Shown here: positions 1-64,000 of the stretch, one piece after another
Numbering within the stretch: the stretch's first letter is position 1
How the letters are laid out: each line of letters starts with the position of its first letter
Assembly: GCA_049303675.1 (NCBI GenBank)
Contig: JBAQNJ010000001.1
Span: 7,494 to 71,493 of the forward strand
Origin: Microgenomates group bacterium
GTDB taxonomy: Bacteria; Patescibacteriota; Microgenomatia; UBA12405
Direction: 5' to 3'
Length of the DNA: 64,000 nt
Notes under the pieces: model-generated
Database searches by the model: none
What the model was told of the DNA's origin: nothing
What the model saw: the letters and a program-made list of their open reading frames with translations, nothing else
Translations under genes and position numbers: made by a program

Positions 1-210
1 ACCAGACTCGAAGTCCAGCTCTGGAACGCAGACATGCCCGAAAGCCGAACGATTGGAATCCATGTCGATATCCAGTCAGCTGATCCCATGAAAGCTCTGC
101 AACAGGTCGACGAGTCTGCCGAAGACTGGGGTGAAGGTGAAGTTCCTCGTGGGGGCGTTAGGGTGACCTCCAGTTTTTCGATTATGGCCCGACCAATTAT
201 TAAATAAACC

Positions 211-630
211 ATGACCAATAAAAACGAAATACATCCAAAAGTAATCGATACAACCTCATTAAAATTAGTTAAAGAAAAACGAATTGAGGCATATGCCACT
301 ACAGTTGATGGTCGAAAAGTTATTTTCAGAGATCAGGTACCGCTTATTACGATACATGATGCCACAAAACTTCCTCACACGATTGAACATCAACGATATT
401 TTCTTAGGAAACAGGACGCAGATATTATCTTTGACGAAAACGCAGTAGTAGTTGGTGAATCTTTATGGCGTCGCGGGCGCAGTCAGGAATCAGTAAAAAT
501 ATTGACCGGAAACGAGATGGATTTAATGGTTCGGGAAGTCACTGATAATCTAAAATTTACAGAGAATACCAGAGAAAATTTTTTCCAAGTAATTAGAACT
601 TGCGGTGTTTGGGAAGTTGTTGAAGATTAA
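211..630 (+). CDS. hypothetical protein (139 aa)
   Basis: Intact ORF with no recognisable motifs. Convergent with the downstream gene. Confidence 0.4.
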   Translation: MTNKNEIHPKVIDTTSLKLVKEKRIEAYATTVDGRKVIFRDQVPLITIHDATKLPHTIEHQRYFLRKQDADIIFDENAVVVGESLWRRGRSQESVKILTGNEMDLMVREVTDNLKFTENTRENFFQVIRTCGVWEVVED

Positions 631-631
631 A

Positions 632-1627
632 TTAGTCGCAAACACTCCCTGCTTCCTGCTTGGTCATACCACAATGTGGACATGTTTCAGTTCCTTCACC
701 CGACTTAATTTTACCCTTACACTTGGGACATCTAAAATATTTTTCCACCCCCAACCCATTTTTTTTGGCAAACTCACCTACCATAGTTTGCAAAGAACAG
801 CCAAAAGTCTGCATCAAACTCACTATCAGCGGTCTAAAAGCATAATCATATAATCTCTGTGCCCCTATAGAAATTTTATCAACTATGCCTCGACTCAAAT
901 TCTTCACCTCCATCATCACCGCCGAATAGGCTCTAAATATTTTATCCGTTTTTAGTAAAAAATCTTTTCCAAATTTTTTTACAAAATCATCAACTATTAA
1001 TTCTGCTACTTTGGTAATATTTTTCTGAGTAATTTTTACTTTTTCACCTACCAAGTGTAACTTATCCAATATATTATTTGGTTTTTCATTTGCAATGACT
1101 ATCGGCCTAGCCAACATTTCTTCTTTACTACTCACCTCTCCTCCACCCAATCCCCTATATATTTCCGTCAGAGTTTCAAAACTGTCCTCAAGTGTAGCCC
1201 TTGACCATGTCACCGTCTCTCCACTTCTTCTCCAAAAATCCACCACTGTCATTGGATAATCAAAATCAATGTTTGCTGGACTAAAATTTATTATTAGATT
1301 ATCTTCATCAACCACCGCCGGCTCAATCTGCTTCCATGCCTGACTTTCTGCCCATCTTGCCTTTCTACCTAAAACTTCACCAATTGGCTCTCCCGATTTC
1401 TGATCAATCACCTCGCCGCTATGCCACTCATACGTTTTCTCAAAAGTAAATCGACAAGATTCCCCTGCTGCTGTCGCCAGCTCTTCCACCAACACATTCC
1501 TCCGTACTTTCGGAGATAAATTTGCTAAATAATTTCTTTCAAGTTCTGGTTTGAATCCCATATTTCTTTTGCTCGAAAGATTTAATGCTAGGACTATTAC
1601 CTTAGCGGCACTGTGAGGGAATTGCAC
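632..1627 (-). CDS. hypothetical protein with C-terminal CxxC...CxxC zinc-ribbon
   Basis: 331-aa ORF. The C-terminus CPKCKGK...CPHCG is a classic 4-Cys zinc ribbon. No other family motif recognised. Confidence 0.5.
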   Translation of the reverse strand: MQFPHSAAKVIVLALNLSSKRNMGFKPELERNYLANLSPKVRRNVLVEELATAAGESCRFTFEKTYEWHSGEVIDQKSGEPIGEVLGRKARWAESQAWKQIEPAVVDEDNLIINFSPANIDFDYPMTVVDFWRRSGETVTWSRATLEDSFETLTEIYRGLGGGEVSSKEEMLARPIVIANEKPNNILDKLHLVGEKVKITQKNITKVAELIVDDFVKKFGKDFLLKTDKIFRAYSAVMMEVKNLSRGIVDKISIGAQRLYDYAFRPLIVSLMQTFGCSLQTMVGEFAKKNGLGVEKYFRCPKCKGKIKSGEGTETCPHCGMTKQEAGSVCD

Positions 1628-1642
1628 CCTACTTCATATTTA

Positions 1643-2119
1643 CTATTTTATAACTCTAGCTAAAATAAAAAAATAATCAGATAGTCTATTTATAAAAATC
1701 ATCACATCTTTATCCAATCGTTTTACTTTATCTAATCTCACTATCCTTCTCTCAATTCTCCTAACCACCACTCTCACCCAATTTAGCCACACATTTAATT
1801 GCTTTCCCGCCTTCAAAAATTCCTCGATTGGCCCTGCTTCTTTTTCCATTCTCAATATGTCAGACTCAACCAATTCAATTGATTTTTTCAAATCCAATTT
1901 TATTGTATAACCGGCCAGATAACCAGACAAATAATACAGTTCTCTGTTGACGCTATCCGTAATCTTATTGATCCCCTTTATATTTTCTCCTGCCACCGCC
2001 ACCACTGCCATTAGCTCATCAATCTCCCCAATCGCCTCCAACAACTCACTATCTTTATCAACTATTTTTCCCTGCCACCGACTCTTTCCATCATCACCTG
2101 TTTTGGTTACGACACTCAT
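1643..2119 (-). CDS. ATP:cob(I)alamin adenosyltransferase, PduO-type
   Basis: N-terminal TKTGDDGKS motif (PduO/MMAB family TxTGDxGxT) and length approx. 158 aa. The first 10 codons of the 1643..2149 ORF are encoded by a palindromic repeat, so the start is set at the internal ATG (MSVVTK). Confidence 0.75.
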   Translation of the reverse strand: MSVVTKTGDDGKSRWQGKIVDKDSELLEAIGEIDELMAVVAVAGENIKGINKITDSVNRELYYLSGYLAGYTIKLDLKKSIELVESDILRMEKEAGPIEEFLKAGKQLNVWLNWVRVVVRRIERRIVRLDKVKRLDKDVMIFINRLSDYFFILARVIK

Positions 2120-2130
2120 ATTCTTATTTT

Positions 2131-2158
2131 GTAGAGACGTTGCATGCAACGTCTCTAC
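2131..2158. repeat. REP-like 28-bp perfect palindrome GTAGAGACG-TTGCATGCAA-CGTCTCTAC
   Basis: Intergenic between the nrdJ stop and the pduO-like start. Confidence 0.8.
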
Positions 2159-2218
2159 AATTTTATTAATTTATTTTATAAATTTATTAATTATAAATTA
2201 ATTAAAAATTAAAATGCT

Positions 2219-4726
2219 CTATGAGCACTTACTATAACCACAATAACTATTTGAACATTTGAAACACCCCTCTTCAGCATACAACGGGCTACCACAATCA
2301 GGACAGGCGCTAAATTTACTCTCGCCATTTGCCAATTTTGTCCTCACATCTTTTAAAACATCTTGTTGTGTACGGGCAATCCCTTGTGGTTGCCCCTCTG
2401 TTATTGGCAGCTCTAATTTATCCTTCTCCCCTTCAAACAAATCCAACTGATCACCCTTGGCTACTTCTAGTAGTGCTTTACCAACAGCATCAAACATACT
2501 CAATGTCACATTTGTCCCAAATCCCGTCCTCTGTCCACAAGATATACCCACCAATTCATCGGCTACTTCTTCCAAATTGGCTCCATACTTGAGAGCCAAC
2601 GATGCCAATCGTCCAGTTACCTCTGCCGACCCCGCCATATAACCACCCGATTTTCCCAAATTAACGAATACCTCCACCGGACCATCTCCATCTTCGAAAA
2701 AGACCGAAGTATATACCTTCCCCGCATCACACACCTTTTGCATCCTCACCCCCCTCGCCGCCTCCGGCGTCTTCTTTTTGTTTTTCTGAGATCTGACATC
2801 TGATATCTGATTTACTTTTTCTCCACTCTTTACTGGTGCAATCACTTCTTTCTCTCTGCTGCCGCTTCTATATATAGTTATCCCTTTTGTCCCCAGTGAA
2901 TATGCCAACAAATAGGCAACTCGGACATCTTCAACTGTCGCCTCCTTGGGAAAATTTATTGTTTTGCTAACTGCATTATCAGTATATTTCTGAAAAGCAG
3001 CTTGAATCCGTACATGCCACTCTGGACTAATTTCCATGGCTGTTCGATACACATTCACCAAATCCACTGGCAATCCCTCCACCCCTGTTAGTTTTCCTCC
3101 ATTATCAACAATTTTTTTCAACAATTCTTCTGTATATAGTCCCCGCTTGGTCAACTCTTGGGTAAACACTTGATTTAACATAAACATTGAGTTCCCCTCG
3201 ACGTTGTTTTTCTGGTATCCCAAGGAAAATGCTGGCTCAATTCCCGATGTGGCATCGGCAATGTAGGATATTGTCCCAGTTGGCGCGATAGTCGTCAGAG
3301 CCATATTCCGTGGCCGATAATTGGTGTTGGCAAATACCGATATCTCCCAAGCCGGAAAAACATTTCGAGTCTTGGCCAATTCTACCGAGGCATTTTTTGA
3401 TTCTTCTTGAATAAATTTCATTACCTTCTCTGCCCAAGCCACACCCTCTTCCGAATCATAGCGGACCCCTAGTTTAAACAACATATCCGCAAAACCCATT
3501 ACCCCTAGTCCAATCCTCCGAGTCTTACTCACCATATCTCGAATTTTTTGGACAGGAAAAACATTCACCTCCACCACATTATCCAAAAAATGGACTGATT
3601 CATGTGTCACCCGACGCAATTCTTCCCAATCGATATCTTTTTGTAGAGACGTGCGATCGCGCGTCTCTACTACAAATCTCGACAAGTTTATTGATCCTAA
3701 GTTACACGCATCATAAGGCAATAAAGGCTGTTCACCGCAGGGATTTGTCGCCTCAATTCGTCCCAATGCTGGCACCGGATTACTACTTGGCTCATTCATC
3801 CGATCGATAAAGACTAATCCCGGATCGCCGTATTGCCAAGCGAGTCGAGTCACTAAATTAAACACTTTATAAGCATTTAATTTCATGGTCACCAGACCTG
3901 TGCGAGGATTAATCAACTCATAACCCTCACCCTCGCTAGTCGCCTTGGCCCAGTCATATAATTTCACCATCCAGCTTTCTATTGTTCGCAGTCTCAAGTC
4001 TACATCGCGTAAAGCTTCGGCCTGCCTAATCTCTTCAACTATCTCTTCGGGGAAATTTTCTTCGGTCACAAATTTTTTGTCTGGTTCAATTTGGTCCATA
4101 AATTTGTTCGTTATGGCCAATGAGATATTAAAATTAGTCAACGAGTATTCATCCAACTTAACTACTGCAAACCGGAGTACATCTGGGTGGTCCACCGACA
4201 ACATGCCCATATTGGCCCCCCGTCGCACCCCACCTTGTTTAATTTGCGAGGTCACATCGTTGTAGGCTTGCATAAATGACACTGGTCCCACCGTCGTCCC
4301 CCCAGAGCTAGCAATATAGTCCCCACTGGGACGCAATCGAGTAAATGAAAAACCGGTTCCACCACCACTCTTGTGAATCTTGGCCATATCCGACATTGTG
4401 TCCAATATCGAGTCCATCGAATCCTCTATTGGTAGGACAAAACAAGCCGACAATTGTTGATTTTTCTTACCGGCGTTGACCAGACACGGAGTGTTGGGAA
4501 AAAATTTTTGCTCTGCCAACATTTTATAAAATGTTCCTGCAGTGTTTTCTGTTTCCAGCTCACTCTTTCCAAAGACAATATCACCCTTAGCAATATTCAG
4601 AGCTACTCTCCAGAAAATATCCTTGACTGTCTCTACTGGCTTACCATCCTCACCTTTCATGGCATAACGCGTTTCGGCGATATAACGGGCGTTATCAGAA
4701 ACTATTGGGTCGATCAAATTTATCAT
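2219..4726 (-). CDS. nrdJ: ribonucleoside-diphosphate/triphosphate reductase, class II (adenosylcobalamin-dependent)
   Basis: 835 aa. Carries the NPCGEQPL...YDACNLGSINL active-site motif typical of class II RNR and a C-terminal Cys-rich zinc ribbon. Confidence 0.9.
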   Translation of the reverse strand: MINLIDPIVSDNARYIAETRYAMKGEDGKPVETVKDIFWRVALNIAKGDIVFGKSELETENTAGTFYKMLAEQKFFPNTPCLVNAGKKNQQLSACFVLPIEDSMDSILDTMSDMAKIHKSGGGTGFSFTRLRPSGDYIASSGGTTVGPVSFMQAYNDVTSQIKQGGVRRGANMGMLSVDHPDVLRFAVVKLDEYSLTNFNISLAITNKFMDQIEPDKKFVTEENFPEEIVEEIRQAEALRDVDLRLRTIESWMVKLYDWAKATSEGEGYELINPRTGLVTMKLNAYKVFNLVTRLAWQYGDPGLVFIDRMNEPSSNPVPALGRIEATNPCGEQPLLPYDACNLGSINLSRFVVETRDRTSLQKDIDWEELRRVTHESVHFLDNVVEVNVFPVQKIRDMVSKTRRIGLGVMGFADMLFKLGVRYDSEEGVAWAEKVMKFIQEESKNASVELAKTRNVFPAWEISVFANTNYRPRNMALTTIAPTGTISYIADATSGIEPAFSLGYQKNNVEGNSMFMLNQVFTQELTKRGLYTEELLKKIVDNGGKLTGVEGLPVDLVNVYRTAMEISPEWHVRIQAAFQKYTDNAVSKTINFPKEATVEDVRVAYLLAYSLGTKGITIYRSGSREKEVIAPVKSGEKVNQISDVRSQKNKKKTPEAARGVRMQKVCDAGKVYTSVFFEDGDGPVEVFVNLGKSGGYMAGSAEVTGRLASLALKYGANLEEVADELVGISCGQRTGFGTNVTLSMFDAVGKALLEVAKGDQLDLFEGEKDKLELPITEGQPQGIARTQQDVLKDVRTKLANGESKFSACPDCGSPLYAEEGCFKCSNSYCGYSKCS
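3643..3670. repeat. REP-like 28-bp palindrome GTAGAGACG-TGCGATCGCG-CGTCTCTAC inside nrdJ (in-frame)
   Basis: Encodes VVETRDRTSLQ within NrdJ. The reading frame is uninterrupted. Confidence 0.8.
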
Positions 4727-5172
4727 TATTTTTTATCAAAACTATTAATTATTTTTTTGTAATCTTCGATATTTTTTATATCCAAATAAATGGTGGCAAA
4801 CCGGACATAGGCCACCGGATCAGTACTTTTCAAAACGTCCATGACTAGCGTTGCAATCTCCTTAGTCGGAATTTCCACGCTTTCCCAATTCAATAATTTC
4901 ATCTCAATTTGATCTATCATTTTCAATCTATCTTCCTCGCCTACCCGCCATAATGCTCGTTCAAAACATTTTTCTAGCTTCTCTCTCTGATAATCTTCCA
5001 CTCGGCCATCTTTTTTAACTACCTTCAACTCTATGTTGCCCAATTTCTCATAAGTTGTGAATCTCTTAAAACACTTGAGACACTCTCTCCTCCTCCGAGT
5101 AGCCTTGCCATCATAGGCATCCCTAGATTCCAGAACATTTGATTCATCATGATTACAATATGGACACAACAT
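4726..5172 (-). CDS. nrdR: transcriptional repressor NrdR
   Basis: MLCPYCNH...RRRRECLKCFKRFTTYE zinc-ribbon N-terminus plus ATP-cone. VAYVRFATIY motif. Overlaps the nrdJ start by 1 nt, i.e. an nrdR-nrdJ operon. Confidence 0.9.
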   Translation of the reverse strand: MLCPYCNHDESNVLESRDAYDGKATRRRRECLKCFKRFTTYEKLGNIELKVVKKDGRVEDYQREKLEKCFERALWRVGEEDRLKMIDQIEMKLLNWESVEIPTKEIATLVMDVLKSTDPVAYVRFATIYLDIKNIEDYKKIINSFDKK

Positions 5173-5222
5173 TTTGAAAAAATTTAAAAATTTAAAAATT
5201 TAATAAACATATTATTGGAAAT

Positions 5223-5263
5223 TGTAGATCTGTAGTTTTGTTATTTACCTCTATATATAGTGG
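5223..5263. promoter_or_regulatory. putative NrdR-box-like palindromes upstream of nrdR-nrdJ
   Basis: ttgtagatctgtag and acctctatatatagtgg lie about 30 bp apart in the AT-rich leader of nrdR. The second resembles the NrdR box core (cAcTATATATaGtG). Confidence 0.35.
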
Positions 5264-5354
5264 ATGTCTTTCATCATACATACCACCAGCAGTGTCCGTC
5301 AACTAGAAATTAGTATCACACACCCAGTCAAATCCAGTTGCTATACTAAACCAA

Positions 5355-5912
5355 ATGAAAAATTTTGAAGCCCATCTTCCTCCACCTGACATTAGAGAAG
5401 GATCATCTATCAGTTATTTTAATCAAACCAAATTAGATATGACCCATGCTGCCATTGGCATAATCATGGCCAATTATATTGATAATAATAGTTCTGTCGC
5501 TATGGACACCACCACTCCCAATATCGGTGAGACGTATCACCAATATTCAGTCAAATATCTAGATGAACAAGGTACCGTTCGCACTGTTTCTATAAAGTAT
5601 AAAGACCATGACAAACTAGACTCAAGCACTGTTTTCAAACAATTATATCTCCAATTTCATGCCGACAAGCTCTCCACTCTCACTCTCGAAGAAATTCGAT
5701 TTGGGGTCATGCGAGAAGATGGTAGCAAATTTGAACCATTTTTCTATATTACCGACCTTCCCTGTGACAAAATTGTCGAAAATCACGATCCCCAAGACAA
5801 AACCAGTAAAACTATTGTTTATCATTCCTCCCAACAAGATCTCGACTCAGCCACACAAGTCCACCATGACTTTCGCCAGTTCGCCGTCGAGAAACTAGGG
5901 TTTAGTGAATAG
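5355..5912 (+). CDS. hypothetical protein (185 aa)
   Basis: Intact ORF with slightly higher GC than its surroundings. Convergent with, and 5 bp from, the CHAT protease gene. Confidence 0.45.
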   Translation: MKNFEAHLPPPDIREGSSISYFNQTKLDMTHAAIGIIMANYIDNNSSVAMDTTTPNIGETYHQYSVKYLDEQGTVRTVSIKYKDHDKLDSSTVFKQLYLQFHADKLSTLTLEEIRFGVMREDGSKFEPFFYITDLPCDKIVENHDPQDKTSKTIVYHSSQQDLDSATQVHHDFRQFAVEKLGFSE

Positions 5913-5917
5913 ATAGC

Positions 5918-7384
5918 TCACAGCTTTTCTCCACTCAAATAATCTTCCCGTTGAGCATAGTGATAAGTTATACCAATAAAATATATAGCCCCTCTTTTTC
6001 TTCTAGCTAAGGAAATTGTATCTAATGAGGAAACATCCCGTGGTCCAACAGCATGCCCACCAGTAAATATACTATAATGCTGAGCAATTCCACCATCAAT
6101 CCCAGTTGAACATGCTGCAAAAGCCACTGGCATTCTCTGACTATAAAACTTTTTCATTTTGTTTGCCGACCTACCATAAAGATCTGCAGTAGTAATAGAC
6201 GAATCAGTATTACCAAAATTACCCAGTTGGACAGAATCAGCTGATCCATGACCAGAAATCACCATAAAAGAAATTTTGTTATTTTCACCGTACTTTTTGT
6301 CCAAATTATAAATTCTTTTAGCCAAACTTGTCTTGTCCCTCGATTCAATTATTCTCATTTTCATTCCCAAAATAGCCGCATCGTCTGAGAGCAAATCTAT
6401 TTTGTCAATATTTTGGTAAAAACTACCATTATAATCATCATAACAACCTACCCAAAGACCATATCCGCTCGATAAATTATCTCTATTGTTCCATTGATCT
6501 ATTAGTATATCCGAGGAATATCTCCCAAAATGGGTTATTCCAAATTGTTTGTATAAGTCCAAAATAACCTGGCTACCAAATTCTTGACTCCGGCTACAAA
6601 TCTCCAAAATAGATTTTATATTTTTCTTAACGGCCCGTCTTAGGCGACCTTTGTAAACCTCATCACCATCTTTATTCAAGAGTTCTCGATTCAGAGTTAA
6701 CCACGAACAAACCACGTCATCAGAAATTTCGACAGGCAGTCCTGCCACCTCGGCCATCAATTTTAGATACGGCTTGATCAATTCACCATGGCTTTCAATA
6801 AATTCATCAGACAAAACAGTATCGATAATTATTTTTTCACCGCCAATGCCCAGTTGCATATGTTCACCCACGCTTTTTCTTAATTTTTCCCCCAATGCAC
6901 CTCCTTCAATCATTCGATCAAACTTAAAGCTCCACAAGCTTTGCCATTCTTTTGAGGACCTCATTTTACTTACGTCACCTATAAAATCAACTTCTTCTTC
7001 CAGAAAACTCTTTGCCTGTTGTTTTAGTTTTTCATCACCATGATCATAACAAGCTGTCATAAGATCAATAGTTTTTACTCTTTGTTGATCCGTCATATCC
7101 AAATCTAATTTTTGTTTTTCAGCTAAATCATCCACATATCTACCCAATACCCACCCGATTAGTTGTTTATCATGCTCATTTTCTAGTTTTGGCAATATTG
7201 AAATCCACGATTTCGCAAAAAAATCAAAATGTTCTACATAATCGTAATCAAACTGTGTCGGACGCAAACGCAAATTAACTCTATCCGTCATTTTTAATCC
7301 CTGATTATTGACTTTATCAGCAAATACGTGAATATTATTCTCACTTGAGAAAATTCGACCCCGCGCCTGTTCCAAACTAATCAT
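5918..7384 (-). CDS. CHAT-domain (caspase-like) cysteine protease with an approx. 300-aa unknown N-terminal domain
   Basis: The C-terminal region has ...FMVISGHGSADS... (His of the dyad) followed approx. 40 aa later by ...VAFAACSTGIDGG... (Cys of the dyad). This is the CHAT/peptidase C14 signature. Confidence 0.7.
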   Translation of the reverse strand: MISLEQARGRIFSSENNIHVFADKVNNQGLKMTDRVNLRLRPTQFDYDYVEHFDFFAKSWISILPKLENEHDKQLIGWVLGRYVDDLAEKQKLDLDMTDQQRVKTIDLMTACYDHGDEKLKQQAKSFLEEEVDFIGDVSKMRSSKEWQSLWSFKFDRMIEGGALGEKLRKSVGEHMQLGIGGEKIIIDTVLSDEFIESHGELIKPYLKLMAEVAGLPVEISDDVVCSWLTLNRELLNKDGDEVYKGRLRRAVKKNIKSILEICSRSQEFGSQVILDLYKQFGITHFGRYSSDILIDQWNNRDNLSSGYGLWVGCYDDYNGSFYQNIDKIDLLSDDAAILGMKMRIIESRDKTSLAKRIYNLDKKYGENNKISFMVISGHGSADSVQLGNFGNTDSSITTADLYGRSANKMKKFYSQRMPVAFAACSTGIDGGIAQHYSIFTGGHAVGPRDVSSLDTISLARRKRGAIYFIGITYHYAQREDYLSGEKL

Positions 7385-7400
7385 AACTCATGATAGCAAA

Positions 7401-7637
7401 CTATTTATACACTCCTTCAAGTTCCAGTCTCTGTTTTTCCAAATCTTCATAGCTCGTATTCCCTGCTCCTTTCAATATATTTATTAAATATTTGTAATCA
7501 AGAATTGCAAATCCTACCTTTCCTCTCTTAGAGATTAATAGGTATTTCTCTTTTGAGACTTTTTTTAGTGCTTCCGCTAAATTACTCCGCAATTTTGTAC
7601 TCGATACTATATTCACATGTACATTATAACTGTACAT
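7401..7637 (-). CDS. Phd/YefM-family antitoxin-like protein
   Basis: 78 aa. The core ...VSSTKLRSNLAEALKKVSKEKYLLISKRGKVGFAILDYKYL... matches the Phd/YefM pattern (IsxtEaRxnLsxxl...pvxItrrGkxxaVLxsxeey). Immediately upstream of and co-oriented with the CHAT gene, 16-bp gap. Confidence 0.6.
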   Translation of the reverse strand: MYSYNVHVNIVSSTKLRSNLAEALKKVSKEKYLLISKRGKVGFAILDYKYLINILKGAGNTSYEDLEKQRLELEGVYK

Positions 7638-7662
7638 TTAATATTTAACAAGGTGGCATATT

Positions 7663-8070
7663 ATGTATTTGTCAGACTTAAGTTATAATCCACCCATGGA
7701 TACACTAAAAAAAGTCCCCGAAAAATATGTTTGGAGCCTAGAAAAATTTCAACAAGGTTTTCCCAATTTTCCAATTAATGTTATTGCTGGACAAGTTGCC
7801 ATCAACGCCAATTTACCTGTTCAAACAGATATGGTCATTTGTGCTCATGATCGAGTCCAATTGGTTCCAGACTTGGCCAATAGCCTGACTGCCCAAAGAC
7901 CAGTACTCGAAAGGGTCTGTCCCATTCCTGAGTGTGAAACTCGTGCAATAGTCGGAGCAAAAAAATATGACCACATTTACAATATGCGTCAATCTTGGTT
8001 TGAAATAAAAAAAAGAAATGCTGCTGATCATTTGACTATTCACGGACCAGCCAATAAAACCTCCAACTAG
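7663..8070 (+). CDS. hypothetical protein (135 aa)
   Basis: Intact ORF, divergent from the Phd-like gene. No motifs recognised. Confidence 0.4.
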   Translation: MYLSDLSYNPPMDTLKKVPEKYVWSLEKFQQGFPNFPINVIAGQVAINANLPVQTDMVICAHDRVQLVPDLANSLTAQRPVLERVCPIPECETRAIVGAKKYDHIYNMRQSWFEIKKRNAADHLTIHGPANKTSN

Positions 8071-8096
8071 ATCCTATTTATTGTTATAATCCCTTC

Positions 8097-8375
8097 ATGC
8101 AGCAAATTTTGCAGTTTTTAAAGGAAGTCCGCACAGAATTCTACAATATCTCTTGGCCCAAAAAAGAGTCTTTAATTCAATTGACATTTGTGGTAATATC
8201 AATTTCCCTCATTATCTCCCTGATTTTGGGTGGATTTGATTATATATTTACTCAATCATTCAATCTAATTGGCCAAAATAATTCACCTGTAGCCCCAATC
8301 ACTACGATTGCTCCCCAAGTGACCATTGCCCCAACCATAACGCTTACTAGTCCTATTCCTACAAAGAAAAAATAA
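8097..8375 (+). CDS. secE: preprotein translocase subunit SecE
   Basis: Single-TM small protein (ISWPKKESLIQLTFVVISISLII). Conserved position directly upstream of nusG. Confidence 0.75.
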   Translation: MQQILQFLKEVRTEFYNISWPKKESLIQLTFVVISISLIISLILGGFDYIFTQSFNLIGQNNSPVAPITTIAPQVTIAPTITLTSPIPTKKK

Positions 8376-8376
8376 T

Positions 8377-8973
8377 ATGCCAAATAATGCATCCAAGACC
8401 AAACAAAAAGATTTCTTGTTCCTATTATCTTCTCTGACCCCATCAATCGATGCCGCTTGGTATGTTATCAACACCTATTCTGGCCACGAATACAAAGTCA
8501 TTGATGCCCTCAAAATCCGTATCAAGACCATGGGTCTGGAAAGTGAGATTTTTCAAGCTATCATCCCTATTCAGTCCAAAATGGTCATCCGTCGTGGAAC
8601 CAAGGTCAAAACCCAAGAAAAGACTTTCCCTGGCTATGTCCTCATCCAAATGGTCCTCACCGACGATTCATGGGTCACTGTCCGCACCACTCAAGGGGTG
8701 ACAGGATTTATCGGCGTGGACAACAAGCCTTCTGCCATTTCTCAAGCTGAGGTCGATCAAATTCTCAAAACCACCATTGAAGACAAACCAAAATTCCAAG
8801 CTCCGTTTAGCATTGGTGATGTTGTCAAAGTTACCAATGGTCCCTTTATGGACTATATTGGTGCTATCGACAGTATCGACGAGCAACGTGGTAAAATCCG
8901 TGTTCTTATCTCTTTCTTCGAGCGCGAGACTCCCGTCGAGCTCGACTTTTTACAAGTTACTCGAGAACTTTAA
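8377..8973 (+). CDS. nusG: transcription termination/antitermination factor NusG
   Basis: NGN domain (WYVINTYSGHE...GYVLIQM) and C-terminal KOW (GDVVKVTNGPFMDYIGAIDSIDEQRGKIRVLISFFERETPVEL). Confidence 0.9.
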   Translation: MPNNASKTKQKDFLFLLSSLTPSIDAAWYVINTYSGHEYKVIDALKIRIKTMGLESEIFQAIIPIQSKMVIRRGTKVKTQEKTFPGYVLIQMVLTDDSWVTVRTTQGVTGFIGVDNKPSAISQAEVDQILKTTIEDKPKFQAPFSIGDVVKVTNGPFMDYIGAIDSIDEQRGKIRVLISFFERETPVELDFLQVTREL

Positions 8974-9007
8974 AACTTTCAACTTTATAACTTTATAAAC
9001 TTAAACA

Positions 9008-9433
9008 ATGGCTAAAAAAATAAAAATCGTCGTCAAGCTAGCAATTCAGGCCGGCATGGCCAACCCCGCTCCTCCAGTTGGTACTGCTCTCGGTCCTCAG
9101 GGTATCAAGATCATGGATTTCTGTAATGAATTCAATGAACGTACTAAAGATATGAAGGGTTCCCTTATTCCTTCTGTCATTACTATCTACGAGGATCGTT
9201 CTTTTGATTTTATAATCAAAAAACCTCCAGTCTCCGACATGATTAAAAAAGTTACCGGAATTACCAAAGGTTCAGGTACTACCGGTCGCGAAAAAATTGG
9301 CAAAATTACGGCTGCTCAAATCGAAAAAGTGGCTACCGACAAAATGACTGATTTGAACACCACTGACCTCGAAGCTGCCAAACGTATGGTCGCCGGCACC
9401 GCCAAATCCATGGGCTTTGAAATTGTCGCCTAA
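9008..9433 (+). CDS. rplK: 50S ribosomal protein L11
   Basis: MAKKIKIVVKLAIQAGMANPAPPVGTALGPQGIKIMDFCNEFN... Canonical L11. Confidence 0.95.
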   Translation: MAKKIKIVVKLAIQAGMANPAPPVGTALGPQGIKIMDFCNEFNERTKDMKGSLIPSVITIYEDRSFDFIIKKPPVSDMIKKVTGITKGSGTTGREKIGKITAAQIEKVATDKMTDLNTTDLEAAKRMVAGTAKSMGFEIVA

Positions 9434-9435
9434 AC

Positions 9436-9684
9436 ATGCCCAAAGTTGATGTCAACTTAGAAATCCAAAAAACGCATCCTTTTCTCGAAATATTGCATCA
9501 TGGTAAAGATGGTGATCAATTGTCATTGCTCTGTTCTCGTCGTCAAAATGGCTTTTTAGTTCGCGGCTGTAGTGCTATTTCTCAATTTGTCACAATCGAA
9601 GGTGACATTAAAAATGTTACCGGTTTTAATCCCATGGCCGAGTATGGTTGTCTTGAATGTTCTCGGGTAGGCAAACCCGCCTAA
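9436..9684 (+). CDS. questionable small Cys-rich ORF in an unusually long rplK-rplA spacer
   Basis: 82-aa ORF. The 390-nt rplK-rplA gap is atypical. Could be a small protein or a structured leader. Confidence 0.25.
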   Translation: MPKVDVNLEIQKTHPFLEILHHGKDGDQLSLLCSRRQNGFLVRGCSAISQFVTIEGDIKNVTGFNPMAEYGCLECSRVGKPA

Positions 9685-9823
9685 CAATCTACCTATACAG
9701 AATGTATCGACAAAGGTGGCCTCACTCCCCGCACAAAATAATGCTATAATCCAAAGCATTCAAAATTATTAATTTTATATCTTTATAAACTTTCTACTTT
9801 AGAAACTTTATAAACTAAAACCT

Positions 9824-10585
9824 ATGAGCAAAACCTCACAAGCCAACAAAATTGCGAAGGAAGAGTCAAAAGTAAAAAAGACTCGCAAAGCTTCTACCGA
9901 AGTAGTTGAAACAACCACTGTCGAGCCTGAAGTAAATTCCACTGAAGTTACTACTGAAACTGTCGCTGAAGGAACAAAATCAGTTCGTACTGCCCGTGTT
10001 CGCGGCAAACGCTATCAAAAAGTCCGCAAACTAGTCGACCCCAACCAACTCTATCCCCTCACCGAGGCTATAAAATTAGTCAAAGAGACTTCTCTTTCCA
10101 AATTTGATGGCAAAGTCGAAGCTCATGTTACCGTACTGGATATCGGCAATCAGGGAGAGATTGTTTTCCCCCACCTCGAAGCCAGCTCCAAAAAAATCGT
10201 TATTTTAAATGATACAGTTTTGGCCGAAATCAAAGCTGGCAAGATAGATTTTGATATCTTGGTGGCAACCCCCATCACCATGCCCAAACTTCTACCTTTT
10301 GCTAAAATTTTGGGTCCCAAGGGTCTCATGCCCAACCCTAAAACCGGTACTCTGACCGACAAACCAGAAGACGCTGTCAAAAAGTTGTCTGTTGCCAAGA
10401 CAGTTATCACTACTGAGAAAAAAGCTCCGGTAGTTCATATTGTCATTGGTAAGGTTTCCCAAGATCCAAAAGAACTTGAAGCCAATGTTGCCGAATTGAT
10501 CAAGGTAATTAAACCAATCAAGATCAAAAAATTAGCTCTCTGTGCCACCATGGGACCGAGTGTTAAGGTCATTATTGAAAAATAA
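9824..10585 (+). CDS. rplA: 50S ribosomal protein L1
   Basis: L1 family with ...FPHLEASSKKIVIL...GPKGLMPNPKTGT...CATMGPSVKV C-terminus. Confidence 0.9.
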   Translation: MSKTSQANKIAKEESKVKKTRKASTEVVETTTVEPEVNSTEVTTETVAEGTKSVRTARVRGKRYQKVRKLVDPNQLYPLTEAIKLVKETSLSKFDGKVEAHVTVLDIGNQGEIVFPHLEASSKKIVILNDTVLAEIKAGKIDFDILVATPITMPKLLPFAKILGPKGLMPNPKTGTLTDKPEDAVKKLSVAKTVITTEKKAPVVHIVIGKVSQDPKELEANVAELIKVIKPIKIKKLALCATMGPSVKVIIEK

Positions 10586-10592
10586 AGTGGTC

Positions 10593-10613
10593 ATTCCCGA
10601 TCTAGTCGGGAAT
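10593..10613. repeat. ATTCCC-N9-GGGAAT hairpin element
   Basis: tcATTCCCgatctagtcGGGAATc directly after the rplA stop. Same family as the composite element at 23852-23913. Confidence 0.6.
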
Positions 10614-10624
10614 CTATTCAATTT

Positions 10625-10652
10625 GTAGAGACGCCATATATGGCGTCTCTAC
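10625..10652. repeat. REP-like 28-bp perfect palindrome GTAGAGACG-N10-CGTCTCTAC
   Basis: gtagagacgccatatatggcgtctctac. The arms are identical to the copies at 2131-2158 and 3643-3670. Confidence 0.8.
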
Positions 10653-10707
10653 TTGTTCACTAAAAGATTTTTAACTCAATCTATAGATTTACTTTTTTAT
10701 ATTATAG

Positions 10708-11040
10708 GTATATAATATATTTATTAGTAAAAATATTGTTGTTGAATTTCGCTCCAAAACTCAAGATGACAGACTCCTTGCAAAGGGGAAAATTAATAAA
10801 AATCTTCCAGATATTCGGGGACAAATAACGGATGTTACATACACTGGTACAGCCCTTGAAGAAGCACCCTTAATAAGAACAGTCGGTGCATGCAACGCTT
10901 CCATCATCGATTCAGGTAAAAGTGGGCCTAAGGTAACTATTGATGGATCCGATTACATATCAGAGCTAATGGCTCAACTAAATGGTGAACATATACCGAA
11001 TACTAATATTATTAAGGTGGTAATAAAGAGAGAGGGCTAA
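10708..11040 (+). pseudogene. ORF-like segment without a canonical start codon (possible gene fragment)
   Basis: 110 sense codons open from a TAG to a TAA. No ATG/GTG/TTG appears until near the end. Lies inside the block bounded by the duplicated rplA 3' end. Confidence 0.25.
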
Positions 11041-11063
11041 CTCCTTAACTTTCAAAACTGGCC

Positions 11064-11110
11064 CTCTGTGCCACCATGGGACCGAGTGTTAAAGTTGAGG
11101 TTATAAAATA
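11064..11110 (+). repeat. duplicated copy of the rplA 3' end (29/29 nt identical plus a diverged tail and stop)
   Basis: ctctgtgccaccatgggaccgagtgttaa recurs from 10539-10567 and is again followed by an in-frame stop about 19 nt later. Confidence 0.8.
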
Positions 11111-11111
11111 A

Positions 11112-11336
11112 TCATTCCTCAGGCAAATCAACCCGTCTAAATGGCGGGTTTTTTGTGATATCAATCTGTACTTTTCTCCCCAGAATCTCAAATGCACCAG
11201 CATTATATTTAAGAAATTCTTGCGCATCTAATCCATCATTTTCCCAACGACGGTTCAACTCTCTAATGGTCCCATCCATTCTCTCCACTTGTCTCATTTT
11301 TCTTGAAGCATCCAGTTTACTAATTTTTTTTGCCAT
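11112..11336 (-). CDS. hypothetical small protein (74 aa)
   Basis: Intact ORF abutting the duplicated rplA segment. Confidence 0.4.
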   Translation of the reverse strand: MAKKISKLDASRKMRQVERMDGTIRELNRRWENDGLDAQEFLKYNAGAFEILGRKVQIDITKNPPFRRVDLPEE

Positions 11337-11415
11337 ATCCTATATTATAGCAAACCACCTACCAATTGCACAGGCTTGTCCTATTTGTTATCATCAAAAT
11401 CTATTTACTCACTCC

Positions 11416-12786
11416 ATGTCCAAGTCAAACAAAATTCTACACTGTGGAATCGACTTTGGAACTACCAACTCCTCCCTCGCCATCTCCACCTTCGGAACAC
11501 CATCAATAGTACCTATAGACAGGCAGAATACCAACATTGGTGTCTTACGTTCCCTGATATATCTCAACCCTCTACATCAACAATCAGTTGGTTATGAGGC
11601 CATCAATCGCTATTTGAGTGATCTGACCACCCTTCCCTCAGTTCCCCTCCGTCAGGAATTAACTGGCCGACTTATCAAAACTTTTGGACCATCAGGCTCT
11701 AGTGGTGCCGGTCCTGTTATTTGGGTTCCTGAAGTTGTTGAAATCGACGACAGCGGTCGTGGTCGCCTACTCCAATCCCTCAAATCTGTTCTCACTAGTT
11801 CTGTTTTTAAGGGTACTATCATTTTTGGTAAATTTTATACTCTGATAGATCTTCTCACTATCCTCATGAAAGAAATCAAAACTCGCGCCGAAGCTGAAAT
11901 TGGTCATGAGCTGACATCAGCGGTCATCGGTCGACCGGTAAAGTACGTGGGTAAAGAAGAAAATAGTCTCGCCCTCGAGCGGATGCAACAAATCGCTAAA
12001 AATTCCGGATTCAAACATATCGAATTCGAGTACGAGCCTGTTGGTGCCGCTTTAAATTATGCTAAACAAATAAAAACACCTCAAAATATATTGGTTTTTG
12101 ACTTTGGTGGTGGCACTCTCGACATTTGTATTATGCGCCTACCTTCTCAGGAAATTATTGCCGTCTCTGGACGAGGTATCGGTGGTGATCTACTCGACTC
12201 TCAAATAGCCAAAGCATATTTACTCCACCATTTTGGCTCCACTGCGATAATCAATAACAAAATAAATATGCCCAAACACTTCTTTGCTGGATTTAACAGT
12301 TGGTACGAGACCACCCTCCAAAAAACCATCAAAAACATCGACAGCTTGCGCCAATTATCGATACAATCTGACCAACCAGAAAAAATCCACAATCTAATTT
12401 CTCTCATCAATCATGATTACGGATTCGAGTTTTTCCGAACTGTTGACGAAGCCAAAATCGCACTGAGTGACTTTGATACATTTAATTTTGATTTCAGCCG
12501 TCCTCAATTATCAATCCAACAACCACTTACCCGCTCTGGCTTCGAAGAATCCATTATCAACGAACTCGAAGAATCACAAAAGTGTATCTACGAATCCCTT
12601 ACCCAAGCCGGACTCAAACCAAATCAAATAGACAAAGTTATTCTCACTGGTGGCTCTTCCCAAATCCCTGTCTTTATTCATCTGATATCTGACATCTTCT
12701 CATCTGACAAACTTATAGTCTCTGACCATTTTACCTCCGTCGCCGCCGGTCTCGCCCTTCGGGCAGAAAAGCTGTTCTCTTGCTAA
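11416..12786 (+). CDS. Hsp70-family actin-like ATPase (nucleotide-binding domain only, YegD-like)
   Basis: ILHCGIDFGTTNS (phosphate-1), VFDFGGGTLD (phosphate-2) and LTGGSSQIP (adenosine motif). Approx. 456 aa, without an Hsp70 substrate-binding domain. Start set at the internal ATG before MSKSNK. Confidence 0.7.
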   Translation: MSKSNKILHCGIDFGTTNSSLAISTFGTPSIVPIDRQNTNIGVLRSLIYLNPLHQQSVGYEAINRYLSDLTTLPSVPLRQELTGRLIKTFGPSGSSGAGPVIWVPEVVEIDDSGRGRLLQSLKSVLTSSVFKGTIIFGKFYTLIDLLTILMKEIKTRAEAEIGHELTSAVIGRPVKYVGKEENSLALERMQQIAKNSGFKHIEFEYEPVGAALNYAKQIKTPQNILVFDFGGGTLDICIMRLPSQEIIAVSGRGIGGDLLDSQIAKAYLLHHFGSTAIINNKINMPKHFFAGFNSWYETTLQKTIKNIDSLRQLSIQSDQPEKIHNLISLINHDYGFEFFRTVDEAKIALSDFDTFNFDFSRPQLSIQQPLTRSGFEESIINELEESQKCIYESLTQAGLKPNQIDKVILTGGSSQIPVFIHLISDIFSSDKLIVSDHFTSVAAGLALRAEKLFSC

Positions 12787-12796
12787 AATATACCTA

Positions 12797-13465
12797 GTGA
12801 AAAAACAAAATGTCATCTTGATTCATGGTTGGGGCACTACCTGGCAGTCACTCTACCCCCTATTCGCTGGATTAAAAGACAAATACGATGTATTTACTCC
12901 TAATTTACCTTATCCCACAAATAAAGTTTTAACTCTAGACGATTACTGTCAATTTATTTTGGATTTTATCTCTCAAAATAAAATAGACAAACCAATTTTA
13001 ATTGGCCACTCACTAGGTGGTGCAATTAGTACCAAAATTGCCACTAACCACCCTAAATTAATTTCCAAAATTATTCTCCTGTCTGCTGCCAGCGTCCGCC
13101 ACGAACTCCCACCCTATATTAAATTTTTTCAAAAATTTGGCAAACTTCTTCACCCTTTTCGTCAGCAGATATTAAAACTAATGAAACTCGATGCCTCGGA
13201 TTATATCGTCCTCAAAACTGAAATTGAAAAACAAACTTTCCGCAACTTAATTCACGCCGACCAAAGAGAATCATTATCCTCAATCCATATTCCTACATTA
13301 ATTCTCTGGGGAGACAACGACCAATCAACCCCTCTCTCCGATGGTCAACTAATTCACCAACTAATTCACCAATCTACTTTTAAATCTTATCCAAATACAG
13401 GCCATTTTTTTTACTTAACTTATCCAAATGACGTCATCCAAGATATAATTAAATTCATCAAATGA
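12797..13465 (+). CDS. alpha/beta-fold hydrolase
   Basis: VILIHGWG oxyanion region and GHSLGG nucleophile elbow. GTG start. Confidence 0.75.
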   Translation: MKKQNVILIHGWGTTWQSLYPLFAGLKDKYDVFTPNLPYPTNKVLTLDDYCQFILDFISQNKIDKPILIGHSLGGAISTKIATNHPKLISKIILLSAASVRHELPPYIKFFQKFGKLLHPFRQQILKLMKLDASDYIVLKTEIEKQTFRNLIHADQRESLSSIHIPTLILWGDNDQSTPLSDGQLIHQLIHQSTFKSYPNTGHFFYLTYPNDVIQDIIKFIK

Positions 13466-14643
13466 CACTTAAAAGTTTTCTCTATCTAACCCAACTCGAA
13501 GAATATAATGTCCCTCGTATTAAAAGATGGCTAGCCCAAAATCCCCACCGTGAAGTCAAAGAAATAAAACAAAAACTAATCTGGACCACCAAAATAAAGT
13601 TTTTAAATATTATCGCCAAGATATTATTTTTTCTGGCTCCCCCTGTTTCCATCTCCATCGGAATCTACCTACTGGCTCCTCTTGATTTCATATTAAAATA
13701 TTTGATTGTTCTCGTTGCTTATATTAAATTAAGAATTTTTCACCGACGATTGACCATTGTCGCTATCACCGGATCTTGGGGCAAGACCACCACCAAAGAC
13801 ACATTACTCGATCTAATTAAGTCAAAATACATCGCTTTTGCCACTACTGCCAATCACAATACCCTACTTGGAGTTTGTCAGGACATTATTAGCCTACCTC
13901 TCAACTCTCAATTTTTTATTGCCGAAATTGGCGCTTATTACTCGGGCGATATTCGCCAAGTCGCCAAAATTCTACGTCCAAAATACGCCATTATCACTGC
14001 CATTGGACCGATGCATCTCGAGCGCTTTGGCACTATTGAAAAAATAATTGATACTAAGATGGAACTCCCTCAAACCATCACCCAAGATGGTTGGATATTT
14101 ATTCCGGATGAGATAAAACAAAAGATATTTCACATTCGCCTAAATTCCAAAAACATCCTGTTTTTCAACAAAATCAATGATGTTTATCAACAAATAACCC
14201 AACTGCTAAACATCTCCGACTACAAGAATATAGTTTCCAGCCATCCGCCATCTGACCACCGCCTCCAAATCAGTACCAATAATGGTATCACCATCATTGA
14301 CGACACTTATAATAGTAACCCAGCCGGCTTTGAGCGAGCCCTGACAAAACTTGCAGAATACAAATCTACCAACAAAATACTGATTACTCCTGGAATGATC
14401 GAATTAGGTAACCTGCAGGAAATGGAAAACACTCGTCTGATCAAAATGGCCAGCAAAATCTGTCAACACATAGTAGTAGTTGGTCAAACTAACAAAAAGT
14501 CATTACTTGACGGTTTAAGGAACACTAAATCAAAAATACATCTAGTCAATCAAACCTCCGACACTCTAAGGTTACTACCCACTATTACTACAAATGGGGC
14601 CGTTGTCCTCTTTGAAAACGACCTCCCCGACCACTATCTCTGA
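13462..14643 (+). CDS. murF: Mur ligase family protein (MurF-like) with N-terminal TM segments
   Basis: ITGSWGKTTTKD P-loop and DDTYNSNP motif of MurF/Mur ligases. The N-terminal 90 aa are hydrophobic instead of the usual N-terminal domain. Confidence 0.65.
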   Translation: MTLKSFLYLTQLEEYNVPRIKRWLAQNPHREVKEIKQKLIWTTKIKFLNIIAKILFFLAPPVSISIGIYLLAPLDFILKYLIVLVAYIKLRIFHRRLTIVAITGSWGKTTTKDTLLDLIKSKYIAFATTANHNTLLGVCQDIISLPLNSQFFIAEIGAYYSGDIRQVAKILRPKYAIITAIGPMHLERFGTIEKIIDTKMELPQTITQDGWIFIPDEIKQKIFHIRLNSKNILFFNKINDVYQQITQLLNISDYKNIVSSHPPSDHRLQISTNNGITIIDDTYNSNPAGFERALTKLAEYKSTNKILITPGMIELGNLQEMENTRLIKMASKICQHIVVVGQTNKKSLLDGLRNTKSKIHLVNQTSDTLRLLPTITTNGAVVLFENDLPDHYL

Positions 14644-15797
14644 AATTTTGCCCCGCCACTACTAGTTTTCAATAGTTTTGTATCAAAACTTCTTTGCAAT
14701 TTGTTCATTTTGGCATGTCTTTCAAATCCCAAAGCGATTAATTTATCCACCACTTGAGCATAGGTATACCCCGATTTTTCCCAAATATAAAAAGATAATC
14801 CTCCCGGTAGCGTATTTATTTCATTGATATAGACAATTTCCCTTTTTATATCCACCAAAAAATCAATGCGAGATAGTCCTGCTGCTCCGATCGCTCGAAA
14901 AGCCATCTTGGCATAATTTTGAATCTTGTCTCTCAATCTATCTGGTATTGGCGCCGGCAATAATCTAGCCAGTCCCGCCATCCCTTTAGTCTTGCCTCCG
15001 AGCAGGTACTTTTCCTCATAGGTCAATACCTTATCTGTCTTAATCGGCTGCTCACACACCGATACTTCCAATTCATCCACTCCCATCACCGAGCAATTTA
15101 TCTCGTCTATGCCCACCAATCCCTCTTCAATTAATATCTTCCGATCAAACTCCTTGGCCACCTCGACAGCCCACTCTAATTCGACCCTATCTTTAGCAAA
15201 ATTTATGCCCACACTCGATCCCAAATTCGCCGGCTTGACACACATCGGATAACCCAAATTTTTTTCCAATTTTGTTACCAGTTCTTCCTTTCTATCACTC
15301 CACTCCCAGTCCATAAACCACTCATATCTGACAATTGGTATTCCCTCTTTTTCAAACACCGCTTTTTGCATGACCTTGTCCATCCCCACTGCTGCCGCTC
15401 CCACTCCACAACCAACATAGGGTATCCCCGTCATTTCCAACAATCCCTGCAGAGTCCCGTCTTCACCATATGTCCCATGGAGTGCCGGAAAAACAATGTC
15501 TATTTCTGATGGCATGCCCTGACCCGACTCCATCAACACCAAACTTTTCTGACCCACCACTGCCGGCAACATACACTCCACCAATTTATTTTTGGCTACC
15601 AATTCCAAATTCATAAATGATTCCAATTTGTCTAAATCTTTGCCAGTGTTCCACCTACCCTGTTTATCGATATAAATTGGCACTGCTTCGTACTTTTCTT
15701 TATCCATGGCCGCAAACACTTCCATCGCCGTCACAATTGATACCTCATGTTCTACTGATCGACTACCAAAAAGTACCGCCACCTTTATTTTTTTCAT
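14634..15797 (-). CDS. ddl: D-alanine--D-alanine ligase (ATP-grasp)
   Basis: MKKIKVAVLFGSRSVEHEVSIVTA N-terminus typical of Ddl. ATP-grasp body, 387 aa. Confidence 0.8.
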   Translation of the reverse strand: MKKIKVAVLFGSRSVEHEVSIVTAMEVFAAMDKEKYEAVPIYIDKQGRWNTGKDLDKLESFMNLELVAKNKLVECMLPAVVGQKSLVLMESGQGMPSEIDIVFPALHGTYGEDGTLQGLLEMTGIPYVGCGVGAAAVGMDKVMQKAVFEKEGIPIVRYEWFMDWEWSDRKEELVTKLEKNLGYPMCVKPANLGSSVGINFAKDRVELEWAVEVAKEFDRKILIEEGLVGIDEINCSVMGVDELEVSVCEQPIKTDKVLTYEEKYLLGGKTKGMAGLARLLPAPIPDRLRDKIQNYAKMAFRAIGAAGLSRIDFLVDIKREIVYINEINTLPGGLSFYIWEKSGYTYAQVVDKLIALGFERHAKMNKLQRSFDTKLLKTSSGGAKFQR

Positions 15798-15831
15798 AGT
15801 CTATTTTAACATCACTGGGAAATATCAGATT

Positions 15832-16050
15832 CTACGAATTAGCCTCAACAATTTCCATGTAGTGAACTGCTCTATCAAGTGATTTTCTAACTTTACCTAC
15901 CGAGACACCCTCTCCTCTGGCAACTTCTCGCACCGTCAAATCCTTTAATGCAAACAGGGTTGCCCGTCTGGCCTGATATTCTGGTAACAACATACCTAGT
16001 CGCCCTGCCGAAAATTTCCCCAATAGTTCTTTTTGATCTTTTATATTCAT
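15832..16050 (-). CDS. small sigma-70 region-4-like HTH protein (YlxM/UPF0122-like)
   Basis: Approx. 72 aa with ...LKDLTVREVARGEGVSVGKVRKSLDRA... HTH. Start set at the internal ATG (MNIKDQ). Confidence 0.45.
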   Translation of the reverse strand: MNIKDQKELLGKFSAGRLGMLLPEYQARRATLFALKDLTVREVARGEGVSVGKVRKSLDRAVHYMEIVEANS

Positions 16051-16064
16051 CACCAATATTATCA

Positions 16065-16643
16065 CTATTTTCTTACAATATCCAAAATCTCTTCCACCCT
16101 CTCCACCACCCAATCCGCCCCTGCATCAATCAGCGATTGTTTATGATTGAATCCCCAGCTAACTGCAATAATTTTTACACCCACTTTTTTGCATGCCTCT
16201 ACATCTCGCACTTCATCCCCCACATAGAAATCAATTTTCATTTTTTTGAGTATCTTTTCTTTACTTACCATGACACTGGCTGTTTCCAAAAAATCAACCT
16301 CTATCTGCCATTTGTTTAGCCATTTATTTATATTTTCAGCTGTATTTTTCGACAATATTCCTACTTTTATACCCTCAGTCCTCAAATCATTTATTAAATC
16401 CTTAATTCCCCCAAAGGGTCTGGCCTTCGCCACTATTTTGTATTGACCTTTTTGGACTAATCCCACAGTCCTAATCACCTCAAACATTGACGGTTTTAGA
16501 CTCGCCAGTGCCTTTTTGGCGCCACCTACTCGATATAGCTCAACATGTTCAGCCGTCAGTTCTGGATGAATTTCTCTTAGCAACCCAATCGTCTGCTCCC
16601 ATGTATCTGCCAATGTTCCATCAAAATCGAAAACAACTTGCAT
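16065..16643 (-). CDS. HAD-superfamily hydrolase (phosphatase)
   Basis: Motif I VVFDFDGTLADT at the N-terminus. Later K...GDEVRDVEA motif III/IV region. Confidence 0.8.
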   Translation of the reverse strand: MQVVFDFDGTLADTWEQTIGLLREIHPELTAEHVELYRVGGAKKALASLKPSMFEVIRTVGLVQKGQYKIVAKARPFGGIKDLINDLRTEGIKVGILSKNTAENINKWLNKWQIEVDFLETASVMVSKEKILKKMKIDFYVGDEVRDVEACKKVGVKIIAVSWGFNHKQSLIDAGADWVVERVEEILDIVRK

Positions 16644-17215
16644 TACTGGCTCTTAAATTCCTTGTTATTCTTCATTTCCTTCTCGATTAAGTTTCTCAAA
16701 AACACTGATCGAGGTATCATTCTCTTTTGCGCTACCCAATCCAAATAAGCCAAAATTTTGGGGCTAACAAAAAAATTAAACCGGACATCCATACTTTTCC
16801 CAGCTTCTTCAAGAGTCCTTGACAAAACATTTTCTAAATTATCCTTATGATATTCAACCCACCAAACTTTTTCGTGTTCGATTCCTTTAAACAAAATTGG
16901 TTCATGATCTTTGGTGTACAGTACAACTACCGGTTTCCCCTTCTGCATTGCTAGGGTAATTTCATGGCCGATATGCAAAGTTGATGGATATGATGCTTCA
17001 AACACGCAAAAATCAGCTTTATCTAAATTTTTAGACATTCCCCTGTACAGTTTTTTTCTATCATCGTCAGGCATGTCAAAACCACTAGGTGATGCCTGAA
17101 ACATAGTATTATCTAATACTTCAAAATTACTATGTTTGAGAACTTTCAAAATCTTACTATAGTTATCCGAATATTGTTCTTTGTATAGCCTTGACGCTGA
17201 AAAATATATCTTCAC
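16643..17215 (-). CDS. nucleoside 2-deoxyribosyltransferase-like protein (tentative)
   Basis: Begins MKIYFSAS..., approx. 190 aa Rossmann-like. The assignment is a pattern guess only. Confidence 0.3.
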   Translation of the reverse strand: MKIYFSASRLYKEQYSDNYSKILKVLKHSNFEVLDNTMFQASPSGFDMPDDDRKKLYRGMSKNLDKADFCVFEASYPSTLHIGHEITLAMQKGKPVVVLYTKDHEPILFKGIEHEKVWWVEYHKDNLENVLSRTLEEAGKSMDVRFNFFVSPKILAYLDWVAQKRMIPRSVFLRNLIEKEMKNNKEFKSQ

Positions 17216-17255
17216 GACATATTATCTCAGAAAAAATCTAAAAATCAAAATATCA

Positions 17256-17795
17256 TTACTTTTTTCCTATCTGTAACTCTCCTAGCTCTTTTTTGGATTT
17301 TATTACTATTAATTTATTCCGGTAATTCCGCAAAGTATCTTCACATTTTCTAATAAAAAAACTGGTTTCACTATTGAAGTTTTTCCAAGTCTCTTTTCCA
17401 AAATATTGACCCAATATCCATCTGGATAATATAAGGTTATTGTGAACACCATAAACATCTCTTTGGTTTTTATCAGTAAAGTATCTTTTCCACTGCCAAA
17501 TTAGAGGTATCGACAGTGGTAAATTAATGAATACTATTACTTCTGCTTCATTCAAAATATTTTCTAGCAGATAAGAGCCTTCAATTATCCAATCCTTATT
17601 GTTTTCCAGTATCTTTCTGATTTTGTTTTTATAATTTTTTTCAGATCTGTATCTAAAAATTTTTGTTTTAATCAGGTAATCACGATCGATAAATACCATG
17701 TCCAAATCAAAATGAGGTATTCTTTCTTTATACGAAATAGAATTAGCAACCGTTGATTTACCAACGCAAGATGGACCAATAATGTATATTTTCAT
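17256..17795 (-). CDS. P-loop NTPase (adenylate/nucleoside kinase-like)
   Basis: MKIYIIGPSCVGKSTVA Walker A immediately after the chosen start. Approx. 180 aa. Confidence 0.65.
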   Translation of the reverse strand: MKIYIIGPSCVGKSTVANSISYKERIPHFDLDMVFIDRDYLIKTKIFRYRSEKNYKNKIRKILENNKDWIIEGSYLLENILNEAEVIVFINLPLSIPLIWQWKRYFTDKNQRDVYGVHNNLILSRWILGQYFGKETWKNFNSETSFFIRKCEDTLRNYRNKLIVIKSKKELGELQIGKK

Positions 17796-17959
17796 ATTTA
17801 ATCCAGTTATTATACCCCCAAACATATCATTATCAACCATCATTCGTCCAAAAATATGCTACCTGTTAATGACTAGACAGACCAACCCATCGTCATTAGA
17901 ATTTCTCTAATCTAAAGCAATATTGTCCAATTTCATCCTGTTGAATCTATTCACGGTGA

Positions 17960-18217
17960 ATGATACAATTTGCTATGTATCGGTTACGCATAACAGAAGT
18001 CTCTCCATTACTAGATGGAGCTTGGGTAGTAACATCACAGAGTCGTGACGGAAAAAAGGTCACTCAGATTATTGGTGATCAATCACTTTTCGAAATATTG
18101 TACTCACGCACAAGACCTTCTCACCCCAAAGACGAGAGTAAAGATTCGAGTGAGCTACCACAATATCAAAACGCTCAAGAAGATGTGCAAATGCGATTTG
18201 GAGTCGTTGGATTATAA
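17960..18217 (+). CDS. possible leaderless small protein (85 aa)
   Basis: TTGAAT-17-TACAAT promoter-like pair at 17926-17953, with the ATG 6 nt after the -10. Protein-like composition. Confidence 0.3.
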   Translation: MIQFAMYRLRITEVSPLLDGAWVVTSQSRDGKKVTQIIGDQSLFEILYSRTRPSHPKDESKDSSELPQYQNAQEDVQMRFGVVGL

Positions 18218-18424
18218 TCAAAGCTTTCAGAATAATTATTGTCTCTGTATAATTTTCTTATGGACACTATTCGTCCTTTTGTTATCATCGGTTTCCCCAA
18301 TGGCACCCAAATTGGCCCCAGATTATTGATGCCCAAGGAAGTTTCTTTTCTGATTAGCGAACACAAAACAGATGGCTCTCCTCAGATTAATCGATATAGT
18401 TTATCTCAGTTGCTTGATCAGCAT

Positions 18425-19459
18425 TTATTTGAAGTGCGTCCCGAAAAAGCCCAAGTCAGCCGCTACCGCCTCATTCCATCCGCCTTTTAGGTTGTGATCT
18501 GCGCCTTCATACACCACTAGTTCTGCCCCAATCGCCCTAGCTACCGGCCGCTGCCATTCTAGTTTTACTTGATTATCTCTATTCCCTTGCTGAATCAATA
18601 CTGGCGCCTTGATCCAATCATAATAATTTTCAAAAGCATAGCGCCGACTGTCATAATGTTTTTGGAATTCCTCTATCACTGCCTTGACCGGACTACCCTC
18701 GTCAATTGTTGACAATACACTCTCCGGAAACGGTTGAGTCATCGGCGCCCACAAAACCGTCGGATAAGACTGCCCCGTAATTTCTAGTACCGACAAAGCA
18801 ATTTGACCCCCATTACTATGTGCCCAAATACCAATCCTATTTTTATCCACCCAAGGCAGTTGTTTAACTGACTCAATCAGATCAAGTACTTCCACTACTT
18901 TATGAAACCGTGCCTCCAACATATCACTTGATTCTGTATCAGAATGTCCATATCCCAAAAAATCCAGACTAATAGTGACATAATTTGGTTTACCCGCCGA
19001 CTGGCGGGCCAACTCATCTGCCACCTTCCAACTCCCCGACCCTACATAATATCCCTCTTTTTCGGCATACCCCCGAATCATGATGATTACTGGTACGAAC
19101 ACGCCATGGCGTGTTCCTACATCTTTTGGCATATTTATCATCCCACTCACCCATTTACCATCACTTTTAAATCTAATTTCTCTGGTTGTAAAGTCGTATT
19201 CTATTGTCCTTCTATCTTCCACTTCGGGAATATTCCCTAAAATTTCCAACTTTCTACTTTCAACTTTATGAACCTGCCTGCCGGCAGGCATGGCTTTATG
19301 AACTCGGCGAAGCTCATCAAAATCATATTTTTCTAAAAAAAAATTATTATTTATTTCTTTTTGTTTTCCTATGGGATTTATTATATTTCTCGGCCAAAAA
19401 TAAAACAGACAACCACCAAACAAAATCAAAAAAAATATTATGCCAATTTTCCTTACCAC
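18425..19459 (-). CDS. membrane-anchored alpha/beta hydrolase (S9/dienelactone-hydrolase-like)
   Basis: N-terminal TM, GIWAHSNGG nucleophile elbow, later D and H (GADHNL). Carries an in-frame 30-bp palindromic insertion (AMPAGRQVHK). Confidence 0.75.
   Translation of the reverse strand: MVRKIGIIFFLILFGGCLFYFWPRNIINPIGKQKEINNNFFLEKYDFDELRRVHKAMPAGRQVHKVESRKLEILGNIPEVEDRRTIEYDFTTREIRFKSDGKWVSGMINMPKDVGTRHGVFVPVIIMIRGYAEKEGYYVGSGSWKVADELARQSAGKPNYVTISLDFLGYGHSDTESSDMLEARFHKVVEVLDLIESVKQLPWVDKNRIGIWAHSNGGQIALSVLEITGQSYPTVLWAPMTQPFPESVLSTIDEGSPVKAVIEEFQKHYDSRRYAFENYYDWIKAPVLIQQGNRDNQVKLEWQRPVARAIGAELVVYEGADHNLKGGWNEAVAADLGFFGTHFK
19264..19303. repeat. GC-rich palindromic mini-element (CTGCCTGCCGGCAGGCATGG) with a 10-bp target-site duplication, inside a CDS
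   Basis: ctttatgaac | ctgcctgccggcaggcatgg | ctttatgaac. 30 nt = 10 codons, in-frame. The protein shows RVHK-AMPAGRQVHK-VES. Confidence 0.8.
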
Positions 19460-19462
19460 ACT

Positions 19463-19750
19463 CTATTTTACTCTAGCCGCCAACTCATCATAATAATTGT
19501 TTAATACATGAACCACTCTTTTTCCTTTTCCCTTTACAAAATATTCTCCTCCTGTCGCCAATAGTTCATCAGGGTCGATATTACACTTAGCCATGACTGC
19601 CAATTCTTCAATCGCCCTCACTTTCAAGTCAACCCCTTTCAACTCTGGCTCTCGCCTCCTCACTCTCGTAGCTGAAATAGTCAACAATGTCCCCAGTCGC
19701 GAATTCATCCCTACCCCTTCCAGAAACTGATTTTTATGACCAATATTCAT
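19463..19750 (-). CDS. hypothetical protein (95 aa)
   Basis: Intact ORF, no motifs. Confidence 0.4.
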   Translation of the reverse strand: MNIGHKNQFLEGVGMNSRLGTLLTISATRVRRREPELKGVDLKVRAIEELAVMAKCNIDPDELLATGGEYFVKGKGKRVVHVLNNYYDELAARVK

Positions 19751-19983
19751 AAAAAATCCTCCCTCACCGACAACTTACAACATCTCTATTTTAACCCTTT
19801 AAAATCTCCTGCCAACCCCCATAAAAAAGCCAGTATTCTTTATTAAAAACTAAACTTAAATGTTTTTCTAAATTCTTTCATCCCCGCTTCAATTCCATCA
19901 AAGTCTTTATCTGTCAATTTTAACTCAAATTCTTTTGTATTTTTTTTAGTTATTTTCTTCATCCCTCATTTTACCCCAAAACC

Positions 19984-20334
19984 TTGACTTTTAAGAGAGG
20001 GAGGGAGAGAATAAAGCCAATTATGGACCAAAAACTATCCCCAGAACGAAATGAAGAAATTGCTCAAGGTGGAGTGCCTTGGGATATTGGTAGTATATCT
20101 GCAGTCAAAGCTGATGTATCTGATTTGTTAGGAACAACGCCAATCACTACCGATGATTTATTTTCAATAATGGGAAAAGGATCAGGAGTTCTTACACTTT
20201 AGAAGCTCGTCATGCATTTGCAAAGAAAGCCCTTATATCATTATCAAATCGTGATGATGAACAAGTAGAAGTATTACTTGATTCTGCAGTCAAAACAATC
20301 AATGAACGTCTTGCAGCTGCCAAGAAAACATAAC
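19984..20334 (+). pseudogene. small gene apparently split by a +1 frameshift near 20200
   Basis: The 72-aa ORF stops at 20202, but the +1 frame continues protein-like (EARHAFAKKALISL...ERLAAAKKT*) to 20334 and is preceded by a GGGAGGGAGAG Shine-Dalgarno. Confidence 0.35.
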
Positions 20335-20399
20335 TCTTCTTTTTCTTTTTTTTCTGTTATACTATCCCTTGTCCTACCGAAGACAGCCGGTTTTCTAGA

Positions 20400-20509
20400 A
20401 ATAGAATATAATTCCTGCCGAGGAACAAATTAGATTTTCTAAATCTACGCCTCGTTCTTCGAGGCTTTTTTATTTTACTTTATAAACTTTCAACTTTACA
20501 AACTAACGT
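20400..20509 (+). promoter_or_regulatory. putative L10 (rplJ) leader with attenuator hairpin
   Basis: Hairpins ttcctgccgaggaa and acgcctcgttcttcgaggc followed by TTTTTTATTTT end 33 nt before the rplJ ATG. The position matches the known L10(L12)4 autoregulatory leader. Confidence 0.5.
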
Positions 20510-21028
20510 ATGAAAATCAATAAAACCAACAAAATCGTCAAGGTCGACGATGTCGTCGCCAAATTAACCAGCGCCAAATCCGCCGCTCTCGTCCAATATC
20601 AGGGTCTCAATGCCGCCAAGGTCGTTGCCCTCCGCGACAAAGTCCGTCAAACTGGTGGTACTCTCGAAGTCACCAAAAATTCCCTAATTTTTCGCGCTTT
20701 ACTCAAAATGGGCATCGCCCTACCCGAAGAATTGGTCGGGCCCACTGCCATTGCCTATTCCAACGCCGACGAAGTTGCTCCTCTCAAAGAAATTGATGCT
20801 GTCAACAAAGCTTCCGAAAAAACATTTTTCAAATATGGCATTTATGCGGGCAAACTCTTGTCCCTCGATGAACTCAAAAAATTTATTTCCCTTCCTTCAA
20901 AATCCACCCTCATTGCTCAATTTATTGGTGGACTCAAAAACCCCTTGCAACGTATGGTCTATGCTATGCGCTACAATCAGACTCGGTTAGTCATGACTCT
21001 CCAAGCCATCGCCGACAAAGGCAAATAA
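20510..21028 (+). CDS. rplJ: 50S ribosomal protein L10
   Basis: ...SAALVQYQGLNAAKVVALRDKVRQTGGTLEVTKNSL... L10 family. Confidence 0.9.
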   Translation: MKINKTNKIVKVDDVVAKLTSAKSAALVQYQGLNAAKVVALRDKVRQTGGTLEVTKNSLIFRALLKMGIALPEELVGPTAIAYSNADEVAPLKEIDAVNKASEKTFFKYGIYAGKLLSLDELKKFISLPSKSTLIAQFIGGLKNPLQRMVYAMRYNQTRLVMTLQAIADKGK

Positions 21029-21120
21029 AATTTATAAACATTCTTTATACACCTCATTTTAATTATCAAATCTGAATAAGTTTATTCTAATAAATTATTA
21101 ATTATTATTTAATAAAAAAT

Positions 21121-21504
21121 ATGGATGCAAAATTAACCAAAATCCTCGACCAAATTGCTGAATTATCAGTAATGGATTTATCTGAATTGGTCAAAGCTTT
21201 AGAAGAAAAGTTCGACGTCAAGGCTGTCGCCATGGCTGCCGCTCCCGCCGCTGGTGCTGCTGCCGGTGCCGCTGCTCCTGCCGCCGAAGAGAAGACCGAA
21301 TTTGATGTGGTCATCAGCAATGCTGGTACCAACAAAATCGCTGTCATCAAAGTTGTCCGCGAATTCAAGCCAGAACTCGGCCTCAAAGAAGCCAAGGATA
21401 TGGTCGATGCCGCCCCAGCCACTCTGGGCACCATGAAAAAAGATGCCGCTGCCGAAGCCAAGACCAAACTCGAAGCCGCTGGCGCAACAGTGGAACTAAA
21501 GTAA
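21121..21504 (+). CDS. rplL: 50S ribosomal protein L7/L12
   Basis: N-terminal dimerisation helix, Ala/Pro-rich hinge ([19 protein letters not shown]), C-terminal ...[25 protein letters not shown]... domain. Confidence 0.95.
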
Positions 21505-21531
21505 AAGAAATATTCTTATAATCTTTTAAAT

Positions 21532-21560
21532 ACCCGCCGCAAGGCGGGTGTTTTTGTTTA
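21532..21560 (+). terminator. intrinsic terminator after rplL
   Basis: acccgcc-gcaa-ggcgggt stem-loop followed by gtttttgttt. Confidence 0.75.
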
Positions 21561-21569
21561 TCTTTTCAT

Positions 21570-22100
21570 TTAAAACCCCTCCGGTCCCGCATCTGCGGGA
21601 CCACCTCCCCTTGACGAAGGGGAGCTTTTCAATAAAATCTCTCTTTCTCTAACCACGCTTTCTAATCTATTTCTGACATTATCCAAACCACTCATCAACT
21701 CCCTGCTATTTATTCTAATTGTTAATATATTCAAAATATCAAAATATTTATCTCTCTCATTGTCATAATATTTGTTTCTCAAATGATAGCCTCCGTCAAC
21801 TTCAACAATTAGGAGTAGCTCTGAGCAGTAAAAATCAGCTATAAACTTTCCTATTGGTTTTTGTCTAGTAAATTTGTAACCCAGCCTTCGGTTGTTTAAT
21901 ATTTCATACCACAAAATATTTTCTGTTTTTGTCGAATTAACACGACCTTTTCTAGCTAGGTTTCTCAACGTATCAAGATATTTTAAGTTTTGTCTAGCAG
22001 TCAATGCTTCCACTGGTACTAAATGTTTCACTACGTTATAGTGTTCTGTATTGTCCCCCTTCGTCAAGGGGGATACAGGGGGTTTGTTATAATCCACCAT
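21570..22100 (-). CDS. DUF559 (Vsr-like endonuclease fold) domain protein
   Basis: ...ENILWYEILNNRRLGYKFTRQKPIGKFIADFYCSELLLIVEVDGGYH... is characteristic of DUF559. Both ORF ends run through GC-rich hairpin repeats. Confidence 0.7.
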   Translation of the reverse strand: MVDYNKPPVSPLTKGDNTEHYNVVKHLVPVEALTARQNLKYLDTLRNLARKGRVNSTKTENILWYEILNNRRLGYKFTRQKPIGKFIADFYCSELLLIVEVDGGYHLRNKYYDNERDKYFDILNILTIRINSRELMSGLDNVRNRLESVVREREILLKSSPSSRGGGPADAGPEGF

Positions 22101-22494
22101 GGTTAGGCCAATAACAGAAAGTCAACAGCAAGGCCGTGCCTCCGCTCAAAGAGCCGATATTTATATGCGCCAAGAATTTCTAAATCTCAATTCTCAAACC
22201 CAACAAAAGGTAGTCGATTTACTCAAAAAGATGGATACCATTACCCGTAAACAAGATAAATGGGAAGCCCAAAAACACTTTTTTACCCAAGTTTATAAAC
22301 ATAACCAACCACTAAAAGGACTAATTGTCGACCAAAAGGGCATAGATTGGCAGGAAGTTTGTGACCAAATAAAATATTTCTGTTTTAGTGACCACGACAT
22401 GGAAGGTCTATCCTTAGTCCCCCGTCGAGTCGAACAATCCATCACTACATTTAGTTCACTGATAGAGTTGCCCCACCAAAGAGAGGACTTTTAA
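22099..22494 (+). CDS. hypothetical protein (131 aa)
   Basis: Intact ORF, no motifs. Confidence 0.4.
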   Translation: MVRPITESQQQGRASAQRADIYMRQEFLNLNSQTQQKVVDLLKKMDTITRKQDKWEAQKHFFTQVYKHNQPLKGLIVDQKGIDWQEVCDQIKYFCFSDHDMEGLSLVPRRVEQSITTFSSLIELPHQREDF

Positions 22495-22718
22495 CCTCTT
22501 GCATTTTCTTCTCCCATTATCCATAATCACCTATCAAAAGCACACCTGACACTCAAAAAGTAAGTCTCCAAAAAGTCGTCTGTAAAGAAGGTCATACCCA
22601 CCTCATCGTCACCACCCCTCTCGAAGCCCTAAAATTACGTGTCAAAAACCACTGTCCCACTCCGCCTAAACCAATTCCATTTTTCCCTCGCACTTGAGCT
22701 GCTCCACCACTTCAAAAT

Positions 22719-23807
22719 TTACATCAATTCCGTTCTCTCTTCTGCTAATTTGTCAGTCACCTCTTTAACTTTGTTCGACTTATTTCTAGGTGAAATATAA
22801 ATCGCATCATCTGTCTCCACCACCACTATTTCCTCAATACCCGCCAGTGCAATTAATTTTTTACCCGTCGATAGAACTAAGTTATCTTTACTCTCAATTT
22901 CCAAAACATCACCTTCTATTGATCCCATACTTTTCTCCATCCTATATCGGTAGACATCTTCCCATGTGGTAATATGTGCCCATTCGAAGGGCAATTGAAC
23001 TGCCATTACCTGACCTTCTTTAATCAACTCGGTCGTCATTAACTCGATTCTTCCTTTGTCAAATTTTTGATATATCTCTGCCACTTTTTGTTTTTCATCA
23101 TCTTTACCAAACACCTCTCTCAACTCATTTATTACCTCTAGCCAATCTGGTCGATATTTTTCCACGGCCGCAAAAAACTCTTTTGGTCGCCAAGTTAGGT
23201 GGTTGGTATGAGTGCCCACAATATTTTTACTCGCAATCTCCTGGACTTGTTCCAATGTCATCCGTTCACGTACTACATTGATAAACTCTTCGATTTGGTA
23301 TGCGTTCATTTGTTGACCCAACTCGATCTTGTTGCCCAGTTTCATCAGATCACTTCCAGTTTCCAAATATTTTGGCAATATTGTACCTGTTACCAACTTA
23401 CCCTCCTTTATAACCAATTTCTCTATTTCTTCAATCATATCCAAAAATCTCTCTGTTGGTTCACGAGTGCAAACAGCTTGAACATAAAAGTAGACAACTT
23501 CGTCTGGATATTTGGCAGCTACTTTGGCCATGGCAAAACAAGACGCCGGACCAGTATCCCTAGCCATGGGTTCGATAATATAATTTTCTTTAAGTATATT
23601 TGGCGTTTGCTCTTCAACATAATGCACCAAATCCTCAGTTGTGCTTACAAAAATATCCGCTGTTGAATATTTTTGTAAAAGCGAATCGACGGTTAGTTGA
23701 AACAAAGTTTTCTCACCAATTATTTTTATAAACTGTTTTGGAGCTTTTACTCGGCTTACTGGCCACAACTTACTTCCAGTACCACCTGCCATGATTACAA
23801 ATTTCAT
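22719..23807 (-). CDS. mannose-1-phosphate guanylyltransferase-like nucleotidyltransferase
   Basis: MKFVIMAGGTGSKLWPVSR N-terminal sugar-nucleotidyltransferase motif. 362 aa. Confidence 0.75.
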   Translation of the reverse strand: MKFVIMAGGTGSKLWPVSRVKAPKQFIKIIGEKTLFQLTVDSLLQKYSTADIFVSTTEDLVHYVEEQTPNILKENYIIEPMARDTGPASCFAMAKVAAKYPDEVVYFYVQAVCTREPTERFLDMIEEIEKLVIKEGKLVTGTILPKYLETGSDLMKLGNKIELGQQMNAYQIEEFINVVRERMTLEQVQEIASKNIVGTHTNHLTWRPKEFFAAVEKYRPDWLEVINELREVFGKDDEKQKVAEIYQKFDKGRIELMTTELIKEGQVMAVQLPFEWAHITTWEDVYRYRMEKSMGSIEGDVLEIESKDNLVLSTGKKLIALAGIEEIVVVETDDAIYISPRNKSNKVKEVTDKLAEERTELM

Positions 23808-23851
23808 AAGTACCCTCCATTATACAAAACCGAACTATGAATACAACTCTT

Positions 23852-23913
23852 CTGTCATTCCCATGAAAAGGGGAATATATTTAAATGGATTCCCGCCTGC
23901 GCGGGAATGACAG
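23852..23913. repeat. composite palindromic element: two tandem ATTCCC-N8-GGGAAT units with complementary outer flanks
   Basis: ctgtcATTCCCatgaaaagGGGAATatatttaaatggATTCCCgcctgcgcGGGAATgacag. Confidence 0.8.
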
Positions 23914-24933
23914 TTATATTTTTTTGCAAAAGCTATTTATATTCTCAATCGTCGTGCCAATAATTCTTCCAATCGCTTCTTGAGTATTAAATGCATTGTG
24001 AGGCGTAAATACCACATCATCCCGATCACGCAGCAAATGATAGGTCAACACTTCCTGCAAATCATCTTTAGTTGGCCGAGTACTCGACACCATCGCCACG
24101 CTCTCCAACAAGTCTTCATCCTCGGTCACATCTAGTCCCGCCCCCCATAAAATTTTGTTGCTTAGAGCCCATATAATCGCCTCAGTCTTCACCACCTTGC
24201 CTCGTGAGGTGTTGACAAGTATCGACCCTCTTTTCATCAGCCTAATATTCTTGAGATTAATCATATGCCGTGTCTCGGGTATAGCTGGGACATGCAATGT
24301 TACAAAATCTGACTGGGCTAGACATTCTTCCAGAGTCACATACTTAAAGCCCATTTTTTTGGCCAGTTTTTCGTCCCGACTTCTTTCCACTGCTAATATT
24401 TTTAGACCCAGTCCCTTGGCTATCCGAATTACATTTTGACCAATTTTACCCACTCCCACTACTCCCAAAGTCTTACCAAATATATCAAGTCCAGTTAATC
24501 CTTCAGGACTGAACTCCCCTTCTTCTACCGACTGATGTGCCGGCACAATTCTCTTGGCTACTGTCAACAGCATAGCTATAGCATACTCAGCCACCGTATT
24601 TGACCCATATGTGGGCACATTCATCACTTCTATTTTTCTTTTCTTACATTCTTCCACATCAATGTGATCCACCCCAGTCGACCGAGTGGCAATCATTTTT
24701 AAATTTGGTAATTTATCCAATATCTTTTTATCCAAATGAGAATAGACAAATACCGACACTATGTCATAATTGTTGGCCAAATCCATATCTTCGTGTAATT
24801 CTTTTTCAAAAATTCCCACCCCCACTGTATCCAAATTAATTATTTGCTCTTCAATTATTTTCCTCTCCCACGACTTCACCCCAAAAAAAGCTATTTTCAT
24901 AACTAATATTAGCACCCTTGTGGCTATACCCAT
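23914..24933 (-). CDS. D-isomer-specific 2-hydroxyacid dehydrogenase (NAD-binding)
   Basis: GVVGVGKIGQNVIRIAKGLGLKILAV Rossmann GxGxxG. Catalytic R/E/H region. Confidence 0.85.
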   Translation of the reverse strand: MGIATRVLILVMKIAFFGVKSWERKIIEEQIINLDTVGVGIFEKELHEDMDLANNYDIVSVFVYSHLDKKILDKLPNLKMIATRSTGVDHIDVEECKKRKIEVMNVPTYGSNTVAEYAIAMLLTVAKRIVPAHQSVEEGEFSPEGLTGLDIFGKTLGVVGVGKIGQNVIRIAKGLGLKILAVERSRDEKLAKKMGFKYVTLEECLAQSDFVTLHVPAIPETRHMINLKNIRLMKRGSILVNTSRGKVVKTEAIIWALSNKILWGAGLDVTEDEDLLESVAMVSSTRPTKDDLQEVLTYHLLRDRDDVVFTPHNAFNTQEAIGRIIGTTIENINSFCKKI

Positions 24934-25190
24934 CTCTCTCCAATACTATCGGCTGCTCTACCAAAATGTTTTACGGCTCTCCATGCAGGAATAACCGCCA
25001 AAGGGAAAAACACTATTCCCACCACCGTCGCTACAGCCATGCACTGTACACCTCTAATAATTTCTATCACCGGATCTTGATCTAAACTAATTCTTTGTCC
25101 TCGACGTGTTTCATCAGATTTCATCACATTTACTTCTCTCATATGTTTTATTCGAGTCATCAATAAAAATCCGGCTCGGTCGGTTACCAA
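24924..25190 (-). CDS. questionable small membrane ORF
   Basis: 88 aa with one hydrophobic segment. Overlaps the dehydrogenase start. Confidence 0.2.
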   Translation of the reverse strand: MVTDRAGFLLMTRIKHMREVNVMKSDETRRGQRISLDQDPVIEIIRGVQCMAVATVVGIVFFPLAVIPAWRAVKHFGRAADSIGERWV

Positions 25191-25266
25191 TTGGTCTACG
25201 ACTGGCCGGTTATAATTCTCTTCGATAACTCTCAGAGTAAGGCGTTGTTGTCTAAATCCTATAATA

Positions 25267-25518
25267 TCACAAACTATTTATTTTTGCAAATATCTCTTCT
25301 TTGTTCTCTTCTACAAATATTTGTTCTTGGGACAACATTTTCCCCCACTCCACTATTTGATCATCGCTCATTTTATCAATTACTGCCAATATCTTATTTT
25401 TAGAATCATCATCCAAAATATAACTACTATTTATCAAAATAATTAAAGCTTCTTTTTTATCCATATTAATTATCTGTAAATACTTTAACTGCCTCGACCA
25501 CTTGCTGCTGTCTTTCAA
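25267..25518 (-). CDS. hypothetical small acidic protein (83 aa)
   Basis: Intact ORF overlapping the upstream gene by 50 nt (operon-like). Confidence 0.35.
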   Translation of the reverse strand: MKDSSKWSRQLKYLQIINMDKKEALIILINSSYILDDDSKNKILAVIDKMSDDQIVEWGKMLSQEQIFVEENKEEIFAKINSL

Positions 25519-25990
25519 CTGGCTTACTAAAAAATTGCTCTCTAATTGCCTCTATTCCCACCTTTGCCAACCTAAATCCCTTGGTTGGAGTATTCCATAA
25601 CGTATCTATTTCAAATTGGGCCGCATCCATCAATATGGATACAGGTGTAAATCCCACCCCCGCCATATTGCAAACATCCACTATCGCATCGGGAATATTT
25701 GGATGTAATTCTAACTTTTCATTCACAATTTTTTCACCTATTATTGCTGCTCCGCTTTTTACTATTTCCGCCAATTTGTTTCCAGGAAAAAATTTTGCCG
25801 TAATAATTCCTACTAGTGCCAGTTCTCTCCCTGCCACCTTGACATAATCTTTTAACTGTTCACTTTCTACCACTGTCCTTCCAACATTACGCATTTTTTC
25901 CCACAACGTCCGTCCCACTGCCTCCGCAACCAAATCTTCAGAAACAACAATTTTTTCTTTTGCCTGTTCTTCATCAAAACTCATTTCCAA
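25466..25990 (-). CDS. hypothetical protein (174 aa)
   Basis: Intact ORF, no motifs. Confidence 0.45.
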   Translation of the reverse strand: MEMSFDEEQAKEKIVVSEDLVAEAVGRTLWEKMRNVGRTVVESEQLKDYVKVAGRELALVGIITAKFFPGNKLAEIVKSGAAIIGEKIVNEKLELHPNIPDAIVDVCNMAGVGFTPVSILMDAAQFEIDTLWNTPTKGFRLAKVGIEAIREQFFSKPVERQQQVVEAVKVFTDN

Positions 25991-26007
25991 TCATAACATA
26001 TTCACTA

Positions 26008-26122
26008 TTGACAAATTTAATGTCCTATAGTATAATAACAACAATTCTAACAACGCCTTACTCTGAGAGTTATCGAAGAGAATTATAACCGGCCAAGAAG
26101 TCATCTTGAGGCCGGTTTTTTG
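26008..26122 (+). ncRNA. candidate small RNA (approx. 80 nt) with consensus sigma-70 promoter and intrinsic terminator
   Basis: TTGACA(26008)-17 nt-TATAAT(26031), then approx. 45 nt, then aaccggcc-N15-ggccggtt stem and TTTTTT (26087-26122). No ORF. Confidence 0.45.
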
Positions 26123-26267
26123 ATGCAAAAAATTACCCTCAAGCCTTCTTTGACAATTTGGTAACAGGGAAAAAGTTGGCTACAACAAATAGGCAATCGC
26201 TGTCTATGGGTTTCTTGGTGCCAGCAATTCCCTGCTACGACTAAGGCAGATATAAAAAGGAGAAAAA

Positions 26268-26579
26268 ATGTTTAAGAATATTGTACGTTACTGTGGCGGA
26301 TTGCTAATTTTTACCTTCGGAATGATAATGTATACAATTTTTCTGGACATCAATATGCCAGAACCTATGTTACATTTTTTACTTCGTTTGGTTGTCGCTT
26401 TTTCCGCCTGCTGGATAATCATTAGACCAGCATTTGCTGTAGTTGGAATGCCATTTATGGTTCCTCTCGTTGGAGTACTATCACTACCCAACCACGAATA
26501 TGAACCTTGTAGCATTCCTATCGTGATCGCTTGTACATTCTGTCTAGCTTTGCTCTATGTAATAGTCAATAAAAAATAA
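26268..26579 (+). CDS. small multi-TM membrane protein (103 aa)
   Basis: Three hydrophobic spans. Flanked by inverted repeats gctacgactaaggcaga (26234-26250) and tctgccttagtcgctagc (26584-26601). Confidence 0.5.
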   Translation: MFKNIVRYCGGLLIFTFGMIMYTIFLDINMPEPMLHFLLRLVVAFSACWIIIRPAFAVVGMPFMVPLVGVLSLPNHEYEPCSIPIVIACTFCLALLYVIVNKK

Positions 26580-26674
26580 TTTCTCTGCCTTAGTCGCTAG
26601 CCAAATCGGACCTGCGTGGTAGAAGTGATGATTCATTTCATCATTTTTACCCTCAGGTCCGTGCAAGTTTAAAT

Positions 26675-27664
26675 TTAACGTTTGGCAAATTTTGTTTTTA
26701 CTGCCCATGCTGTCCACGATTTTTCCAAAAATATTCCGTGAGATTCATTCAAGTAGCCGGCCGCTGCACTCTTGGCACGTTCAGTTATTTTAGAACCGTC
26801 CCCAAAGATACCACTCTCTCCTGTCACTGTTGTAGCACCTATTTCCGTCAACAAATAAGCCATTTGTTTCTCAGGGGAGTCCAGACCTTCCTCACTTAGT
26901 TGAGGACTTATTCTTTCAAATCCATCCATCATCTTGTCCAACATATTCAAGGGCAATTTCTCATCTTTATACTTCACGGCCAAGGAAGCAAAGAATGATG
27001 GCAACCATCGGTAACACTCAGGCTCTCCCAAATACTTCGGAAAGTCGAGCGGGATTTCATCTAATGATTCCTTATCATAAATGTCCACTAATAACTTTAT
27101 CTTCTCTAAATCACCATCTTGTTCATTCCACACAGCAATTAGCTCAGAAAAGATTCTCAAGTTAGGATCATTCACATCAATTTTGTTTTTTGCGCAATAA
27201 TTTTTCAAGGCAATATGAGAATATTCATGTCGACACTTCCTTCTAAAGATTTCCCATTTATCGACACCCTCATTCTCGCTCTCGACTTCTAACGCGGCCA
27301 TGTTAATTAAAACCACCCCATCGGTGACTAACTTGTCACTTTCCAATCTATTGATACTTGCTGAAGCACAGGCCATGCCTATGTTTTCCTGTTCTCCATT
27401 CACAATCACCACACCGATATTTCCTAAATTGATATTTTCCAATCCAAAAAAGTTCGCCACATTCTGTCGCTCCACTTCTACAATACTTGATGTTTCTGCC
27501 CATCTAGACTCTTCAACTCCACAACTATTGTGGAATATGACCGGATTTTCTTCATCGCCCACATAACGCGAATCTTTGATTACTTGATTAATTTTGTCGT
27601 CAAACTGCAACTTCTCTACCGAAACTGATTTCGCATCGAGCTTACCCATCCCCCATTCTAACAT
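26675..27664 (-). CDS. hypothetical protein with HExxH (zinc-metallopeptidase-like) motif
   Basis: ...KCRHEYSHIALKNY... 329 aa, no signal peptide. Confidence 0.45.
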   Translation of the reverse strand: MLEWGMGKLDAKSVSVEKLQFDDKINQVIKDSRYVGDEENPVIFHNSCGVEESRWAETSSIVEVERQNVANFFGLENINLGNIGVVIVNGEQENIGMACASASINRLESDKLVTDGVVLINMAALEVESENEGVDKWEIFRRKCRHEYSHIALKNYCAKNKIDVNDPNLRIFSELIAVWNEQDGDLEKIKLLVDIYDKESLDEIPLDFPKYLGEPECYRWLPSFFASLAVKYKDEKLPLNMLDKMMDGFERISPQLSEEGLDSPEKQMAYLLTEIGATTVTGESGIFGDGSKITERAKSAAAGYLNESHGIFLEKSWTAWAVKTKFAKR

Positions 27665-27706
27665 TTACCCAATTCAAAATATCTTTTTTCCCATCTTCCC
27701 CTTATT

Positions 27707-27741
27707 CTGTTAACTGTTGACTGTAAACTGTTAACTGACAT
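27707..27741. repeat. tandem heptamer array (CTGTTAA/CTGTTGA/CTGTAAA/CTGTTAA/CTGACAT)
   Basis: In the divergent intergenic region between the HExxH gene and the excisionase-type HTH gene. Confidence 0.7.
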
Positions 27742-27768
27742 ATTGACCTAGTAGTATGCTCTATGTTT

Positions 27769-27790
27769 TAATGATTATAGTTAATCATTA
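27769..27790. promoter_or_regulatory. 22-bp perfect palindrome (TAATGATTA-tagt-TAATCATTA), probable operator
   Basis: 25 bp upstream of the HTH gene start. Confidence 0.5.
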
Positions 27791-27814
27791 CATTGATACT
27801 AGAGGAGCCACCCC

Positions 27815-28072
27815 ATGGACGAACAAACCCTATCACAAGACAAACTTGTGAAACAAAATCCTGCTCCAAAAAAAATTAACGGAGTCAGTATCGACAATCT
27901 CCCCGACCTCCTAACCGTCGCCGAGGTCGCCGACCTACTTCGCGTATCAAAATTGACCATCAAGCGTTGGGGTAAGCGCGGCAAACTACCCGCCATTCGC
28001 ATCAACGCCCGCGGTGATCGCCGATACCGCAAAGAAGCCGTTCTCTGGCTACTGGGAATTCAAACCGAATAA
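27815..28072 (+). CDS. excisionase/MerR-type helix-turn-helix DNA-binding protein
   Basis: ...LLTVAEVADLLRVSKLTIKRWGKRGKLPAIRINARGDRRYRKEAV... matches the Xis/HTH_17 pattern. Confidence 0.7.
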   Translation: MDEQTLSQDKLVKQNPAPKKINGVSIDNLPDLLTVAEVADLLRVSKLTIKRWGKRGKLPAIRINARGDRRYRKEAVLWLLGIQTE

Positions 28073-28129
28073 GAGACTTCTTTTACCTTCTAAGGGGTCA
28101 GTTTAATCGCTGGCTCCTTTTTTGGATAT

Positions 28130-28402
28130 TTACAATGTTTTTAATCCATCAAACAACACCTTTTTCATCAATGCTTGATATGAAATATCAATCAGATTTG
28201 CTTTTACTTTATAATCCTCTACCAACCCCACCGGCAATCTGATTGTCATCGGCTTTGAAGTTAATTTTAGATTTGGAAATTTGGCTCCCCTTTTTGCCAT
28301 TGACCAGTCAACATAATCAACTGAACTATGAGTCATCCAAAATTTAGATTCCTCGTTTTCATTCTTAAATTTTGGAATTAGTTTTAATGCTTTATTTTTC
28401 AT
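28130..28402 (-). CDS. BrnA-like antitoxin (COG3514), no adjacent BrnT
   Basis: ...ESKFWMTHSSVDYVDW...KPMTIRLPVGLVEDYKVKANLIDISYQALMKKVL... parallels BrnA (FWDTHD...tiRLd...giPYQtLI). Confidence 0.55.
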   Translation of the reverse strand: MKNKALKLIPKFKNENEESKFWMTHSSVDYVDWSMAKRGAKFPNLKLTSKPMTIRLPVGLVEDYKVKANLIDISYQALMKKVLFDGLKTL

Positions 28403-28465
28403 ATAAATTTCTCTCCTTATTGTTCGCCATTCTGGCTGAAATAATTATAACTTTATTTTGTCAAG

Positions 28466-28804
28466 TTATAAAAACCTCGCCAAAATAATCATCGAACTCA
28501 GTGCCATCCCAATTCCCACATACTCCGTTACCGACAATTTTTCTCCAAACATAAATACCCCCATAAATACAAATACCACCATTCCTAATATTGAATAAAC
28601 CACTCCCGACAACGAAAACTTGGTCATCCGATAAATCATCACCCACATATATGCCGTCATCATATACATCACCAGTCCGATATAAAAATCTACGTTCATA
28701 AATCTGGCAGCATGATCATTCGCCTTTTTTAAAAACGAATCCCCCACCACTGTAAACAATGTCGTCGCCATAATTGCTATCAGTACCCTAAAACTATGCA
28801 TCAC
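28466..28804 (-). CDS. 4-TM EamA/SMR-like small membrane transporter (DMT superfamily, ArnE-like)
   Basis: 112 aa, four hydrophobic helices, TTLFTVVGDSFLKKA first-helix motif. Confidence 0.55.
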   Translation of the reverse strand: MMHSFRVLIAIMATTLFTVVGDSFLKKANDHAARFMNVDFYIGLVMYMMTAYMWVMIYRMTKFSLSGVVYSILGMVVFVFMGVFMFGEKLSVTEYVGIGMALSSMIILARFL

Positions 28805-28820
28805 CTATCTTACACTACAA

Positions 28821-29087
28821 TTATTTCAGAAAATACATTATCACCATTCCTACCAAAATCCCCAAAACAAACATCGACATTCCATTACCATTCTTGTTTT
28901 CAATTCCTGCTGACCCAAAACTTGTCTCCAAACTTTCGGTCTTCTTCTCGCTTACTGAATTTGAAATATCAGACAATTGGCCCATCGCTTGGTCATAAGA
29001 TTGTCTCGTCTGCACATCCATTTCTTCAACCGAGCCATAAGACTTCCCGTTTACTGTAATATTTGTCGTCGATTTGGTTATTTTCAT
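28821..29087 (-). CDS. hypothetical small protein with C-terminal TM
   Basis: 88 aa, intact ORF. Confidence 0.35.
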   Translation of the reverse strand: MKITKSTTNITVNGKSYGSVEEMDVQTRQSYDQAMGQLSDISNSVSEKKTESLETSFGSAGIENKNGNGMSMFVLGILVGMVIMYFLK

Positions 29088-29094
29088 AAGATTA

Positions 29095-30069
29095 TTATAC
29101 CGTCACCCTCCCCCGACTTGTTCTCTTCACCAACCCCTTTTTCATCAAATAAGGTTCATATACATCCATAATTGTCTCTACATCTTCTGTCAGCGCCGCC
29201 GCAATATTTTCCACCCCCACTGGTCCGCCCCCATATTGATTTTTGACCACATCCAAATACCTCCTATCTGCATCCGATAAACCCAGCTCATCTACCCCCA
29301 ATTTTTCCAGTGCCTCCTTTGATTCCTGCCATTTAATCACTCCGTCTCCGGCTACCGTTGCATAATCCCTTACCCTCTTGAGCAGTCGGTTGGCAATTCT
29401 GGGTGTACCTCGCGACCGCTTGGCAATTTCTCGTGCTGCCAATGTCTCTATCCCTACTCCCAAAACTTTGGCTGTCCGCTCCACAATATTTTTCAAATTT
29501 TCCTCATCATAAAAATCAATTTGTTGAATTAGCCCAAACCGATCTCTCATCGGCGCTCCAATTAATCCAATCCGAGTGGTCGCCCCCACAATTGTAAATT
29601 TTTGCAATTTCAGTCTAACCGACCGTGCCGATGGCCCCTTGCCCAAGACAATATCCAAAGCATAATCCTCCATCGCACTATAGAGTGTCTCCTCCACAAT
29701 TTTATTGAGTCGATGAATTTCATCGATAAACAAAAAATCTCCCTTTTTCAAGCTAGTCAATATTGAGGCAAGGTCCCCTGCCCGAGTCAATGCCGGCCCT
29801 GATGTAATTTTGATATTCGATCCCATTTCTGAGGACAACAGCATCGCCAAAGTCGTCTTACCCAAACCAGGCGGCCCATAAAACAATATATGATCCAATG
29901 GCTCCCCTCGTGATTTAGCTGCTCGAATAAACACATCCAACTGATCCTTCAACTTTGGCTGACCAATAAACTCACTCAATCCTTTGGGTCGAATCGACAA
30001 TTCAATCTCCTTGTCTTCAACTTTTTTTGTGGGATCCAAATTATTATCTATATTTTTTGTATTATTCAT
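29095..30069 (-). CDS. ruvB: Holliday junction branch-migration ATPase RuvB
   Basis: [12 protein letters not shown]..., [11 protein letters not shown] Walker A, AAA+ body. Confidence 0.95.
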
Positions 30070-30093
30070 AAATCATATTTCTTAAATCATAAG

Positions 30094-30660
30094 TCATCTC
30101 CCTAAGTTCTGGAGACACCAACTCAACCTCTCTTCTAATTCGATTAGGTCACTAGGTAACTTTTTGACTACACTTTCAATTTCTTTTTTCTCAAATCCCA
30201 ATTGTTGCAAACTCAACACCAAATCATCCTCGAGTAACGGCAATTCGTCTTTAAGATTTAATTCCCCCAATCCCCCAATTTTTGACTTTAGATCAACGAT
30301 AATCCTTTGGGCAGTTTTCAACCCTATCCCTTTTAATTTCTTAAAAAAATCAACATCTGCCTCCCCAATTGCCCTGATAATTTCTATTGAGTTTTTCTCG
30401 GCCAAAATTCCTGCTGCTGTCTTGGGGCCCACTCCCGACACCGTAATCAACATTTTAAACAGATCCAAGTCTTCCGGTTTTTCAAACCCGTACAAACTCA
30501 TATCGGTTTCTGATACTGCCATATATGTAAAAATCTTTACACCTGTTCCTTCAATAAAATTTTTTTTACCCACAAATACCAGATAACCAACACCACTTAC
30601 ATCAATTTCAATATGATTCAAAAAGATTCGACTTACCACCCCTCTCAAACTACTAATCAT
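30094..30660 (-). CDS. ruvA: Holliday junction DNA helicase subunit RuvA
   Basis: MISSLRGVV N-terminus, HhH pairs (VSGVGPKTA). Confidence 0.9.
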   Translation of the reverse strand: MISSLRGVVSRIFLNHIEIDVSGVGYLVFVGKKNFIEGTGVKIFTYMAVSETDMSLYGFEKPEDLDLFKMLITVSGVGPKTAAGILAEKNSIEIIRAIGEADVDFFKKLKGIGLKTAQRIIVDLKSKIGGLGELNLKDELPLLEDDLVLSLQQLGFEKKEIESVVKKLPSDLIELEERLSWCLQNLGR

Positions 30661-30702
30661 AACTCATCATAACACCTACCTATGCCGAATAAAATACGAA
30701 GA

Positions 30703-31179
30703 CTAAATCTTCATAGTAAACCCATGGGTCAGCGCCACCGCTACTGCATCCGCTGCATGCGAAGGTGAGATACTTTGATCTAAATTCAACTCAGTCCGAA
30801 CCATTATTTCCACCTGCTCTTTCTCAGCTCTGCCATACCCCACCAATGCTTGCTTCACTTGAAGCGGAGTATATTCTGCCACTTCTAGTCCGTTTTTCTG
30901 ACCACATACCTTAATTACTCCAATCGCCTCCGCCACCTTCATTACCGACCTGGCATTTTTGGCAAAAAACAATGTCTCGATAGCCATTTCTGTTACCCCG
31001 AACTTTTTTATAATAATTTCCAATTCATCATAAATTTTACCCAATCTATCAGCGCTTTTATCTTTACTGTCAGTCACAATCACCCCACAATCTATCAATT
31101 CGTAATTCGTAATTTTTAATTCGTAATTAATTATCCCCCACCCAGTGTTTTCTAGTCCCGGATCAATGCCTAAAATCAT
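30703..31179 (-). CDS. ruvC: crossover junction endodeoxyribonuclease RuvC
   Basis: MILGIDPGLENTGWGI catalytic Asp N-terminus. Contains an in-frame NYELKITNYEL duplication encoded by AATTCGTAATT repeats. Confidence 0.9.
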   Translation of the reverse strand: MILGIDPGLENTGWGIINYELKITNYELIDCGVIVTDSKDKSADRLGKIYDELEIIIKKFGVTEMAIETLFFAKNARSVMKVAEAIGVIKVCGQKNGLEVAEYTPLQVKQALVGYGRAEKEQVEIMVRTELNLDQSISPSHAADAVAVALTHGFTMKI

Positions 31180-31212
31180 TTTTTCGTAATTCGTAATTTT
31201 TAATTCGTAATT
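31097..31212. repeat. clusters of AATTCGTAATT tandem motifs (one inside the ruvC 5' coding region, one in the ruvC upstream spacer)
   Basis: caattcgtaattcgtaatttttaattcgtaatta (31097-31130) and ttcgtaattcgtaatttttaattcgtaatta (31184-31212). Confidence 0.8.
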
Positions 31213-31997
31213 ATTTTAACACCATTCTCCACCCTACCATCATCATATAACGTGACTTCTGTATATCGAGGTGTCTGAGTATTCCTATCTCTTGATATCG
31301 CCCCCACCAATACCGTCTCCCAACCATCATTTGTATAGCTCGAAGCATAATGTAAATGTCCGGAATACCCTGTCACTATTCCATTGGTTACCAATATGTT
31401 TTTTAGCCACATGGCCTCATTGGCTGTCTCTAAACTATATTCCCCCATGACATGCTTCGACATAGTATTAAAAAGTGGCATATGCATTATGGCCACACAT
31501 TTAATTATTTTACACTCTGCTGACTCTTGCTCTATCCATATTTTTTGATCAGTCCCCAAACCTTGCCAATTACTATTATCTATCAACAATAATTTTATGC
31601 CATCAACTTTGACACTTTGATACTTTTCTCCAAATATCCACACTTTTTTATAATCATCGTGATTCCCTGGTACCTTATAAACTGGTATCTTCCATTTATC
31701 TGTCACCTCTTTCATTTTATTTTGCTCACCCATGGTCCCATTTATGGTCAGATCCCCTGCCAATACAATCATCTTAATTCCATCATTTTGCACCATATCG
31801 TAGACCTTTTGCAATGATTCCACATCATTGTGAATGTCTGCCATTATGGCAATTTTATTAATTATTTTATTGTTTTTTATTCTTGTTTCCAGTTTCACGT
31901 TTCTCGTTTCTACCGTTTTTATCTCTTTTTTCCTCGGCCAAAAAACAACTATTCCCACTATCGCTACCAAAACAAAAAATAGCCACCACTTTTTCAT
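31200..31997 (-). CDS. membrane-anchored calcineurin-like metallophosphoesterase
   Basis: N-terminal TM. IAIMADIHND...LAGDLT...GNHD metallophosphatase motifs. Confidence 0.8.
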   Translation of the reverse strand: MKKWWLFFVLVAIVGIVVFWPRKKEIKTVETRNVKLETRIKNNKIINKIAIMADIHNDVESLQKVYDMVQNDGIKMIVLAGDLTINGTMGEQNKMKEVTDKWKIPVYKVPGNHDDYKKVWIFGEKYQSVKVDGIKLLLIDNSNWQGLGTDQKIWIEQESAECKIIKCVAIMHMPLFNTMSKHVMGEYSLETANEAMWLKNILVTNGIVTGYSGHLHYASSYTNDGWETVLVGAISRDRNTQTPRYTEVTLYDDGRVENGVKIITN

Positions 31998-32116
31998 AAT
32001 TCATTTTACACCTTACTATATTATAAGAATTAAATTGTTTCCCCCACTTATCCACACGATATACCCATATTATATTACTCCAAGATAAAATAGTTATTTT
32101 GTTACTAACATACACC

Positions 32117-32155
32117 ATAATTCGTAATTAGTAATTCATAATTCGTAATTAAGTT
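32117..32155. repeat. AATTCGTAATT motif cluster upstream of murB
   Basis: ataattcgtaattagtaattcataattcgtaattaag. A TATAAT lies immediately before the murB ATG. Confidence 0.8.
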
Positions 32156-32165
32156 ATAATATATT

Positions 32166-33188
32166 ATGAATCTCTCCGACTTCCAGCAAAACATCCCCCT
32201 CGCCCCCTACACTACTCTAAAAATCGGTGGCCCCGCGCAATATCTAGCTATTGCCACGAAACAATCAGAATTATTTGAACTACTCAAGTTCCTCCATCAA
32301 AATCCTCACCTCCCCCAGACTATTTTGGGGTTAGGTTCTAATGTTGTTATATCAGACAGTGGTTTAAAGGGTCTTACTATAATAAACAAGGCCACTCAGA
32401 TAAAAATAACTGGTAACTCTGAACTCGTAACTGATAACTTTCAAGTTACCAACACCCAACGCCAAGAAAACGAACCCGAAAAGTATTTAGATTTTAATAA
32501 GATCGATTACGACGAATCTATTTATTCCACTCAAGAAGTCTTGATCCAGGCTGGTACCCCCCTCCCCTACGCTATCAATCATTTATTTACCCTTGGACTC
32601 ACCGGTCTTCAGTGGTTCTCCTACATCCCCAGCACCATTGGTGGCGCAGTCTACCAAAATATCCACGGTGGTAAATATCATTTTTCCGATTATATTGGCT
32701 CTGTCAAAGTATTTGACCTAACCACCGGCAAGACCAAATTGTTTAGAAAAGAAGAATTGACATGGCAATATGAGACTAGCTACTTTCAGCAACATCCCAA
32801 CTTAATCATTCTCTCAGTCCGGCTTCGGCTCTTCAAAGGTGATGTCAATTTGGCCAAACAAGTCTCCACAGCTTGGATTGCCCAAAAATCCCTAATCCAA
32901 CCTATGAATTCCTCAGGCTCTACTTTTGCTAACCCCTCTCTCAACGATTGTCTCCCTATCTGGGGAGAGCAAAAATCAGCTGGCTGGATAATCGACCATG
33001 AACTAAATCTCAAAGGATTCCACATCGGTGATGCCCAAATTTCTACTTTGCACAGCAATTTTTTTGTTAACACTGGACATGCCACTGCCACTGACTACAA
33101 AAAACTGGTTGAGCATGTCCAAAATGCAGTCTACAATAAGTTCAAAATAAAATTAATTCCCGAAGTCAAATTTTTGGGTGAGTTTTAA
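32166..33188 (+). CDS. murB: UDP-N-acetylenolpyruvoylglucosamine reductase
   Basis: LAPYTTLKIGGPAQYL N-terminus. FAD-binding and C-terminal MurB domains. Confidence 0.85.
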   Translation: MNLSDFQQNIPLAPYTTLKIGGPAQYLAIATKQSELFELLKFLHQNPHLPQTILGLGSNVVISDSGLKGLTIINKATQIKITGNSELVTDNFQVTNTQRQENEPEKYLDFNKIDYDESIYSTQEVLIQAGTPLPYAINHLFTLGLTGLQWFSYIPSTIGGAVYQNIHGGKYHFSDYIGSVKVFDLTTGKTKLFRKEELTWQYETSYFQQHPNLIILSVRLRLFKGDVNLAKQVSTAWIAQKSLIQPMNSSGSTFANPSLNDCLPIWGEQKSAGWIIDHELNLKGFHIGDAQISTLHSNFFVNTGHATATDYKKLVEHVQNAVYNKFKIKLIPEVKFLGEF

Positions 33189-33191
33189 ACT

Positions 33192-33455
33192 CTACAATAA
33201 CCCTGATTTATCAACATCCTTACTATTACGAACCCCAATTCCCTGAGCCTGATCCAATGATTTTCCAAAAGATGCTCCCAATACAATAGCCACCCTATTG
33301 GCAACACGATCGGCAACTATAATTACAGGTTCAATTATTGGTGCTACTACTAACAATAAATCTTCTCCAATGCTATTTCCAACACCACTTCTATCATGCG
33401 CAATAAATCGCATTTTATATCCCTTTAACTCATCAGGCAAATCTAAACCGTTCAT
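33192..33455 (-). CDS. questionable small ORF downstream of the tagA-like gene
   Basis: 87 aa, no motifs. Confidence 0.2.
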   Translation of the reverse strand: MNGLDLPDELKGYKMRFIAHDRSGVGNSIGEDLLLVVAPIIEPVIIVADRVANRVAIVLGASFGKSLDQAQGIGVRNSKDVDKSGLL

Positions 33456-34261
33456 TTTCCAAATAATACCATAAACATAAATTTTAGTAATTCGAATTTT
33501 CTTTTTCTTCTCCCCTTGTCAGTAAACAACGAATACAACCACTCTAACCCCATTTTTTGCATCCACCTTGGCGCTCGGGGCAATTCTCCCGAATAATAAT
33601 CAAACGTCCGTCCCAATCCAATCACCAATTCAACCCTGAGCTTGTCAAAATGGTCATTTATCCATAGTTCTTGTTTTTTCATGGCCCGACAGACAAACAA
33701 AAAATCAACACTTGTCTCGAAATCATAGTCTTCTGCCTGTGCCCCCACCACCTTTAACTTTGGATATTTTCTTAAAAAATATTCTGCTGTCCGCTGTGAT
33801 CTGTCGTCCCAACCTCCATAAAAGAAAACTGTCTTCCCTTTGGCCTGCGCCAACCGACACAAGTCATCTACTAGATCTACTCCGGTAATCACCTCATCAC
33901 CATATTTCCCCATCAACACTTTTACTCCCTCGCTAAAACCCACCATCAACTTTTTGACTTTTGACTTTTGACTTTTGACTTTCTTCGCCCATGCTAAACC
34001 AATTCCATCCACCACATTTATAGTAGTTCTATTTTGTAAAATTTTCATAAACTCCACATCCTTACGAGCATTCATCACAAATTCTGGATTTACCGTCGCT
34101 ATCCACACCGGAGTCTTTAGCTTATCCTTTGCCAAAATATCTAGCAGTAAGACCCTTGTTCTGCCAAATAGCGGAACACCACATATTTCCCAGTCCTTTA
34201 GCCCAAAATTACCTATCACTCTATCATTTTCTCGGCTACTTTTCTTTGGTTCTTGTATCAT
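33452..34261 (-). CDS. WecG/TagA/CpsF-family glycosyltransferase
   Basis: ...TVFFYGGWDDRSQRTAEYFLRKYPKLKVVGA... core typical of this family. Contains a (TTTTGAC)x4 heptamer microsatellite in-frame. Confidence 0.75.
   Translation of the reverse strand: MIQEPKKSSRENDRVIGNFGLKDWEICGVPLFGRTRVLLLDILAKDKLKTPVWIATVNPEFVMNARKDVEFMKILQNRTTINVVDGIGLAWAKKVKSQKSKVKKLMVGFSEGVKVLMGKYGDEVITGVDLVDDLCRLAQAKGKTVFFYGGWDDRSQRTAEYFLRKYPKLKVVGAQAEDYDFETSVDFLFVCRAMKKQELWINDHFDKLRVELVIGLGRTFDYYSGELPRAPRWMQKMGLEWLYSLFTDKGRRKRKFELLKFMFMVLFGK
33956..33983. repeat. (TTTTGAC)x4 heptanucleotide microsatellite inside a CDS
   Basis: ttttgacttttgacttttgacttttgac encodes KSKVKSQKS on the minus strand. Confidence 0.85.
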
Positions 34262-34557
34262 AGACTATATCAAACATTATCTATTTTTATTTTACCACTC
34301 ACTCCCACTTTTTGCTCCTCCAAAAACTATATCACATCCAGTCATATCTCCCTATATAATCAATATTATACAAGTCTATATAAATAACTATATCACTACC
34401 CATATCCAATAAACATATAAGATATTTGGCAAAAAATATACTCTCCGCCAAATATCAATTTTAGAATAATTTTATTGTACAAATATCAAACTAAAATTTA
34501 GCAAAAAACCCAAAAATAACACATGAAATTATTATGCAGTTATACTGTTGTTAATAG

Positions 34558-34588
34558 TCGTAATTCGTAATTAGTAATTCGTAATTTT
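34558..34588. repeat. AATTCGTAATT motif cluster
   Basis: agtcgtaattcgtaattagtaattcgtaatt in the spacer between the mreB stop and the tagA-like gene's upstream region. Confidence 0.8.
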
Positions 34589-34620
34589 TTATAAATTACA
34601 GGTTGTAATTTATAAATAGG

Positions 34621-35622
34621 TCATCGTATCGCTCGCCAGTATATATCCAAATTCTCGAGCGCTATCCCCGTCCCCCGAATTACACAAAATTGTGGCTCCG
34701 GCGCCACATGGGCCGACACCCCAATTTCCCGAGTTACCAAAACATTGAAGTTGCGCAGTAGTGATGTCCCTCCCGATAGAACTATTCCTCTATCAGCAAT
34801 ATCGGCCACCAACTCTGGAGGAGTAATTTCTAGAGTGTCACGAATCACCATGATAATACTACTGAGTATCGGCATAATCGCTTCATGAATTTGGTCCGAG
34901 TCAACTACTACCATTTTGGGTAACCCTGACACCGAGTCCCGACCGCTGACTTCCATTGTCTCAGGACGTTTTAGTTTGATAGCACTCCCAATTTTAATTT
35001 TAATTGCTTCCGATGTCTGTTCACCTACAATTAGATTGTGTTTCCGTTTTAGATAGTCAACGATAACTGCATCCAGCTTTACCCCACCTGTACGAACTGT
35101 TTTATGAGTCACTACCCCTCCCAAGGCAATTACCGCTGCTTCTGCTGCCCCACCCCCAATATCCACAATCATATTGCCATATGGCTCGGATACTGGAATT
35201 TTGGCCCCAATTGCCGCCGCTAACGGTTCATCAATCAAATAAGCTTTACGCGCTCCTGCCGAAATTGTCGCATCCATGACTGCCCGTTGTTCTACCTGAG
35301 TAACCCCAGCTGGCACACACACCATTACTTCTGGTCCGAGTATCCAGCCTCGTCCCATCACTTGACGCATAAAATACCTCATCATGGCCTCAGTTACCTC
35401 ATAATCAGCAATCACCCCATCCTCCATTGGTCTAATTACTTCTATATATTCCGGCGTCTTACCCAACATTTTCTTCGCTTCCTCACCCACCGCCAATATT
35501 TTACGATCATCCACTCCGATAGCTACAATTGTTGGTTCGTTCAAGACTACTCCCACTCCCTCCTCCCAGACCACCGAATTAGCCGTACCCAGATCAATGC
35601 CTAGTTTTTTGAATAGTTTCAT
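34621..35622 (-). CDS. mreB: rod shape-determining protein MreB
   Basis: LGIDLGTANSVV, actin-fold phosphate and adenosine motifs. 333 aa. Confidence 0.9.
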   Translation of the reverse strand: MKLFKKLGIDLGTANSVVWEEGVGVVLNEPTIVAIGVDDRKILAVGEEAKKMLGKTPEYIEVIRPMEDGVIADYEVTEAMMRYFMRQVMGRGWILGPEVMVCVPAGVTQVEQRAVMDATISAGARKAYLIDEPLAAAIGAKIPVSEPYGNMIVDIGGGAAEAAVIALGGVVTHKTVRTGGVKLDAVIVDYLKRKHNLIVGEQTSEAIKIKIGSAIKLKRPETMEVSGRDSVSGLPKMVVVDSDQIHEAIMPILSSIIMVIRDTLEITPPELVADIADRGIVLSGGTSLLRNFNVLVTREIGVSAHVAPEPQFCVIRGTGIALENLDIYWRAIR

Positions 35623-35683
35623 GTCAATTCATTATAACTATTTACTAGTCACTAATCACTATTCACTGTTCTATAATACTCAT

Positions 35684-36889
35684 ATGATCTCCGCTTCCGA
35701 GAAAAAAAGCCTAACTATCATCCTTTCCGTCTTTTTCTTTGTCATTATTAGCACTTGGGGTGTTACTCTCCTTGCCCGCGGCTATCGCCCCGCTCTCCAA
35801 TCTGGTGGCCTCAGCCTCAATCCTACCGGACTCCTCTCGGCTACCTCCGTCCCCAAAAGTGCTAGTGTCTATATCAACAATTCACTTATCACCGCCACCG
35901 ACGATACTATTAATCTCTCCCCAGGAGAATACATAGTCAAAATTATCAAAGATGGTTATTTTAATTGGCAGAAAAACATTAAAATCAAAACCGAGGTCGT
36001 CTACCAAACTGACGCTCAATTATTTCGTTCTACTCCCGATCTCAAAACCCTAACTTCAAGTGGCGTGGTCAATCCCGTAGTTAGCCCCGACAAAACTAAA
36101 ATCATTTTTGCGGTAGCCTCTGCCTCTGCTGTCTCTAATAATGGTCTATATATTGTTGAACTCAGTGCCAACCCTCTCAATATCAACAAAAACATTCCCC
36201 GACAAATTGCCCCCAACACCAACCAAGTTGATTGGACCAAAGCCACTTTTGAATTTTCCCCCAACTCTACCCAAATTATCGCCTCTTTCAAAAAAAATAG
36301 TCCCAGTTATCTTCTCGATCTCAATACCACCATTGACACCAAAAAATTAATTGATATTGGCGCTAGAATTTCCTTCATCCACCAAGATTGGGATATCCAA
36401 AATAACGAATTAATTGCCGCCAAAATCGATCGGCTCCCCCCAGAACTTCGTCCTTTTGTGGCTACCGCCTCGGCTGAGAAAATAAGTTTTAATACTCTAG
36501 AGGACAAAGTTTTGTATCAGGCCAGTTCCAATAGCGAAATACCTCTTCTTATCACCCCTCCTCCTGCCCAAAGTACCCAAATCCAAAACCGAAAGTTGAT
36601 AGCCAGTGATTATTACGTCTATGATTTACTGGAGGACACTAATTTCCATCTTGGGTCACCCACCAATATCCAAAACCCTTTTTGGCTGCCTAATTCCAAT
36701 GATATCGCCTATCTTTACAAACAAGAAATCAGAGCCTGTGATTACGATAACACCAATCTGGTCACTCTCTATGCTGGCAATCTCAACGCTAACCTAATTT
36801 TACCCTGGTCTGATGGCCACAAAATAATTACTCTGACCACTCCCTATACTGGTTCCAGTGAAAACCTCTATACCATTACTATTAGATAA
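35684..36889 (+). CDS. membrane-anchored PEGA-domain / beta-propeller-like protein
   Basis: N-terminal TM. ...SVYINNSLITATDDTINLSPGEYIVKIIKDGY... resembles a PEGA domain. Start set at the ATG just after a TATAAT. Confidence 0.5.
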   Translation: MISASEKKSLTIILSVFFFVIISTWGVTLLARGYRPALQSGGLSLNPTGLLSATSVPKSASVYINNSLITATDDTINLSPGEYIVKIIKDGYFNWQKNIKIKTEVVYQTDAQLFRSTPDLKTLTSSGVVNPVVSPDKTKIIFAVASASAVSNNGLYIVELSANPLNINKNIPRQIAPNTNQVDWTKATFEFSPNSTQIIASFKKNSPSYLLDLNTTIDTKKLIDIGARISFIHQDWDIQNNELIAAKIDRLPPELRPFVATASAEKISFNTLEDKVLYQASSNSEIPLLITPPPAQSTQIQNRKLIASDYYVYDLLEDTNFHLGSPTNIQNPFWLPNSNDIAYLYKQEIRACDYDNTNLVTLYAGNLNANLILPWSDGHKIITLTTPYTGSSENLYTITIR

Positions 36890-36894
36890 CTTGG

Positions 36895-37248
36895 TTATTT
36901 ACAAGTATTTGCCTCAACTTCAATCATCTCGGCCACAATATCATCAATTTCGCTCCCGCTCAATCCACCAGCCACGATTTTATCCTGATCTGACTTCAAG
37001 GTAATCTCGGCGTCCTCTTTCATAATACAATCGCTTTTGGCAGCTGCTTCAATCTCATTATATGGTGCTTCTAATTCGCTGGTTATCGGTTGAGTCTCCT
37101 CAACTACCATTGTCTCTTCGCCCAAAACTTGTGGACTCTCCAGCACCACATTCTGCCCAGCTTCTACAAACCTTAATGGAATTAATGCCATAATGGCAAA
37201 AACAAAACTAACAATCAGTGTTCTAGTGTTTCTCGTATTTTCATTCAT
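36895..37248 (-). CDS. small secreted acidic protein
   Basis: Signal-peptide-like N-terminus, 117 aa. Confidence 0.4.
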   Translation of the reverse strand: MNENTRNTRTLIVSFVFAIMALIPLRFVEAGQNVVLESPQVLGEETMVVEETQPITSELEAPYNEIEAAAKSDCIMKEDAEITLKSDQDKIVAGGLSGSEIDDIVAEMIEVEANTCK

Positions 37249-37744
37249 ATATTCAGTCTAGAATGAATTTATGGTTTGTCAAGACAATAATAATCCGGTA
37301 AAAATAATAAATTAGACCTCTAACATTAATTTACTCATCTGAACCTAATTCAGTTTATAGTTTCTACATCCCCATCCTAATAATAACAACTAATTAAGAT
37401 TGTCCGCTTTCATTCAGTTTATATCACTAATAAAATAATTAGCAGTCAACAAACATATCTGCCAAATCCTATCCACAAAATGTTAACATTTGAATATCAA
37501 TTTATACTTTACTGGTACTTTGTATAGAGTAATACAACAATAACAAAACATCCTATAACCAAAATAATCCTCAAATTCATAATCAAGGTATAATAAATAG
37601 ATAAAGTCAATTCGGGCTGTGCCACGTCATAGCCCGAAGGGCGAAGACGGGGACCTGCCTGCCGGCAGGCAGGTTGGCGCAATTTCAGCCATAGGCTGAT
37701 CGGCCTCTGGCCGAGGCTAGCGCAATATAAATAAGCCTAAACAT

Positions 37745-37818
37745 CGGGGATTGGCGCAATTGGCTAGCGCGCACGGTTCGGAATCGTGAGGTTGCTGGTT
37801 CGAATCCAGTATCCCCGA
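37745..37818 (+). tRNA. tRNA-Pro (anticodon CGG)
   Basis: Cloverleaf: acceptor cggggat/atccccg, D arm gcgc-aattggcta-gcgc, anticodon stem cacgg/tcgtg with loop ttCGGaa, T arm gctgg-ttcgaat-ccagt. No CCA encoded. Confidence 0.85.
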
Positions 37819-37892
37819 CCGTGGGTTGCCGTAGCTTTGCGTAGGCACCCTGAGATACTGGATGAGAAATTTATCCGCCTGTGGCGGAAATC

Positions 37893-37911
37893 CAGTATCC
37901 CCGACTATACA
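37893..37911 (+). repeat. direct repeat of the tRNA-Pro 3' end (aatccagtatccccgac)
   Basis: Identical 17-18 nt to tRNA positions 37803-37820, located 73 bp downstream. Confidence 0.8.
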
Positions 37912-37988
37912 GTTTACAGAAAACAGTTAACTGTCAACAGATAAAAATAATCTCTGACAACTGTTTACTGTCAACTGTCAACTATTTA

Positions 37989-38060
37989 GTCCTCATAGTT
38001 CAATGGATAGAACGAGGGTTTCCTAAACCCTAAATGGTAGTTCGATTCTACCTGGGGATA
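37989..38060 (+). tRNA. tRNA-Arg (anticodon CCU)
   Basis: Acceptor gtcctca/tggggat (two G-U pairs), D arm gttc-aatggata-gaac, anticodon stem agggt/accct with loop ttCCTaa, T arm ggtag-ttcgatt-ctacc. Confidence 0.75.
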
Positions 38061-38487
38061 CACGTTTTCACACCATTCTCCGCAATATACAGCCCTATTA
38101 TTTTAATATCTCCGCACCTACTCCGCTCTATTTCCGCATACATTTTGTTGAAAATTAACAATAATTATTCAAAATACTTTTTCCGCAATTTTTAAAATAT
38201 ATTGACTTTTTCTAGTATATTTAACAACCTTAGATATCATATTTACCGCACTCAGGTAATTTTTGTCACCAAATATTTTCTCCACACGCTAATTATTTTC
38301 ACACTTAACAATAAATTTAGTCTATATTTTTCTACCCTATCAATTACTACCCATCTGTATCATTATTCGCTGTCTCCTATTTTCCACTGTTTATCATTTT
38401 CTATTTCGAACACAAACCCCAACGTGTACGATTTTTACCTATAAACACACCAACATATATTACCCAAAACAACTAGCAGAAATTCAC

Positions 38488-40956
38488 TTAGTTTGCCAAA
38501 ATCACAAAATTTACCATCCTCCCTTCCACATAGATCTCCTTGCTAATTGTCTTGTCCGCCAGCCAAACCTTCATCTTCTCCGTCTCCTTTGCTAGTTGTA
38601 GAATATTCCTCTTGTCTGTCAACTGTTCACTGTTAACTATTAACTCATCTCTCACCTTGCCGTTAATCGATATCATAATCTTCACCTGATCATCAACAAG
38701 GTATTTTGGGTCCACCACCGGCCATGATTGCTGATGCACTGAATCAATGTGGCCCAATCGGCTCCACATCTCCTCAGCCATATACGGAGCCATAGGCGCA
38801 ATTAATTTAATTAAAGTCTCTACATCATTAACTCGTAACTGATAACTGGTAACTGATAACTCATTCAAAGCTCCCATCAGTTTTGCCACCACAGTATTAT
38901 AACCAAACACCTCCAAATCCCTAGTCACCCCATCAATTAGCTTGTTTATTATCACTTTGACATCACTGTTGCTAGCATTACTTGTATTAATTTGCTCAGA
39001 AATATATTTTTCAAACCTATCTAAAAACCTCTTTACTCCCATTAAAGTATTTTCACTCCATGCCATCGTCCCAGTAAACGGTCCCATAAACATCAAATAC
39101 ATTCGCACTACATCAACTCCATATTTATCAGCTACTACCTCGGGTACTATTACGTTCCCCTTAGTCTTACTCATCCGCTGATTATCTGGGCCGAGTATCA
39201 CTCCATGAGACATTCTCATATAGTATGGCTCAGTTAACTCCTCTGGAAAAATATGAAGATCATATAAGAATTGATATATGAACCTAGAATAGAGTAAGTG
39301 AAGCGTGTTGTGTTCATCTCCACCAATGTATACATCTACCGGTCCCCAATATTTTAATATATCAGAATCTACCAATTTACTATTATTATGTGGATCCATA
39401 TACCTCAAAAAATACCAATCTGATCCAGCCCAATTTGGCATTGTGTCCGTCTCTCTTTTGGCAGGTCCTCCGCACTTGGGACAAGTGCAATTAACAAATT
39501 CGGGTATACGACTCAGTGGACTCAGCCCATCATCAGTCGGTTCATAAGCCTCTACCTCAGGTAACACTATTGGCAAGTTTTCTTCTTTTTCCGGCACCCA
39601 ACCCTGCCCGCCGTGGCGGGCACAACTCTCACAGTAAACCATTGGAATAGGCTCACCCCAATAATGCTGTCGACTAAATATCCAATCTCTCAAATGATAT
39701 TCTACTTTTCTTGTTGCCCACTTATTTTCCACCATCCAATCACTGATGGCCTTATATGCTTCATCTCTTGCCCTCATTCCACTAAATTGTTCTGAATTTA
39801 TCATCACCCCATCCTCAATTACTTTTTCATAGCTATCTATAACATAATTAGGTTTATCTTTTGGGACTTCAACCTGAATCATTTCTAGTCCATATTTTTT
39901 GGCAAACATAAAATCACGACTATCGTGTGGTGCTACACCCATGACCGCACCTGTCCCAAAATTTGCCAATACATAATCTCCCACCCAAACAGGAATTTTT
40001 TTATTATTAACCGGATTAATTACATAACTTCCCGTAAATACCCCAGTTTTTTCTGATGTCCCCGAAGTTCGATCCATTTCACTTTTCTTCTGTGATTCTT
40101 TGATATACTCATCAACTATTTGTCTGTTTTCTTCAGTAACCAAACAATCTAACTCAGGATACTCTGGTGAAACTACTACCCAACTAGTTCCAAATATAGT
40201 TTCCGGATATTTTGTAAAACAACTTATCTTTGTATTATTACCATCAACTACAAAATCAATTATCAAACCCTCTTTTCTCCCAATCCAATTAATTTGTGCC
40301 TGTTTGACCTTGTCAATAAAATTTGTTTCTTTTAACCCGTCAATCAACCTATCGGCATAATCGGTAATCTTGACTACCCATTGTGATATATTTCTCCTCG
40401 ACACTTCACTACCACACCGCTCACATTTATTATCGATAACCTCTTCATTGGCTAAGCCAATTTTACAGCTCGGGCACCAGTTAATCGGCATTTCTTTTTT
40501 ATATGCCAAGCCAGCCTTAAACAACTTTACAAAAATCCATTGCGTCCATTTGTAATAGTTTGGATCAGTGGTATCGACCTCACGGCTCCAATCATAAGAA
40601 AAAGCCAATCGATCCATTTGTGACCTAAACATATCAGTGTTTTCTTTTGTCACCACTTGTGGTTTTTTCTTCATTTTTATTGCAAAATTTTCGGTCGGCA
40701 ATCCAAAAGCATCCCAACCCATGGGAAATAATACGTTATACCCTTGCATCCGTTTAAACCGAGCAAACACATCTCCACCCGTAAACGAAAAGGCATGACC
40801 CACATGCAACCCCGATCCCGACGGATAGGGAAACTCGTTTAAAATATATTTTTTAGGTTTTACCTGCCCGGCAACGGCCGGGTCATCCGCCCTATACAAT
40901 TCTGGATGTTCACTCCAAAATTTTTGCCACTTGGCTTCAATCTCCTTAAAATCCAT
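38488..40956 (-). CDS. leuS: leucine--tRNA ligase
   Basis: ...FPYPSGSGLHVGHAFSFTGGDVFARFKRMQGYNVLFPMGWDAFGLPTEN... HIGH region, KMSKT (RMSKTKGN). 822 aa. Contains in-frame repeat insertions. Confidence 0.95.
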   Translation of the reverse strand: MDFKEIEAKWQKFWSEHPELYRADDPAVAGQVKPKKYILNEFPYPSGSGLHVGHAFSFTGGDVFARFKRMQGYNVLFPMGWDAFGLPTENFAIKMKKKPQVVTKENTDMFRSQMDRLAFSYDWSREVDTTDPNYYKWTQWIFVKLFKAGLAYKKEMPINWCPSCKIGLANEEVIDNKCERCGSEVSRRNISQWVVKITDYADRLIDGLKETNFIDKVKQAQINWIGRKEGLIIDFVVDGNNTKISCFTKYPETIFGTSWVVVSPEYPELDCLVTEENRQIVDEYIKESQKKSEMDRTSGTSEKTGVFTGSYVINPVNNKKIPVWVGDYVLANFGTGAVMGVAPHDSRDFMFAKKYGLEMIQVEVPKDKPNYVIDSYEKVIEDGVMINSEQFSGMRARDEAYKAISDWMVENKWATRKVEYHLRDWIFSRQHYWGEPIPMVYCESCARHGGQGWVPEKEENLPIVLPEVEAYEPTDDGLSPLSRIPEFVNCTCPKCGGPAKRETDTMPNWAGSDWYFLRYMDPHNNSKLVDSDILKYWGPVDVYIGGDEHNTLHLLYSRFIYQFLYDLHIFPEELTEPYYMRMSHGVILGPDNQRMSKTKGNVIVPEVVADKYGVDVVRMYLMFMGPFTGTMAWSENTLMGVKRFLDRFEKYISEQINTSNASNSDVKVIINKLIDGVTRDLEVFGYNTVVAKLMGALNELSVTSYQLRVNDVETLIKLIAPMAPYMAEEMWSRLGHIDSVHQQSWPVVDPKYLVDDQVKIMISINGKVRDELIVNSEQLTDKRNILQLAKETEKMKVWLADKTISKEIYVEGRMVNFVILAN

Positions 40957-40977
40957 ATTCGTATTTTATCATTTATT

Positions 40978-43035
40978 CTATTCGTACCTCAAAGCATTAA
41001 GTGCCGAAATTTTTGTCGCTCTCTTTGACGGATACCATCCTGTTATTATTCCTACCAAAAAACTAACACTCAAAATAAACGCCACAAAAAACCATGGAAT
41101 GTAGTTTACATCTATTACTCCCTGACCCTTGACAATCGAAATCGATGATAGAACCAATGATAGCAGTCTACCACCAATAAACCCCAACAATATCCCAAAC
41201 ACCCCTCCACCTACCCCCATTATCATTGATTCGGCCAAAAATAACTCGGACACTTCACCTATTTGCATTCCCATTGCTTTCATTACCCCTACTTCCCGCG
41301 TTCTTTCGAGTAACGACACTGTCATAGTATTAAACATCCCTAGACTTGCCACCGCCAATGCTATTGTCCCCAGAAACCCCAACAACAACCTCAAAGTTGC
41401 AAATAGTTTTTCAATTTGAGCCACAGTGTCTAGGGTACTGGCGGTTCTAAACCCATTTCCCTCTATTATTTTTCGCACTTTATCCACTTCGTCTTTTATT
41501 TTAACCAACACTTTTATTTGTGAATAATTTTTTACTCCCAGCTTTTTGGCATCTGCAATTTGAAAATAGTAATAGTTTGACTGATCATCGTCAACTACTC
41601 CAACCACCTTGTATTCTGCTTCCTGTGACTGTGTTCTCCCATTCGCCTCCGGAATCAATCCGTCAGGAATGATATATGAAACGTTAAATGTTTGATTCAT
41701 TATTGATTGTTTATCCATTCCAAACATTTTTGCCAAACCACTACTAACATATGCTTCACCTGAAGGTATGCCATTATACGACAAATCTTCTTTTGGTTTT
41801 ATTGCTCCTCCGATATTTTTCAGTTCCACCCATTCCACTCCCGCCGAATCGGTCGCCACAGTTATATCAAATAACTTAGCTACCGCTGTTGCCGTGGCTT
41901 CGGTTACAGCTGCCGAAGCAGTTGCTTCACCCAAAACCATTCCCGATTGACCTCCAAAAAGATAAGATTCCAGGGTAGTAAAACCCGAGAGTTCTTCGTC
42001 TGCCCCTTCAGGCAACAAGCCATAATCCCTAACACATCCAATCACCCACTTTTGCCCACCACTTACATCCATAATCGGTATAGCCACATTATCTTCATTG
42101 ACTTGCCATAAAGGTGTTTTAACCCTTATCCATGGCGATATTTCCTTCTTTGTACTCAAATCCATTACAAATTTTCTTGTATCTGTTACTAAATGATACG
42201 ATTCTCCCCATACCCTTTCACCTACTAATCCACCCTCTATCCTAACCAAGTATCCCCAATTTTCACTGTTGGAATTACATTCGGAATATACATCGACCTT
42301 ATTATTTCCCACAACATTAAACCTCATCACCCCCGTATCAATTTTCTCGCCATAATTTGCCTCGATAATTTCCTGGCTTACCCCAGCCACACTACCGAAA
42401 TCGCTATTGTTACTGAGGTTATCATCCTTAAACTCCGCCCCCGAAATTATTTTTGCCCCTACTACCTTGATATATCTCGAATCAACTCCAAATGCCATAA
42501 TATCTGAGACTGAATTTTTAAACCTAACTTTTGATACCATCCCCACTACTGGAATTACTTCCTCGACTTCTTTCATCTCACTTATTTTTGAAATGAATTC
42601 ATCATTCATTTTTAGACTTGATACCTCTCCTAGACCGACATCAAGGATTCTCAGTTCATCCAATCTCGCCACTTTACTAATTACTAATTTTTCCAAACCA
42701 TAGCCAAGCGATACCAAAAAAACAATCGCTCCGACCCCCAGAGCCATTCCCCCAATTGTTATCATGGCCCTAATTTTTTTCGCTTTTATATTTTTCAGGG
42801 CCAACTCAATCATATAAATTTTAAGTACATCTCCTGATGTGGCTCTGTCAACCAATCTCATTAAATAAATACATCCACTACTAGCCCGATTCATCCCTGG
42901 AAAACGTCTATATTTAAACATTACCCTATACATCAAATACAAAGCCAGCAATATTACAAAGACCAAATGAGACCATAGTAATAATCCGATACTCTTAATG
43001 GTCATCAACAATCTATTTAACATATTTTTTACCAC
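40978..43035 (-). CDS. ABC transporter permease, MacB/FtsX-like with large extracytoplasmic domain
   Basis: N-terminal TM, large periplasmic domain, C-terminal FtsX 3-TM bundle. 685 aa. Confidence 0.8.
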   Translation of the reverse strand: MVKNMLNRLLMTIKSIGLLLWSHLVFVILLALYLMYRVMFKYRRFPGMNRASSGCIYLMRLVDRATSGDVLKIYMIELALKNIKAKKIRAMITIGGMALGVGAIVFLVSLGYGLEKLVISKVARLDELRILDVGLGEVSSLKMNDEFISKISEMKEVEEVIPVVGMVSKVRFKNSVSDIMAFGVDSRYIKVVGAKIISGAEFKDDNLSNNSDFGSVAGVSQEIIEANYGEKIDTGVMRFNVVGNNKVDVYSECNSNSENWGYLVRIEGGLVGERVWGESYHLVTDTRKFVMDLSTKKEISPWIRVKTPLWQVNEDNVAIPIMDVSGGQKWVIGCVRDYGLLPEGADEELSGFTTLESYLFGGQSGMVLGEATASAAVTEATATAVAKLFDITVATDSAGVEWVELKNIGGAIKPKEDLSYNGIPSGEAYVSSGLAKMFGMDKQSIMNQTFNVSYIIPDGLIPEANGRTQSQEAEYKVVGVVDDDQSNYYYFQIADAKKLGVKNYSQIKVLVKIKDEVDKVRKIIEGNGFRTASTLDTVAQIEKLFATLRLLLGFLGTIALAVASLGMFNTMTVSLLERTREVGVMKAMGMQIGEVSELFLAESMIMGVGGGVFGILLGFIGGRLLSLVLSSISIVKGQGVIDVNYIPWFFVAFILSVSFLVGIITGWYPSKRATKISALNALRYE

Positions 43036-43828
43036 TCTTTTTTAAATAATTATCATCCCGAACTGTTTCTTTTCCCCGAGTACCTTTTTTGTTGCGCAGT
43101 CCCATCGCTAGTTTTTGCGCCCCTTTTTGATCATATTGCTCCACCAACAATCCATCGATAATATGAAATAATTTTGTTGCATACCGCAAATATTCCAAAT
43201 CGTGAGTTACCATTATTACCGTCCGACCTTCGTCCTGATTTAAACTCCGCAATAATTCCATTAGTTCATCACCTGAAACTGTGTCCAAATTTCCCGTCGG
43301 TTCATCGGCCACCAAAATTAATGGATCGATTGTCAAAGCTCGGGCCAAACTAACTCTTTGTTGTTGGCCCGAAGACAGTGAATTTGGGTGATAACCCTGC
43401 CAACCTTCTAGCTTAACTTTCTTCAAGGCTATTAATGCTTTTTCCTCCGACTGCTCCAAACTTAAGCCCCGCAATCTATTTGGCACACACACATTTTCCA
43501 TAACATTTAGGGATTTAATCCAAATTGGTTGTTGAAACACAATTCCAATATTATTTTTTCGATAACGCACAATTCCTTCCTCACCCATAGCATAATAGTC
43601 ATCTCCTTCAATCAATACTTTACCCTCTGTTGGTTTTTCCAGTCCCAACAAAGTATGCAATAGAGTTGACTTGCCACAACCAGATGGCCCAAAAATAACT
43701 GCAAAATCGCCCTTGTTAATTGACAAATCAATCCCCTTTAATACTTCGACCGTCTGGCTACCTACTTCAAAACTCTTTCTTATAGCTGATGCCACAACTA
43801 AATTAGTATTGCTATTTATGTTTTTCAT
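43013..43828 (-). CDS. ABC transporter ATP-binding protein (MacB/LolD-type)
   Basis: GPSGCGKSTLL Walker A, LSGGQQQRVSLARAL signature, Walker B DEPTGNLD. Confidence 0.9.
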   Translation of the reverse strand: MKNINSNTNLVVASAIRKSFEVGSQTVEVLKGIDLSINKGDFAVIFGPSGCGKSTLLHTLLGLEKPTEGKVLIEGDDYYAMGEEGIVRYRKNNIGIVFQQPIWIKSLNVMENVCVPNRLRGLSLEQSEEKALIALKKVKLEGWQGYHPNSLSSGQQQRVSLARALTIDPLILVADEPTGNLDTVSGDELMELLRSLNQDEGRTVIMVTHDLEYLRYATKLFHIIDGLLVEQYDQKGAQKLAMGLRNKKGTRGKETVRDDNYLKKSGKKYVK

Positions 43829-46800
43829 TGTGAAATTTTACCCAATCCTCCGAAAAAACCAAAACTCTTGGATAAACTATTAACCACCAAGTCTAAAGCC
43901 GATTTTGTGGCTTTTGGAGTCACCGTCACATTATCTGCCGATTCAATTTGGTTACCAATTCTATCTCGGGATATTATTCTCAAATGATAGACTTGAGATG
44001 GTTTTAAATCTGTCACTGTCACTACATGATTCATCGTCAAATTGCCATCTTCCTGAGTCCTGTTGGGATAATCAGTCCCAGTTCCTTCACCATACTCAAT
44101 CTGACTTGTTGCCGGCTCATCAGTATTCCAATACACCATTATTTGGGCTTTTGTGACTTCTCCCACTCCATTTATTGCCCCCTCAGCCCTCATATCAGTG
44201 ATTAATGGTGGTCTTAAATCAGCTGATGTCTTAAATTTATTTTGACTAGATTTTGCCTCATTTCCCGCATAATCTTTGCCTTTTACGATTACAATATAAT
44301 CAGTATCATCTAACAAGTCTTTTATTAACAACTGGTGATTTTGGCTCAAAGTTAAGCCAACCTGATCTTTTGTCATTTCCGGCCTACCAGTTGGGTAATA
44401 ACTTACAATCGACGACACACCTGTATTTGTTTTCCAAGAGACCATTATGGTCGCAGTCGACATTCCTTTCACCTGTTGAATTTTTACTCCCTCAATTTTT
44501 GGCATTGGCAAAGTTGAAAATTCATAGTCATCAGAAGTAAATTTATTACCCTCTTCATCTTCAGCCACAATTTTTAAATGATATTTCATTCCCTCCTCCA
44601 AACCATCCAACTTAGAAGTATATGTCGAGGATGAGGTTGAGGTTGTTAACTCAAAAACCGAACCATAAATAGTCGTTTTCCCATATTGAATTGTCGCTTT
44701 TGAAGCATTACTTAATCCAAACTTTACATAAACTGAATATAGGCCAATATCAGTTATACTCACAGTTGAAACTACTGGAGCCGGGTTAGTTGTAAGAGAA
44801 TATTCAGTCGATTCACCTGTATTTCCGTCCTCATCAGTCCACGTCGCTTTATAATAATAAGTAGTTCCCGGATCTAGACCGGTTAGTGCAATTTCATGAG
44901 AAGAGAGTAGTTCAGACGAGCCCACTTCTTCTCCATAACTACCAGCACTCTTCCCATATTTTACAAAAGAATTACCCTTTCGATTGGTTGACCAGCTTAT
45001 TGTTGCCGTCTTTGTCTTAACACTAGAGGTAGGTTCAGCTGTTAATGTCGGCGGTACTCGCCACTTACCATCAGGTAATAACGACACTGTTGAGCTAACA
45101 GCACTACACTCACTCGTCGAGTCACAAGCTTTGACACAATAATAATATTTAGACTGCAATAAATTTGTATCAATAAACGATGTCCCCGTTGTCGATGATG
45201 CGTAGCTAAAATCAGTGAAATCAGAACTACATGATGCACTAGTAGTCGTACTTCGATATACCTTATACGAGGCGATTCCTGACCCACTCGCCTCTGGTGC
45301 ATCCCATGACAGTGCCAGTCGCCAGCTATTTGTTTCCTTTATTGAGACATCTGAGATATCCAAATTACGTGATACCCCTGGAGCCGAGGTCGATGCTTCA
45401 AAATCCAAACTAGCATAATTTTGATATCTACCCTCACTGGTAGATATGTTGCCTGCTTCATCAGACACTACTACATAAATTGTATTTACTCCTTTTCGGG
45501 TAGCATACTGACCCCGACTCAAATATCGAACATTTGTCCCCACTGTAATTACATTTGACGGAGTTGGCAACTCATTAATTGAATATTTGTAGACCAAATT
45601 TGAGGCTGCTCCCAAAAAGCTCTCTGGCTGGTCCCAAGCAAAAGCAAAATCATTTTCACTATTACTAGTTCCCACACTAGGATATGTCAACCGTAAATTT
45701 GTTGGTCGACTGGGTGCCGATCCACTATATTTATAAATTGCTGTCAAATAACTGCTAGCAAAATTCCCTGCTGCATCTTTTACCCGCAAATAAAAAATAT
45801 TTTCATCCGATTGATATTTAGTAATCCCTGTCACCCCAGTTACCCCCACATCAGTAATACATTGTTCATCTGTTGTCTCAGTTTTATAACAATAAGCAGA
45901 TATCCCTGAGGCTGTATCAGTTCCACTTCCCCAAGTAAAAGTAAAATTATCAGTCGTAGTATATCCCGGAGGATCGGCCAAAACAGCCGTTGGATTTATT
46001 GGTGTTTCGTTATCAAATTTATAGACATAAGTTGTTCCAACACCTGCCGTCACGTTATTGGCATTATCAATCGTTTTCATTCGAAAATAATATGTTTGAC
46101 CAGAAGTCAAACTAGTTCCCACTAAACTTGTCGCTGTTGTATAAGTTCCCAAACTCACCGGATCAGCCGTCTCCCCCAATCCAAAATAAACATAATAGCC
46201 CTTTATCCCCGAGCCATTTACCCCGTCACTTGCCCCACTCCAACTAAAAACTGGCGCCGTCGAATTATTCCACACTCCCGATACCACTGTTGAACTATAA
46301 TTGTCGGGATTTATCGGCTCAACCGTATCCTGATAATAGTTAACACTATAACTATTTATTACTCCCGAATGAACACCATTACTAGATGTTAGTCCTAGTT
46401 TTATTTGCAAATACCTGCTTACAGTTGAATTAATTTTATAGCTCTGACTCATCCCTACTGTCTTTTGTTCTGACGCCACCACCCAGTCCCCCCAAGTTAC
46501 ATTATCTGCCGATGTTCTGGTATAAACTGATAAATCAGTATTGCCTGGCATGGTTGTCTCCACTGTCAAAGAAGCAAATTTGTAGACCGCCGTCAAATCA
46601 TAAACCGGAGAAATATAATTTCCACTTTCTTCAAACGAAGAATTGGCCCCCGAAATTACATATGTATACAATCCGTTACCAAAAGTATTTAACTGACCAC
46701 TACCCGCAATCACATAAACTTTATCTCCCGAGGCATCAACGGTGGCCGCCCCTCCTGCTGTAATATACGGTGCCGTTACACTCGATACCAAACTCCAACT

Positions 46801-49800
46801 ATTCCCTGTTATTGAGTACCGATAACAGGTATTTTGATTTCCCCCTCGACAAGCCATTAAATAATCTCCACCTAAATCCACTAGAAAACCATCATTATAT
46901 ATATTTGCCCCCACTGGCAAATCCGCCACCGATACATCCGACCAGGTTGCACCCACTGACAATGGTCCATAGCGAGTAAATCCAAGTGTATTTCCCCCTC
47001 GCAAGGTATAAATATAGTCATTTTTCAACACCATGTCACTCCCATAACTTATGGTCAGACCAGTATTTGGCAAAATACTCCACTTACTTGTCCCCACTCC
47101 TTCAGTATTAAATCGATAAAAAGTTTGTGTCCCCCCACCTCGTAACCAATAAATATATTTATCTGTTGGATTAAATATCATTGAGCTTCCCTCTGCCACA
47201 TCCACTGGCGGTGGATCTCCAATCTCTTCACTCCAACTATCAGATGCAATATCATAAACATAAAATTTACGATAAATATTACTCACTGTCGCATAAATTC
47301 GACTATGAACACTGTCATATACTAACTCCGCCCCTAAATAAATTCCTGCCGGTAAATCGGCCATTTTTGTTGCCACTCCTGTTGCTGAATTATAACGAAC
47401 AAACAAATTATCATAATTTCCCCGAGTTAAATACAAATTATTTCCATCACCCAAAATTATATCCGCCCCATATCCAAAACCTCGACTATCACTCCCTCTA
47501 AACCATCCTCCAAAAACGCCCACTGTCGGTATTAGCCATGAATTTTTAGCAATATTGTACTTATACATCGCCGCCGACCCGCCCCCCGGGGACATATACA
47601 AACTACCGTTAACCATTTTTAATGACGAACCGTTACTTACCCCAATCGGTGTTTCTGCCAACTCGCTCCATGTTTGTGAATTAATATCAAATTTATAAAA
47701 AAAGTTACGTCCCAAACCATTTAAATAATAAAGTGAATTAGTAGCGCCATCATATGTCAATTGCGAACCAGAGCTGGCATATGCCGGTAAATCGGGCAAA
47801 ACCATCCAACTATTTCCCGAAATACTATACGAAGCAAAACCATCACGTGCCCCACCCTGCAAAACATATAATGTATCTGCCCCATCATAAGCCAAATCAC
47901 CTCCATCATTTATCACATTATTTGGTTGGTTAATTGGAGCATTAAAATCAACATTGGCCAGTGTCTCCCACGCATCCGCAATCGTATCATAACGCATCAA
48001 CGCATCATCTCCCGACCCTCTAATCGCGTAAATATATCGACTCCCGTCATATCTCATTGACGCTCCGTACGATATTGTTTGAGTTACATCCGCCGCCGCC
48101 ACATCTGACCAAGTCGTTGTCCCCACATCAAACCGCCAAAAACCATTTGTCCCATACCCCCGCATGGCATAAATATAATTTCCCGGACCTTCAGCCAAAC
48201 CACCCCCATAATAGACCGTCCCCGGTGCCGTTGGTCCCACCGACACCGTGTTGGTTGTCAAGTCATAAATATAAAAAATATTCGATCCATATCCCCTAAA
48301 TAAATACATTTTGTTAGTACTTGCCTTGTACGCCCAGCTTCCTCCGTAATATATTCCTGCTGGCAAACTGGAAATCCGTTCCTGCTCCCAAAATCCCGGT
48401 TTACTCAATAATTTCATTTGATCACCACTCAAATCAAAATTACTAGTTGTCCCCAAACCAAAGTCCGAAGTTAGTGATTTTGTCAACGTTAATGGTGGGG
48501 AAATTCCATTATAGTTATACACAAACCCCGTCATTGCCGCTGAAGTATTACCCACTCCATCCACCGTTACTAGCCGTAAATAATACGGTAACTGATCCAT
48601 CGGTGTTGTTACTACATAATTACTCAATGTTTGATAATTACCCTCGACAACCGGATTTGCACTTGACCCAGTTCCAAAATAGACATAATAACCAGCCACC
48701 GAAGTTTCTGGGTCAGTCGCCCCCACAAAACTAAAATATGGTGATTGATAATCATAATTTTCTCCAGAAGTTAGACCAATTCCTGCAACTTGTTGCGACA
48801 TCCCAGTTATCACATTTGGTCCAATTGGCACTCCTGTATCTCCCACATAATTCACTGTCACCCCCAGTAGTGACGGAGTTTGACTCCCATCACTTGTCGA
48901 CACCATAGTCACACCTATTTGCAAATAACGTAAAGGTGCACTTCCAATACTACTTCCCACTCCAGCCACCCAATCAGTCCAAGTTACTTTGTCACTACTA
49001 CTCCGCGTTGCAAAACTTATTGACGAGTCTCCCGGCAAGGTTGACTGGATTTGTAAACTACTCCAAGATGCCACATAACCAAAATCAATTGCACTGCTTG
49101 TCCACCCCCCACTACTCGGGTAATTACCCGCATCTACAGTATAAGTTAATAACCTAGTTACCCCGTTACCCAAAATCACATAAAAAGTTCCATTTCCTAA
49201 AGATTCAATTGACGCCCCAGCCCAAGGTCCAATTTCCGTCGGACCATAATCTTGAGTCGGCGCCAACCTTCGCCAACTAGCGCTGGCAATTGTATATTCC
49301 CAAAAATCCGGTTTGTAATATCCAGCCAAAAAGTATAATTTACCATTGTAATAACTCACATCTGACCCATAATAAGGCGCAAACGGTATATTTGAAATTA
49401 CTGACCAAGTAGTAGTCCCAACTGTGTATTTATAAAGTTTGCTCATTCCACTCCCTGGCATGTAATAAATATCAGTCCCATCTGACGCTAATCTAGCTCC
49501 ATAACCAGCCTCCGCATCATCGGGTAAATCCGTCGCCGCCGCATCACTCCACGTTTCCCCCACCCCAATCGTATATCGCCAAAATGTCCGAGTTAGCGCC
49601 CCCCGAGTCGCATACAAATAACTTCCACTTCCCGGATAAATAATTGATGCCCCATAATTTACCGTCGAGGGAGTTCCCAATAAATTTGTCCAAGTGCCTC
49701 CCACCCCTACTGATGGGTCAAATTTATAAAAAGCTGTCGTCCCTATTCCTCTTAAATAATAAAAACTACTACCAATATTGATTCCCTTAACATCATCACC

Positions 49801-50979
49801 AAAATAAGCCGGTGCATCCGCCATTGTTTGCCATGTTCCTCCAATCGTATAACGATACATATTCGCACTGTTTGCTCCACGATTCATATACAAATACGAC
49901 CCATCATACAACAAATCTGCCCCTGTACTCGGTGCATTTGGTGTATCGACTGACCCTTCAAAACTATTAGTTCGCGGATTATATTTCCAAAAATCGTAAC
50001 TTCCATTTCCTCGAAACACATATACATACCCTGTCGCCGTATTACCCACTCCCACCACACCTACATAATATGTCGGCCACGGTGTCCCCGGCAAGGTTGA
50101 CCAAGTTGTCGTTCCCAAGTCAAATCGATAAAAAGCAGTTGACCCATAATCCAAATTATAATAAAGGAAATCTCCAAATATATCCGAATTATGGGGAGCA
50201 TATGATATATTTGGCGCCGGAATATTTGGTAAAGTTGTCCACAAATTTGTCGAAACTTGATATCGATAAAAACTGTTCGAATCACCTCTGGGTGTATAAA
50301 AATACCCATTTTTGTACGATAAACTCGCTCCACGTCCAATTGTCGCCGGCGGTGCACCCAAACTCATCCAGGTACTATTTGTTGGATCGTAACGCCAATA
50401 GTCAGAAGTATATGATCCACGCAATAAGTAGATGTAAGTTCCATCAGACCCAAGCGATGCCCCATCTGCCAATAAATCCGGAGCGTCATTCAAATTAACC
50501 CAACTATTATTGGCGATTGAATATCGGCTAAATTTTTTATTATACGACCCAAAAATTGCATAAATATTATCACCCACTATCACCAAGTCAGCTCCCGCCG
50601 CCGTCGCATGTGGGGCATTGGCCAGTTGTTGCCATCGGTCTTCCCCGGGAATATATCGAGCAAAATAGCGATCGGTTGATTCCATCATATACAAATAAGT
50701 CCCATCTGAGACTATAGCTGTCTGGTTTGACATCGCTACTTTTGGTGCTTGCCACACCCTCGCCCCCCATGTTCCTGCTGACTTTAGTCGAATTTCACCT
50801 TCTTTACTCTTTGTTTCAGTATTTTCAAAAAAACCAGTTTCAAAATCAGCCCGAGTCGTCATTACTCTGTCAGTTGCCATAACCGATCTATTTTTCCACC
50901 ATATCGTGACTATCAATAGCCCAATCAAAACCCCCAACACTACCACCCACTTAAATATAGGCAAGTTAACCAATTTCAT
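43825..50979 (-). CDS. giant cell-surface protein (2384 aa) with Kelch/beta-propeller-like repeats and fibronectin type III domains
   Basis: N-terminal TM/signal. Dozens of ...Y...G..LY...G.....F..Y......W..L... blade repeats. FN3-like segments (e.g. GTTYYYKATWTDEDGN). 4-nt overlap with the downstream ABC ATPase gene. Confidence 0.8.
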   Translation of the reverse strand: MKLVNLPIFKWVVVLGVLIGLLIVTIWWKNRSVMATDRVMTTRADFETGFFENTETKSKEGEIRLKSAGTWGARVWQAPKVAMSNQTAIVSDGTYLYMMESTDRYFARYIPGEDRWQQLANAPHATAAGADLVIVGDNIYAIFGSYNKKFSRYSIANNSWVNLNDAPDLLADGASLGSDGTYIYLLRGSYTSDYWRYDPTNSTWMSLGAPPATIGRGASLSYKNGYFYTPRGDSNSFYRYQVSTNLWTTLPNIPAPNISYAPHNSDIFGDFLYYNLDYGSTAFYRFDLGTTTWSTLPGTPWPTYYVGVVGVGNTATGYVYVFRGNGSYDFWKYNPRTNSFEGSVDTPNAPSTGADLLYDGSYLYMNRGANSANMYRYTIGGTWQTMADAPAYFGDDVKGINIGSSFYYLRGIGTTAFYKFDPSVGVGGTWTNLLGTPSTVNYGASIIYPGSGSYLYATRGALTRTFWRYTIGVGETWSDAAATDLPDDAEAGYGARLASDGTDIYYMPGSGMSKLYKYTVGTTTWSVISNIPFAPYYGSDVSYYNGKLYFLAGYYKPDFWEYTIASASWRRLAPTQDYGPTEIGPWAGASIESLGNGTFYVILGNGVTRLLTYTVDAGNYPSSGGWTSSAIDFGYVASWSSLQIQSTLPGDSSISFATRSSSDKVTWTDWVAGVGSSIGSAPLRYLQIGVTMVSTSDGSQTPSLLGVTVNYVGDTGVPIGPNVITGMSQQVAGIGLTSGENYDYQSPYFSFVGATDPETSVAGYYVYFGTGSSANPVVEGNYQTLSNYVVTTPMDQLPYYLRLVTVDGVGNTSAAMTGFVYNYNGISPPLTLTKSLTSDFGLGTTSNFDLSGDQMKLLSKPGFWEQERISSLPAGIYYGGSWAYKASTNKMYLFRGYGSNIFYIYDLTTNTVSVGPTAPGTVYYGGGLAEGPGNYIYAMRGYGTNGFWRFDVGTTTWSDVAAADVTQTISYGASMRYDGSRYIYAIRGSGDDALMRYDTIADAWETLANVDFNAPINQPNNVINDGGDLAYDGADTLYVLQGGARDGFASYSISGNSWMVLPDLPAYASSGSQLTYDGATNSLYYLNGLGRNFFYKFDINSQTWSELAETPIGVSNGSSLKMVNGSLYMSPGGGSAAMYKYNIAKNSWLIPTVGVFGGWFRGSDSRGFGYGADIILGDGNNLYLTRGNYDNLFVRYNSATGVATKMADLPAGIYLGAELVYDSVHSRIYATVSNIYRKFYVYDIASDSWSEEIGDPPPVDVAEGSSMIFNPTDKYIYWLRGGGTQTFYRFNTEGVGTSKWSILPNTGLTISYGSDMVLKNDYIYTLRGGNTLGFTRYGPLSVGATWSDVSVADLPVGANIYNDGFLVDLGGDYLMACRGGNQNTCYRYSITGNSWSLVSSVTAPYITAGGAATVDASGDKVYVIAGSGQLNTFGNGLYTYVISGANSSFEESGNYISPVYDLTAVYKFASLTVETTMPGNTDLSVYTRTSADNVTWGDWVVASEQKTVGMSQSYKINSTVSRYLQIKLGLTSSNGVHSGVINSYSVNYYQDTVEPINPDNYSSTVVSGVWNNSTAPVFSWSGASDGVNGSGIKGYYVYFGLGETADPVSLGTYTTATSLVGTSLTSGQTYYFRMKTIDNANNVTAGVGTTYVYKFDNETPINPTAVLADPPGYTTTDNFTFTWGSGTDTASGISAYCYKTETTDEQCITDVGVTGVTGITKYQSDENIFYLRVKDAAGNFASSYLTAIYKYSGSAPSRPTNLRLTYPSVGTSNSENDFAFAWDQPESFLGAASNLVYKYSINELPTPSNVITVGTNVRYLSRGQYATRKGVNTIYVVVSDEAGNISTSEGRYQNYASLDFEASTSAPGVSRNLDISDVSIKETNSWRLALSWDAPEASGSGIASYKVYRSTTTSASCSSDFTDFSYASSTTGTSFIDTNLLQSKYYYCVKACDSTSECSAVSSTVSLLPDGKWRVPPTLTAEPTSSVKTKTATISWSTNRKGNSFVKYGKSAGSYGEEVGSSELLSSHEIALTGLDPGTTYYYKATWTDEDGNTGESTEYSLTTNPAPVVSTVSITDIGLYSVYVKFGLSNASKATIQYGKTTIYGSVFELTTSTSSSTYTSKLDGLEEGMKYHLKIVAEDEEGNKFTSDDYEFSTLPMPKIEGVKIQQVKGMSTATIMVSWKTNTGVSSIVSYYPTGRPEMTKDQVGLTLSQNHQLLIKDLLDDTDYIVIVKGKDYAGNEAKSSQNKFKTSADLRPPLITDMRAEGAINGVGEVTKAQIMVYWNTDEPATSQIEYGEGTGTDYPNRTQEDGNLTMNHVVTVTDLKPSQVYHLRIISRDRIGNQIESADNVTVTPKATKSALDLVVNSLSKSFGFFGGLGKISQ

Positions 50980-51053
50980 TTATAATTTATTACTACTTTT
51001 CTTATATTATTCTTATCTATTTTTCCAAAAAAGACAATATATCACTACTAAAA

Positions 51054-51995
51054 ATGAATAAATACCTACTACTTATTTTCATAGGTCTTATCAGTTTTTT
51101 TGCTGGTTACTATGTTACAAAAAAAACTAATACCCCTATTATTGAAAATAGATTAAATGCCAACTATCAATTTATAAATCCACTTCTCGAATGTGATGTC
51201 AATGCTATTAGCCGTAATACTAATTTGGATAAATTACGCATTAAACTAGAACAGCAATTTGGTGACAACACTTCTATCTACTACCGTGACATGAATAACG
51301 GACCCTGGTTTGGTATCCACGAAAAAGAGTATTTTTCCCCAGCTAGTTTGATTAAGGTTCCTCTCATGATGGCCTATCTCAAGAAAGCCGAATCAGATAC
51401 CACTCTCCTCTCACAAGAAATACTCAATACCTCAGTCTACGATCCTAGTACCCAAAACATTCAACCCAAAGCAACACTAGTTCCAAATCAAAAATATACT
51501 ATAAAACAACTTATCGAACAAATGATCATTTACTCTGATGACATTTCGTTTAATTTACTCAACAAAGAATTATCTGTCAAAGAAATTATACAAGTTTACA
51601 ATGATTTGGGAGTTGATATTAGCAAAGCACAAAACGATCCAAATGGAAATATCATTACCGTCAAATCATATTCTTCTTTTTTCCGTATCTTATTCAATGC
51701 TTCATATCTTAATCCCCAAATGTCAGAATATGCCCTGAGTATACTAAGCAAGTCAGACTTTAAAGATGGATTAGTCGCTAGTTTGCCTCAAAATGTCACC
51801 ATCGCCCACAAATTTGGCGAGCGCCAGTATTTAGATACTGGGCTAAAACAACTCCATGATTGCGGCATAGTCTATCTCCCTCACAAACCATACCTTCTCT
51901 GTGTCATGACTCGCGGCGACAATTTCGACACTCTCAAAAATAATATAAAAAACATCTCCCAGACTGTTTATGACTATTTGAGTGAAAACCCCTAA
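51054..51995 (+). CDS. class A beta-lactamase/PBP-like serine hydrolase
   Basis: N-terminal TM. S-x-x-K (ASLIK), SDD (SDN-like) and KFG (KTG-like) motifs in class A order. Confidence 0.6.
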   Translation: MNKYLLLIFIGLISFFAGYYVTKKTNTPIIENRLNANYQFINPLLECDVNAISRNTNLDKLRIKLEQQFGDNTSIYYRDMNNGPWFGIHEKEYFSPASLIKVPLMMAYLKKAESDTTLLSQEILNTSVYDPSTQNIQPKATLVPNQKYTIKQLIEQMIIYSDDISFNLLNKELSVKEIIQVYNDLGVDISKAQNDPNGNIITVKSYSSFFRILFNASYLNPQMSEYALSILSKSDFKDGLVASLPQNVTIAHKFGERQYLDTGLKQLHDCGIVYLPHKPYLLCVMTRGDNFDTLKNNIKNISQTVYDYLSENP

Positions 51996-52191
51996 GCTAT
52001 CCCCATCTTTCTCATATACATTTCATCTGTTACTTGCTGTTCATTCAAGAAGGTGCCATCTTTCCACCTCATTTGCCGCCTCGGTTTGGGTGATCCAATT
52101 ATTTCCACCACCTTCCTCGCCACTGGCAACTCGGCCACAATTTTATAAAATATCAATTTGTTACCCTTTTCCACCACCCCATCAAAATTCT

Positions 52192-52887
52192 TCATTGATA
52201 TATTATATCCCCCTCTCTGTCTGTTCGTCTAATTTTGACACCATATTTTTCCAACCTTTCCAATACCACCTTAGTCGGGTGTCCAAATTTATTGTTTTTC
52301 CCCACCGATATAATTGCCTCCTTAGGTTTTATCGTTGACAACAGTTCCCCACTAGTCGCCTCGGCTGATCCGTGATGAGAAATTTTTATAACATTAATAT
52401 CCTGAGCTTGTCGAAGGACTTTCCTCCAAATTAATTTTTGCTCTACGCTACTAGTGACATCCCCCAAAAACAACACCGTTTTGCCAAAAAAATTTAATAG
52501 TCCTACAATTGAATTATCATTTTCGTTTCCCCCATCTCCCTCCGGATTCAGTATTTCAAAAGATATCTCCTTATATCTGATTACATCATTTTTTACTAAA
52601 TTACCTGAGTAAATATTTTGTACACTATAATACTCCTTCACTTGCCTCAGCCCTCCACTATGATCACTATCATTGTGACTAATAATTATTGCCTCGATCG
52701 TTTTATCCCAAAAAGGTAGATACCTCCCTAAGCACTCCACCATTTTATTGTTTTCCGAACCGGTATCAATCAGCATTTGAAAGCTACCCGCCATCACTAT
52801 GGCACCGTCCCCCTGTCCCACATCACAAAAAATCACCCTGACCTTGTCACTGGGCCAAGTAAAAATAGCCACCACCACCAACCCCAC
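52192..52887 (-). CDS. comEC: ComEC C-terminal metallo-beta-lactamase domain protein
   Basis: VIFCDVGQGDGAIV...IISHNDSDHSGG MBL motifs typical of ComEC/Rec2. Confidence 0.75.
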   Translation of the reverse strand: MGLVVVAIFTWPSDKVRVIFCDVGQGDGAIVMAGSFQMLIDTGSENNKMVECLGRYLPFWDKTIEAIIISHNDSDHSGGLRQVKEYYSVQNIYSGNLVKNDVIRYKEISFEILNPEGDGGNENDNSIVGLLNFFGKTVLFLGDVTSSVEQKLIWRKVLRQAQDINVIKISHHGSAEATSGELLSTIKPKEAIISVGKNNKFGHPTKVVLERLEKYGVKIRRTDREGDIIYQ

Positions 52888-53795
52888 TAACGAGATGAAT
52901 AATGTTTTTTTAATAAAAAATACCCCAAAACTAAATAATAACCGATTAGCATATACTCATTAAAATTTATCTGCCAACTATTTATTTGTCCACCCCAATT
53001 TACCACCTTTCCTAAATAACCTAGACTAGGAATTAACAACCATAAAACATATTTACCCAGAGTTAGCCACACCAATCCTAGCAAACTACCCATAGTTCCT
53101 ACTATAGTAATAAATTCAACCAATACCACTACCATCATATTGGCCAAGGGACTAACCCAACTAGTTTTGCCAAAAACAAAGGCAATTATCGGAAAAATCC
53201 ATACATTTACCCAAACAGATCTCCCCAACTCGTTTATAAAGTCGTTTTTTATTCTAAAAACATCATTATATAAAACAATACTTAAAAACGCAGTTATTGA
53301 CAACCAAAAGCTTACACTAGTCATTATCTTCGGGTCAGCCACAAACATAATCACCACTGCCAGTATCACCCCTCTAACTAAGTTATACTTTCTCCCCAAT
53401 AACTGCGCCAAATACATAATCGATATGAGTAACATTGCCCGCACAATCGGAATTTCCCAATTGACCATTAGTACGTATTTCCAGCCAATCATTAATCCCA
53501 TCAGTATCGCTCCCCGCCGACCTATCCACCGTGCTGCCACCTCTATTCCCCCACCCACCAAAAGCATCACATTGCTTCCCGATACCACCACCAAATGTAC
53601 CAATCCACTACCTATCAAGTTATTATAAAATTCCTTAGTAAAACCACCCTTGTCCCCCAAAATCATCCCTCCAAGTATTCCTGCCTCTGAAAACGGTAGA
53701 CTTATCTTAATTATTTTTAAAATATCCGCTCGGTCAACAAAGAGACAAAAAAATATTGCCAGTGACCAGAATATATATGGCCAAATTATTTTCAT
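52887..53795 (-). CDS. comEC: ComEC/Rec2 transmembrane competence domain protein
   Basis: Polytopic membrane protein with a competence-domain-like pattern. Shares 1 nt with the MBL ORF, so the gene is split or frameshifted. Confidence 0.65.
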   Translation of the reverse strand: MKIIWPYIFWSLAIFFCLFVDRADILKIIKISLPFSEAGILGGMILGDKGGFTKEFYNNLIGSGLVHLVVVSGSNVMLLVGGGIEVAARWIGRRGAILMGLMIGWKYVLMVNWEIPIVRAMLLISIMYLAQLLGRKYNLVRGVILAVVIMFVADPKIMTSVSFWLSITAFLSIVLYNDVFRIKNDFINELGRSVWVNVWIFPIIAFVFGKTSWVSPLANMMVVVLVEFITIVGTMGSLLGLVWLTLGKYVLWLLIPSLGYLGKVVNWGGQINSWQINFNEYMLIGYYLVLGYFLLKKHYSSR

Positions 53796-54403
53796 ATCTC
53801 CACCTTATCTTTTATCTTTTCAAACATCTTCTCCCCAATTCCACTCACCAATTTTAATTCATTGATATCCACAAATCCTCCGTTCTTTTCCCGATAATCA
53901 ATAATTCTCTGGGCAATCGCCGGTCCCACCCCATCCAATTTATCCAATTCCTCCACCCCAGCACTATTTATATTAATTATCTGACTCCCCAATATTTGTT
54001 TTGAAATTTGTTCTTTATTACTGTTCACTGATAACTGATCACTGTTCACTTTCTTGGGTATATATATCTTCTCCCCGTCCCCAATTTTCTTCGCCCGATT
54101 AATATTTACTTCCACCCACTGCCTATCCGCATTAGCCGACAATCCCCCCGCCACCGTCAACGCCTCACTAATCCGACTACCAAGTGGCAACACATACACC
54201 CCTGGTTTTAGTACTTCTCCAGCTATATCAAAAGTTACCTTATTATTACCTTGTACTACAGTAGGGGTCACTTTCGCTTTTATTAACTCTACCTTCGCTG
54301 TTTGCTGACCTTGCCACCCCACCCCTATGCCCACAGTAATTAGAGCCAGACCGGCCGCCAACATTCCCTCTAACCACGTGAACTTTGCCTTATTGTTGTC
54401 CAC
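53792..54403 (-). CDS. comEA: competence protein ComEA (TM + SLBB + tandem HhH)
   Basis: ...ININSAGVEELDKLDGVGPAIAQRIIDYREKNGGFVDINELKLVSGIGEKMFEKI... tandem helix-hairpin-helix. Confidence 0.85.
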   Translation of the reverse strand: MDNNKAKFTWLEGMLAAGLALITVGIGVGWQGQQTAKVELIKAKVTPTVVQGNNKVTFDIAGEVLKPGVYVLPLGSRISEALTVAGGLSANADRQWVEVNINRAKKIGDGEKIYIPKKVNSDQLSVNSNKEQISKQILGSQIININSAGVEELDKLDGVGPAIAQRIIDYREKNGGFVDINELKLVSGIGEKMFEKIKDKVEI

Positions 54404-54438
54404 ATCATAAATATACCCCCAAAATGCTAAACTGATAT

Positions 54439-55080
54439 ATGCCAGAAAATTCTACCTTTTATCTTTTATTGTTATCCACTTCACTTTCCTATCTAATCTC
54501 TATCTCTAGTTACAGCCACTATATTCCTCAGTTGATTGCTCTCTGTCTCATTTTATTTTATGTTTTTTATCGCCTCCAACTCAATAGCACTCCCCTAATT
54601 TCTACTGTTGTTAATCTAATCGTCTTTAGCACTGGTGGACTATCTTCTCCCTTTTATTTTCTAATATATTTCTTATTGTTTGCGACTGCCTTTGTGATTA
54701 AGCCTGTCTATTCGCTATTATTTTCACTCATCACCATTCTTCTCCTCGGTCAATCACTAGTTAACCCCGCTTCTTTGCTCTCTCTTATTTCTCTCCTTTT
54801 TATTGCCCCGCTTGTTTGGCTAGTTAGCCGTCAAAAATCAGCTGTTGAAAAATCGACTCAAACTATCTCCAACGATGAAACCAATTTTCTCCTCTGGCTC
54901 AATCTAAAATTCAAAACCGGCATCACCACCATTATTGACCTCAACTCTCAACTTCTCAGTACCCCCCAACTCTCTCCTACCCAAAAAGAAATTATCAAAA
55001 AAATTCGTCAAAGCTCCCACTCCCTTCTCAACTCCTCAGCCAAATTAACCCAGCAAATCAACGATGAAGACGATATTTAG
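54439..55080 (+). CDS. hypothetical polytopic membrane protein
   Basis: 213 aa, multiple TM helices. Confidence 0.45.
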   Translation: MPENSTFYLLLLSTSLSYLISISSYSHYIPQLIALCLILFYVFYRLQLNSTPLISTVVNLIVFSTGGLSSPFYFLIYFLLFATAFVIKPVYSLLFSLITILLLGQSLVNPASLLSLISLLFIAPLVWLVSRQKSAVEKSTQTISNDETNFLLWLNLKFKTGITTIIDLNSQLLSTPQLSPTQKEIIKKIRQSSHSLLNSSAKLTQQINDEDDI

Positions 55081-55801
55081 TTTCATTTTTCTAGTTTCTA
55101 GTTTCTTGTTTCTAGTTTCTATTCCCGCAGCTGCTCAACATTTTTCGTCCTCTTCTTATATTATCGATTGGGGAAACTTCAACATTACCTCCGGTCGCAA
55201 AGACTCCACCAACTATTCCCTCACCGACACTGTCGGCCAAAACGCCCCTGGCCCTTATACCAGTAGTGGTTACATCGTCAAATCCGGTTTCCAATATATT
55301 TATGACACCTTCAATCAGTTTTCCTTTGCCATTGACAATCTCGACATCCAGCTGGGCACCCTCGTCGCCACTGTCGGCTCCACCGCCACCAATAAAATTA
55401 CCATTACTACTCCCTCCGGTCATGGCTATCAAATTATGGCCCAATATAATCATCCGTTGTCTCTTTTTTCTGGTACCTCTATTCCCGATACTAGTTGCGA
55501 CTCCGGAACCTGTACCACCACCAACTCTGGTGTCTGGACTAGTCCCACTGCCTATGGCTTTGGCTTCAATGCTATTGGTATTAATAGTAGTGCTGTGGTT
55601 ACCGATATCGGTACCAGTAATTATTTTACCAACAACACTTATTACCGTCCCTTTGGGCCTATTGGCCAGATAATCATGGCCGAGACTATTCCTGTCAAGG
55701 ACCATTCCGCCCGCATTTCTTATAAGGCCAATATTTCTTCTGTCCAAGCCGCCGGCAATTATCAAAATTCCATTATTTTTACAGCAGTGCCTCGTTATTA
55801 A
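55064..55801 (+). CDS. secreted Thr/Gly-rich surface protein (paralog of 61303..62802)
   Basis: Signal peptide. ...DTSCDSGTCTTTNSGVWTSPTAYGFGFN... and C-terminal ...AGNYQNSIIFTAVPRY parallel CNGGGCTASVGTTWATYTNSGWGYT and AGNYENKLIYTATATF in the paralog. Confidence 0.55.
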   Translation: MKTIFSFIFLVSSFLFLVSIPAAAQHFSSSSYIIDWGNFNITSGRKDSTNYSLTDTVGQNAPGPYTSSGYIVKSGFQYIYDTFNQFSFAIDNLDIQLGTLVATVGSTATNKITITTPSGHGYQIMAQYNHPLSLFSGTSIPDTSCDSGTCTTTNSGVWTSPTAYGFGFNAIGINSSAVVTDIGTSNYFTNNTYYRPFGPIGQIIMAETIPVKDHSARISYKANISSVQAAGNYQNSIIFTAVPRY

Positions 55802-55802
55802 T

Positions 55803-56633
55803 ATGCCATTTAATACTACTATCAAACCAGCTCAAATCGAATTTGTGGCGCAGCCTAGTGCCTCTTTTACCCAAGCCTACAATGTTATCAATAACACAGA
55901 CTCTCCACTTCTCGTCAACACATCAGTTTTACCTTGGCTTCCCCAAGGCAATGATGGCTCCATTAATTATAACAACGTCCCCACCAACCCCCATTTCGAA
56001 TTTAGTCTCAACAATTCCGACCTTCGCCTCGATCAATCCTTCGTCCTCCGCCCCCACGAAAACCGCCAACTAGTTCTCAAAATAAAATCGCTGGGTAGCA
56101 ATCCCCTCGGTGATTCTTATTTTACTTTTTTCATCAACCAAGATGTTAGTCGCCAAGCCAATATTGAGGGTAGCGGTGGCCAAGCCACAGCCAGAATTGG
56201 CTCCCATATTCTCATTTCTACCTCCAACACTGAAAACCCGACTTCAAATTTATCCACTTCTAAAATTTTTGTCTCCTCTAAAATAGTCGATATTTTTTAT
56301 CCCCCAATAAATATCACTGGTCTAGTCACCAACAGCTCTGACTACTTTAATAAAATCACTGGCAAATTGGTCATCACCAAAAACAGTCAAAAGATAACTG
56401 AGACCGAATTATTTCCCAGTAATGTCCTCGCCCACTCCTCTCGACAAATAGCCTGTCTATCGGACGATAACCCCACTACTTGCACTCTCTCCCCTCCTTA
56501 TTGGCCTGGGGTCTATACTGTTACTATCAACAATCTGTCGACTACTTTTTATGTCTTCCCATTTTCTATTCTAATTTTTTGCACTATCCTCGGCGGGTTT
56601 ATTTTTTCGATTATTAGAAAAAACAAAACTTAA
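55803..56633 (+). CDS. surface protein with C-terminal TM anchor (second gene of the module)
   Basis: 276 aa, C-terminal hydrophobic helix plus basic tail (IIRKNKT). Confidence 0.5.
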   Translation: MPFNTTIKPAQIEFVAQPSASFTQAYNVINNTDSPLLVNTSVLPWLPQGNDGSINYNNVPTNPHFEFSLNNSDLRLDQSFVLRPHENRQLVLKIKSLGSNPLGDSYFTFFINQDVSRQANIEGSGGQATARIGSHILISTSNTENPTSNLSTSKIFVSSKIVDIFYPPINITGLVTNSSDYFNKITGKLVITKNSQKITETELFPSNVLAHSSRQIACLSDDNPTTCTLSPPYWPGVYTVTINNLSTTFYVFPFSILIFCTILGGFIFSIIRKNKT

Positions 56634-57790
56634 CTTTTAGCATCAACTGCTACTGGCATGCTCAATTCCACTTGTGTCGGTCCACTCTCTTCGACTAACT
56701 CAGCCTCTTGTTGTCCATAAATCTGTGCCATTTTATCCTCAAGTGTTTGATACTCCATTCCCCAACAAGCCATATCATAAGAAAAACTTTCAGAATTTCC
56801 TTCGACTAAGTCTATAAACAAATACTGTTGCCTCAACGCAATTCGATAAACATCTCCCCCTACTTTTTCCCACTGCTGACAATAATCGTCCACCACCCGA
56901 TAATCCAATCTACTTTCAGTTTGCAAGCCCTCCCCATCCATTCTCCATAAGTTAACCATTGTCATTGATCTATCGGCTATAAAATCAAACACATTTGCCA
57001 TTCTCCCCATCTCACCTTCTTTAGGTAATTTGTATCCTGGCATATCACAAACGACCATCTCAGGTCTGTTTCCATCTTTAAAAACTTCGGCCAACTTGTC
57101 GAGAGCTTTTGCAGCCGTCCAATTTCTCTTTTCCTTTATTCCACTTGTAGTCTTTTCTTCAACCATTCTCAAAATCTTATCGACTGCCTCAGAAGTCGTT
57201 AATTTCTCAGGATGTTCACCCAACGCCTCCAGATATTGTTCCAGATTATCACCGGAAAATCCACCTAAACTAATCACCTTTTCTCCTCGTCTCCATAATT
57301 CTGCCGCAAGGACAGTCTTTCCTTGAAGTGATGCTTTACCAAGTGACACTAGCACCGGAATCTCAACATTTCCATTCTCCGGTTTCCCAAAAAATTCTTC
57401 CATTTGCGCTATGGTCATCCCCTTATTCATCACTGCGTGAACCGCTACTAACCCAGGCAGTCTTAGAACGCTTACCCCAAACGCCAAATTCTCACGCTCC
57501 TCATCACTAAAGTTTCTAGACTCTACCGGAGGATTACCTCTACCATATTCAGCAAACCAACCCAACGGGAATCCAATTTCCTCACCACCAAATTGACAAA
57601 TATGAACTGGTTTCATTTCTGAGGTTACATCAGGATAACTTACCACATTTCCAGTATCCCAACCAATCGCCGTCGGTTGAAAATCTCTTAATCGCTCCAA
57701 ATCTAATAACTGTTTTTCATTTAGTTGTGGCTCGACCAGTGGCGCAGACACCTGTGGCTCAAAGGCGTTACTTGTCACTTCTCGACACAA
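56630..57790 (-). CDS. hypothetical P-loop NTPase (MinD/BioD-like deviant Walker A)
   Basis: ...VLVSLGKASLQGKTVLAAEL... and later ...VVCDMPGY... resemble the MinD/ParA/BioD family. Tentative. Confidence 0.35.
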   Translation of the reverse strand: MCREVTSNAFEPQVSAPLVEPQLNEKQLLDLERLRDFQPTAIGWDTGNVVSYPDVTSEMKPVHICQFGGEEIGFPLGWFAEYGRGNPPVESRNFSDEERENLAFGVSVLRLPGLVAVHAVMNKGMTIAQMEEFFGKPENGNVEIPVLVSLGKASLQGKTVLAAELWRRGEKVISLGGFSGDNLEQYLEALGEHPEKLTTSEAVDKILRMVEEKTTSGIKEKRNWTAAKALDKLAEVFKDGNRPEMVVCDMPGYKLPKEGEMGRMANVFDFIADRSMTMVNLWRMDGEGLQTESRLDYRVVDDYCQQWEKVGGDVYRIALRQQYLFIDLVEGNSESFSYDMACWGMEYQTLEDKMAQIYGQQEAELVEESGPTQVELSMPVAVDAKS

Positions 57791-58706
57791 TCTTATAACC
57801 CACCTTAGGAATGGTTTTTATCTCGTATTTCTTCAACTTTGCCGATAACCTTCTCATCGCTTTATTTATCGCTTGATCAGAGAAATCATCGTACTTGCCA
57901 TCTCCCCACTTTAGGTTTGATACTTCTTCCCTAGTTATCTGTCCGGTATTTAATAACATTAACTTTAATATTTCTGCCTCCATCGACGTTAACTTATCTT
58001 GGTTTAACTCCCCATCCTCAAAAAAAGACAAATCAAATTCAATCTTAATTATTTCAAATTCATCCCCAGATACTTTGTTATCTATCAAAAGTTTACTTTT
58101 TATCTGTCCATTCTCCATTACCCCCAATTTTTCCAGGTCAACATTTGTACATTTTAAAATCACTCTCCAGATTGGTTCAACTACAGCCTCAATCAAACTC
58201 CGATCTCCAATTACTTCATACTTTATTAATTGTGGTAATCCGCCCGACTCTTCAAAGATTAACTTGGTTGATTTCTCATTAACCTCGGTCCCAAGAGTAT
58301 CCAAGACTTTCTTAGTTTCTTCAAAATTAAGTACCCGCAACCAGTGCGCTTTGTAAATATGGTTTCTAAAATAACTCTGCTTGTACTCGGATGATTGAAA
58401 AATATAGGGTGTATTTACTGCCACCACCAAGTTTTGATTCGGTTTTGCCCTATGAAAATATTCTTCTACCCAACCCAAAGCCTCTTTGTTTAAGTCCATC
58501 CCCAAATCAAGTATCGAAAAATCTTCCAATTCTTCATCATTTTTACGAATATATTTTACACTACTGTCTGTCTGCGCGTATTTTTTTAGTAATCTCGAAG
58601 CTCCCATCCCCGGTATCGATACTACTGCCAAGTTGTAGTTAAGTTTTCGACAGTTATCCAGTTCTCTTTTTAATTCTTCATAAACATCAATTATCTTGAC
58701 CACCAT
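57768..58706 (-). CDS. putative transcriptional regulator: ATPase-like N-domain + OmpR/PhoB-type winged-helix C-domain
   Basis: C-terminus ...ITREEVSNLKWGDGKYDDFSDQAINKAMRRLSAKLKK...IPKVGYKIV matches trans_reg_C. Overlaps the downstream gene by 23 nt. Confidence 0.55.
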   Translation of the reverse strand: MVVKIIDVYEELKRELDNCRKLNYNLAVVSIPGMGASRLLKKYAQTDSSVKYIRKNDEELEDFSILDLGMDLNKEALGWVEEYFHRAKPNQNLVVAVNTPYIFQSSEYKQSYFRNHIYKAHWLRVLNFEETKKVLDTLGTEVNEKSTKLIFEESGGLPQLIKYEVIGDRSLIEAVVEPIWRVILKCTNVDLEKLGVMENGQIKSKLLIDNKVSGDEFEIIKIEFDLSFFEDGELNQDKLTSMEAEILKLMLLNTGQITREEVSNLKWGDGKYDDFSDQAINKAMRRLSAKLKKYEIKTIPKVGYKIVSRSDK

Positions 58707-58737
58707 ATCTCAATATAACACAAACACAACCTATTTC

Positions 58738-58800
58738 TTTTGTCCGTCGTTTGTCCCCCCAAAGTCCTGAATATAACTCTCTATTATAAGATAATAACCC
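58738..58800. repeat. approx. 60-bp direct repeat, copy 1
   Basis: tttgtccgtcgtttgtccccccaaagtcctgaatataactctctattataagataataaccc. About 90% identical to copy 2 at 59740-59800. Confidence 0.85.
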
Positions 58801-59739
58801 ATGAAAGACTCCTTGTCCTCCATCCATAAATTAGCCTACAACAAGCGCAAAAACTACCCTGCCCATATTTCCCAATTACAACCAATTCAAATTGAAAATA
58901 GTCCTATACCAATCTCATATCCCCGTTTCCATTTTAACTTTGAGAAGACAAGTGAATTTATTCCCATACCTGAAATTGAATTAGCACTGGACCAAATACT
59001 AAGTCATTCCCCAGTTGAACTCGTCACTTCAATTCAGCAAGGTTGGGATTGTGCGATTAAGTCTGATAAAGATATGGCTAACTTAACGCTGTCTATTCAT
59101 GAGGGTGGATTCACTTGCGATCAAAATGCTGAATCATTTAAACAATTTCTAAGAACCAACAATTTACTTGAGATTTCCAATCTACACGAAACAATTAAAA
59201 TTATCGAACCAGGAGGTGGTGTTCTGGAAGCCTCACATTATCTTCGAGTAGTTGCTACGAGTAGTCGAAAACTTGGAGTACATCCTTCCAACTATTCTTT
59301 AATGGACAACCTCAGAGGTGATAATCATGTCAGGAAAATCGCAGACACAGCAACCGCAATTATTGAAAACCAAGCATCTAGATATACATCATTTATATTC
59401 TTCAATACAAGGTTCTATGAACAAGGTGTTCGGGAACGAGGAAACCAGGGAATGCTTATTCTTAGTCTACCCACACAAACTACAAGCGATATCGCAATTT
59501 CTGCCGTCAAAAAAGATCCTGTTCAGTTCATGACTCTTCTCATGTCCAAGTTAGTTCAACGATATTCCTCCACAAATCCAATGATAGATACAACAGGGCT
59601 AAAAAGACTTTGGAACTCATCAGATTTTAAACAAGATGACCATATAAAGCACCATTTGTTTGTCCACCGCCCAATAACCCCAGAGCATAACGACAAAAAC
59701 CTTTTCTGGGATTCTCCAGCTGAAATTGAAATTATTTAA
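58801..59739 (+). CDS. hypothetical protein (312 aa) bracketed by approx. 60-bp direct repeats
   Basis: Intact ORF. The repeat copies start within 3 bp of its start and stop. Confidence 0.5.
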   Translation: MKDSLSSIHKLAYNKRKNYPAHISQLQPIQIENSPIPISYPRFHFNFEKTSEFIPIPEIELALDQILSHSPVELVTSIQQGWDCAIKSDKDMANLTLSIHEGGFTCDQNAESFKQFLRTNNLLEISNLHETIKIIEPGGGVLEASHYLRVVATSSRKLGVHPSNYSLMDNLRGDNHVRKIADTATAIIENQASRYTSFIFFNTRFYEQGVRERGNQGMLILSLPTQTTSDIAISAVKKDPVQFMTLLMSKLVQRYSSTNPMIDTTGLKRLWNSSDFKQDDHIKHHLFVHRPITPEHNDKNLFWDSPAEIEII

Positions 59740-59800
59740 TTTGTCCGCCATTTGTCCCCCAAAAGTCCTGAATATAATTTCTTATTATAAGATAATAACC
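59740..59800. repeat. approx. 60-bp direct repeat, copy 2
   Basis: tttgtccgccatttgtcccccaaaagtcctgaatataatttcttattataagataataacc. Confidence 0.85.
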
Positions 59801-59959
59801 TTAACTTAATTGGAACCTTCAATAAAGCATTGAAACAATTTCAACTAAGCCGTTCTTTAACAAATAGGTTTTAGGAAAAGGTTGAGGGTTGAATCATGAC
59901 AACGAGTCTTTCGTTATCAGCTGCAACCCCCAACCACTAATAATCCAAGGAGGATTATC

Positions 59960-60619
59960 ATGTTCAAAAAACTTCTCCCCCTCGCCCTAACCCTCTTCAT
60001 TTTTTTGACTGCTTGTGGACCACAATCCGCATCAGTCTCCGATTCTCAACCAACTGCTACCGCAGTTACCGCTACTTCTACCCCCCAAACTACTACCAAT
60101 CTGGCGCCTCGCTGGCAACTGTGGTCCAGTATGGGATTCGGTAAAAGAAGTTGGTTGGTCGAGATTCTCGGTGAAAATGAAGCCTGTGTCATGGATTTGA
60201 AACAGAATCCAAAAGCATGTCTGACGCCGATTACCATTCGCCCACAAAACGACTTGGTGATAGTGAAAGACAACTTCTACTATATGACACTCCTCAAAGG
60301 CGACGAAACTACCATCGATTTCAACACCGGTGTGTATGACTTCTACACCTTTGACTACGGCCGCGGGTACTTCGCCACGGGTTGGCAAGAAAGTGCGTTC
60401 ATGTTTGATGTAATAACTCCAATTTTGTTGACAGAAAATTCTGAAAACATCACGGAGTTCATCAATCTGACGGACGGACGAACCTACCTAATGGATCAGG
60501 GAAATGAGTATTTCAAAGTATTCGCTGCCATTTCTGCCAATGATTATCCAGTTTTTGGATATCTTCACTGCAGCTACGACAGCGATTACATCTTGAACTG
60601 CTTGTTTACCCTCCCCTAA
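59960..60619 (+). CDS. lipoprotein (signal peptide with LTAC lipobox)
   Basis: MFKKLLPLALTLFIFLTACGPQS... Visibly higher GC than neighbouring genes. Confidence 0.55.
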   Translation: MFKKLLPLALTLFIFLTACGPQSASVSDSQPTATAVTATSTPQTTTNLAPRWQLWSSMGFGKRSWLVEILGENEACVMDLKQNPKACLTPITIRPQNDLVIVKDNFYYMTLLKGDETTIDFNTGVYDFYTFDYGRGYFATGWQESAFMFDVITPILLTENSENITEFINLTDGRTYLMDQGNEYFKVFAAISANDYPVFGYLHCSYDSDYILNCLFTLP

Positions 60620-60753
60620 AACCTATTCACCGAGCCCCGCTCAAATGATTCAGACATTTTGTCTGTTTTGTTTGAGTGTGGGTTCGGAAAGGTTTTCTAG
60701 CTCAGAAATATTTTTCTGAATTAGAGTCGCCTTTATTATTAATTTAAAAAAAT

Positions 60754-61206
60754 ATGACAAACTTAATTGAAAGAGAAAGCATGACCGCTTGCTTGATCGA
60801 GCAGGATCGCCTGTCTCGAGATCTTAGAATTAGAAAAAATGCCAATGATCAGTCTGCTCAAAAAATATATGGCGAACATCTATCCAAAGTTGGTTCGCCA
60901 GAGAGTTTACTTTTTGCCTGTAGATTGGCGTTGTTAGAATCCAGAACCTCCAGAGTTTTTGACAGTGCTTACTTTGAGGAAAAACCAGCGCAAATCGCCG
61001 AAATAACCAAAATAAATATAGAGTCACAAAAGATTTATCTCGACATGGTTAGTTTTCACCATGCTGGAAACCAGCCTAGACACATTTTGATCCAATCTGA
61101 TACCGAGAAACACCTTCAATTATTGCGCCTTAAAGGATTTTCCCAACACAACAGTGGTGATGCTACCGAATCATTAATCGAGCTACTCTCACACCAATCA
61201 ACTTAG
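60754..61206 (+). CDS. hypothetical protein (150 aa)
   Basis: Intact ORF. Confidence 0.4.
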   Translation: MTNLIERESMTACLIEQDRLSRDLRIRKNANDQSAQKIYGEHLSKVGSPESLLFACRLALLESRTSRVFDSAYFEEKPAQIAEITKINIESQKIYLDMVSFHHAGNQPRHILIQSDTEKHLQLLRLKGFSQHNSGDATESLIELLSHQST

Positions 61207-61302
61207 ATTCTGGTGTAATTTTTTGGCCCTTTTTACTTGCTATATTGACACGCCATTGATTAGGACATATCTTTAATTATTAGGCAAATTTGTCAAAATT
61301 TA

Positions 61303-62802
61303 ATGAAACAGCGTTTTTTACTCTTGATTCCGGTAATTTTATTGATTTTAGTCTCTGTCTCTTTATTTATACCCCGACAATCTCGTTCCCTCCCCTCTTC
61401 TTCAGTCAAAGATACTCTGTCTAGCTCTCAACTATCTTATTTTAGTCGTATTAGTGCCCCCATTACCGCTGGTGATTCCATTATCAAAATTGGTAATACT
61501 GGCATTCCCTCCAAATCCACCAACAACTTGTTTGTCGGTGACACTATCGCTATTGGAACCACTGGCGTCGGAGTTGGCACCAGCGGTCCTCTGACCCTCT
61601 ACACTGTTCAAGATATTGGTAATACCCAAACCATCGAATTGAATACCGCTATCGGTCAAAGCAATGCTTGGATCAACGCCGCTATTATCGCCACTCGCTC
61701 CGCTATCCACACCATCAATTTCACCCCCCAATCAAACGCTACTAGCGGTTTTTGGCAATTTTTAATCAAGGCTACCAGTCGTACCGGAGAACTCTACAAC
61801 GATGGTATCCCTGATCAACAAGGCTTTGATCTCGGTGCTACTACCCCATCTTCTACCGCCAACGGTCTCGGTACTCGTCTCAAAATTACCGATGTCACTT
61901 GTCCCAACTGGGGTATTGGAGTTACTACTGCCTACAGTGTCGGCACCACTGCCGTTGTCGGTGCCAATTCCTACCATGTCATTACCTGCTATCTCGGTGT
62001 CGGCGGTACCAACCAAGTCGGAGTCGGCTATTCCATGGCCATCGGTGCCGCCCTTACTTCAGGTAGTCAATTAATCAATCCTTCCGCTTCTACCAGTCAC
62101 GTCGAAGGTACCGCCGATGTTAATGGTCCCGATATCTACACTTTTTATGTCAGACACTTGGATAGCACCTCTACTGTTATTGAGGCTGATACCGCTCAAG
62201 GAAAAATTGCCGTTGTCGAAGCTGTCCGCGTCACCGCTACCATTGACCCCACTCTCACTTTTTCCATTGATGCTACTGGAGTTGGCAGTGGTGCCACCCC
62301 CTGTGGACTCAGTGCTCTCGGTTCACCTGCCAACAACACTACTGCTACCTCCGTCTCCTTTGGCTCACTCAATCTAGCCGCTGCCAACGATCTCGCCCAA
62401 AGGCTATCCTGTGTTACCAATGCTGCCAGCGGTTATGTCGTCACTGTTTATGAAAACGGTCCTATGAAAAATATTACCGATGGTGCTGGTACTACTATTC
62501 CTGATACCAATTGCAATGGCGGTGGCTGTACTGCCTCTGTTGGCACCACTTGGGCTACCTATACCAATTCTGGTTGGGGCTACACTGTCGAAAATCTGTC
62601 AGTTGGAGTAACCACTCTCACCTATCCCTTTTACCGACCATTTGGCAACGGCAGTGCCAATGCTCAGCAAGTCATGAAAAATACCTCGACTCCCACTGCC
62701 AATGAACAAGCCTACGTCTGTTATCGTGTCACTGCCTCCACCACCCAGAGAGCTGGTAATTATGAAAATAAGTTAATTTATACTGCCACCGCCACATTCT
62801 AA
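61303..62802 (+). CDS. secreted Thr/Gly-rich surface protein (paralog of 55064..55801)
   Basis: Signal peptide, 499 aa. Shares Cys-pair and C-terminal motifs with its paralog. Confidence 0.55.
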   Translation: MKQRFLLLIPVILLILVSVSLFIPRQSRSLPSSSVKDTLSSSQLSYFSRISAPITAGDSIIKIGNTGIPSKSTNNLFVGDTIAIGTTGVGVGTSGPLTLYTVQDIGNTQTIELNTAIGQSNAWINAAIIATRSAIHTINFTPQSNATSGFWQFLIKATSRTGELYNDGIPDQQGFDLGATTPSSTANGLGTRLKITDVTCPNWGIGVTTAYSVGTTAVVGANSYHVITCYLGVGGTNQVGVGYSMAIGAALTSGSQLINPSASTSHVEGTADVNGPDIYTFYVRHLDSTSTVIEADTAQGKIAVVEAVRVTATIDPTLTFSIDATGVGSGATPCGLSALGSPANNTTATSVSFGSLNLAAANDLAQRLSCVTNAASGYVVTVYENGPMKNITDGAGTTIPDTNCNGGGCTASVGTTWATYTNSGWGYTVENLSVGVTTLTYPFYRPFGNGSANAQQVMKNTSTPTANEQAYVCYRVTASTTQRAGNYENKLIYTATATF

Positions 62803-62803
62803 A

Positions 62804-63778
62804 ATGAAAAAAATAATTTTATCTCTCGTTCTAGTTTCCAGTTTCTTGTTTCTAGTCTCAGACATCCAAGCTCAATCTGCCCTCGGCCTCTCAGCTATTC
62901 CTCCTCGTCTCGAAGTCACCCTCCAGCCCGGTGAAGTCGTCACCAAAGAACTAAAAATCAGAAACGAGTCCAAGACCGAACGGGTCGTCACCACCACCAG
63001 CCGTGACTTTATTGTCACCGATAGTGAAGGCACCCCCATTCAACTCGAAGACATCGATGAGTCAAACAATCGTTGGGCAGCCTCTTCTTGGATTCATTTA
63101 TCTCCCAGCAATTTCAAACTAAAACCCGGCGAAACCCGCTCCATCATGATTACCATTATTGCACCCGATGATGCTCTCGCTGGTGGCCATTATGCTATGG
63201 TCCTCCACAGTCCCAACAACGAATCAGTCCTCAGCGAAACCGGTTCACTCATCCAAACCAATGTCGGCACCCTCGTCTATGTCACCATCCCAGGTGATAT
63301 CAAAGAAGATGCTCGGGTTACCGAATTTTCCGCTCCTTCATTTTCCGAATTTGGACCTGTTCCCTTTAAAACTATTATTTCCAACCTCTCCGACATTCAT
63401 GTCACTCCCGCCGGAAGTATTGCCATCAAAAATTGGCTCGGTGGCAAAACTGCCGACCTCCCCCTCGACCTCACCAATATCTTCCCCAACACTTCCCGTG
63501 AATTTACCAATACGCTCACTCGTAAATTCCTCTTTGGTCGCTACACCGCCACCCTCAGTGCCGGTTATGGCACCACCGGTCAAGCCATTGCCGCGACTAT
63601 TTTTTTCTGGGTCATTCCCTGGAGACTAATTATTATCCTCTTCATCATCGCTATTCTCACATTTGTTCTCGTCAAACTGCTTCACCAGCAAAAGACCACT
63701 ATCGAGACCACCGACAATCAAGTCGACGAACTCGAAAAAGAGTTGGAAAGTCTAAAAAAGAAATACAAAGATCGCTAG
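62804..63778 (+). CDS. surface protein with signal peptide and C-terminal TM anchor plus coiled/charged tail
   Basis: MKKIILSLVLVSSFLFLVS signal peptide, near-identical at nucleotide level to that of 55064. C-terminal TM ...IIILFIIAILTFVLV then KKKYKDR. Confidence 0.55.
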   Translation: MKKIILSLVLVSSFLFLVSDIQAQSALGLSAIPPRLEVTLQPGEVVTKELKIRNESKTERVVTTTSRDFIVTDSEGTPIQLEDIDESNNRWAASSWIHLSPSNFKLKPGETRSIMITIIAPDDALAGGHYAMVLHSPNNESVLSETGSLIQTNVGTLVYVTIPGDIKEDARVTEFSAPSFSEFGPVPFKTIISNLSDIHVTPAGSIAIKNWLGGKTADLPLDLTNIFPNTSREFTNTLTRKFLFGRYTATLSAGYGTTGQAIAATIFFWVIPWRLIIILFIIAILTFVLVKLLHQQKTTIETTDNQVDELEKELESLKKKYKDR

Positions 63779-64000
63779 TGAAAAAATACTTAAATCTATT
63801 TTTATTTTTTACTTTTTACTTTTTACTTTCATCTTTTTCTCTTGCCTTTACTGTTGATCGCCAAAAATCAGTCAATGTCTCCGCTTCAATTGATGAAAAC
63901 CACTGTACTATCTATGGTTTTACCTCCCCCAACTCTCGAGTCGAGCTAAGCAATCCTCAGGTTTTTGATGTCACTTACTCGGGTAACAATGGCTACTATG
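63779..64000 (+). CDS. secreted protein, 5' partial at window edge
   Basis: GTG start, signal-peptide-like N-terminus. The ORF continues beyond the window. Confidence 0.35.

Follow-up and report, generated by a model that had tools for sequence, protein, structure and literature searches.

Three 28-nt copies of the motif GTAGAGACG-N10-CGTCTCTAC lie close together in a 64-kb stretch of Microgenomates DNA (hereafter, the window), and one of them is read in frame within nrdJ, the gene for the class II, B12-dependent ribonucleotide reductase. This raises the question of what kind of element they represent and how an enzyme gene came to host one. We consider it probable, at roughly 70%, that the three palindromes are double-foot REP elements, the kind associated with subclass 2.4 (RAYT group 4) HUH/Y1 transposases. 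Hairpin repeats of this REP family, linked to a tyrosine transposase, have already been described in many bacterial phyla, which makes most of the observation ordinary. The less ordinary point is the copy read in frame as part of a ribonucleotide reductase loop.

Exact matches to the motif occurred three times in the window and never in 100 shuffles of it, at the positions and with the identical 9-bp arms listed in an earlier note on this DNA (2131-2158, 3643-3670 and 10625-10652). All three fell inside 8.5 kb, the other 53 kb of the window contained none, and a scan of the 64 kb tolerating three mismatches yielded no further copies. Each copy starts with GTAG and ends with CTAC. The TTGTAG flank was likewise present on the left of every copy, and the corresponding right-hand extension, CTACAA, was found at copy 1 only. 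Copy 1 (GTAGAGACGTTGCATGCAACGTCTCTAC, 2131..2158) is perfectly palindromic over its 28 nt, and over 32 nt if the TT/AA flanks are counted. It occupies the nrdJ-pduO spacer, 61 nt past the nrdJ stop and 12 nt ahead of the called pduO start; the relative L124 lacks the ~97-nt spacer containing it. The long pduO-like ORF, opening with TTG at 2149, indeed begins in copy 1, which thereby supplies the extension that had been suspected, and the public gene start lies at 2119. Copy 2 (GTAGAGACGTGCGATCGCGCGTCTCTAC, 3643..3670) is the in-frame copy, with the minus-strand reading V-ETRDRTSLQ. It pairs at 13 of 14 positions (mismatch T10/G19), and its centre, TGCGATCGCG, is not self-complementary. Copy 3 (GTAGAGACGCCATATATGGCGTCTCTAC, 10625..10652) is again a perfect palindrome; it lies between genes, 39 nt beyond the stop codon of rplA. 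Perfect palindromes with palindromic centres, claimed for all three copies, were thus confirmed for copies 1 and 3 but not for copy 2. The three copies have three different centres, and two of the three are intergenic. An independent assembly (L126) repeats both of the copies that fall within its coverage.

The window contains a fourth 28-nt palindrome of the form GTA...TAC, which the earlier note had missed. It belongs to a sister subfamily and lies at 19093..19120 (minus strand GTAGGAACACGCCATGGCGTGTTCGTAC, 13 of 14 pairs). Long palindromes in the window were quantised at 28 nt (n = 4), and the shuffles gave none of 28 nt or more. Over ~72 kb of the source genome, two GTAGGAAC-type 28-mers were found besides the three GTAGAGACG copies. 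As judged from these ~72 kb, the palindrome family is low-copy and heterogeneous in this CPR genome.

The predicted DNA hairpins had energies of -14.2 kcal/mol for copy 1 (z -8.2), -11.6 kcal/mol for copy 2 and -13.8 kcal/mol for copy 3 (z -9.9). With 12-14 paired positions and a 4-nt loop, they lie within the ranges published for double-foot REPs, namely a fully paired basal stem of 7-20 nt and a loop of 2-5 nt (PMC6006769). Hairpins of this stability could also belong to host-functional elements that are not mobile DNA at all, either operators for a dimeric DNA-binding protein or, at the RNA level, hairpins serving as transcription terminators or lending stability to the 3' ends of the nrdJ and rplA messages. 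Copies 1 and 3 do lie shortly downstream of these two genes, some copies are conserved at the nucleotide level, and REPs elsewhere are reported to influence termination and mRNA stability (PMC3479197, PMC3733652). Intrinsic termination was nevertheless rejected, as copies 2 and 3 do not fit the pattern (no T-tract follows copy 3) and copy 1 fits it on the plus strand, whereas the flanking genes lie on the minus strand. Moreover, nrdJ has a terminator-like hairpin of its own at 2212-2230. A dimeric operator would not require a paired and freely variable centre. Across genomes, among the matches listed, the element has no common gene neighbourhood, and it occurs in frame in unrelated genes: in nrdJ, in a hydrolase gene and in SHMT here, and in 21 ORFs of other phyla. 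A host function is therefore, in our judgement, quite unlikely.

The nrdJ gene (2219..4726, minus strand) carries copy 2 in a loop between CNLGSINLSRFV and DIDWEEL, where the palindrome covers 10 codons. The reading frame is kept, as had been stated, but the gain is smaller than the 11 codons originally given. Relative to the canonical loop, and equally to L209, an orthologue with an empty site, the net gain is 8 codons (24 nt); the peptide VVETRDRTSLQ counts 11 residues because one pre-existing Val is included. Without the 24 nt, nrdJ reads GTA GTA GAA AAA GAT (VVEKD), which is the sequence of L209. GTAG pre-existed at this site in the Val-Glu codons GTA GAx, and the gain lies directly 3' of it. 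On the orthologue alignments, the putative mobile unit would correspond to 3650..3673 (minus strand), that is, the 24 nt after the coding-strand GTAG (AGACGCGCGATCGCACGTCTCTAC), with a boundary ambiguous by 1 nt.

Some ~10 additional residues are likewise present here in the closest NrdJ orthologues (76-79% identity), as would be expected if the peptide were an ancestral loop of the enzyme whose likeness to the intergenic palindromes is coincidental or an assembly artefact. We find this hardly credible. At the DNA level, copy 2 agrees with the intergenic copies at every one of the 18 arm positions, and the independent assembly reproduces it. About half of 120 NrdJ orthologues have a short, 3-residue loop here, the T. 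maritima NrdJ structure aligns with a gap where the copy 2 residues sit, and L209 has the exact empty-site sequence. In the relatives, the extra residues correspond in turn to 28-nt GTAG palindromes, intact or decayed, and the nrdJ genes of L122 and L207 carry other such palindromes at the same codon as copy 2. The enzyme tolerates copy 2 as an in-frame insertion in a surface loop that is hypervariable.

The GTAGAGACG motif is not specific to the source Microgenomates genome. A scan of representative genomes returned at least 120 stretches from at least 12 phyla, where 18 fixed bases would be expected to match ~9 times by chance. Bacteroidota, Cyanobacteria, Chloroflexota, Acidobacteriota and Gracilibacteria are among the hosts. 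Among the matches listed, comprising 128 copies, the centre was fully palindromic in 88 (shuffle mean 4.2) and the central pair was complementary in 107. Neither a simple hairpin loop nor hairpin pairing yet accounts for such symmetry at the midpoint, a point against the double-foot REP reading. Only 16% of the 128 listed copies lay within long ORFs, compared with 61% of random 28-mers, and 107 lay outside them (39% of random 28-mers). Like classical REPs, the family thus occupies mostly extragenic sites, and the same holds for two of the three copies in the window. The preferences for T before and A after the element were mutually independent, so that a strict GTAGA target is unsupported.

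A RAYT-like gene flanked by, or containing, the 28-mer was present in 6 of 120 motif-selected loci (at least 120 were found), all six from Bacteroidota (L012, L013, L035, L054, L071 and L078). L013 has palindrome doublets on each side of the gene, and L071 has a seven-copy array plus one upstream copy. In a reciprocal test on 80 metagenome loci picked solely by protein similarity, the 28-mer lay within the RAYT-like gene or at most 400 nt away in 76. The RAYT-like ORF remained in frame despite an internal 28-mer in 56 of the 57 scorable cases, and the dispersed copies at these protein-selected loci were of the same variant as the copy internal to the gene. The proteins match E. coli TnpA_REP (6.6e-8), with aligned HUH, WQ and YIxNNP motifs. 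Their best and nearly sole NCBIfam match is NF047646, at 1e-15 to 3e-13 and 50-58 bits against an equivalog cut-off of 80 bits; Pfam Y1_Tnp scored 17-22 bits against a cut-off of 23, and close relatives are labelled 'REP element-mobilizing transposase RayT' by JGI. The Shapirobacteria relative L212 also has a RAYT-like gene, which contains a GTAG REP of its own and bears another at its stop codon. Profile searches and queries with E. coli TnpA_REP and IS608 TnpA detected no RAYT/Y1 transposase gene in the window or in a further 7.8 kb of its contig (together ~72 kb, or ~7% of 998,417 bp), nor was one found in most of the related CPR loci. The REP/RAYT reading put forward in the earlier note thus gains from the Bacteroidota and Shapirobacteria genes, and all of its support comes from outside the source genome. 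Palindrome copies are homogeneous in the RAYT-bearing loci, whereas the centres here all differ, which may mean that this genome holds old relics and not an active population.

Two further intragenic palindromes behave differently from copy 2. The palindrome at 19093-19120 lies in frame in an alpha/beta-hydrolase gene (18425-19459, minus strand) and encodes VGTRHGVFV. L210, L211 and L212 retain it at the corresponding codon, which makes four lineages in all, one of which shows a compensatory CATG -> CGCG change at the exact centre. Third-codon-position identity is 0.94 within the palindrome and 0.53-0.66 in the flanks, and the copy adds only 4 residues to the canonical loop. The SHMT palindrome, just beyond the window (L125, 22101-22128), is length-neutral relative to the orthologues L207 and L208, with three codons in register with L208. 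From these alignments, the hydrolase and SHMT copies do not look like simple +8-codon insertions, which counts against the REP/RAYT explanation.

These two genes instead lend something to the idea that host replication or repair makes or keeps the palindromes in place, with no transposase acting in this genome. By template switching at quasi-palindromes, one arm would be copied from the other, and GTAG...CTAC 28-mers would be self-correcting. Besides the length-neutral SHMT palindrome and the persistent, compensated hydrolase palindrome, this would suit the complementary central pairs across phyla, which go beyond what a hairpin loop needs, and the ~72 kb of source genome devoid of a RAYT match. 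However, an in-place origin explains neither the identical 9-nt arms and fixed 28-nt length in at least 12 phyla nor the same sequence flanking and inside RAYT-like genes. At nrdJ the sequence has clearly grown by 24 nt, and the element-free orthologous sequences show no pre-existing quasi-palindrome. We regard this origin as unlikely.

If the copies are double-foot REPs, as we prefer, each strand would fold as single-stranded DNA into a 12-14-bp hairpin, with the guide tetranucleotide GTAG heading both strands at their 5' ends. As a full palindrome, the element would offer the same substrate on either strand. A RAYT would bind the hairpin and GTAG, then cut and rejoin single strands, and copies would spread in this way. 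A RAYT presumably moved these particular copies, and GTAG may have served as their target, an insertion rule suggested by the one locus nrdJ.

Among known systems, the cyanobacterial highly iterated palindrome HIP1 (GCGATCGC) was rejected: the 64-kb window has a single GCGATCGC, which lies at the centre of copy 2, and 19 of its 100 shuffles had at least one. The copies resemble Rickettsia palindromic elements (RPE) as in-frame palindromic repeats in unrelated protein genes of a small-genome bacterium, adding surface peptides while function is kept. RPE were reportedly described by Ogata and co-workers in 2000 as selfish DNA in protein-coding genes; the classic RPE-1 elements are much longer, and RPE are not known to have GTAG feet or an associated RAYT. 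The short Rickettsia REPs are CGTC-tagged families (PMC3733652). REPINs consist of two inverted REPs plus a spacer, typically ~100 nt, and are believed to be what a single-copy RAYT mobilises and to be passed on vertically over long periods (Bertels and Rainey 2011, PMC3116915). The elements described here are similarly symmetric, with GTAG outermost on both strands and one long hairpin, but a REPIN was rejected for a unit of 28 nt without a spacer. In the 'peel and paste' transposition of IS200/IS605 elements (IS608, ISDra2), an HUH/Y1 enzyme recognises a DNA hairpin and a guide tetranucleotide, and the element enters 3' of a short, specific target, which is not duplicated (PMC3479197, PMC6006769). 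The nrdJ comparison is compatible with such insertion directly after GTAG, whereas no transposase gene lies between two distinct ends of the element here. GTAG is the guide sequence bound base-specifically by TnpA_REP, and the E. coli enzyme cleaves CT dinucleotides, not after GTAG (PMC3479197).

The GTAG-tagged REP superfamily comprises small GTAG-headed palindromes from many phyla, mostly extragenic (Di Nocera, De Gregorio and Rocco 2013, PMC3733652). In that paper, some REPs are wholly contained in ORFs, where they add residues to the protein, DNA synthesis and repair genes being notable cases; compensatory stem variation and G-T pairs are described as well. In its classification, which has 24 families, GTAG is unpaired and at one end only, whereas here it pairs with CTAC, so that the whole unit is a palindrome. 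The closest counterpart is the double-foot REP of subclass 2.4 TnpA_REP, which has GT[AG]G at the 5' end and a complementary C[TC]AC at the 3' end, is known from Cyanobacteria, Bacteroidetes and scattered phyla, and flanks or sits in frame inside the tnpA_REP (RAYT) gene (Quentin et al. 2018, PMC6006769). The GTAGAGACG family reproduces the feet, the long stem, the phylum spread and the RAYT association. Conserved ends with a variable, paired centre, previously called unusual, are thus those of a published type (PMC6006769). In contrast to the double-foot REPs of that study, a cognate RAYT was not seen in the 7% of the genome covered here, the elements are low-copy with centres that all differ, in a ~1 Mb CPR (Microgenomates) genome, and half of the window's four 28-mers lie inside housekeeping or enzyme genes.

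We searched the window with the pattern GTAGAGACG-N10-CGTCTCTAC and obtained exactly three matches, at 2131–2158, 3643–3670, and 10625–10652 (copies 1, 2, and 3), whereas none of 100 dinucleotide-preserving shuffles of the window contained the motif. An earlier note had placed three perfect palindromes with a flanking TTGTAG at these sites. The motif was confirmed in all three, and TTGTAG indeed stands 5′ of each copy. Perfect symmetry holds for copy 1, which lies in the nrdJ-pduO spacer and, counting its TT/AA flanks, reaches 32 nt, and for copy 3, which is located 39 nt past the rplA stop codon. Copy 2, inside nrdJ, pairs at only 13 of 14 positions, with T10 opposite G19, and its centre, TGCGATCGCG, is not palindromic. 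No further copies were found in the 64 kb when three mismatches or altered spacer lengths were allowed. A fourth 28-nt palindrome, GTACGAACACGCCATGGCGTGTTCCTAC, is situated at 19093–19120 within an alpha/beta-hydrolase gene (18425–19459, minus strand). In a census of the window, long near-perfect palindromes were quantised at 28 nt (n = 4, one reaching 32 nt), and the shuffles contained none of 28 nt or more. A separate, independent assembly from this organism (L126) carries both of the copies that fall within it. Within the ~72 kb of the source genome that were read, the three copies have three different centres, and the hydrolase gene and, just outside the window, the SHMT gene each hold one GTAGGAAC-type 28-mer. 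So few and heterogeneous copies look more like old ones than the product of a recent burst.

Other repeats were also noticed in the window. Another palindrome family, CCTGCCTGCCGGCAGGCAGG, which is unrelated to the first, has members at 19273–19292, in frame in the hydrolase gene, where it encodes MPAGRQV, and at 37653–37674, in an intergenic stretch dense in small hairpins beside a tRNA-like sequence. The palindrome GGTCCCGCATCTGCGGGACC, followed by CCTCCCCTTGACGAAGGGGAG, lies at 21583–21602 at the 3′ end of the ORF 21570–22100 (minus strand); it is a further short hairpin repeat that overlaps the end of a coding region. A long imperfect inverted repeat at 23852–23913 (CTGTCATTCCC...GGGAATGACAG; 35-nt arms, 77% complementary) encloses the GC-rich hairpin ATTCCCGCCTGCGCGGGAAT. 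The GC skew was strongly negative in every 2-kb bin of the window (–0.14 to –0.48, with up to almost three times as much C as G on the plus strand) and for genes on both strands; it is probably the sum of replication-strand and coding-strand bias.

An exact-pattern scan of 185,579 representative genomes (596 Gb) revealed at least 120 stretches with at least 128 instances of the motif, compared with ~9 expected by chance for 18 fixed bases (estimated by arithmetic). The hosts among the matches listed were mainly Bacteroidota and filamentous Cyanobacteria, accompanied by Chloroflexota, Acidobacteriota, Ignavibacteriota, Planctomycetota, Spirochaetota, Zixibacteria, Desulfobacterota, Cloacimonadota, Proteobacteria, and Gracilibacteria, another CPR lineage. 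Thus, the family is not specific to the source genome. In nearly all of the 128 listed instances, a pyrimidine occupies position 10 and a purine position 19. Complementarity includes the central pair in 107 of them, and in 88 the entire centre is perfectly self-complementary; with shuffled right halves, the mean was 4.2 and the maximum 11. T precedes 55% and A follows 52% of the listed instances. The two occur independently, at least one of them being present in 76% (78% expected), and a strict GTAGA target was therefore rejected. Only 21 of the 128 listed instances reside in long ORFs, compared with 61% of random 28-mers, and the translation of these 21 is VETxxxxSL(Q) or (R)RDxxxxVST, from the two frames that avoid the TAG stop. 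A literature search for the string GTAGAGACG returned only primers, and the GTAGAGACG-N10-CGTCTCTAC motif does not occur in the supplements of Di Nocera (2013). In Cyanobacteria (L008, L046, L059, L069, L112, and others), AAGG(G)TTT often follows the palindrome, and the 60–90-nt flanks are 80–90% alike between loci. The cyanobacterial sequences suggest that the 28-mer there belongs to a larger composite repeat.

NrdJ (2219–4726, minus strand) shares 100% identity with a protein encoded in a "Microgenomates group bacterium" MAG (GCA_049287145.1, JBAQFH010000001.1), and its nearest relatives are from Shapirobacteria (76–79% identity), which have the gene orders nrdR-nrdJ-pduO and, nearby, secE-nusG-rplK-rplA in common with the window. 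A cyanobacterial origin or HIP1, to which GCGATCGC in copy 2 had pointed, was rejected: the 64 kb hold a single HIP1 site, and NrdJ leads to Microgenomates. A Pfam scan of ten ORFs near the copies identified only NrdR, a PduO-type adenosyltransferase, a Phd-like antitoxin, and an Hsp70-like protein. Copy 1 lies 61 nt past the nrdJ stop codon and 12 nt ahead of the called pduO start at 2119. Because of this position, the pduO-like ORF beginning at TTG 2149, within copy 1, is a palindrome artefact, and the note's attribution of the spurious N-terminal extension to one of the copies proved correct. The ~97-nt spacer holding copy 1 is missing in the relative L124, where nrdJ and pduO abut. Such palindromes produce spurious ORF extensions in genome annotations. 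The copies are predicted to form single-stranded DNA hairpins of –11.6 to –14.2 kcal/mol (z scores of –4.7 to –9.9). A function as terminators was rejected on strand and on the missing T-tract: only copy 1 fits the pattern, on the strand opposite the genes, and copies 2 and 3 do not fit it. A terminator-like hairpin of nrdJ itself is located at 2212–2230. Neither the predicted hairpins nor the terminator pattern of the window copies gave any sign of a regulatory role.

Copy 2 is located in NrdJ between CNLGSINLSRFV and DIDWEEL, at a position that corresponds to a gap in the Thermotoga maritima NrdJ structure. About half of the best 120 NrdJ orthologues have only three residues at this site (FV-xxx-D[LI][DN]W), and others carry varied inserts ranging from 7 to over 40 residues. 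The loop, which follows CNLGSINLxxFV, is a hot spot and hypervariable across Microgenomates (P0002–P0120). Among the recurring loop peptides are LRQAQDK[FL], IASEAKQS...IASS...PRND, STPNPSFD...EGG, and ETETRNQKLETG; they resemble translated copies of other repeat families, the DNA having been compared for L121–L124 and L207–L209. The same 11 residues as in the window protein were not seen in distant orthologues among those compared. The coding DNA of the window reads TTT GTA GTA G/AG ACG CGC GAT CGC ACG TCT CTA C/AA AAA GAT, and that of the insert-free orthologue L209 reads TTG GTG GTA GAA AAA GAT. Deletion of the 24 nt past GTAG (between the slashes) from the window gene yields GTA GTA GAA AAA GAT (VVEKD), that is, the L209 state with the canonical loop length. 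Therefore, the net gain is 8 codons relative to L209 rather than the 11 claimed originally, and the reading frame is unbroken, as the note had maintained. The GTAG head may already have been present in the form of Val-Glu codons, judging from one locus whose junction is ambiguous by one base. At the same codon, L122 carries a different, perfect 28-nt GTAG palindrome (GTAGGGACAGGTCGCGACCTGTCCCTAC), L207 another with 12 of 14 pairs (GTAGGGGTCGATGGCAATCGACCCGTAC), and L121 a decayed one. The identical 24-nt deletion also leaves plausible short loops in L207 and L122. An all-versus-all BLAST of the flanks for empty sites of dispersed copies revealed no clean one beyond nrdJ, and RAYT genes dominated the output.

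The hydrolase palindrome occupies the identical codon in four lineages, whose proteins are merely 56–65% identical but whose 28-mers differ at only one or two positions. In one lineage, the exact centre CATG is replaced by CGCG, a paired change. Third-codon identity amounts to 0.94 within the palindrome, compared with 0.53–0.66 alongside. The hydrolase loop is a second hot spot, with the peptides VGNGLKPFRT, VGAQSIAPV, and GATTRVAHT in other orthologues; back-translated by eye, these would be typical of other GTAG palindromes. Relative to the canonical loop, the hydrolase copy adds just four residues. The SHMT 28-mer (GCAGGAACGCATCATGATGCGTTCCTAC; 22101–22128 of L125, ~7.4 kb beyond window position 1 on the same contig) encodes AGTHHDAFL, spans a structurally conserved strand, and, unlike the nrdJ copy, is length-neutral with respect to the orthologues L207 and L208. 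Thus, some intragenic copies are not plain insertions of 8 codons. The persistence of the hydrolase copy, the lengths at the hydrolase and SHMT sites, and the central symmetry go beyond a simple scheme of insertion and decay, which keeps a minority reading viable, namely that correction or selection in place acts on the palindromes. For annotation, the short lineage-specific peptides that these elements add to enzyme loops, such as VETxxxxSLQ and VGTRHGVFV, could be mistaken for functional motifs.

The earlier note had proposed a relation to REP elements and their RAYT transposases. We searched the 120 motif-selected loci with E. coli TnpA_REP (query identical to PDB 4ER8). RAYT-like genes were found in six of them, all from Bacteroidota, and in all six a palindrome lies at the gene. 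L013 has a palindrome doublet on either side, and L035 and L054 have a single palindrome just upstream. In L071, seven degenerate 28-nt palindromes (GTTGAGACGCCCGGCCGTGCGTCTTTAC), recurring every 57 nt, occupy 5214–5584 directly downstream of the gene, and one lies upstream; another tandem repeat was observed upstream of this gene. In L012, L054, and L078, an in-frame palindrome is located inside the gene, past the HUH motif. The six proteins align with TnpA_REP via HUH, WQ, and YIxNNP. Among NCBIfam models, NF047646 ("REP-associated tyrosine transposase") matches them best (1e-15, below the curated cut-off); the Pfam Y1_Tnp match is likewise below its curated cut-off, and JGI annotates close relatives as RayT.

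For a reciprocal test, 80 metagenome loci were picked on protein similarity alone, with a profile from four closer sequences. A 28-nt palindrome was present inside the RAYT-like gene or at most 400 nt away in 76 of the 80. It was almost always GTAGAGACGCACGGCCGTGCGTCTCTAC or a variant with paired changes that keep the symmetry perfect, and flanking and in-gene copies were of the same variant. Within a hypervariable linker rich in tandem repeats, the in-gene copy stands out by its nucleotide conservation: third-codon identity reaches 0.93 in the internal copy versus 0.59–0.67 in the catalytic motifs, and overall identity is ~0.3 in its immediate flanks. The linkers of these loci (L127–L206) comprise 29–125 residues with GLHDLD, SNAPQ, GTNV, or SP repeats on both sides of the palindrome. 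Short repeats in the RAYT linker have been mentioned before (Quentin, 2018; PMC6006769).

Profile searches of the window ORFs and of 7.8 kb beyond the window start, together ~7% of the 998,417-bp contig, detected no Y1/HUH transposase. The best 120 matches of a Bacteroidota RAYT-like query in a protein database included none on this contig, and those named were all from Bacteroidota. A 949,187-bp contig from a Shapirobacteria relative (L212), however, encodes at 6381–6932 a 176-residue RAYT-like protein with HFH, WQ, and YIIENP (9e-21 against the profile built here; NF047646 2.7e-14, below the cut-off). Its gene has its own single-foot REP, GTAGGGGCGGACCGATGTGTCCGCC, in two places, within the ORF (VGADRCVRP) and at the stop codon, the TAG of which is supplied by the GTAG of the terminal REP. 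We conclude that this CPR clade hosts a REP/RAYT system. The assignment of the window palindromes to the REP/RAYT type draws its support from other genomes, one related CPR genome among them, where the association is seen; for the source genome itself it is putative, with no RAYT gene in the ~7% of the contig searched.

Beyond decaying selfish insertions, the 28-nt GTAG...CTAC palindromes might be actively maintained, orientation-independent single-stranded DNA (or RNA) elements, a tentative joint reading to which we assign a probability of roughly one in four. A 24-nt unit may be pasted straight after any tolerated GTAG, with the frame kept automatically; different variants may strike the same permissive protein loops again and again across CPR lineages, a different one in each; and a copy may stay perfect to the central base pair for very long, through selection or self-templating correction. 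If true, the palindromes would provide a steady supply of 8–10-residue peptide variation in streamlined CPR proteomes. That the same protein loops are used again and again, and that sequences persist at nucleotide level, merits modest follow-up. The lineage-varied NrdJ and hydrolase loops and the nucleotide-conserved hydrolase copy could serve to study the insertion and persistence of double-foot REPs.

CPR bacteria, whose genomes are very small, are thought to hold little mobile DNA. The window shows a Microgenomates genome carrying REP-type hairpin elements of a family common to Cyanobacteria and Bacteroidota, which, together with the RAYT-like gene of Shapirobacteria, extends the known REP/RAYT host range. 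The host group is new; the element type has already been described, and the window elements fit this described class. For E. coli TnpA_REP, hairpin binding with base-specific reading of the 5′ GTAG has been shown, as has cleavage at CT dinucleotides (Messing, 2012; PMC3479197). GTAG-tagged REPs have been catalogued in eight phyla and occur within ORFs, often those of DNA synthesis and repair genes (Di Nocera, 2013; PMC3733652). TnpA_REP subclass 2.4 (Bertels RAYT group 4) is characterized by the motifs NH[IFV]H, WQ, and YIxNNP and by "double foot" REPs with 5′ GT[AG]G and 3′ C[TC]AC, and its arrangement, with palindromes at the RAYT-like genes, is exactly that seen in the RAYT-bearing loci (Quentin, 2018; PMC6006769).

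Follow-up and report, generated by a model that had tools for sequence, protein, structure and literature searches.

The genes rplA and rplJ lie about 10 kb apart in the stretch of Microgenomates DNA analyzed here (the window, 64,000 nucleotides), and a second, incomplete copy of the rplA 3' end is found roughly 0.5 kb downstream of the active gene. These observations raise the question of what placed a spare gene end at this position, and whether the entire block up to rplJ arrived with it. The original prediction was that the block had been inserted at the rplA 3' end by site-specific integration, with tandem duplication as an alternative. The end of rplA at 10585 and the start of rplJ at 20510 that it assumed are both borne out by gene calls. 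The left side of the locus contains the following features.

9824–10585, plus strand: rplA, encoding ribosomal protein L1 (253 aa; Pfam Ribosomal_L1, 7e-21)
10528–10597, plus strand: copy 1, the rplA end (codons KLALCATMGPSVKVIIEK, stop codon, AGTGG, TCATTCC)
10538–10566, plus strand: 29-nt core, first copy of the perfect repeat
10593–10613, plus strand: hairpin ATTCCCGA-tctag-TCGGGAAT (ATTCCC-N9-GGGAAT), orthologous to the hairpin directly after rplA in L110
10625–10652, plus strand: 28-nt perfect palindrome GTAGAGACG-N10-CGTCTCTAC, a dispersed clade-wide hairpin
10688–10716, plus strand: promoter-like site TTTACT-17-TATAAT (10 of 12 matches; consensus match only)
10708–11040, plus strand: ORF110, open frame of 110 codons lacking an ATG, GTG or TTG start
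11054–11118, plus strand: copy 2, the orphan rplA end (LSKLALCATMGPSVKVEVIK, stop codon; type-2 tail, then TCATTCC)
11064–11092, plus strand: 29-nt core, second copy of the perfect repeat
11112–11336, minus strand: orf74, short conserved ORF that converges with rplA (counterparts of 72 aa in L110 and 71 aa in L083)
11130–11156, plus strand: intrinsic terminator AACCCGTCTAAATGGCGGGTT plus T-run, orthologous to the terminator after rplA in L110

The rplA product has an N-terminal extension of roughly 60 aa and 120 homologues at 62–83% identity. The perfect 29-mer CTCTGTGCCACCATGGGACCGAGTGTTAA occurs exactly twice in the window, and none of 100 shuffles gave any match. The predicted repeat is real and its second copy correctly placed, but the first copy lies one nucleotide away from its predicted position. 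The 29-mer is the centre of a wider repeat of 58 nt with 81% identity (10528–10585 versus 11054–11111), in which all 11 mismatches fall in the flanks. As had been described for the second copy, it has a related tail and a stop codon; both 58-nt copies keep the reading frame and stop at TAA (..KLALCATMGPSVKVIIEK in copy 1, (TAA)LSKLALCATMGPSVKVEVIK in copy 2), and TCATTCC is found 3' of each stop codon. Copy 2 is preceded by an in-frame TAA at 11046–11048 and consists of the last 19 codons of rplA. Since it lacks the 5' part of the gene it is silent, and with neither a start nor a 5' part the orphan has no obvious function. The identity of the two cores is more than chance or conservation. Among 38 distinct clade alleles an identical 29-mer is shared by only 0.4% of allele pairs (mean 6.8 differences), and other alleles show at least 3 differences from the core in the window. 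Upstream of the core the copies differ at three positions, none of which changes an amino acid (TTA GCT versus CTG GCC).

The repeats bracket 526 nt only, and approximately 450 nt between the copies are unrelated to local sequence. The hairpin, palindrome and start-less frame originally reported for this segment were all located. Together the hairpin and palindrome fold with z = -7.6, and the TCATTCC 3' of the orphan has the sequence of the 5' arm in the hairpin behind copy 1. Further copies of the palindrome occur in the window at 2131 and 3643, and it lies directly 3' of rplA in L085 and L086. The promoter-like site is directly upstream of ORF110 and overlaps its start. The codon usage of ORF110 is gene-like, a search for homologues found none anywhere, and the frame contains no recombinase motifs; it is probably a gene fragment or a decayed accessory gene. 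The terminator overlaps the 3' end of orf74.

Because the source is a metagenome-assembled genome, and strain-level tail dimorphism occurs in such populations, two co-existing strains with different rplA ends could have been stitched in tandem during assembly. We consider this highly improbable. Logan k=31 contigs from two independent sequencing runs match the window at 100% and reproduce both copies, which argues against the 29-nt repeat being an artefact. Contig L002 carries copy 1 with rplA, its tail, the hairpin and the palindrome, while L124 and L125 carry ORF110, copy 2, the terminator, orf74 and the Hsp70-like gene. The contigs break only at the 28-nt palindrome, so that the link between copy 1 and ORF110 comes from the NCBI assembly alone; the central 10-mer of the palindrome is unique in the window. 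Whatever the long-range join, the left junction of the orphan with DNA other than rplA is real.

The block and the genes that follow it are listed below. Its content, including an Hsp70-like ATPase, hydrolases, a Mur ligase and Ddl, is as first described.

11416–19750: clade-conserved block between rplA and rplJ (gene calls and synteny in relatives)
11416–12786: Hsp70/MreB-like ATPase
12797–13465: alpha/beta hydrolase
13462–14643: Mur ligase
14634–15797, minus strand: Ddl
16065–16643, minus strand: HAD
16643–17215, minus strand: nucleoside deoxyribosyltransferase-like gene (weak)
17256–17843, minus strand: P-loop kinase-like gene
18425–19459, minus strand: second alpha/beta hydrolase
19463–19750, minus strand: 95-aa ORF
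20359–20480, plus strand: L10 leader RNA (Rfam RF00557, 46.3 bits versus a gathering score of 44)
20510–21028, plus strand: rplJ (gene call; Pfam Ribosomal_L10)
21121–21504, plus strand: rplL (gene call)

This block is the ancestral gene order of a Shapirobacteria-like (Microgenomates) clade and not an inserted island. An Hsp70-like gene follows rplA in L083, L085, L086, L088, L110, L126, L132 and on the P0019 contig, and the first seven of these have the same or nearly the same order after rplA without a duplicated rplA end. Alignment to relatives had been set beforehand as the test of an insertion, and it returned the outcome named as speaking against one, the same gene order without the duplication. 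In L088 the order is that of the window (Hsp70-like, hydrolase, Mur ligase, Ddl, HAD, nucleoside deoxyribosyltransferase-like), and L083 is continuous from rplA via the block to rplJ-rplL. The separation of the rplKA and rplJL clusters and the duplication at the left edge of the block are what favored integration of the whole block at the rplA 3' end. However, this is extremely improbable, as the block is syntenic in all relatives retrieved, down to 67% L1 identity, and none has the duplication. Moreover, the block contains no mobility genes, its GC content stays within the range of the flanks, the core does not recur a third time near rplJ, and the repeats enclose none of the block. The spacing between rplA and rplJ in other Patescibacteria is commonly 0.5–6 kb. 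The gap between rplA and the Hsp70-like gene is a variable hotspot in relatives; in some it is empty, in others it is occupied by an AbiE pair, an ABC transporter or small ORFs. The L10 leader lies upstream of rplJ, so rplJL is its own regulated unit.

The L1 proteins of these bacteria have two natural tail alleles, type 1 (x-x-I/V-E-K) and type 2 (x-E-x-x-K). The active gene in the window has a type-1 tail (..KVIIEK, then the stop codon) and the orphan a type-2 tail, VEVIK. Because VEVIK ends real L1 proteins (P0028, P0037, L086, L102 and L103) and the upstream differences are synonymous, the orphan is a genuine allele and not a product of decay. Of 120 L1 proteins, 63 have a type-1 and 43 a type-2 tail, and on their tree the type changes at least 23 times. 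The tail alleles turn over by recombination. L096 and L102 have 8 differences within the 15 nt of the tail, but match closely in the 45 nt upstream and again from about 8 nt past the stop codon onward. Similarly, L126 and L085, a conspecific allele pair with only 2 differing core positions, show mostly 0 differences per 60 nt plus discrete patches, the largest of which covers the last ~19 codons of rplA and the terminator. Genes for DNA uptake (ComEA/ComEC) and homologous recombination (RuvABC) lie in the window, and natural competence has been demonstrated in Saccharibacteria (PMC10633639).

L110, whose L1 C-terminus is identical to that of P0002, is a member of the closest lineage. Its order is rplA (type 1), the hairpin of the window plus TATTTAAT, the terminator of the window, orf72 and the Hsp70-like gene. 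The hairpin found after copy 1 is there joined directly to the terminator found after copy 2, and the window therefore holds ~507 extra nt, made up of the palindrome, ORF110 and the orphan tail. L110 shares sequence with both flanks.

We favor, with a probability of roughly 0.6, the explanation that the anomaly is the scar of a homology-anchored recombination that placed two rplA-end alleles side by side. At the end of rplA, recombination with DNA of a related strain carrying the other tail allele would have been anchored by homology within or beside the strongly conserved coding core LCATMGPSVK. Of the two junctions, the second would have departed from the normal homologous kind. Homology-facilitated illegitimate recombination may have made an illegitimate join ~12 nt upstream of the core or, alternatively, a single Campbell-type crossover inside the 29-nt identity may have occurred. 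In place of a clean allele swap, one tail would have been displaced downstream and kept as an orphan, and rplA, still followed by hairpins and with a stop codon of its own, would have remained intact. Anatomy, ancestral synteny, the two tails with their turnover by recombination and the lack of recombinase genes are observed; how the recombination worked, and which of the two sides came from outside, we infer, as no relative at least 95% identical was found that shows an empty site or a donor. Of the original interpretation, an insertion-type event that left a displaced spare end behind a regenerated, complete rplA still stands, while insertion of the 10-kb block does not and site-specific integration finds no support.

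A local tandem duplication followed by divergence and insertion of unrelated DNA would account for copies in direct orientation with TCATTCC after both. It is very unlikely, as the orphan carries the other natural allele, the differences upstream of the core are all synonymous, the flanks have diverged around an unchanged centre, and the intervening DNA is unrelated to local sequence; a simple duplication can be dismissed. Another explanation that we consider quite unlikely is that a mobile REP-like hairpin inserted at the gene end and duplicated 20–70 nt of coding sequence, the insertion in the window being later enlarged. Rickettsia palindromic elements and REP/BIME-type hairpins are short dispersed palindromes found after genes or in frame inside them. 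The palindromes here likewise occur after genes and in frame (RNR gene, 3643–3670), and they vary in presence between relatives; they are mobile, L083 having a different element at the RNR site and L085 none. No duplicated gene ends are known from the Rickettsia and REP/BIME elements, whereas here, at five sites, a hairpin separates the tail of a gene from an orphan one. In addition to the window, four short structures of gene tail, stop, hairpin, orphan tail and stop occur on other Patescibacteria contigs, and none in 984 kb of non-CPR loci. In L121 a perfect 30-nt repeat of the rplA end surrounds a 33-nt hairpin, with sister contigs L120 and L122 empty; L122 has such a structure in a 171-aa gene, with a hairpin of the same family, and L011 has one each in nusG and rplA. 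The TCATTCC after the orphan, identical to a hairpin arm, also fits this explanation. However, the RNR insertion lacks a long flanking duplication, so long target duplication is not general for these palindromes, and duplicated lengths of 21 to 70 nt are unlike a transposase stagger. Most differences between the copies in the window, L122 and L011 are synonymous or reflect allele type, a pattern easier to reconcile with a pair of orthologous alleles than with a single duplicated target. The enrichment is weak (5 observed versus 1.4 expected at a loose threshold), and one of the five is a repeat artefact.

An unlikely but possible origin is a site-specific integrative element that used the 29-nt core, with an attP mimicking the rplA 3' end, regenerated the gene with a tail of its own and was later stripped of its integrase and most other DNA, leaving attL, ~0.45 kb and attR. 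Integrative elements that supply a substitute gene end include e14 and phage 21 at icd, ICEs at the rplL 3' end, and tRNA/tmRNA islands. As in the window, they have direct repeats whose core is identical, a regenerated gene whose substitute tail has diverged, and an original tail that has been moved away. A perfect repeat within a gene 3' end with diverged flanks is classic att anatomy, core identity is rare among alleles, the start-less ORF110 could be a remnant of an element gene, and in a second lineage, L121, the duplication overlaps the ATGGGNCC..GTTAA region. Among 63 loci scanned, only the window and L121 have a duplicated rplA end. However, no integrase, excisionase or transposase domain was found in the 526-nt segment or the 64-kb window, ORF110 offers neither recombinase motifs nor homologues, and only 0.45 kb separates the repeats. 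No phage or plasmid matched the segment, the degenerate core motif was absent from viral contigs, and a larger element at rplA was seen in none of the roughly 45 loci of the clade. Upstream of the core the copies also remain homologous, differing by synonymous codon changes, and L110 has the hairpin of copy 1 as part of its chromosome; the supposed element arm therefore looks like ordinary chromosome of a related strain. Some observations nevertheless count against a recombination scar. The 29-nt identity with divergence on both sides also has the look of a site-specific att core, an illegitimate join does not need such identity, rare as it is between random alleles (0.4%), though the conspecific pair L085/L126 comes within 2 core positions of it, and ORF110 has gene-like codon usage yet no homologue. 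Diversity-generating retroelements (VR/TR) also repeat a gene 3' end a few hundred nucleotides downstream in direct orientation, but the window contains no reverse transcriptase and the mismatches, with T>C, A>G, G>A and C>T among them, are not confined to adenine.

For a recombination scar there is precedent in C-terminal displacement with orphan 3' ends, which Jackson reportedly described in 2009. It is known from Rhs, CdiA and T6SS effector loci (Kirchberger 2017, PMC5361080). Homology-facilitated illegitimate recombination is its proposed origin (de Vries & Wackernagel 2002 and Prudhomme 2002, as cited in PMC5361080). In the published model clean replacement is usual and displacement that leaves orphans is rare (PMC5361080), as in the relatives studied here. 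In both cases a conserved coding stretch is the homologous anchor, a new 3' end and downstream DNA take over the gene, and the old 3' end is pushed downstream with a short conserved piece and no 5' part. However, the gene in the window encodes a ribosomal protein rather than a polymorphic toxin, its variable tip is only 5 codons, and no immunity-like partner gene can be recognized; ORF110 is a start-less orphan. The window also has a single orphan, rather than an array.

The 3' end of rplA, which encodes ribosomal protein L1, is present twice in the window, as the original prediction had noted. A window-wide search places the 29-mer CTCTGTGCCACCATGGGACCGAGTGTTAA at two sites only, 10538-10566 (one base off the position first reported) and 11064-11092. 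We found no third copy of this core near rplJ or elsewhere in the window, and shuffled sequences contain no match. The two copies lie in direct orientation and are similar over 58 nt at 81% identity. Both are in frame and terminated by TAA, in agreement with the earlier description of the second copy as followed by a related tail and a stop codon. The C-terminal end of the active gene (copy 1) reads ..KLALCATMGPSVKVIIEK. Copy 2 reads LSKLALCATMGPSVKVEVIK, and on its 5' side are an in-frame TAA and unrelated DNA; this orphan consists of 19 rplA codons, the 5' part of the gene being absent. The sequence TCATTCC 3' of the stop codon is common to both copies. The 11 mismatches between them are of mixed types, and none of the three differences just 5' of the core alters an amino acid (TTA GCT vs CTG GCC). 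The direct repeat brackets 526 nt, not the block of genes, about 10 kb long, that lies between rplA and rplJ. The hairpin, the palindrome and the start-less 110-codon segment described between the copies are all present in the sequence, and the region is laid out as follows.

9824-10585, rplA (gene call)
10593-10613, hairpin, between the copies
10625-10652, perfect 28-nt palindrome, between the copies
10688-10716, promoter-like site, between the copies
10708-11040, 110-codon frame without a start codon (ORF110), between the copies
11130-11156, good intrinsic terminator 3' of copy 2, overlapping the end of a convergent 74-aa ORF (orf74)
20510-21028, rplJ (gene call)
21121-21504, rplL (gene call)

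The duplication is not an assembly artefact. Logan contigs (k=31) of two separate runs are perfect matches to the window, one of them (L002) carrying rplA, copy 1 and the hairpin, and two others (L124 and L125) the palindrome, ORF110, copy 2, orf74 and the downstream Hsp70-like gene. Because k is greater than 29, k-mers taken from real reads connect each copy with its own flanks, and an assembly chimera is an unlikely source of the repeat. The Logan contigs break only at the perfect palindrome, with a 28-nt overlap; the join across the palindrome comes from the NCBI assembly alone, which leaves a small residual caveat.

The original prediction took the block for an island integrated at the 3' end of rplA. 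An island of this extent is unlikely. The L1 proteins closest to that of the window come from Candidatus Shapirobacteria, and an Hsp70/MreB-like gene lies 3' of rplA in every Shapirobacteria-like relative for which DNA was fetched. The locus L088 (L1 80% identical) has the gene order of the window, with genes for an Hsp70-like protein, an alpha/beta hydrolase, a Mur ligase, Ddl, a HAD protein and a deoxyribosyltransferase-like protein. In L083 (L1 78% identical) rplA is followed by the Hsp70-like gene, genes for a Mur ligase, a methyltransferase and a hydrolase, small ORFs, and then rplJ-rplL. The loci L085, L086, L126, L132 and L110 and the contig encoding the L1 homologue P0019 are consistent with an Hsp70-like gene after rplA. 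None of these loci, L083 and L088 included, has a duplicated rplA end, and regular-expression and blastn-short scans of the relatives found a second L1 tail in L121 only. Comparison with relatives thus recovers the block in all those fetched, in an identical or closely similar gene order and with no duplicated rplA 3' end there, an arrangement that the prediction had itself set against an island. The block contains no mobility genes, and its GC content is within the range of its flanks. The spacing between rplA and rplJ is 0.5-6 kb in other Microgenomates and in Saccharibacteria. An L10 leader RNA (RF00557, scoring slightly above the gathering cutoff) is present in this CPR genome at 20359-20480, upstream of rplJ; with its own leader on rplJ, the rplKA and rplJL halves are independent units. 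The split of rplA and rplJ, within a gene string that ranks among the best conserved in bacteria, is the inherited gene order of the clade. A DUF559 gene (Vsr-like endonuclease fold) directly follows rplL on the minus strand (21570-22100).

The last five residues of L1 take two forms among 120 homologues, with a few shorter forms besides. A type 1 tail (x-x-[IV]-E-K) is found in 63 proteins and a type 2 tail (x-E-x-x-K) in 43. In the window the active copy is of type 1 (VIIEK) and the orphan of type 2 (VEVIK). Both are real L1 ends elsewhere, VIIEK in P0019-21 and P0039, and VEVIK in P0028, P0037, L086, L102 and L103. Given its synonymous changes and natural VEVIK tail, the orphan is part of a different, functional allele of rplA and not a decayed duplicate, which rules out a simple tandem duplication; the tandem origin that had been offered as an alternative to integration is correspondingly unlikely.

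A tree built from the L1 bodies of the 120 proteins requires no fewer than 23 switches of tail type, and bodies 0.4% apart may carry different tails. Between L096 (..ILIEK) and L102 (..VEVIK) the tail differs at 8 of 15 nt, with a close match in the 45 nt upstream and again from ~8 nt downstream of the stop codon. L126 and L085 mostly show zero differences per 60 nt, broken by discrete divergent patches, the largest of which covers the last ~19 rplA codons and the terminator and begins at the same KLA codons as the duplication in the window. The rplA body of L103 is as in L096, and its downstream DNA is entirely different. Relatives differ in what separates rplA from the Hsp70-like gene. The gap holds nothing in L088, one or two small ORFs in L083 (10792-11534), L086 (10877-11314) and L110, an ABC transporter in L085 (10935-12614) and L126, and an AbiE (AbiEii-containing) pair in L132 (919-2126). 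This gap is a hotspot for accessory genes. The tail swaps and the variable gap together mark the conserved LCATMGPSVK core as the border between a stable upstream and an often-exchanged downstream region.

The neighborhood upstream of rplA also contains small ORFs. One of 82-83 aa, without a Pfam family, lies between rplK and rplA (window 9436-9684, L085 9368-9616, L126 4612-4863), and a comparable 85-aa ORF in L089 (668-925) stands before rplK, directly after nusG. The small-ORF region at rplK-rplA belongs to the divergent mosaic patches between L126 and L085. We also observed L1 with a low-complexity N-terminal extension of ~60 aa.

ORF110 lacks a canonical start codon and matches no Pfam family. 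No word-sharing homologue was identified among 5.8 billion proteins, and an exhaustive phmmer search returned only repeat-inflated matches to cadherin-type and other repeat proteins, which we judged spurious. A single-sequence AlphaFold model was unusable (pLDDT 35). An open frame of this length occurs in 0.7% of shuffles. The codon usage of ORF110 is 0.174, above that of its other five frames, and the 5-95% range for real genes of the genome is 0.113-0.353. ORF110 is most likely a fragment or a decayed accessory gene of the hotspot.

The most informative arrangement for comparison is that of L110, whose L1 C-terminus is that of P0002, an L1 protein 81% identical to that of the window over its full length. 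In L110 a type 1 rplA is followed by TAATAAT and the hairpin GTCATTCCCGCgaagGCGGGAATC, and then by TATTTAATACTAA, the terminator ACCCGCCTAAATGGCGGGTTTTTTGTTATATC, a small ORF (orf72) and the Hsp70-like gene. The hairpin and TATTxAAT match the DNA 3' of copy 1 in the window, and the terminator and small ORF match the DNA 3' of copy 2. Compared with L110 the window has ~507 extra nt; besides the palindrome, an AT-rich stretch and ORF110, these comprise the orphan tail and a further 19 nt. Because L110 matches the downstream sides of both copies, either tail may have been the resident one. Two histories are compatible with this arrangement: the piece was gained in the window lineage, or a common ancestor had the displaced structure and the L110 lineage deleted it. 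If found in a close relative, rplA-tail2-TAATCATTCC-terminator without the insert would identify tail 2 as resident.

The best-supported explanation is that the duplication is a recombination scar in which two natural rplA-end alleles were joined by a homology-anchored event. The scar is small and probably functionless. Every step of the event, with its donor, direction and junction type, is inferred. One junction would be homologous, at the rplA end, and the second would not be of the usual homologous kind. In one variant, homology-facilitated illegitimate recombination, a single homologous anchor would be accompanied by an illegitimate join ~12 nt 5' of the core, for which a possible TCAAAA microhomology (11050-11057), read from the sequence only, may have served. 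In a second variant, a single Campbell-type crossover would have taken place inside the 29-nt identity. A perfect core would be the expected leftover of a crossover that needs a stretch of identity. Identical cores are rare between random alleles, at 0.4% of pairs and with a mean of 6.8 differences. In the conspecific pair L085/L126, however, the cores are only two differences apart, so that identity by coincidence between close strains is possible; no relative above 83% L1 identity was found in the databases. The window encodes the competence proteins ComEA and ComEC (52192-54403) as well as ruvA, ruvB and ruvC (29095-31179), which fits DNA uptake and homologous recombination in this organism. 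In Saccharibacteria, both natural competence and recombination have been shown (PMC10633639).

The arrangement resembles 3'-end (C-terminal) displacement. The model proposed for T6SS/Rhs loci has frequent clean replacement and rare displacement that leaves orphans (PMC5361080). As in such displacement, the orphan keeps a conserved coding piece without the 5' part of the gene, the active and orphan ends are different natural alleles that are functional in other strains, and relatives show clean replacement at the conserved stretch (L096/L102 and L126/L085). Unlike in polymorphic toxin loci (Rhs, CDI, T6SS effector-immunity), whose variable tip is a toxin domain with a cognate immunity gene, the gene here encodes ribosomal protein L1 with a tip of five residues, and ORF110 belongs to no family.

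The direct repeats flanking 526 nt have the anatomy of att sites, and the segment might accordingly be the decayed remnant of an integrative element whose att core is the 29-mer. We regard this as unlikely. Neither the segment nor the gene set of the whole 64-kb window includes an integrase, transposase or resolvase, the degenerate core motif was found in no viral contig, and no larger element occupies rplA in ~45 loci of the clade. The search for independent occurrences of the inter-copy segment and of ORF110 gave no phage, plasmid or viral match to either. In addition, L110 has the 'arm' beside copy 1 as ordinary chromosomal sequence. A transposase target-site duplication was rejected as well, duplications of 21-70 nt being too long and too variable. 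Readings as a diversity-generating retroelement, an integron cassette or a shufflon were also rejected. Unlike in a diversity-generating retroelement, no reverse transcriptase is present among the genes called here and the 11 mismatches are mixed rather than adenine-specific; unlike in invertible or shufflon-type switching, the copies are direct and there is no recombinase.

Scanning fetched loci (1.6 Mb) for gene tails that occur again downstream, we identified four more structures of the form tail, stop, hairpin, orphan tail, stop, all in Patescibacteria. In L121 (1490-1582) the 30-mer ATGGGGCCATCAGTTAAAGTCCAAAAATAA at the end of rplA is perfectly repeated around a 33-nt hairpin (CGGAAT..ATTCCG). 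This 63-nt insertion is absent from the sister contigs L120 (near 2650-2690) and L122 (near 1890-1930), and the duplication is a second, independent case. In L122 (9282-9375) the end of a 171-aa ORF, ENLLEKNK*, is encoded twice with a hairpin of the L121 family between; the copies differ at 9 of 27 nt, all synonymous. L011 contains two examples, each with a REP-like hairpin between the tails. The nusG tail LQVQKI* occurs twice with only synonymous differences (2486-2555), and rplA has the tails IHLDLNSL* and IHLDLASL* (3950-4051). No relatives of L011 close enough to polarise these two scars were found. The architecture is thus present at rplA in three separate lineages, those of the window, L121 and L011. 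No such scar was found in 984 kb of other bacteria, a non-CPR control set drawn from a contig scan with generic L1 patterns (GLMPNPK..), in which L003 was the only close relative among the matches listed. At a loose threshold the census counted 5 such structures where 1.4 were expected from control tails taken at other loci, and the statistics are weak.

These four structures suggest an insertion mode, as yet undescribed in Patescibacteria, in which hairpin elements or taken-up DNA enter the 3' ends of genes and bring a replacement coding end. We consider such a mode distinctly improbable as the origin of the duplication. Were it real, the process would keep the two-state L1 tail in circulation, and silent tails would be occasional donors or leftovers of allele switching. 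The GTAGAGACG palindrome between the copies is a dispersed element, with three copies in the window and others directly 3' of rplA in L085 and L086. One copy (GTAGAGACG-N10-CGTCTCTAC, 3643-3670) is in frame inside the ribonucleotide reductase (RNR) gene (2219-4726, minus strand), where it reads ..VVETRDRTSLQ.., and a further copy is at 2131-2158. The same RNR loop has a different palindrome-derived insert in L083 and none in L085. In lying in frame within the RNR coding sequence, the palindrome is similar to the Rickettsia palindromic elements.

A displaced-3'-end scar, otherwise known from toxin loci, is clear here in a core ribosomal protein gene, and similar scars recur at other Patescibacteria gene ends. 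Two alleles of the last five L1 residues have been repeatedly exchanged among uncultured Microgenomates. The scars and the tail turnover support recombination that is frequently homologous and now and then illegitimate, in organisms whose genetics is scarcely accessible in culture. Duplicated gene ends beside hairpins could be misread by annotators and curators of metagenome-assembled genomes as islands or misassemblies. Of most further interest are the two-state L1 tail and the recurrence of such scars.

A 31-nt direct repeat adjacent to ruvC (31101-31131 and 31184-31214) at first appeared scar-like. It was rejected as a TTCGTAATT/TTCGTAATTCGTAATT-type repeat; one copy encodes ..NYELKITNYEL.., part of the normal RuvC N-terminus, and the other overlaps the upstream metallophosphoesterase gene at its end. 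From ~24.9 to 29 kb the window has a run of small ORFs of unknown function with CopG-like and HTH_17 (excisionase-type) domains and no recognisable integrase. On the minus strand, 43825-50979 encodes a 2384-aa protein with faint matches to Kelch and FN3 only, adjoining ABC-transporter and FtsX-like genes.

Follow-up and report, generated by a model that had tools for sequence, protein, structure and literature searches.

REP and REPIN sequences, which RAYT transposases (IS200-like Y1) mobilise, are short (about 20–40 nt), GC-rich, hairpin-forming and non-autonomous repeats dispersed in bacteria. They are inserted without a regular target duplication and carry no transposase inside the element (PMC3116915). 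REPs lie outside genes, have the form of an imperfect palindrome beside a conserved head of the GTAG type, and are species- or genus-specific along with their RAYT, whose gene is often flanked by the repeats. The SDRs of heterocyst-forming cyanobacteria were reportedly described by Elhai et al. 2008, Genome Res 18:1484. They are minute mobile repeats, a few tens of bases long, and are precisely inserted, also into other repeats; SDR5, for example, sits between the third and the fourth base of the HIP1 palindrome (PMC4390886).

GC-rich palindromes have also invaded the AT-rich genomes of mitochondria (yeast GC clusters, Neurospora PstI palindromes, sponge RHE and Allomyces double hairpins). These organellar elements usually measure 30–60 nt or more, form lineage-specific families, flank or hit tRNA genes and carry terminal repeats (AG or TAG) that were interpreted as target duplications. 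Alleles of yeast var1 vary by in-frame GC-cluster insertions, and some mitochondrial elements, as in Magnusiomyces, are bypassed in translation. Bacterial MITEs (Correia, ERIC, RUP and others) range from tens to hundreds of base pairs. They are non-autonomous and possess terminal inverted repeats, a target duplication of fixed length and a cognate IS sharing the same ends (PMC10969869). The Rickettsia palindromic elements (RPEs) are located in frame in unrelated housekeeping genes and are tolerated in the protein; they are about 150 bp long (range about 100–150 bp), code for a conserved peptide module and occur in Rickettsia only (PMC10969869).

The window, i.e. the whole 64-kb stretch of the Microgenomates (CPR) genome analysed here, has a GC content of 34–47% (2-kb steps) and contains several GC-rich palindromes (Table 1). 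Direct reading confirmed that positions 19264–19303 consist of CTTTATGAA + CCTGCCTGCCGGCAGGCATGG + CTTTATGAA(C), as given in the preliminary description: a palindromic micro-element, in frame in a hydrolase gene and bordered by copies of its target. The sequence CTTTATGAAC occurs only twice in the 64 kb, at 19264–19273 and 19294–19303, bracketing CTGCCTGCCGGCAGGCATGG. In an equivalent parse, a 9-nt duplication of CTTTATGAA (19264–19272 and 19294–19302) surrounds a 21-nt element (19273–19293) that equals a 20-nt consensus plus one extra base. This consensus, CCTGCCTGCCGGCAGGCAGG, is a perfect palindrome and a discrete unit, termed PAL20 in the following. Its terminal inverted repeats are two abutting 10-nt arms that make up the element, and the RNA hairpin of the consensus has −13.9 kcal/mol. 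With up to three mismatches allowed, the 18-mer core was matched twice in the window and not at all in shuffled sequences. With 30 nt gained in total, the reading frame is maintained, and no frame of the palindrome contains a stop codon. The hydrolase gene received the element as one discrete unit, accompanied by a target duplication of 9 nt (10 nt by appearance).

Table 1 Palindromic inserts, their targets and the host gene in the window
Feature	Position	Strand	Remarks
Host gene, membrane-anchored alpha/beta hydrolase	18425–19459	-	344 aa; Pfam Abhydrolase_6, Hydrolase_4, Peptidase_S9; three GC-rich palindromic in-frame mini-inserts
Second in-frame hairpin insert, CCCGCCGACTGGCGGG	18993–19008		adds RQSAG (15 nt); loop after helix 143–151 (AlphaFold model)
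Third hydrolase palindrome, CACGCCATGGCGTG	19100–19113		encodes RHGV, a rare 4-aa insert also in P0002 and P0014
Left copy of duplicated target, CTTTATGAA	19264–19272		10 nt if C at 19273 is included; coding strand gives the second VHK
Inserted element, CCTGCCTGCCGGCAGGCATGG	19273–19293		CCTGCCTGCCGGCAGGCAGG + 1 base; perfect 16-nt palindrome core 19275–19290; encodes AMPAGRQ
Right copy of duplicated target, CTTTATGAA	19294–19302		C at 19303 gives an apparent 10-nt repeat
Perfect 20-nt palindrome copy	37654–37673		duplication-free; follows nucleotide 6 of a tRNA-Pro 5' fragment that is itself a duplicate (37648–37723)
Two abutting 15-nt hairpins, TCAGCCATAGGCTGA + TCGGCCTCTGGCCGA	37685–37714		same tRNA-Pro fragment, precisely behind its nucleotide 17
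Intergenic hairpin, TCCGCCTGTGGCGGA	37874–37888		T-CCGCC-loop-GGCGG-A family; between tRNA-Pro and tRNA-Arg
leuS hairpin, TGCCCGCCGTGGCGGGCA	39605–39622		exact 18-nt in-frame insertion; adds ARHGGQ after the CxxC zinc knuckle
leuS hairpin, CCCGGCAACGGCCGGG	40867–40882		LeuS N-terminal variable region; encodes PAVAG

The hydrolase has 1930 homologues, the nearest being 65% identical (BLASTP). If read through, the insert would add the ten residues AMPAGRQVHK to a variable loop that separates the catalytic domain from the membrane anchor, with the duplication of VHK already pointed out (...RRVHK-AMPAGRQ-VHK-VESRK). None of the 59 aligned homologues contains these residues. In the AlphaFold model of the protein (mean pLDDT 83.8) they correspond to positions 56–65, in a loop following helix 47–55, and the pLDDT drops below 50 at residues 60–65. 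Neither of the two conditions named in the preliminary description as refuting holds: the orthologues lack these residues, and further copies are abundant. An exact 22-mer of the predicted uninterrupted gene had no match in metagenome_contigs. The Logan contig L002, tried as a second strain, is 100% identical to the window and hence of no use for polymorphism. Empty sites for the phage-contig copies with clean duplications (L134, L128 and L144) were not present in viral_contigs either, so that presence/absence polymorphism was not directly observed for the hydrolase copy or these three.

The suggestion that the element belongs to a dispersed family was confirmed amply. Three scans of public collections yielded at least 260 distinct perfect 20-mers; the chance expectation for a perfect 20-mer in 596 Gb is about 0.5 (arithmetic). 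The perfect copies listed derive from about 12 phyla and include cultured Bacteroidota, phage contigs and metagenomes. Genomes of cultured strains (Winogradskyella echinorum KCTC 22026, Flagellimonas yonaguniensis, Aquiflexum lacus and Longitalea luteola) carry PAL20, as do MAGs deposited as complete chromosomes. Among the 120 copies listed from the genome_contigs scan, the base composition is at background directly beyond CC...GG, and the element thus comprises 20–21 nt without internal sequence. Degraded copies are found at orthologous positions (L003 and L005). Palindromes can arise through template switching, and the agreement of the NCBI and Logan assemblies, which are 100% identical in their overlap, would not be independent if both share reads; yet a local de novo origin through slippage or the correction of quasi-palindromes, or an artefact of sequencing or assembly, is effectively refuted, as the same 20-mer recurs in hundreds of independent data sets, including the cultured-strain genomes and the MAGs just mentioned, coding copies are consistently in frame with contiguous flanks, and mutated older copies exist. 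The copies L057 and L061 were considered as an ancient orthologous insertion, which was rejected because the proteins differ. Assigning the extra base of the 21-nt variants to a CC/TGCC joint was likewise rejected, since an exact 17-mer query recovers only that position. The 16-mer core had no match in the literature searched, and the topics palindrome, in-frame and CPR together gave nothing relevant.

Among the matches listed, about 20% of the copies lie inside long ORFs, including those for FtsK, LeuS, RpsF, RfbB and HolB; together with the hydrolase, these are in-frame coding copies in unrelated housekeeping genes. Perfect 20-mers are mostly situated outside long ORFs, and 21-nt variants inside them in 9 of 15 cases (hand tally). 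In place of the earlier idea of selection for in-frame insertion, survivorship is the better reading. Other targets are the variable loop of a tRNA-Met (L150), a tRNA-Val (L042) and 5' tRNA fragments (L024, L050, L157 and the window), and two copies carry a nested self-insertion at the palindrome centre (L027 and L056). These locations bear on a functional reading, in which a selected motif, for example a hairpin that stabilises or terminates an RNA, a site of pausing in translation or one bound by a protein, was recruited repeatedly and did not move selfishly. Perfect conservation of 20 nt across phyla, the stability of the RNA hairpin and the many intergenic copies would fit such a motif. 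We consider it very improbable, however, because the locations are arbitrary (protein loops, tRNA fragments, other copies of the element), the position relative to genes is not fixed and copies at orthologous positions decay (L003, L005).

Compared with the described systems, PAL20 shares with the REPs its size, GC-richness, hairpin formation, lack of autonomy, dispersal, insertion without a regular target duplication and the lack of an internal transposase. It differs from them as a perfect 20-mer that is found in ORFs in about 20% of the copies listed and is identical across about 12 phyla and phage contigs; a GTAG-like head is absent from the copies listed, whose flanks are at background beyond CC/GG. 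Minute size and precise insertion, also into other repeats, connect it with the SDRs, which are known from one cyanobacterial group, differ in sequence and are not reported to be identical across phyla. The parallels with the mitochondrial elements comprise the invasion of AT-rich genomes by GC-rich palindromes, terminal repeats interpreted as target duplications, the association with tRNA genes and, as in var1, in-frame coding copies. In contrast to those organellar, longer and lineage-specific families, PAL20 has bacterial and phage hosts, its coding copies are in frame, and its sequence is unrelated to the M/G/V-class consensus of the GC clusters. The hydrolase copy resembles a MITE in its terminal inverted repeats, target duplication and non-autonomous nature, whereas the whole of PAL20 is two 10-nt arms, most of the copies listed have no duplication and no cognate IS was found in the approximately 1.3 Mb of flanks. 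RPEs, to which the insert had been compared, provide an analogy only: both are palindromic repeats that lie in frame within unrelated housekeeping genes, whose products tolerate them, but an element of about 150 bp confined to Rickettsia (PMC10969869) contrasts with a perfect palindrome of 20–21 nt that is spread across phyla and hosted here by a Microgenomates bacterium. PAL20 resembles REPs, cyanobacterial SDRs and mitochondrial GC clusters and is not an RPE.

Target duplications were evaluated over the family. Six of the 260 perfect copies listed have abutting perfect duplications of at least 7 nt (7, 7, 7, 7, 8 and 14 nt), against 0.06 expected, and flanking repeats of at least 7 nt occur in 9 of 98 copies among the matches listed (1.2 in controls). 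After in-silico removal of the element, the joined flanks formed tandems with a period of 7–9 in 24 of 163 copies (against 3.2) and, in the metagenome set, in 19 of 120 (against 2.8), both among the matches listed; overall this applies to about 15% of the copies listed. In 94 of 260 copies listed, the element is flanked by the same base on both sides (56.6 expected). Flanking target duplications are thus genuine, present in a minority of copies, 7–14 nt long and far above controls. The majority of the copies listed has a duplication of zero or one base. Precise insertion without duplication is visible when L161 is compared with L162 (AAACAGG/21 nt/GTTAT), and gains of 21 nt separate L004 from L165 as well as L005 and L003 from L164; duplication-free precise insertions were shown at window position 37654, L004 and L161. 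The clean target-site duplication, which had been taken as a sign of transposition-like insertion, is hence real at the hydrolase and not a hallmark of the family, since it reaches at least 7 nt in 6 of the 260 copies listed and is missing at the window's second copy, L004 and L161. With mostly zero- or one-base duplications and the others varying between 7 and 14 nt, a single classical transposase is disfavoured. The tandem flanks of 7–9 nt could also come from replication slippage provoked by the hairpin, and not from staggered cuts.

The flanks of the copies, about 1.3 Mb, contained no parent transposon with CCTGCCTGCC...GGCAGGCAGG ends, and solo half-sites there are only degenerate or nested copies. 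Such a parent is demanded by the view that a larger transposon of the cut-and-paste type, ending in inverted repeats of 10 bp and duplicating 9 bp of its target, has left and that its tips remain between the duplicated target. The order of duplication, 10 nt, 10 (11) nt and duplication has the form of a classical footprint, and tandem flank arrays of 7–9 nt could be repeated visits. We nevertheless regard excision as a highly unlikely origin: besides the missing element and the state of the half-sites, the majority of copies lacks any duplication, and a constant 10 + 10 nt is not expected of footprints.

The window contains further hairpins. The copy near the tRNA-Pro, already recognised as related, proved to be a perfect 20-mer, with its coordinates corrected from 37655–37676 to 37654–37673. 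Without its inserts, the tRNA-Pro fragment that it interrupts matches nucleotides 1–26 of the tRNA-Pro in 26 of 26 positions. The two leuS sites had been presented as close relatives as well; by sequence they belong to other hairpin families. That both are in-frame inserts holds, with revised limits: the first spans 39605–39622 and encodes ARHGGQ (formerly 39604–39625 and ARHGGQG), the second 40867–40882 and PAVAG (formerly 40866–40890 and PAVAGQ). ARHGGQ is a clean insertion of 6 aa that is lacking in 119 LeuS orthologues and in LeuS of T. thermophilus. PAVAG is lineage-specific in LeuS, and the same peptide occurs in P0163 and P0195. Both leuS hairpins are lineage-specific in-frame inserts of the same architecture as PAL20, from sequence families other than PAL20. 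In the hydrolase, the RQSAG insert is missing in nearly all orthologues, P0010 having RQSAD at the same site; its hairpin CCCGCCGACTGGCGGG is a member of the CCGCC-loop-GGCGG family, which was seen in about 20 unrelated loci.

The genes surrounding the copies were searched for an enzyme. All-against-all clustering of 3805 ORFs around copies revealed no nuclease or transposase family common to more than about five loci, and the 20 further ORFs of the window compared with Pfam (64 kb of a 998-kb genome) encode housekeeping functions, with no transposase or RAYT among them; no RAYT was observed near the copies either. Copies might multiply by templated repair without a dedicated enzyme. During repair or the restart of a stalled fork, a strand would switch to another hairpin copy, copy it and resume at the point of departure or a few bases before it, re-copying 1–14 nt, so that the repeat spreads by copy-choice and not by transposition. 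Several observations would fit: no associated gene was found near the copies, the junctions vary (0, 1, 7–9 and 14 nt) and include arrays of 3–5 flank units, many hairpin families that are not related show the same behaviour within the same genes, and beside hairpins there is a duplicate of 26 nt from the adjacent tRNA gene. Copying from a genomic template should, however, give ragged edges, whereas the edges are razor-sharp and identical in the 260 copies listed, and a purely internal process needs horizontal seeding to account for an identical 20-mer in about 12 phyla and phage contigs. On balance we judge templated repair unlikely.

The 30 extra bases in the hydrolase gene are probably one copy of a dispersed, non-autonomous, ultra-short palindromic mobile repeat with the consensus CCTGCCTGCCGGCAGGCAGG, represented here by a 21-nt variant. 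Such a mobile unit would be placed into DNA breaks that are usually flush or staggered by one base; some breaks may be staggered by 7–9 bases, and fill-in of the stagger would create the duplication. Preferred sites may be those where DNA is single-stranded or tends to form hairpins, for instance in tRNA genes and at the centres of other palindromes. The insertion would be carried out by a hypothetical trans-acting activity, whose spread among phyla and phages would account for the identical 20-mer everywhere. The copy in the hydrolase presumably has no role for the host protein and may persist as a neutral sequence where it landed.

In a wider and more tentative reading, CCTGCCTGCCGGCAGGCAGG may be the smallest mobile DNA yet described: a 20-bp perfect palindrome consisting only of its two arms, whose active insertion in a dozen bacterial phyla would have reached genes, tRNA genes, phage genomes and other copies of itself. 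Its agent could be an activity that spreads horizontally and has escaped recognition, or a pathway common to all hosts that acts on hairpin DNA, and PAL20 could be one of a guild of mini-hairpins that remodel protein loops in small genomes. If this is true, bacterial genomes, the minimal ones of the CPR included, are seeded by mobile DNA far below the size range of transposon finders. The elements would readily supply small insertions to the loops of essential proteins (such inserts are present in LeuS, FtsK, ribosomal protein S6 and the hydrolase), and tRNA genes would gain disruptions or extra arms from them. That about 12 phyla and phage contigs have one 20-mer in common suggests horizontal exchange or a shared, unnamed enzymology. 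The mechanism is open to experiment owing to the sharply defined substrate and to several cultured carriers among the Flavobacteriia and Chitinophagia.

The same reading, if true, would also explain recurrent odd peptides (LPAGRQ, PACRQAG etc.) and spurious indels in alignments of metagenome proteins. PAGRQ occurs in 5 of 120 hydrolase homologues, in frame and at three sites, and the nearest relatives of P0043, P0052 and P0048 are without it; the gains of PAGRQ among the homologues are independent. The copies in the window's hydrolase, L004 and L161 are all 21-mers and share the same codon phase.

The alpha/beta hydrolase gene has received one copy of a discrete and widely dispersed palindromic unit of 20 or 21 nt. 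This copy arrived together with a target duplication and lies in frame, in a loop of the protein. Across the insert the coding strand reads GTT CAT AAA GCC ATG CCT GCC GGC AGG CAG GTT CAT AAA, that is VHK-AMPAGRQ-VHK. Parsed against the family consensus, a GC-rich perfect palindrome (the 20-mer), the element has a 9-nt target, CTTTATGAA, on each side; the apparent tenth duplicated base is the first C of the element itself, and the total gain is 30 nt under the 9-nt or the 10-nt parse. Within the 64-kb window the 10-mer CTTTATGAAC has no occurrence beyond the two flanking copies, and the palindromic core (up to three mismatches) occurs twice versus never in shuffled sequences. The preliminary description had proposed checking that the inserted residues are lineage-specific and lie in a surface loop. 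When 60 homologues are aligned (best BLASTP identity 65%), the ten residues are confined to the window protein, and an AlphaFold2 model computed from 64 sequences (mean pLDDT 83.8) places residues 56-65 as coil between helix 47-55 and the first strand; pLDDT drops below 50 at 60-65. Since homologue P0003 shows VYK only once at the position of the doubled VHK in the window protein, one VHK is original and one duplicated.

Features of the window, with positions in window coordinates
Feature	Position	Strand	Sequence or peptide	Remarks
Host ORF of the insert	18425-19459	minus		344-aa alpha/beta hydrolase; Pfam Abhydrolase_6, Hydrolase_4, Peptidase_S9; N-terminal helix
Hydrolase insert with duplications	19264-19303	plus	CTTTATGAAC CTGCCTGCCGGCAGGCATGG CTTTATGAAC	
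Inserted element in hydrolase	19273-19293		CCTGCCTGCCGGCAGGCATGG	21 nt, consensus plus one base; parse from family consensus
Second palindromic in-frame insert in hydrolase			CCCGCCGACTGGCGGG; RQSAG	
Third palindromic in-frame insert in hydrolase			CACGCCATGGCGTG; RHGV	
Perfect 20-mer	37654-37673		CCTGCCTGCCGGCAGGCAGG	near tRNA-Pro
Interrupted tRNA-Pro fragment	37648-37723			with three inserts
Intact tRNA-Pro gene	from 37745			
Second hairpin family	18994; 37874		T-CCGCC-(3-4 nt)-GGCGG-A	
Region of the DUF559 gene	21570-22100	minus		Vsr-like endonuclease
Hairpins at DUF559 gene	21583-21602; 21605-21624; 22054-22073		CCCCTTGACGAAGGGG; GGTCCCGCATCTGCGGGACC	two inverted CCCCTTGACGAAGGGG copies bracket the gene; the third, GGTCCCGCATCTGCGGGACC, at gene end
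AdoCbl-II riboswitch aptamer (Rfam)	1579-1654			adjoins cobalamin adenosyltransferase gene, downstream of ribonucleotide reductase gene; ordinary
L10 leader (Rfam)	20359-20480			upstream of L10 gene (rplJ); ordinary

Further copies, also anticipated in the preliminary description, are abundant beyond the window: genomes, IMG/VR and metagenomes together hold at least 260 distinct perfect 20-mers, where by an arithmetic estimate chance alone would give about 0.5 in 596 Gb. With the 17-mer core as query, a scan of one genome per species gave at least 120 matches. Nearly all matches listed extend to the full 20-mer; just outside the query, the two bases read CC/GG in 92-97% of them, and background composition begins at the next base outward. 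Counted by record titles, the hosts among the matches listed include about 34 CPR/Patescibacteria, 36 Bacteroidota, 9 Omnitrophota, 7 Planctomycetota, about 9 labelled Gammaproteobacteria or Pseudomonadota, 7 delta-type lineages and 5 Nitrospirota, as well as Margulisbacteria, Elusimicrobia and others. Cultured carriers within the Bacteroidota are Winogradskyella echinorum, Flagellimonas yonaguniensis, Aquiflexum lacus, Longitalea luteola, Aestuariivivens sediminis and Agriterribacter humi. The exact 20-mer is also present in at least 120 metagenome contigs and in 35 IMG/VR contig stretches, several with 2-6 copies; some of these viral contigs may be proviruses. The 29.5-kb viral contig IMGVR_UViG_3300037242_000417 (loci L146, L153, L154) carries six copies, some inside larger repeated units, and metagenome contig FLOH01000377.1 (L225) four within 1.5 kb; both are candidate places to look for a mobilising function.

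The copy near tRNA-Pro reveals its own empty site. Freed of its three inserts, the interrupted stretch equals nucleotides 1-26 of the intact tRNA-Pro gene (26/26 identical); the 20-mer sits after nucleotide 6, and nucleotide 17 is followed by two 15-nt hairpins that abut each other, TCAGCCATAGGCTGA and TCGGCCTCTGGCCGA. With the intact gene as the empty site, the 20-mer entered as an exact unit without duplication, so that a copy with a 9-nt duplication (hydrolase) and a copy with none are present in the same genome. The 26-nt copy is located 97 nt upstream of the gene itself, with a 21-nt AT-rich spacer between (37648-37744); with three precise hairpin insertions, this neutral, tRNA-like target shows a very high density of insertion. 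Other 5' tRNA fragments carry the element in loci L024, L050 and L157. In viral contig L150 it occupies the variable loop of a tRNA-Met that ARAGORN still calls (92 nt); the related viral contig L127 shares this insertion and has lost 13 nt of the T arm. At L042 a tRNA-Val is called only once the element is removed. In L027 and L056 one copy of the element sits in the centre of another, and other mini-palindromes are nested within it in L148. As tRNA DNA and the element each make up well under 1% of a genome by rough estimate, these targets represent either strong enrichments or strong survivorship in loops.

Duplications of the target are real, at frequencies above the control values, but are confined to a minority of the copies. 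Abutting perfect duplications of at least 7 nt (7, 7, 7, 7, 8 and 14 nt) occur at 6 of 260 copies versus 0.06 expected, and flanking repeats of that length, with one mismatch and small offsets allowed, at 9 of 98 versus 1.2 in controls. After in-silico excision, joined flanks form tandems of at least 18 nt in 24/163 genome and viral loci (3.2 in controls) and 19/120 metagenome loci (2.8), with a period of 7 in most cases, then 9 or 8. The base before the element equals that after it in 94 of 260 copies versus 56.6 expected. The 9/10-nt duplication of the window therefore fits a family trait; the clean duplication emphasised in the preliminary description is real in the hydrolase, while none or a single base is the usual outcome in the family. 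The 20-mer often lies within short arrays of locally derived 7-nt repeats such as TTCGTAT, AGGTGAA or TCTAAAA (L006-L285 flanks). Arrays of 3-5 flank units, some alternating unit-palindrome-unit-palindrome, occur in L035, L107, L126, L147 and L149, and unit and palindrome also alternate in L132. Either repeated cycles of insertion and excision or hairpin-provoked slippage may have produced the 7-nt arrays.

With moderate confidence we infer that the unit moves by being placed into flush or staggered breaks by a putative trans-acting activity. The main rival, copy-choice during repair at hairpins, would account for the variable junctions and for the failure to find an enzyme: no transposase or RAYT was found among 20 window ORFs scanned against Pfam, no gene family recurs among the ORFs around 20-mer copies, and the flanks of the copies yielded no larger element with these ends. 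However, copy-choice leaves unexplained the razor-sharp edges of the element and the identity of the 20-mer across phyla. Several results speak against each of the remaining readings (transposon footprint, selected function, local origin, artefact). No empty-site relative was found in the collections searched for the hydrolase copy (metagenome contigs) or for three copies in viral contigs.

Within genes, PAGRQ is present in 5 of 120 hydrolase homologues, at three different sites. The insert is missing from all closest relatives of homologues P0043, P0052 and P0048; hence either the site AAATAY^RNTTTT was hit 2-3 times independently or the insert was lost several times. Locus L161 reads AAA CAG G/CCGTGCCTGCCGGCAGGCAGG/GT TAT versus AAA CAA GGT TAT in its relative L162, and L004 reads TAT G/21 nt/AT TTT. 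L005 gained the 20-mer and one duplicated C; at this place L003 holds a decayed copy, and L164 and L165 are empty. Beyond the hydrolase family, and in further phyla, in-frame copies occur in FtsK, another LeuS, ribosomal protein S6, dTDP-glucose dehydratase and HolB. No frame of the palindrome contains a stop codon, but the 20-mer on its own would cause a frameshift; in coding copies the unit is a 21-nt variant or 20 nt combined with a frame-restoring duplication (21+9 in the window hydrolase, 20+1 in L005, 21 plus three heptamers in L035), the pattern expected if selection filters random insertions.

No paper containing the 20-mer core was found in the literature searched. The unit works most like REPs (PMC3116915), cyanobacterial small dispersed repeats (PMC4390886) and mitochondrial GC clusters, with which it shares in-frame insertions (their var1) and short terminal repeats (PMC8811140, PMC2800124). 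Unlike REPs, it has no GTAG head and is not confined to extragenic DNA, and no RAYT was seen among the 20 window ORFs or beside the copies; unlike MITEs, it lacks a fixed duplication length and an interior, and no cognate IS was found around the copies. The likeness to Rickettsia palindromic elements extends to in-frame insertion in genes; those elements measure about 150 bp and are confined to Rickettsia (PMC10969869), which excludes membership for a 20/21-nt unit found in many phyla. We file it among ultra-short palindromic mobile repeats, set apart by minimal size, perfect symmetry and pan-phylum identity.

Several other mini-hairpins accompany the 20-mer. The two leuS sites previously taken for close copies are both lineage-specific, but their sequences differ from the 20-mer: ARHGGQ, encoded by an exact 18-nt hairpin, is missing from 119 orthologues as well as from the solved T. 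thermophilus enzyme, and PAVAG recurs in two other orthologues. The second hairpin family of the window is represented 28 times in about 2 Mb of unrelated loci. Rare short inserts in the hydrolase alignment consist of 49% Gly/Ala/Pro/Arg versus 22% in the background. Other palindrome-type peptides in the same variable regions of hydrolase orthologues are VGAGLVPA/VGAGFMPA, GAMHCAR/GATHCAR, GQTHRSAR/GRTHRSAR and PPAG (homologues P0006, P0009, P0015, P0046, P0019, P0032, P0023, P0050, P0021); these peptides suggest many more mini-hairpin families in Microgenomates. The DUF559 gene with its bracketing hairpins recalls RAYT genes flanked by their REPs, and motif CCCGCAGATGCGGG of this region also occurs in the unrelated locus L020. 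Throughout the window, GC skew of the plus strand is strongly negative (-0.14 to -0.48 in 2-kb steps), much larger than expected for bacteria.
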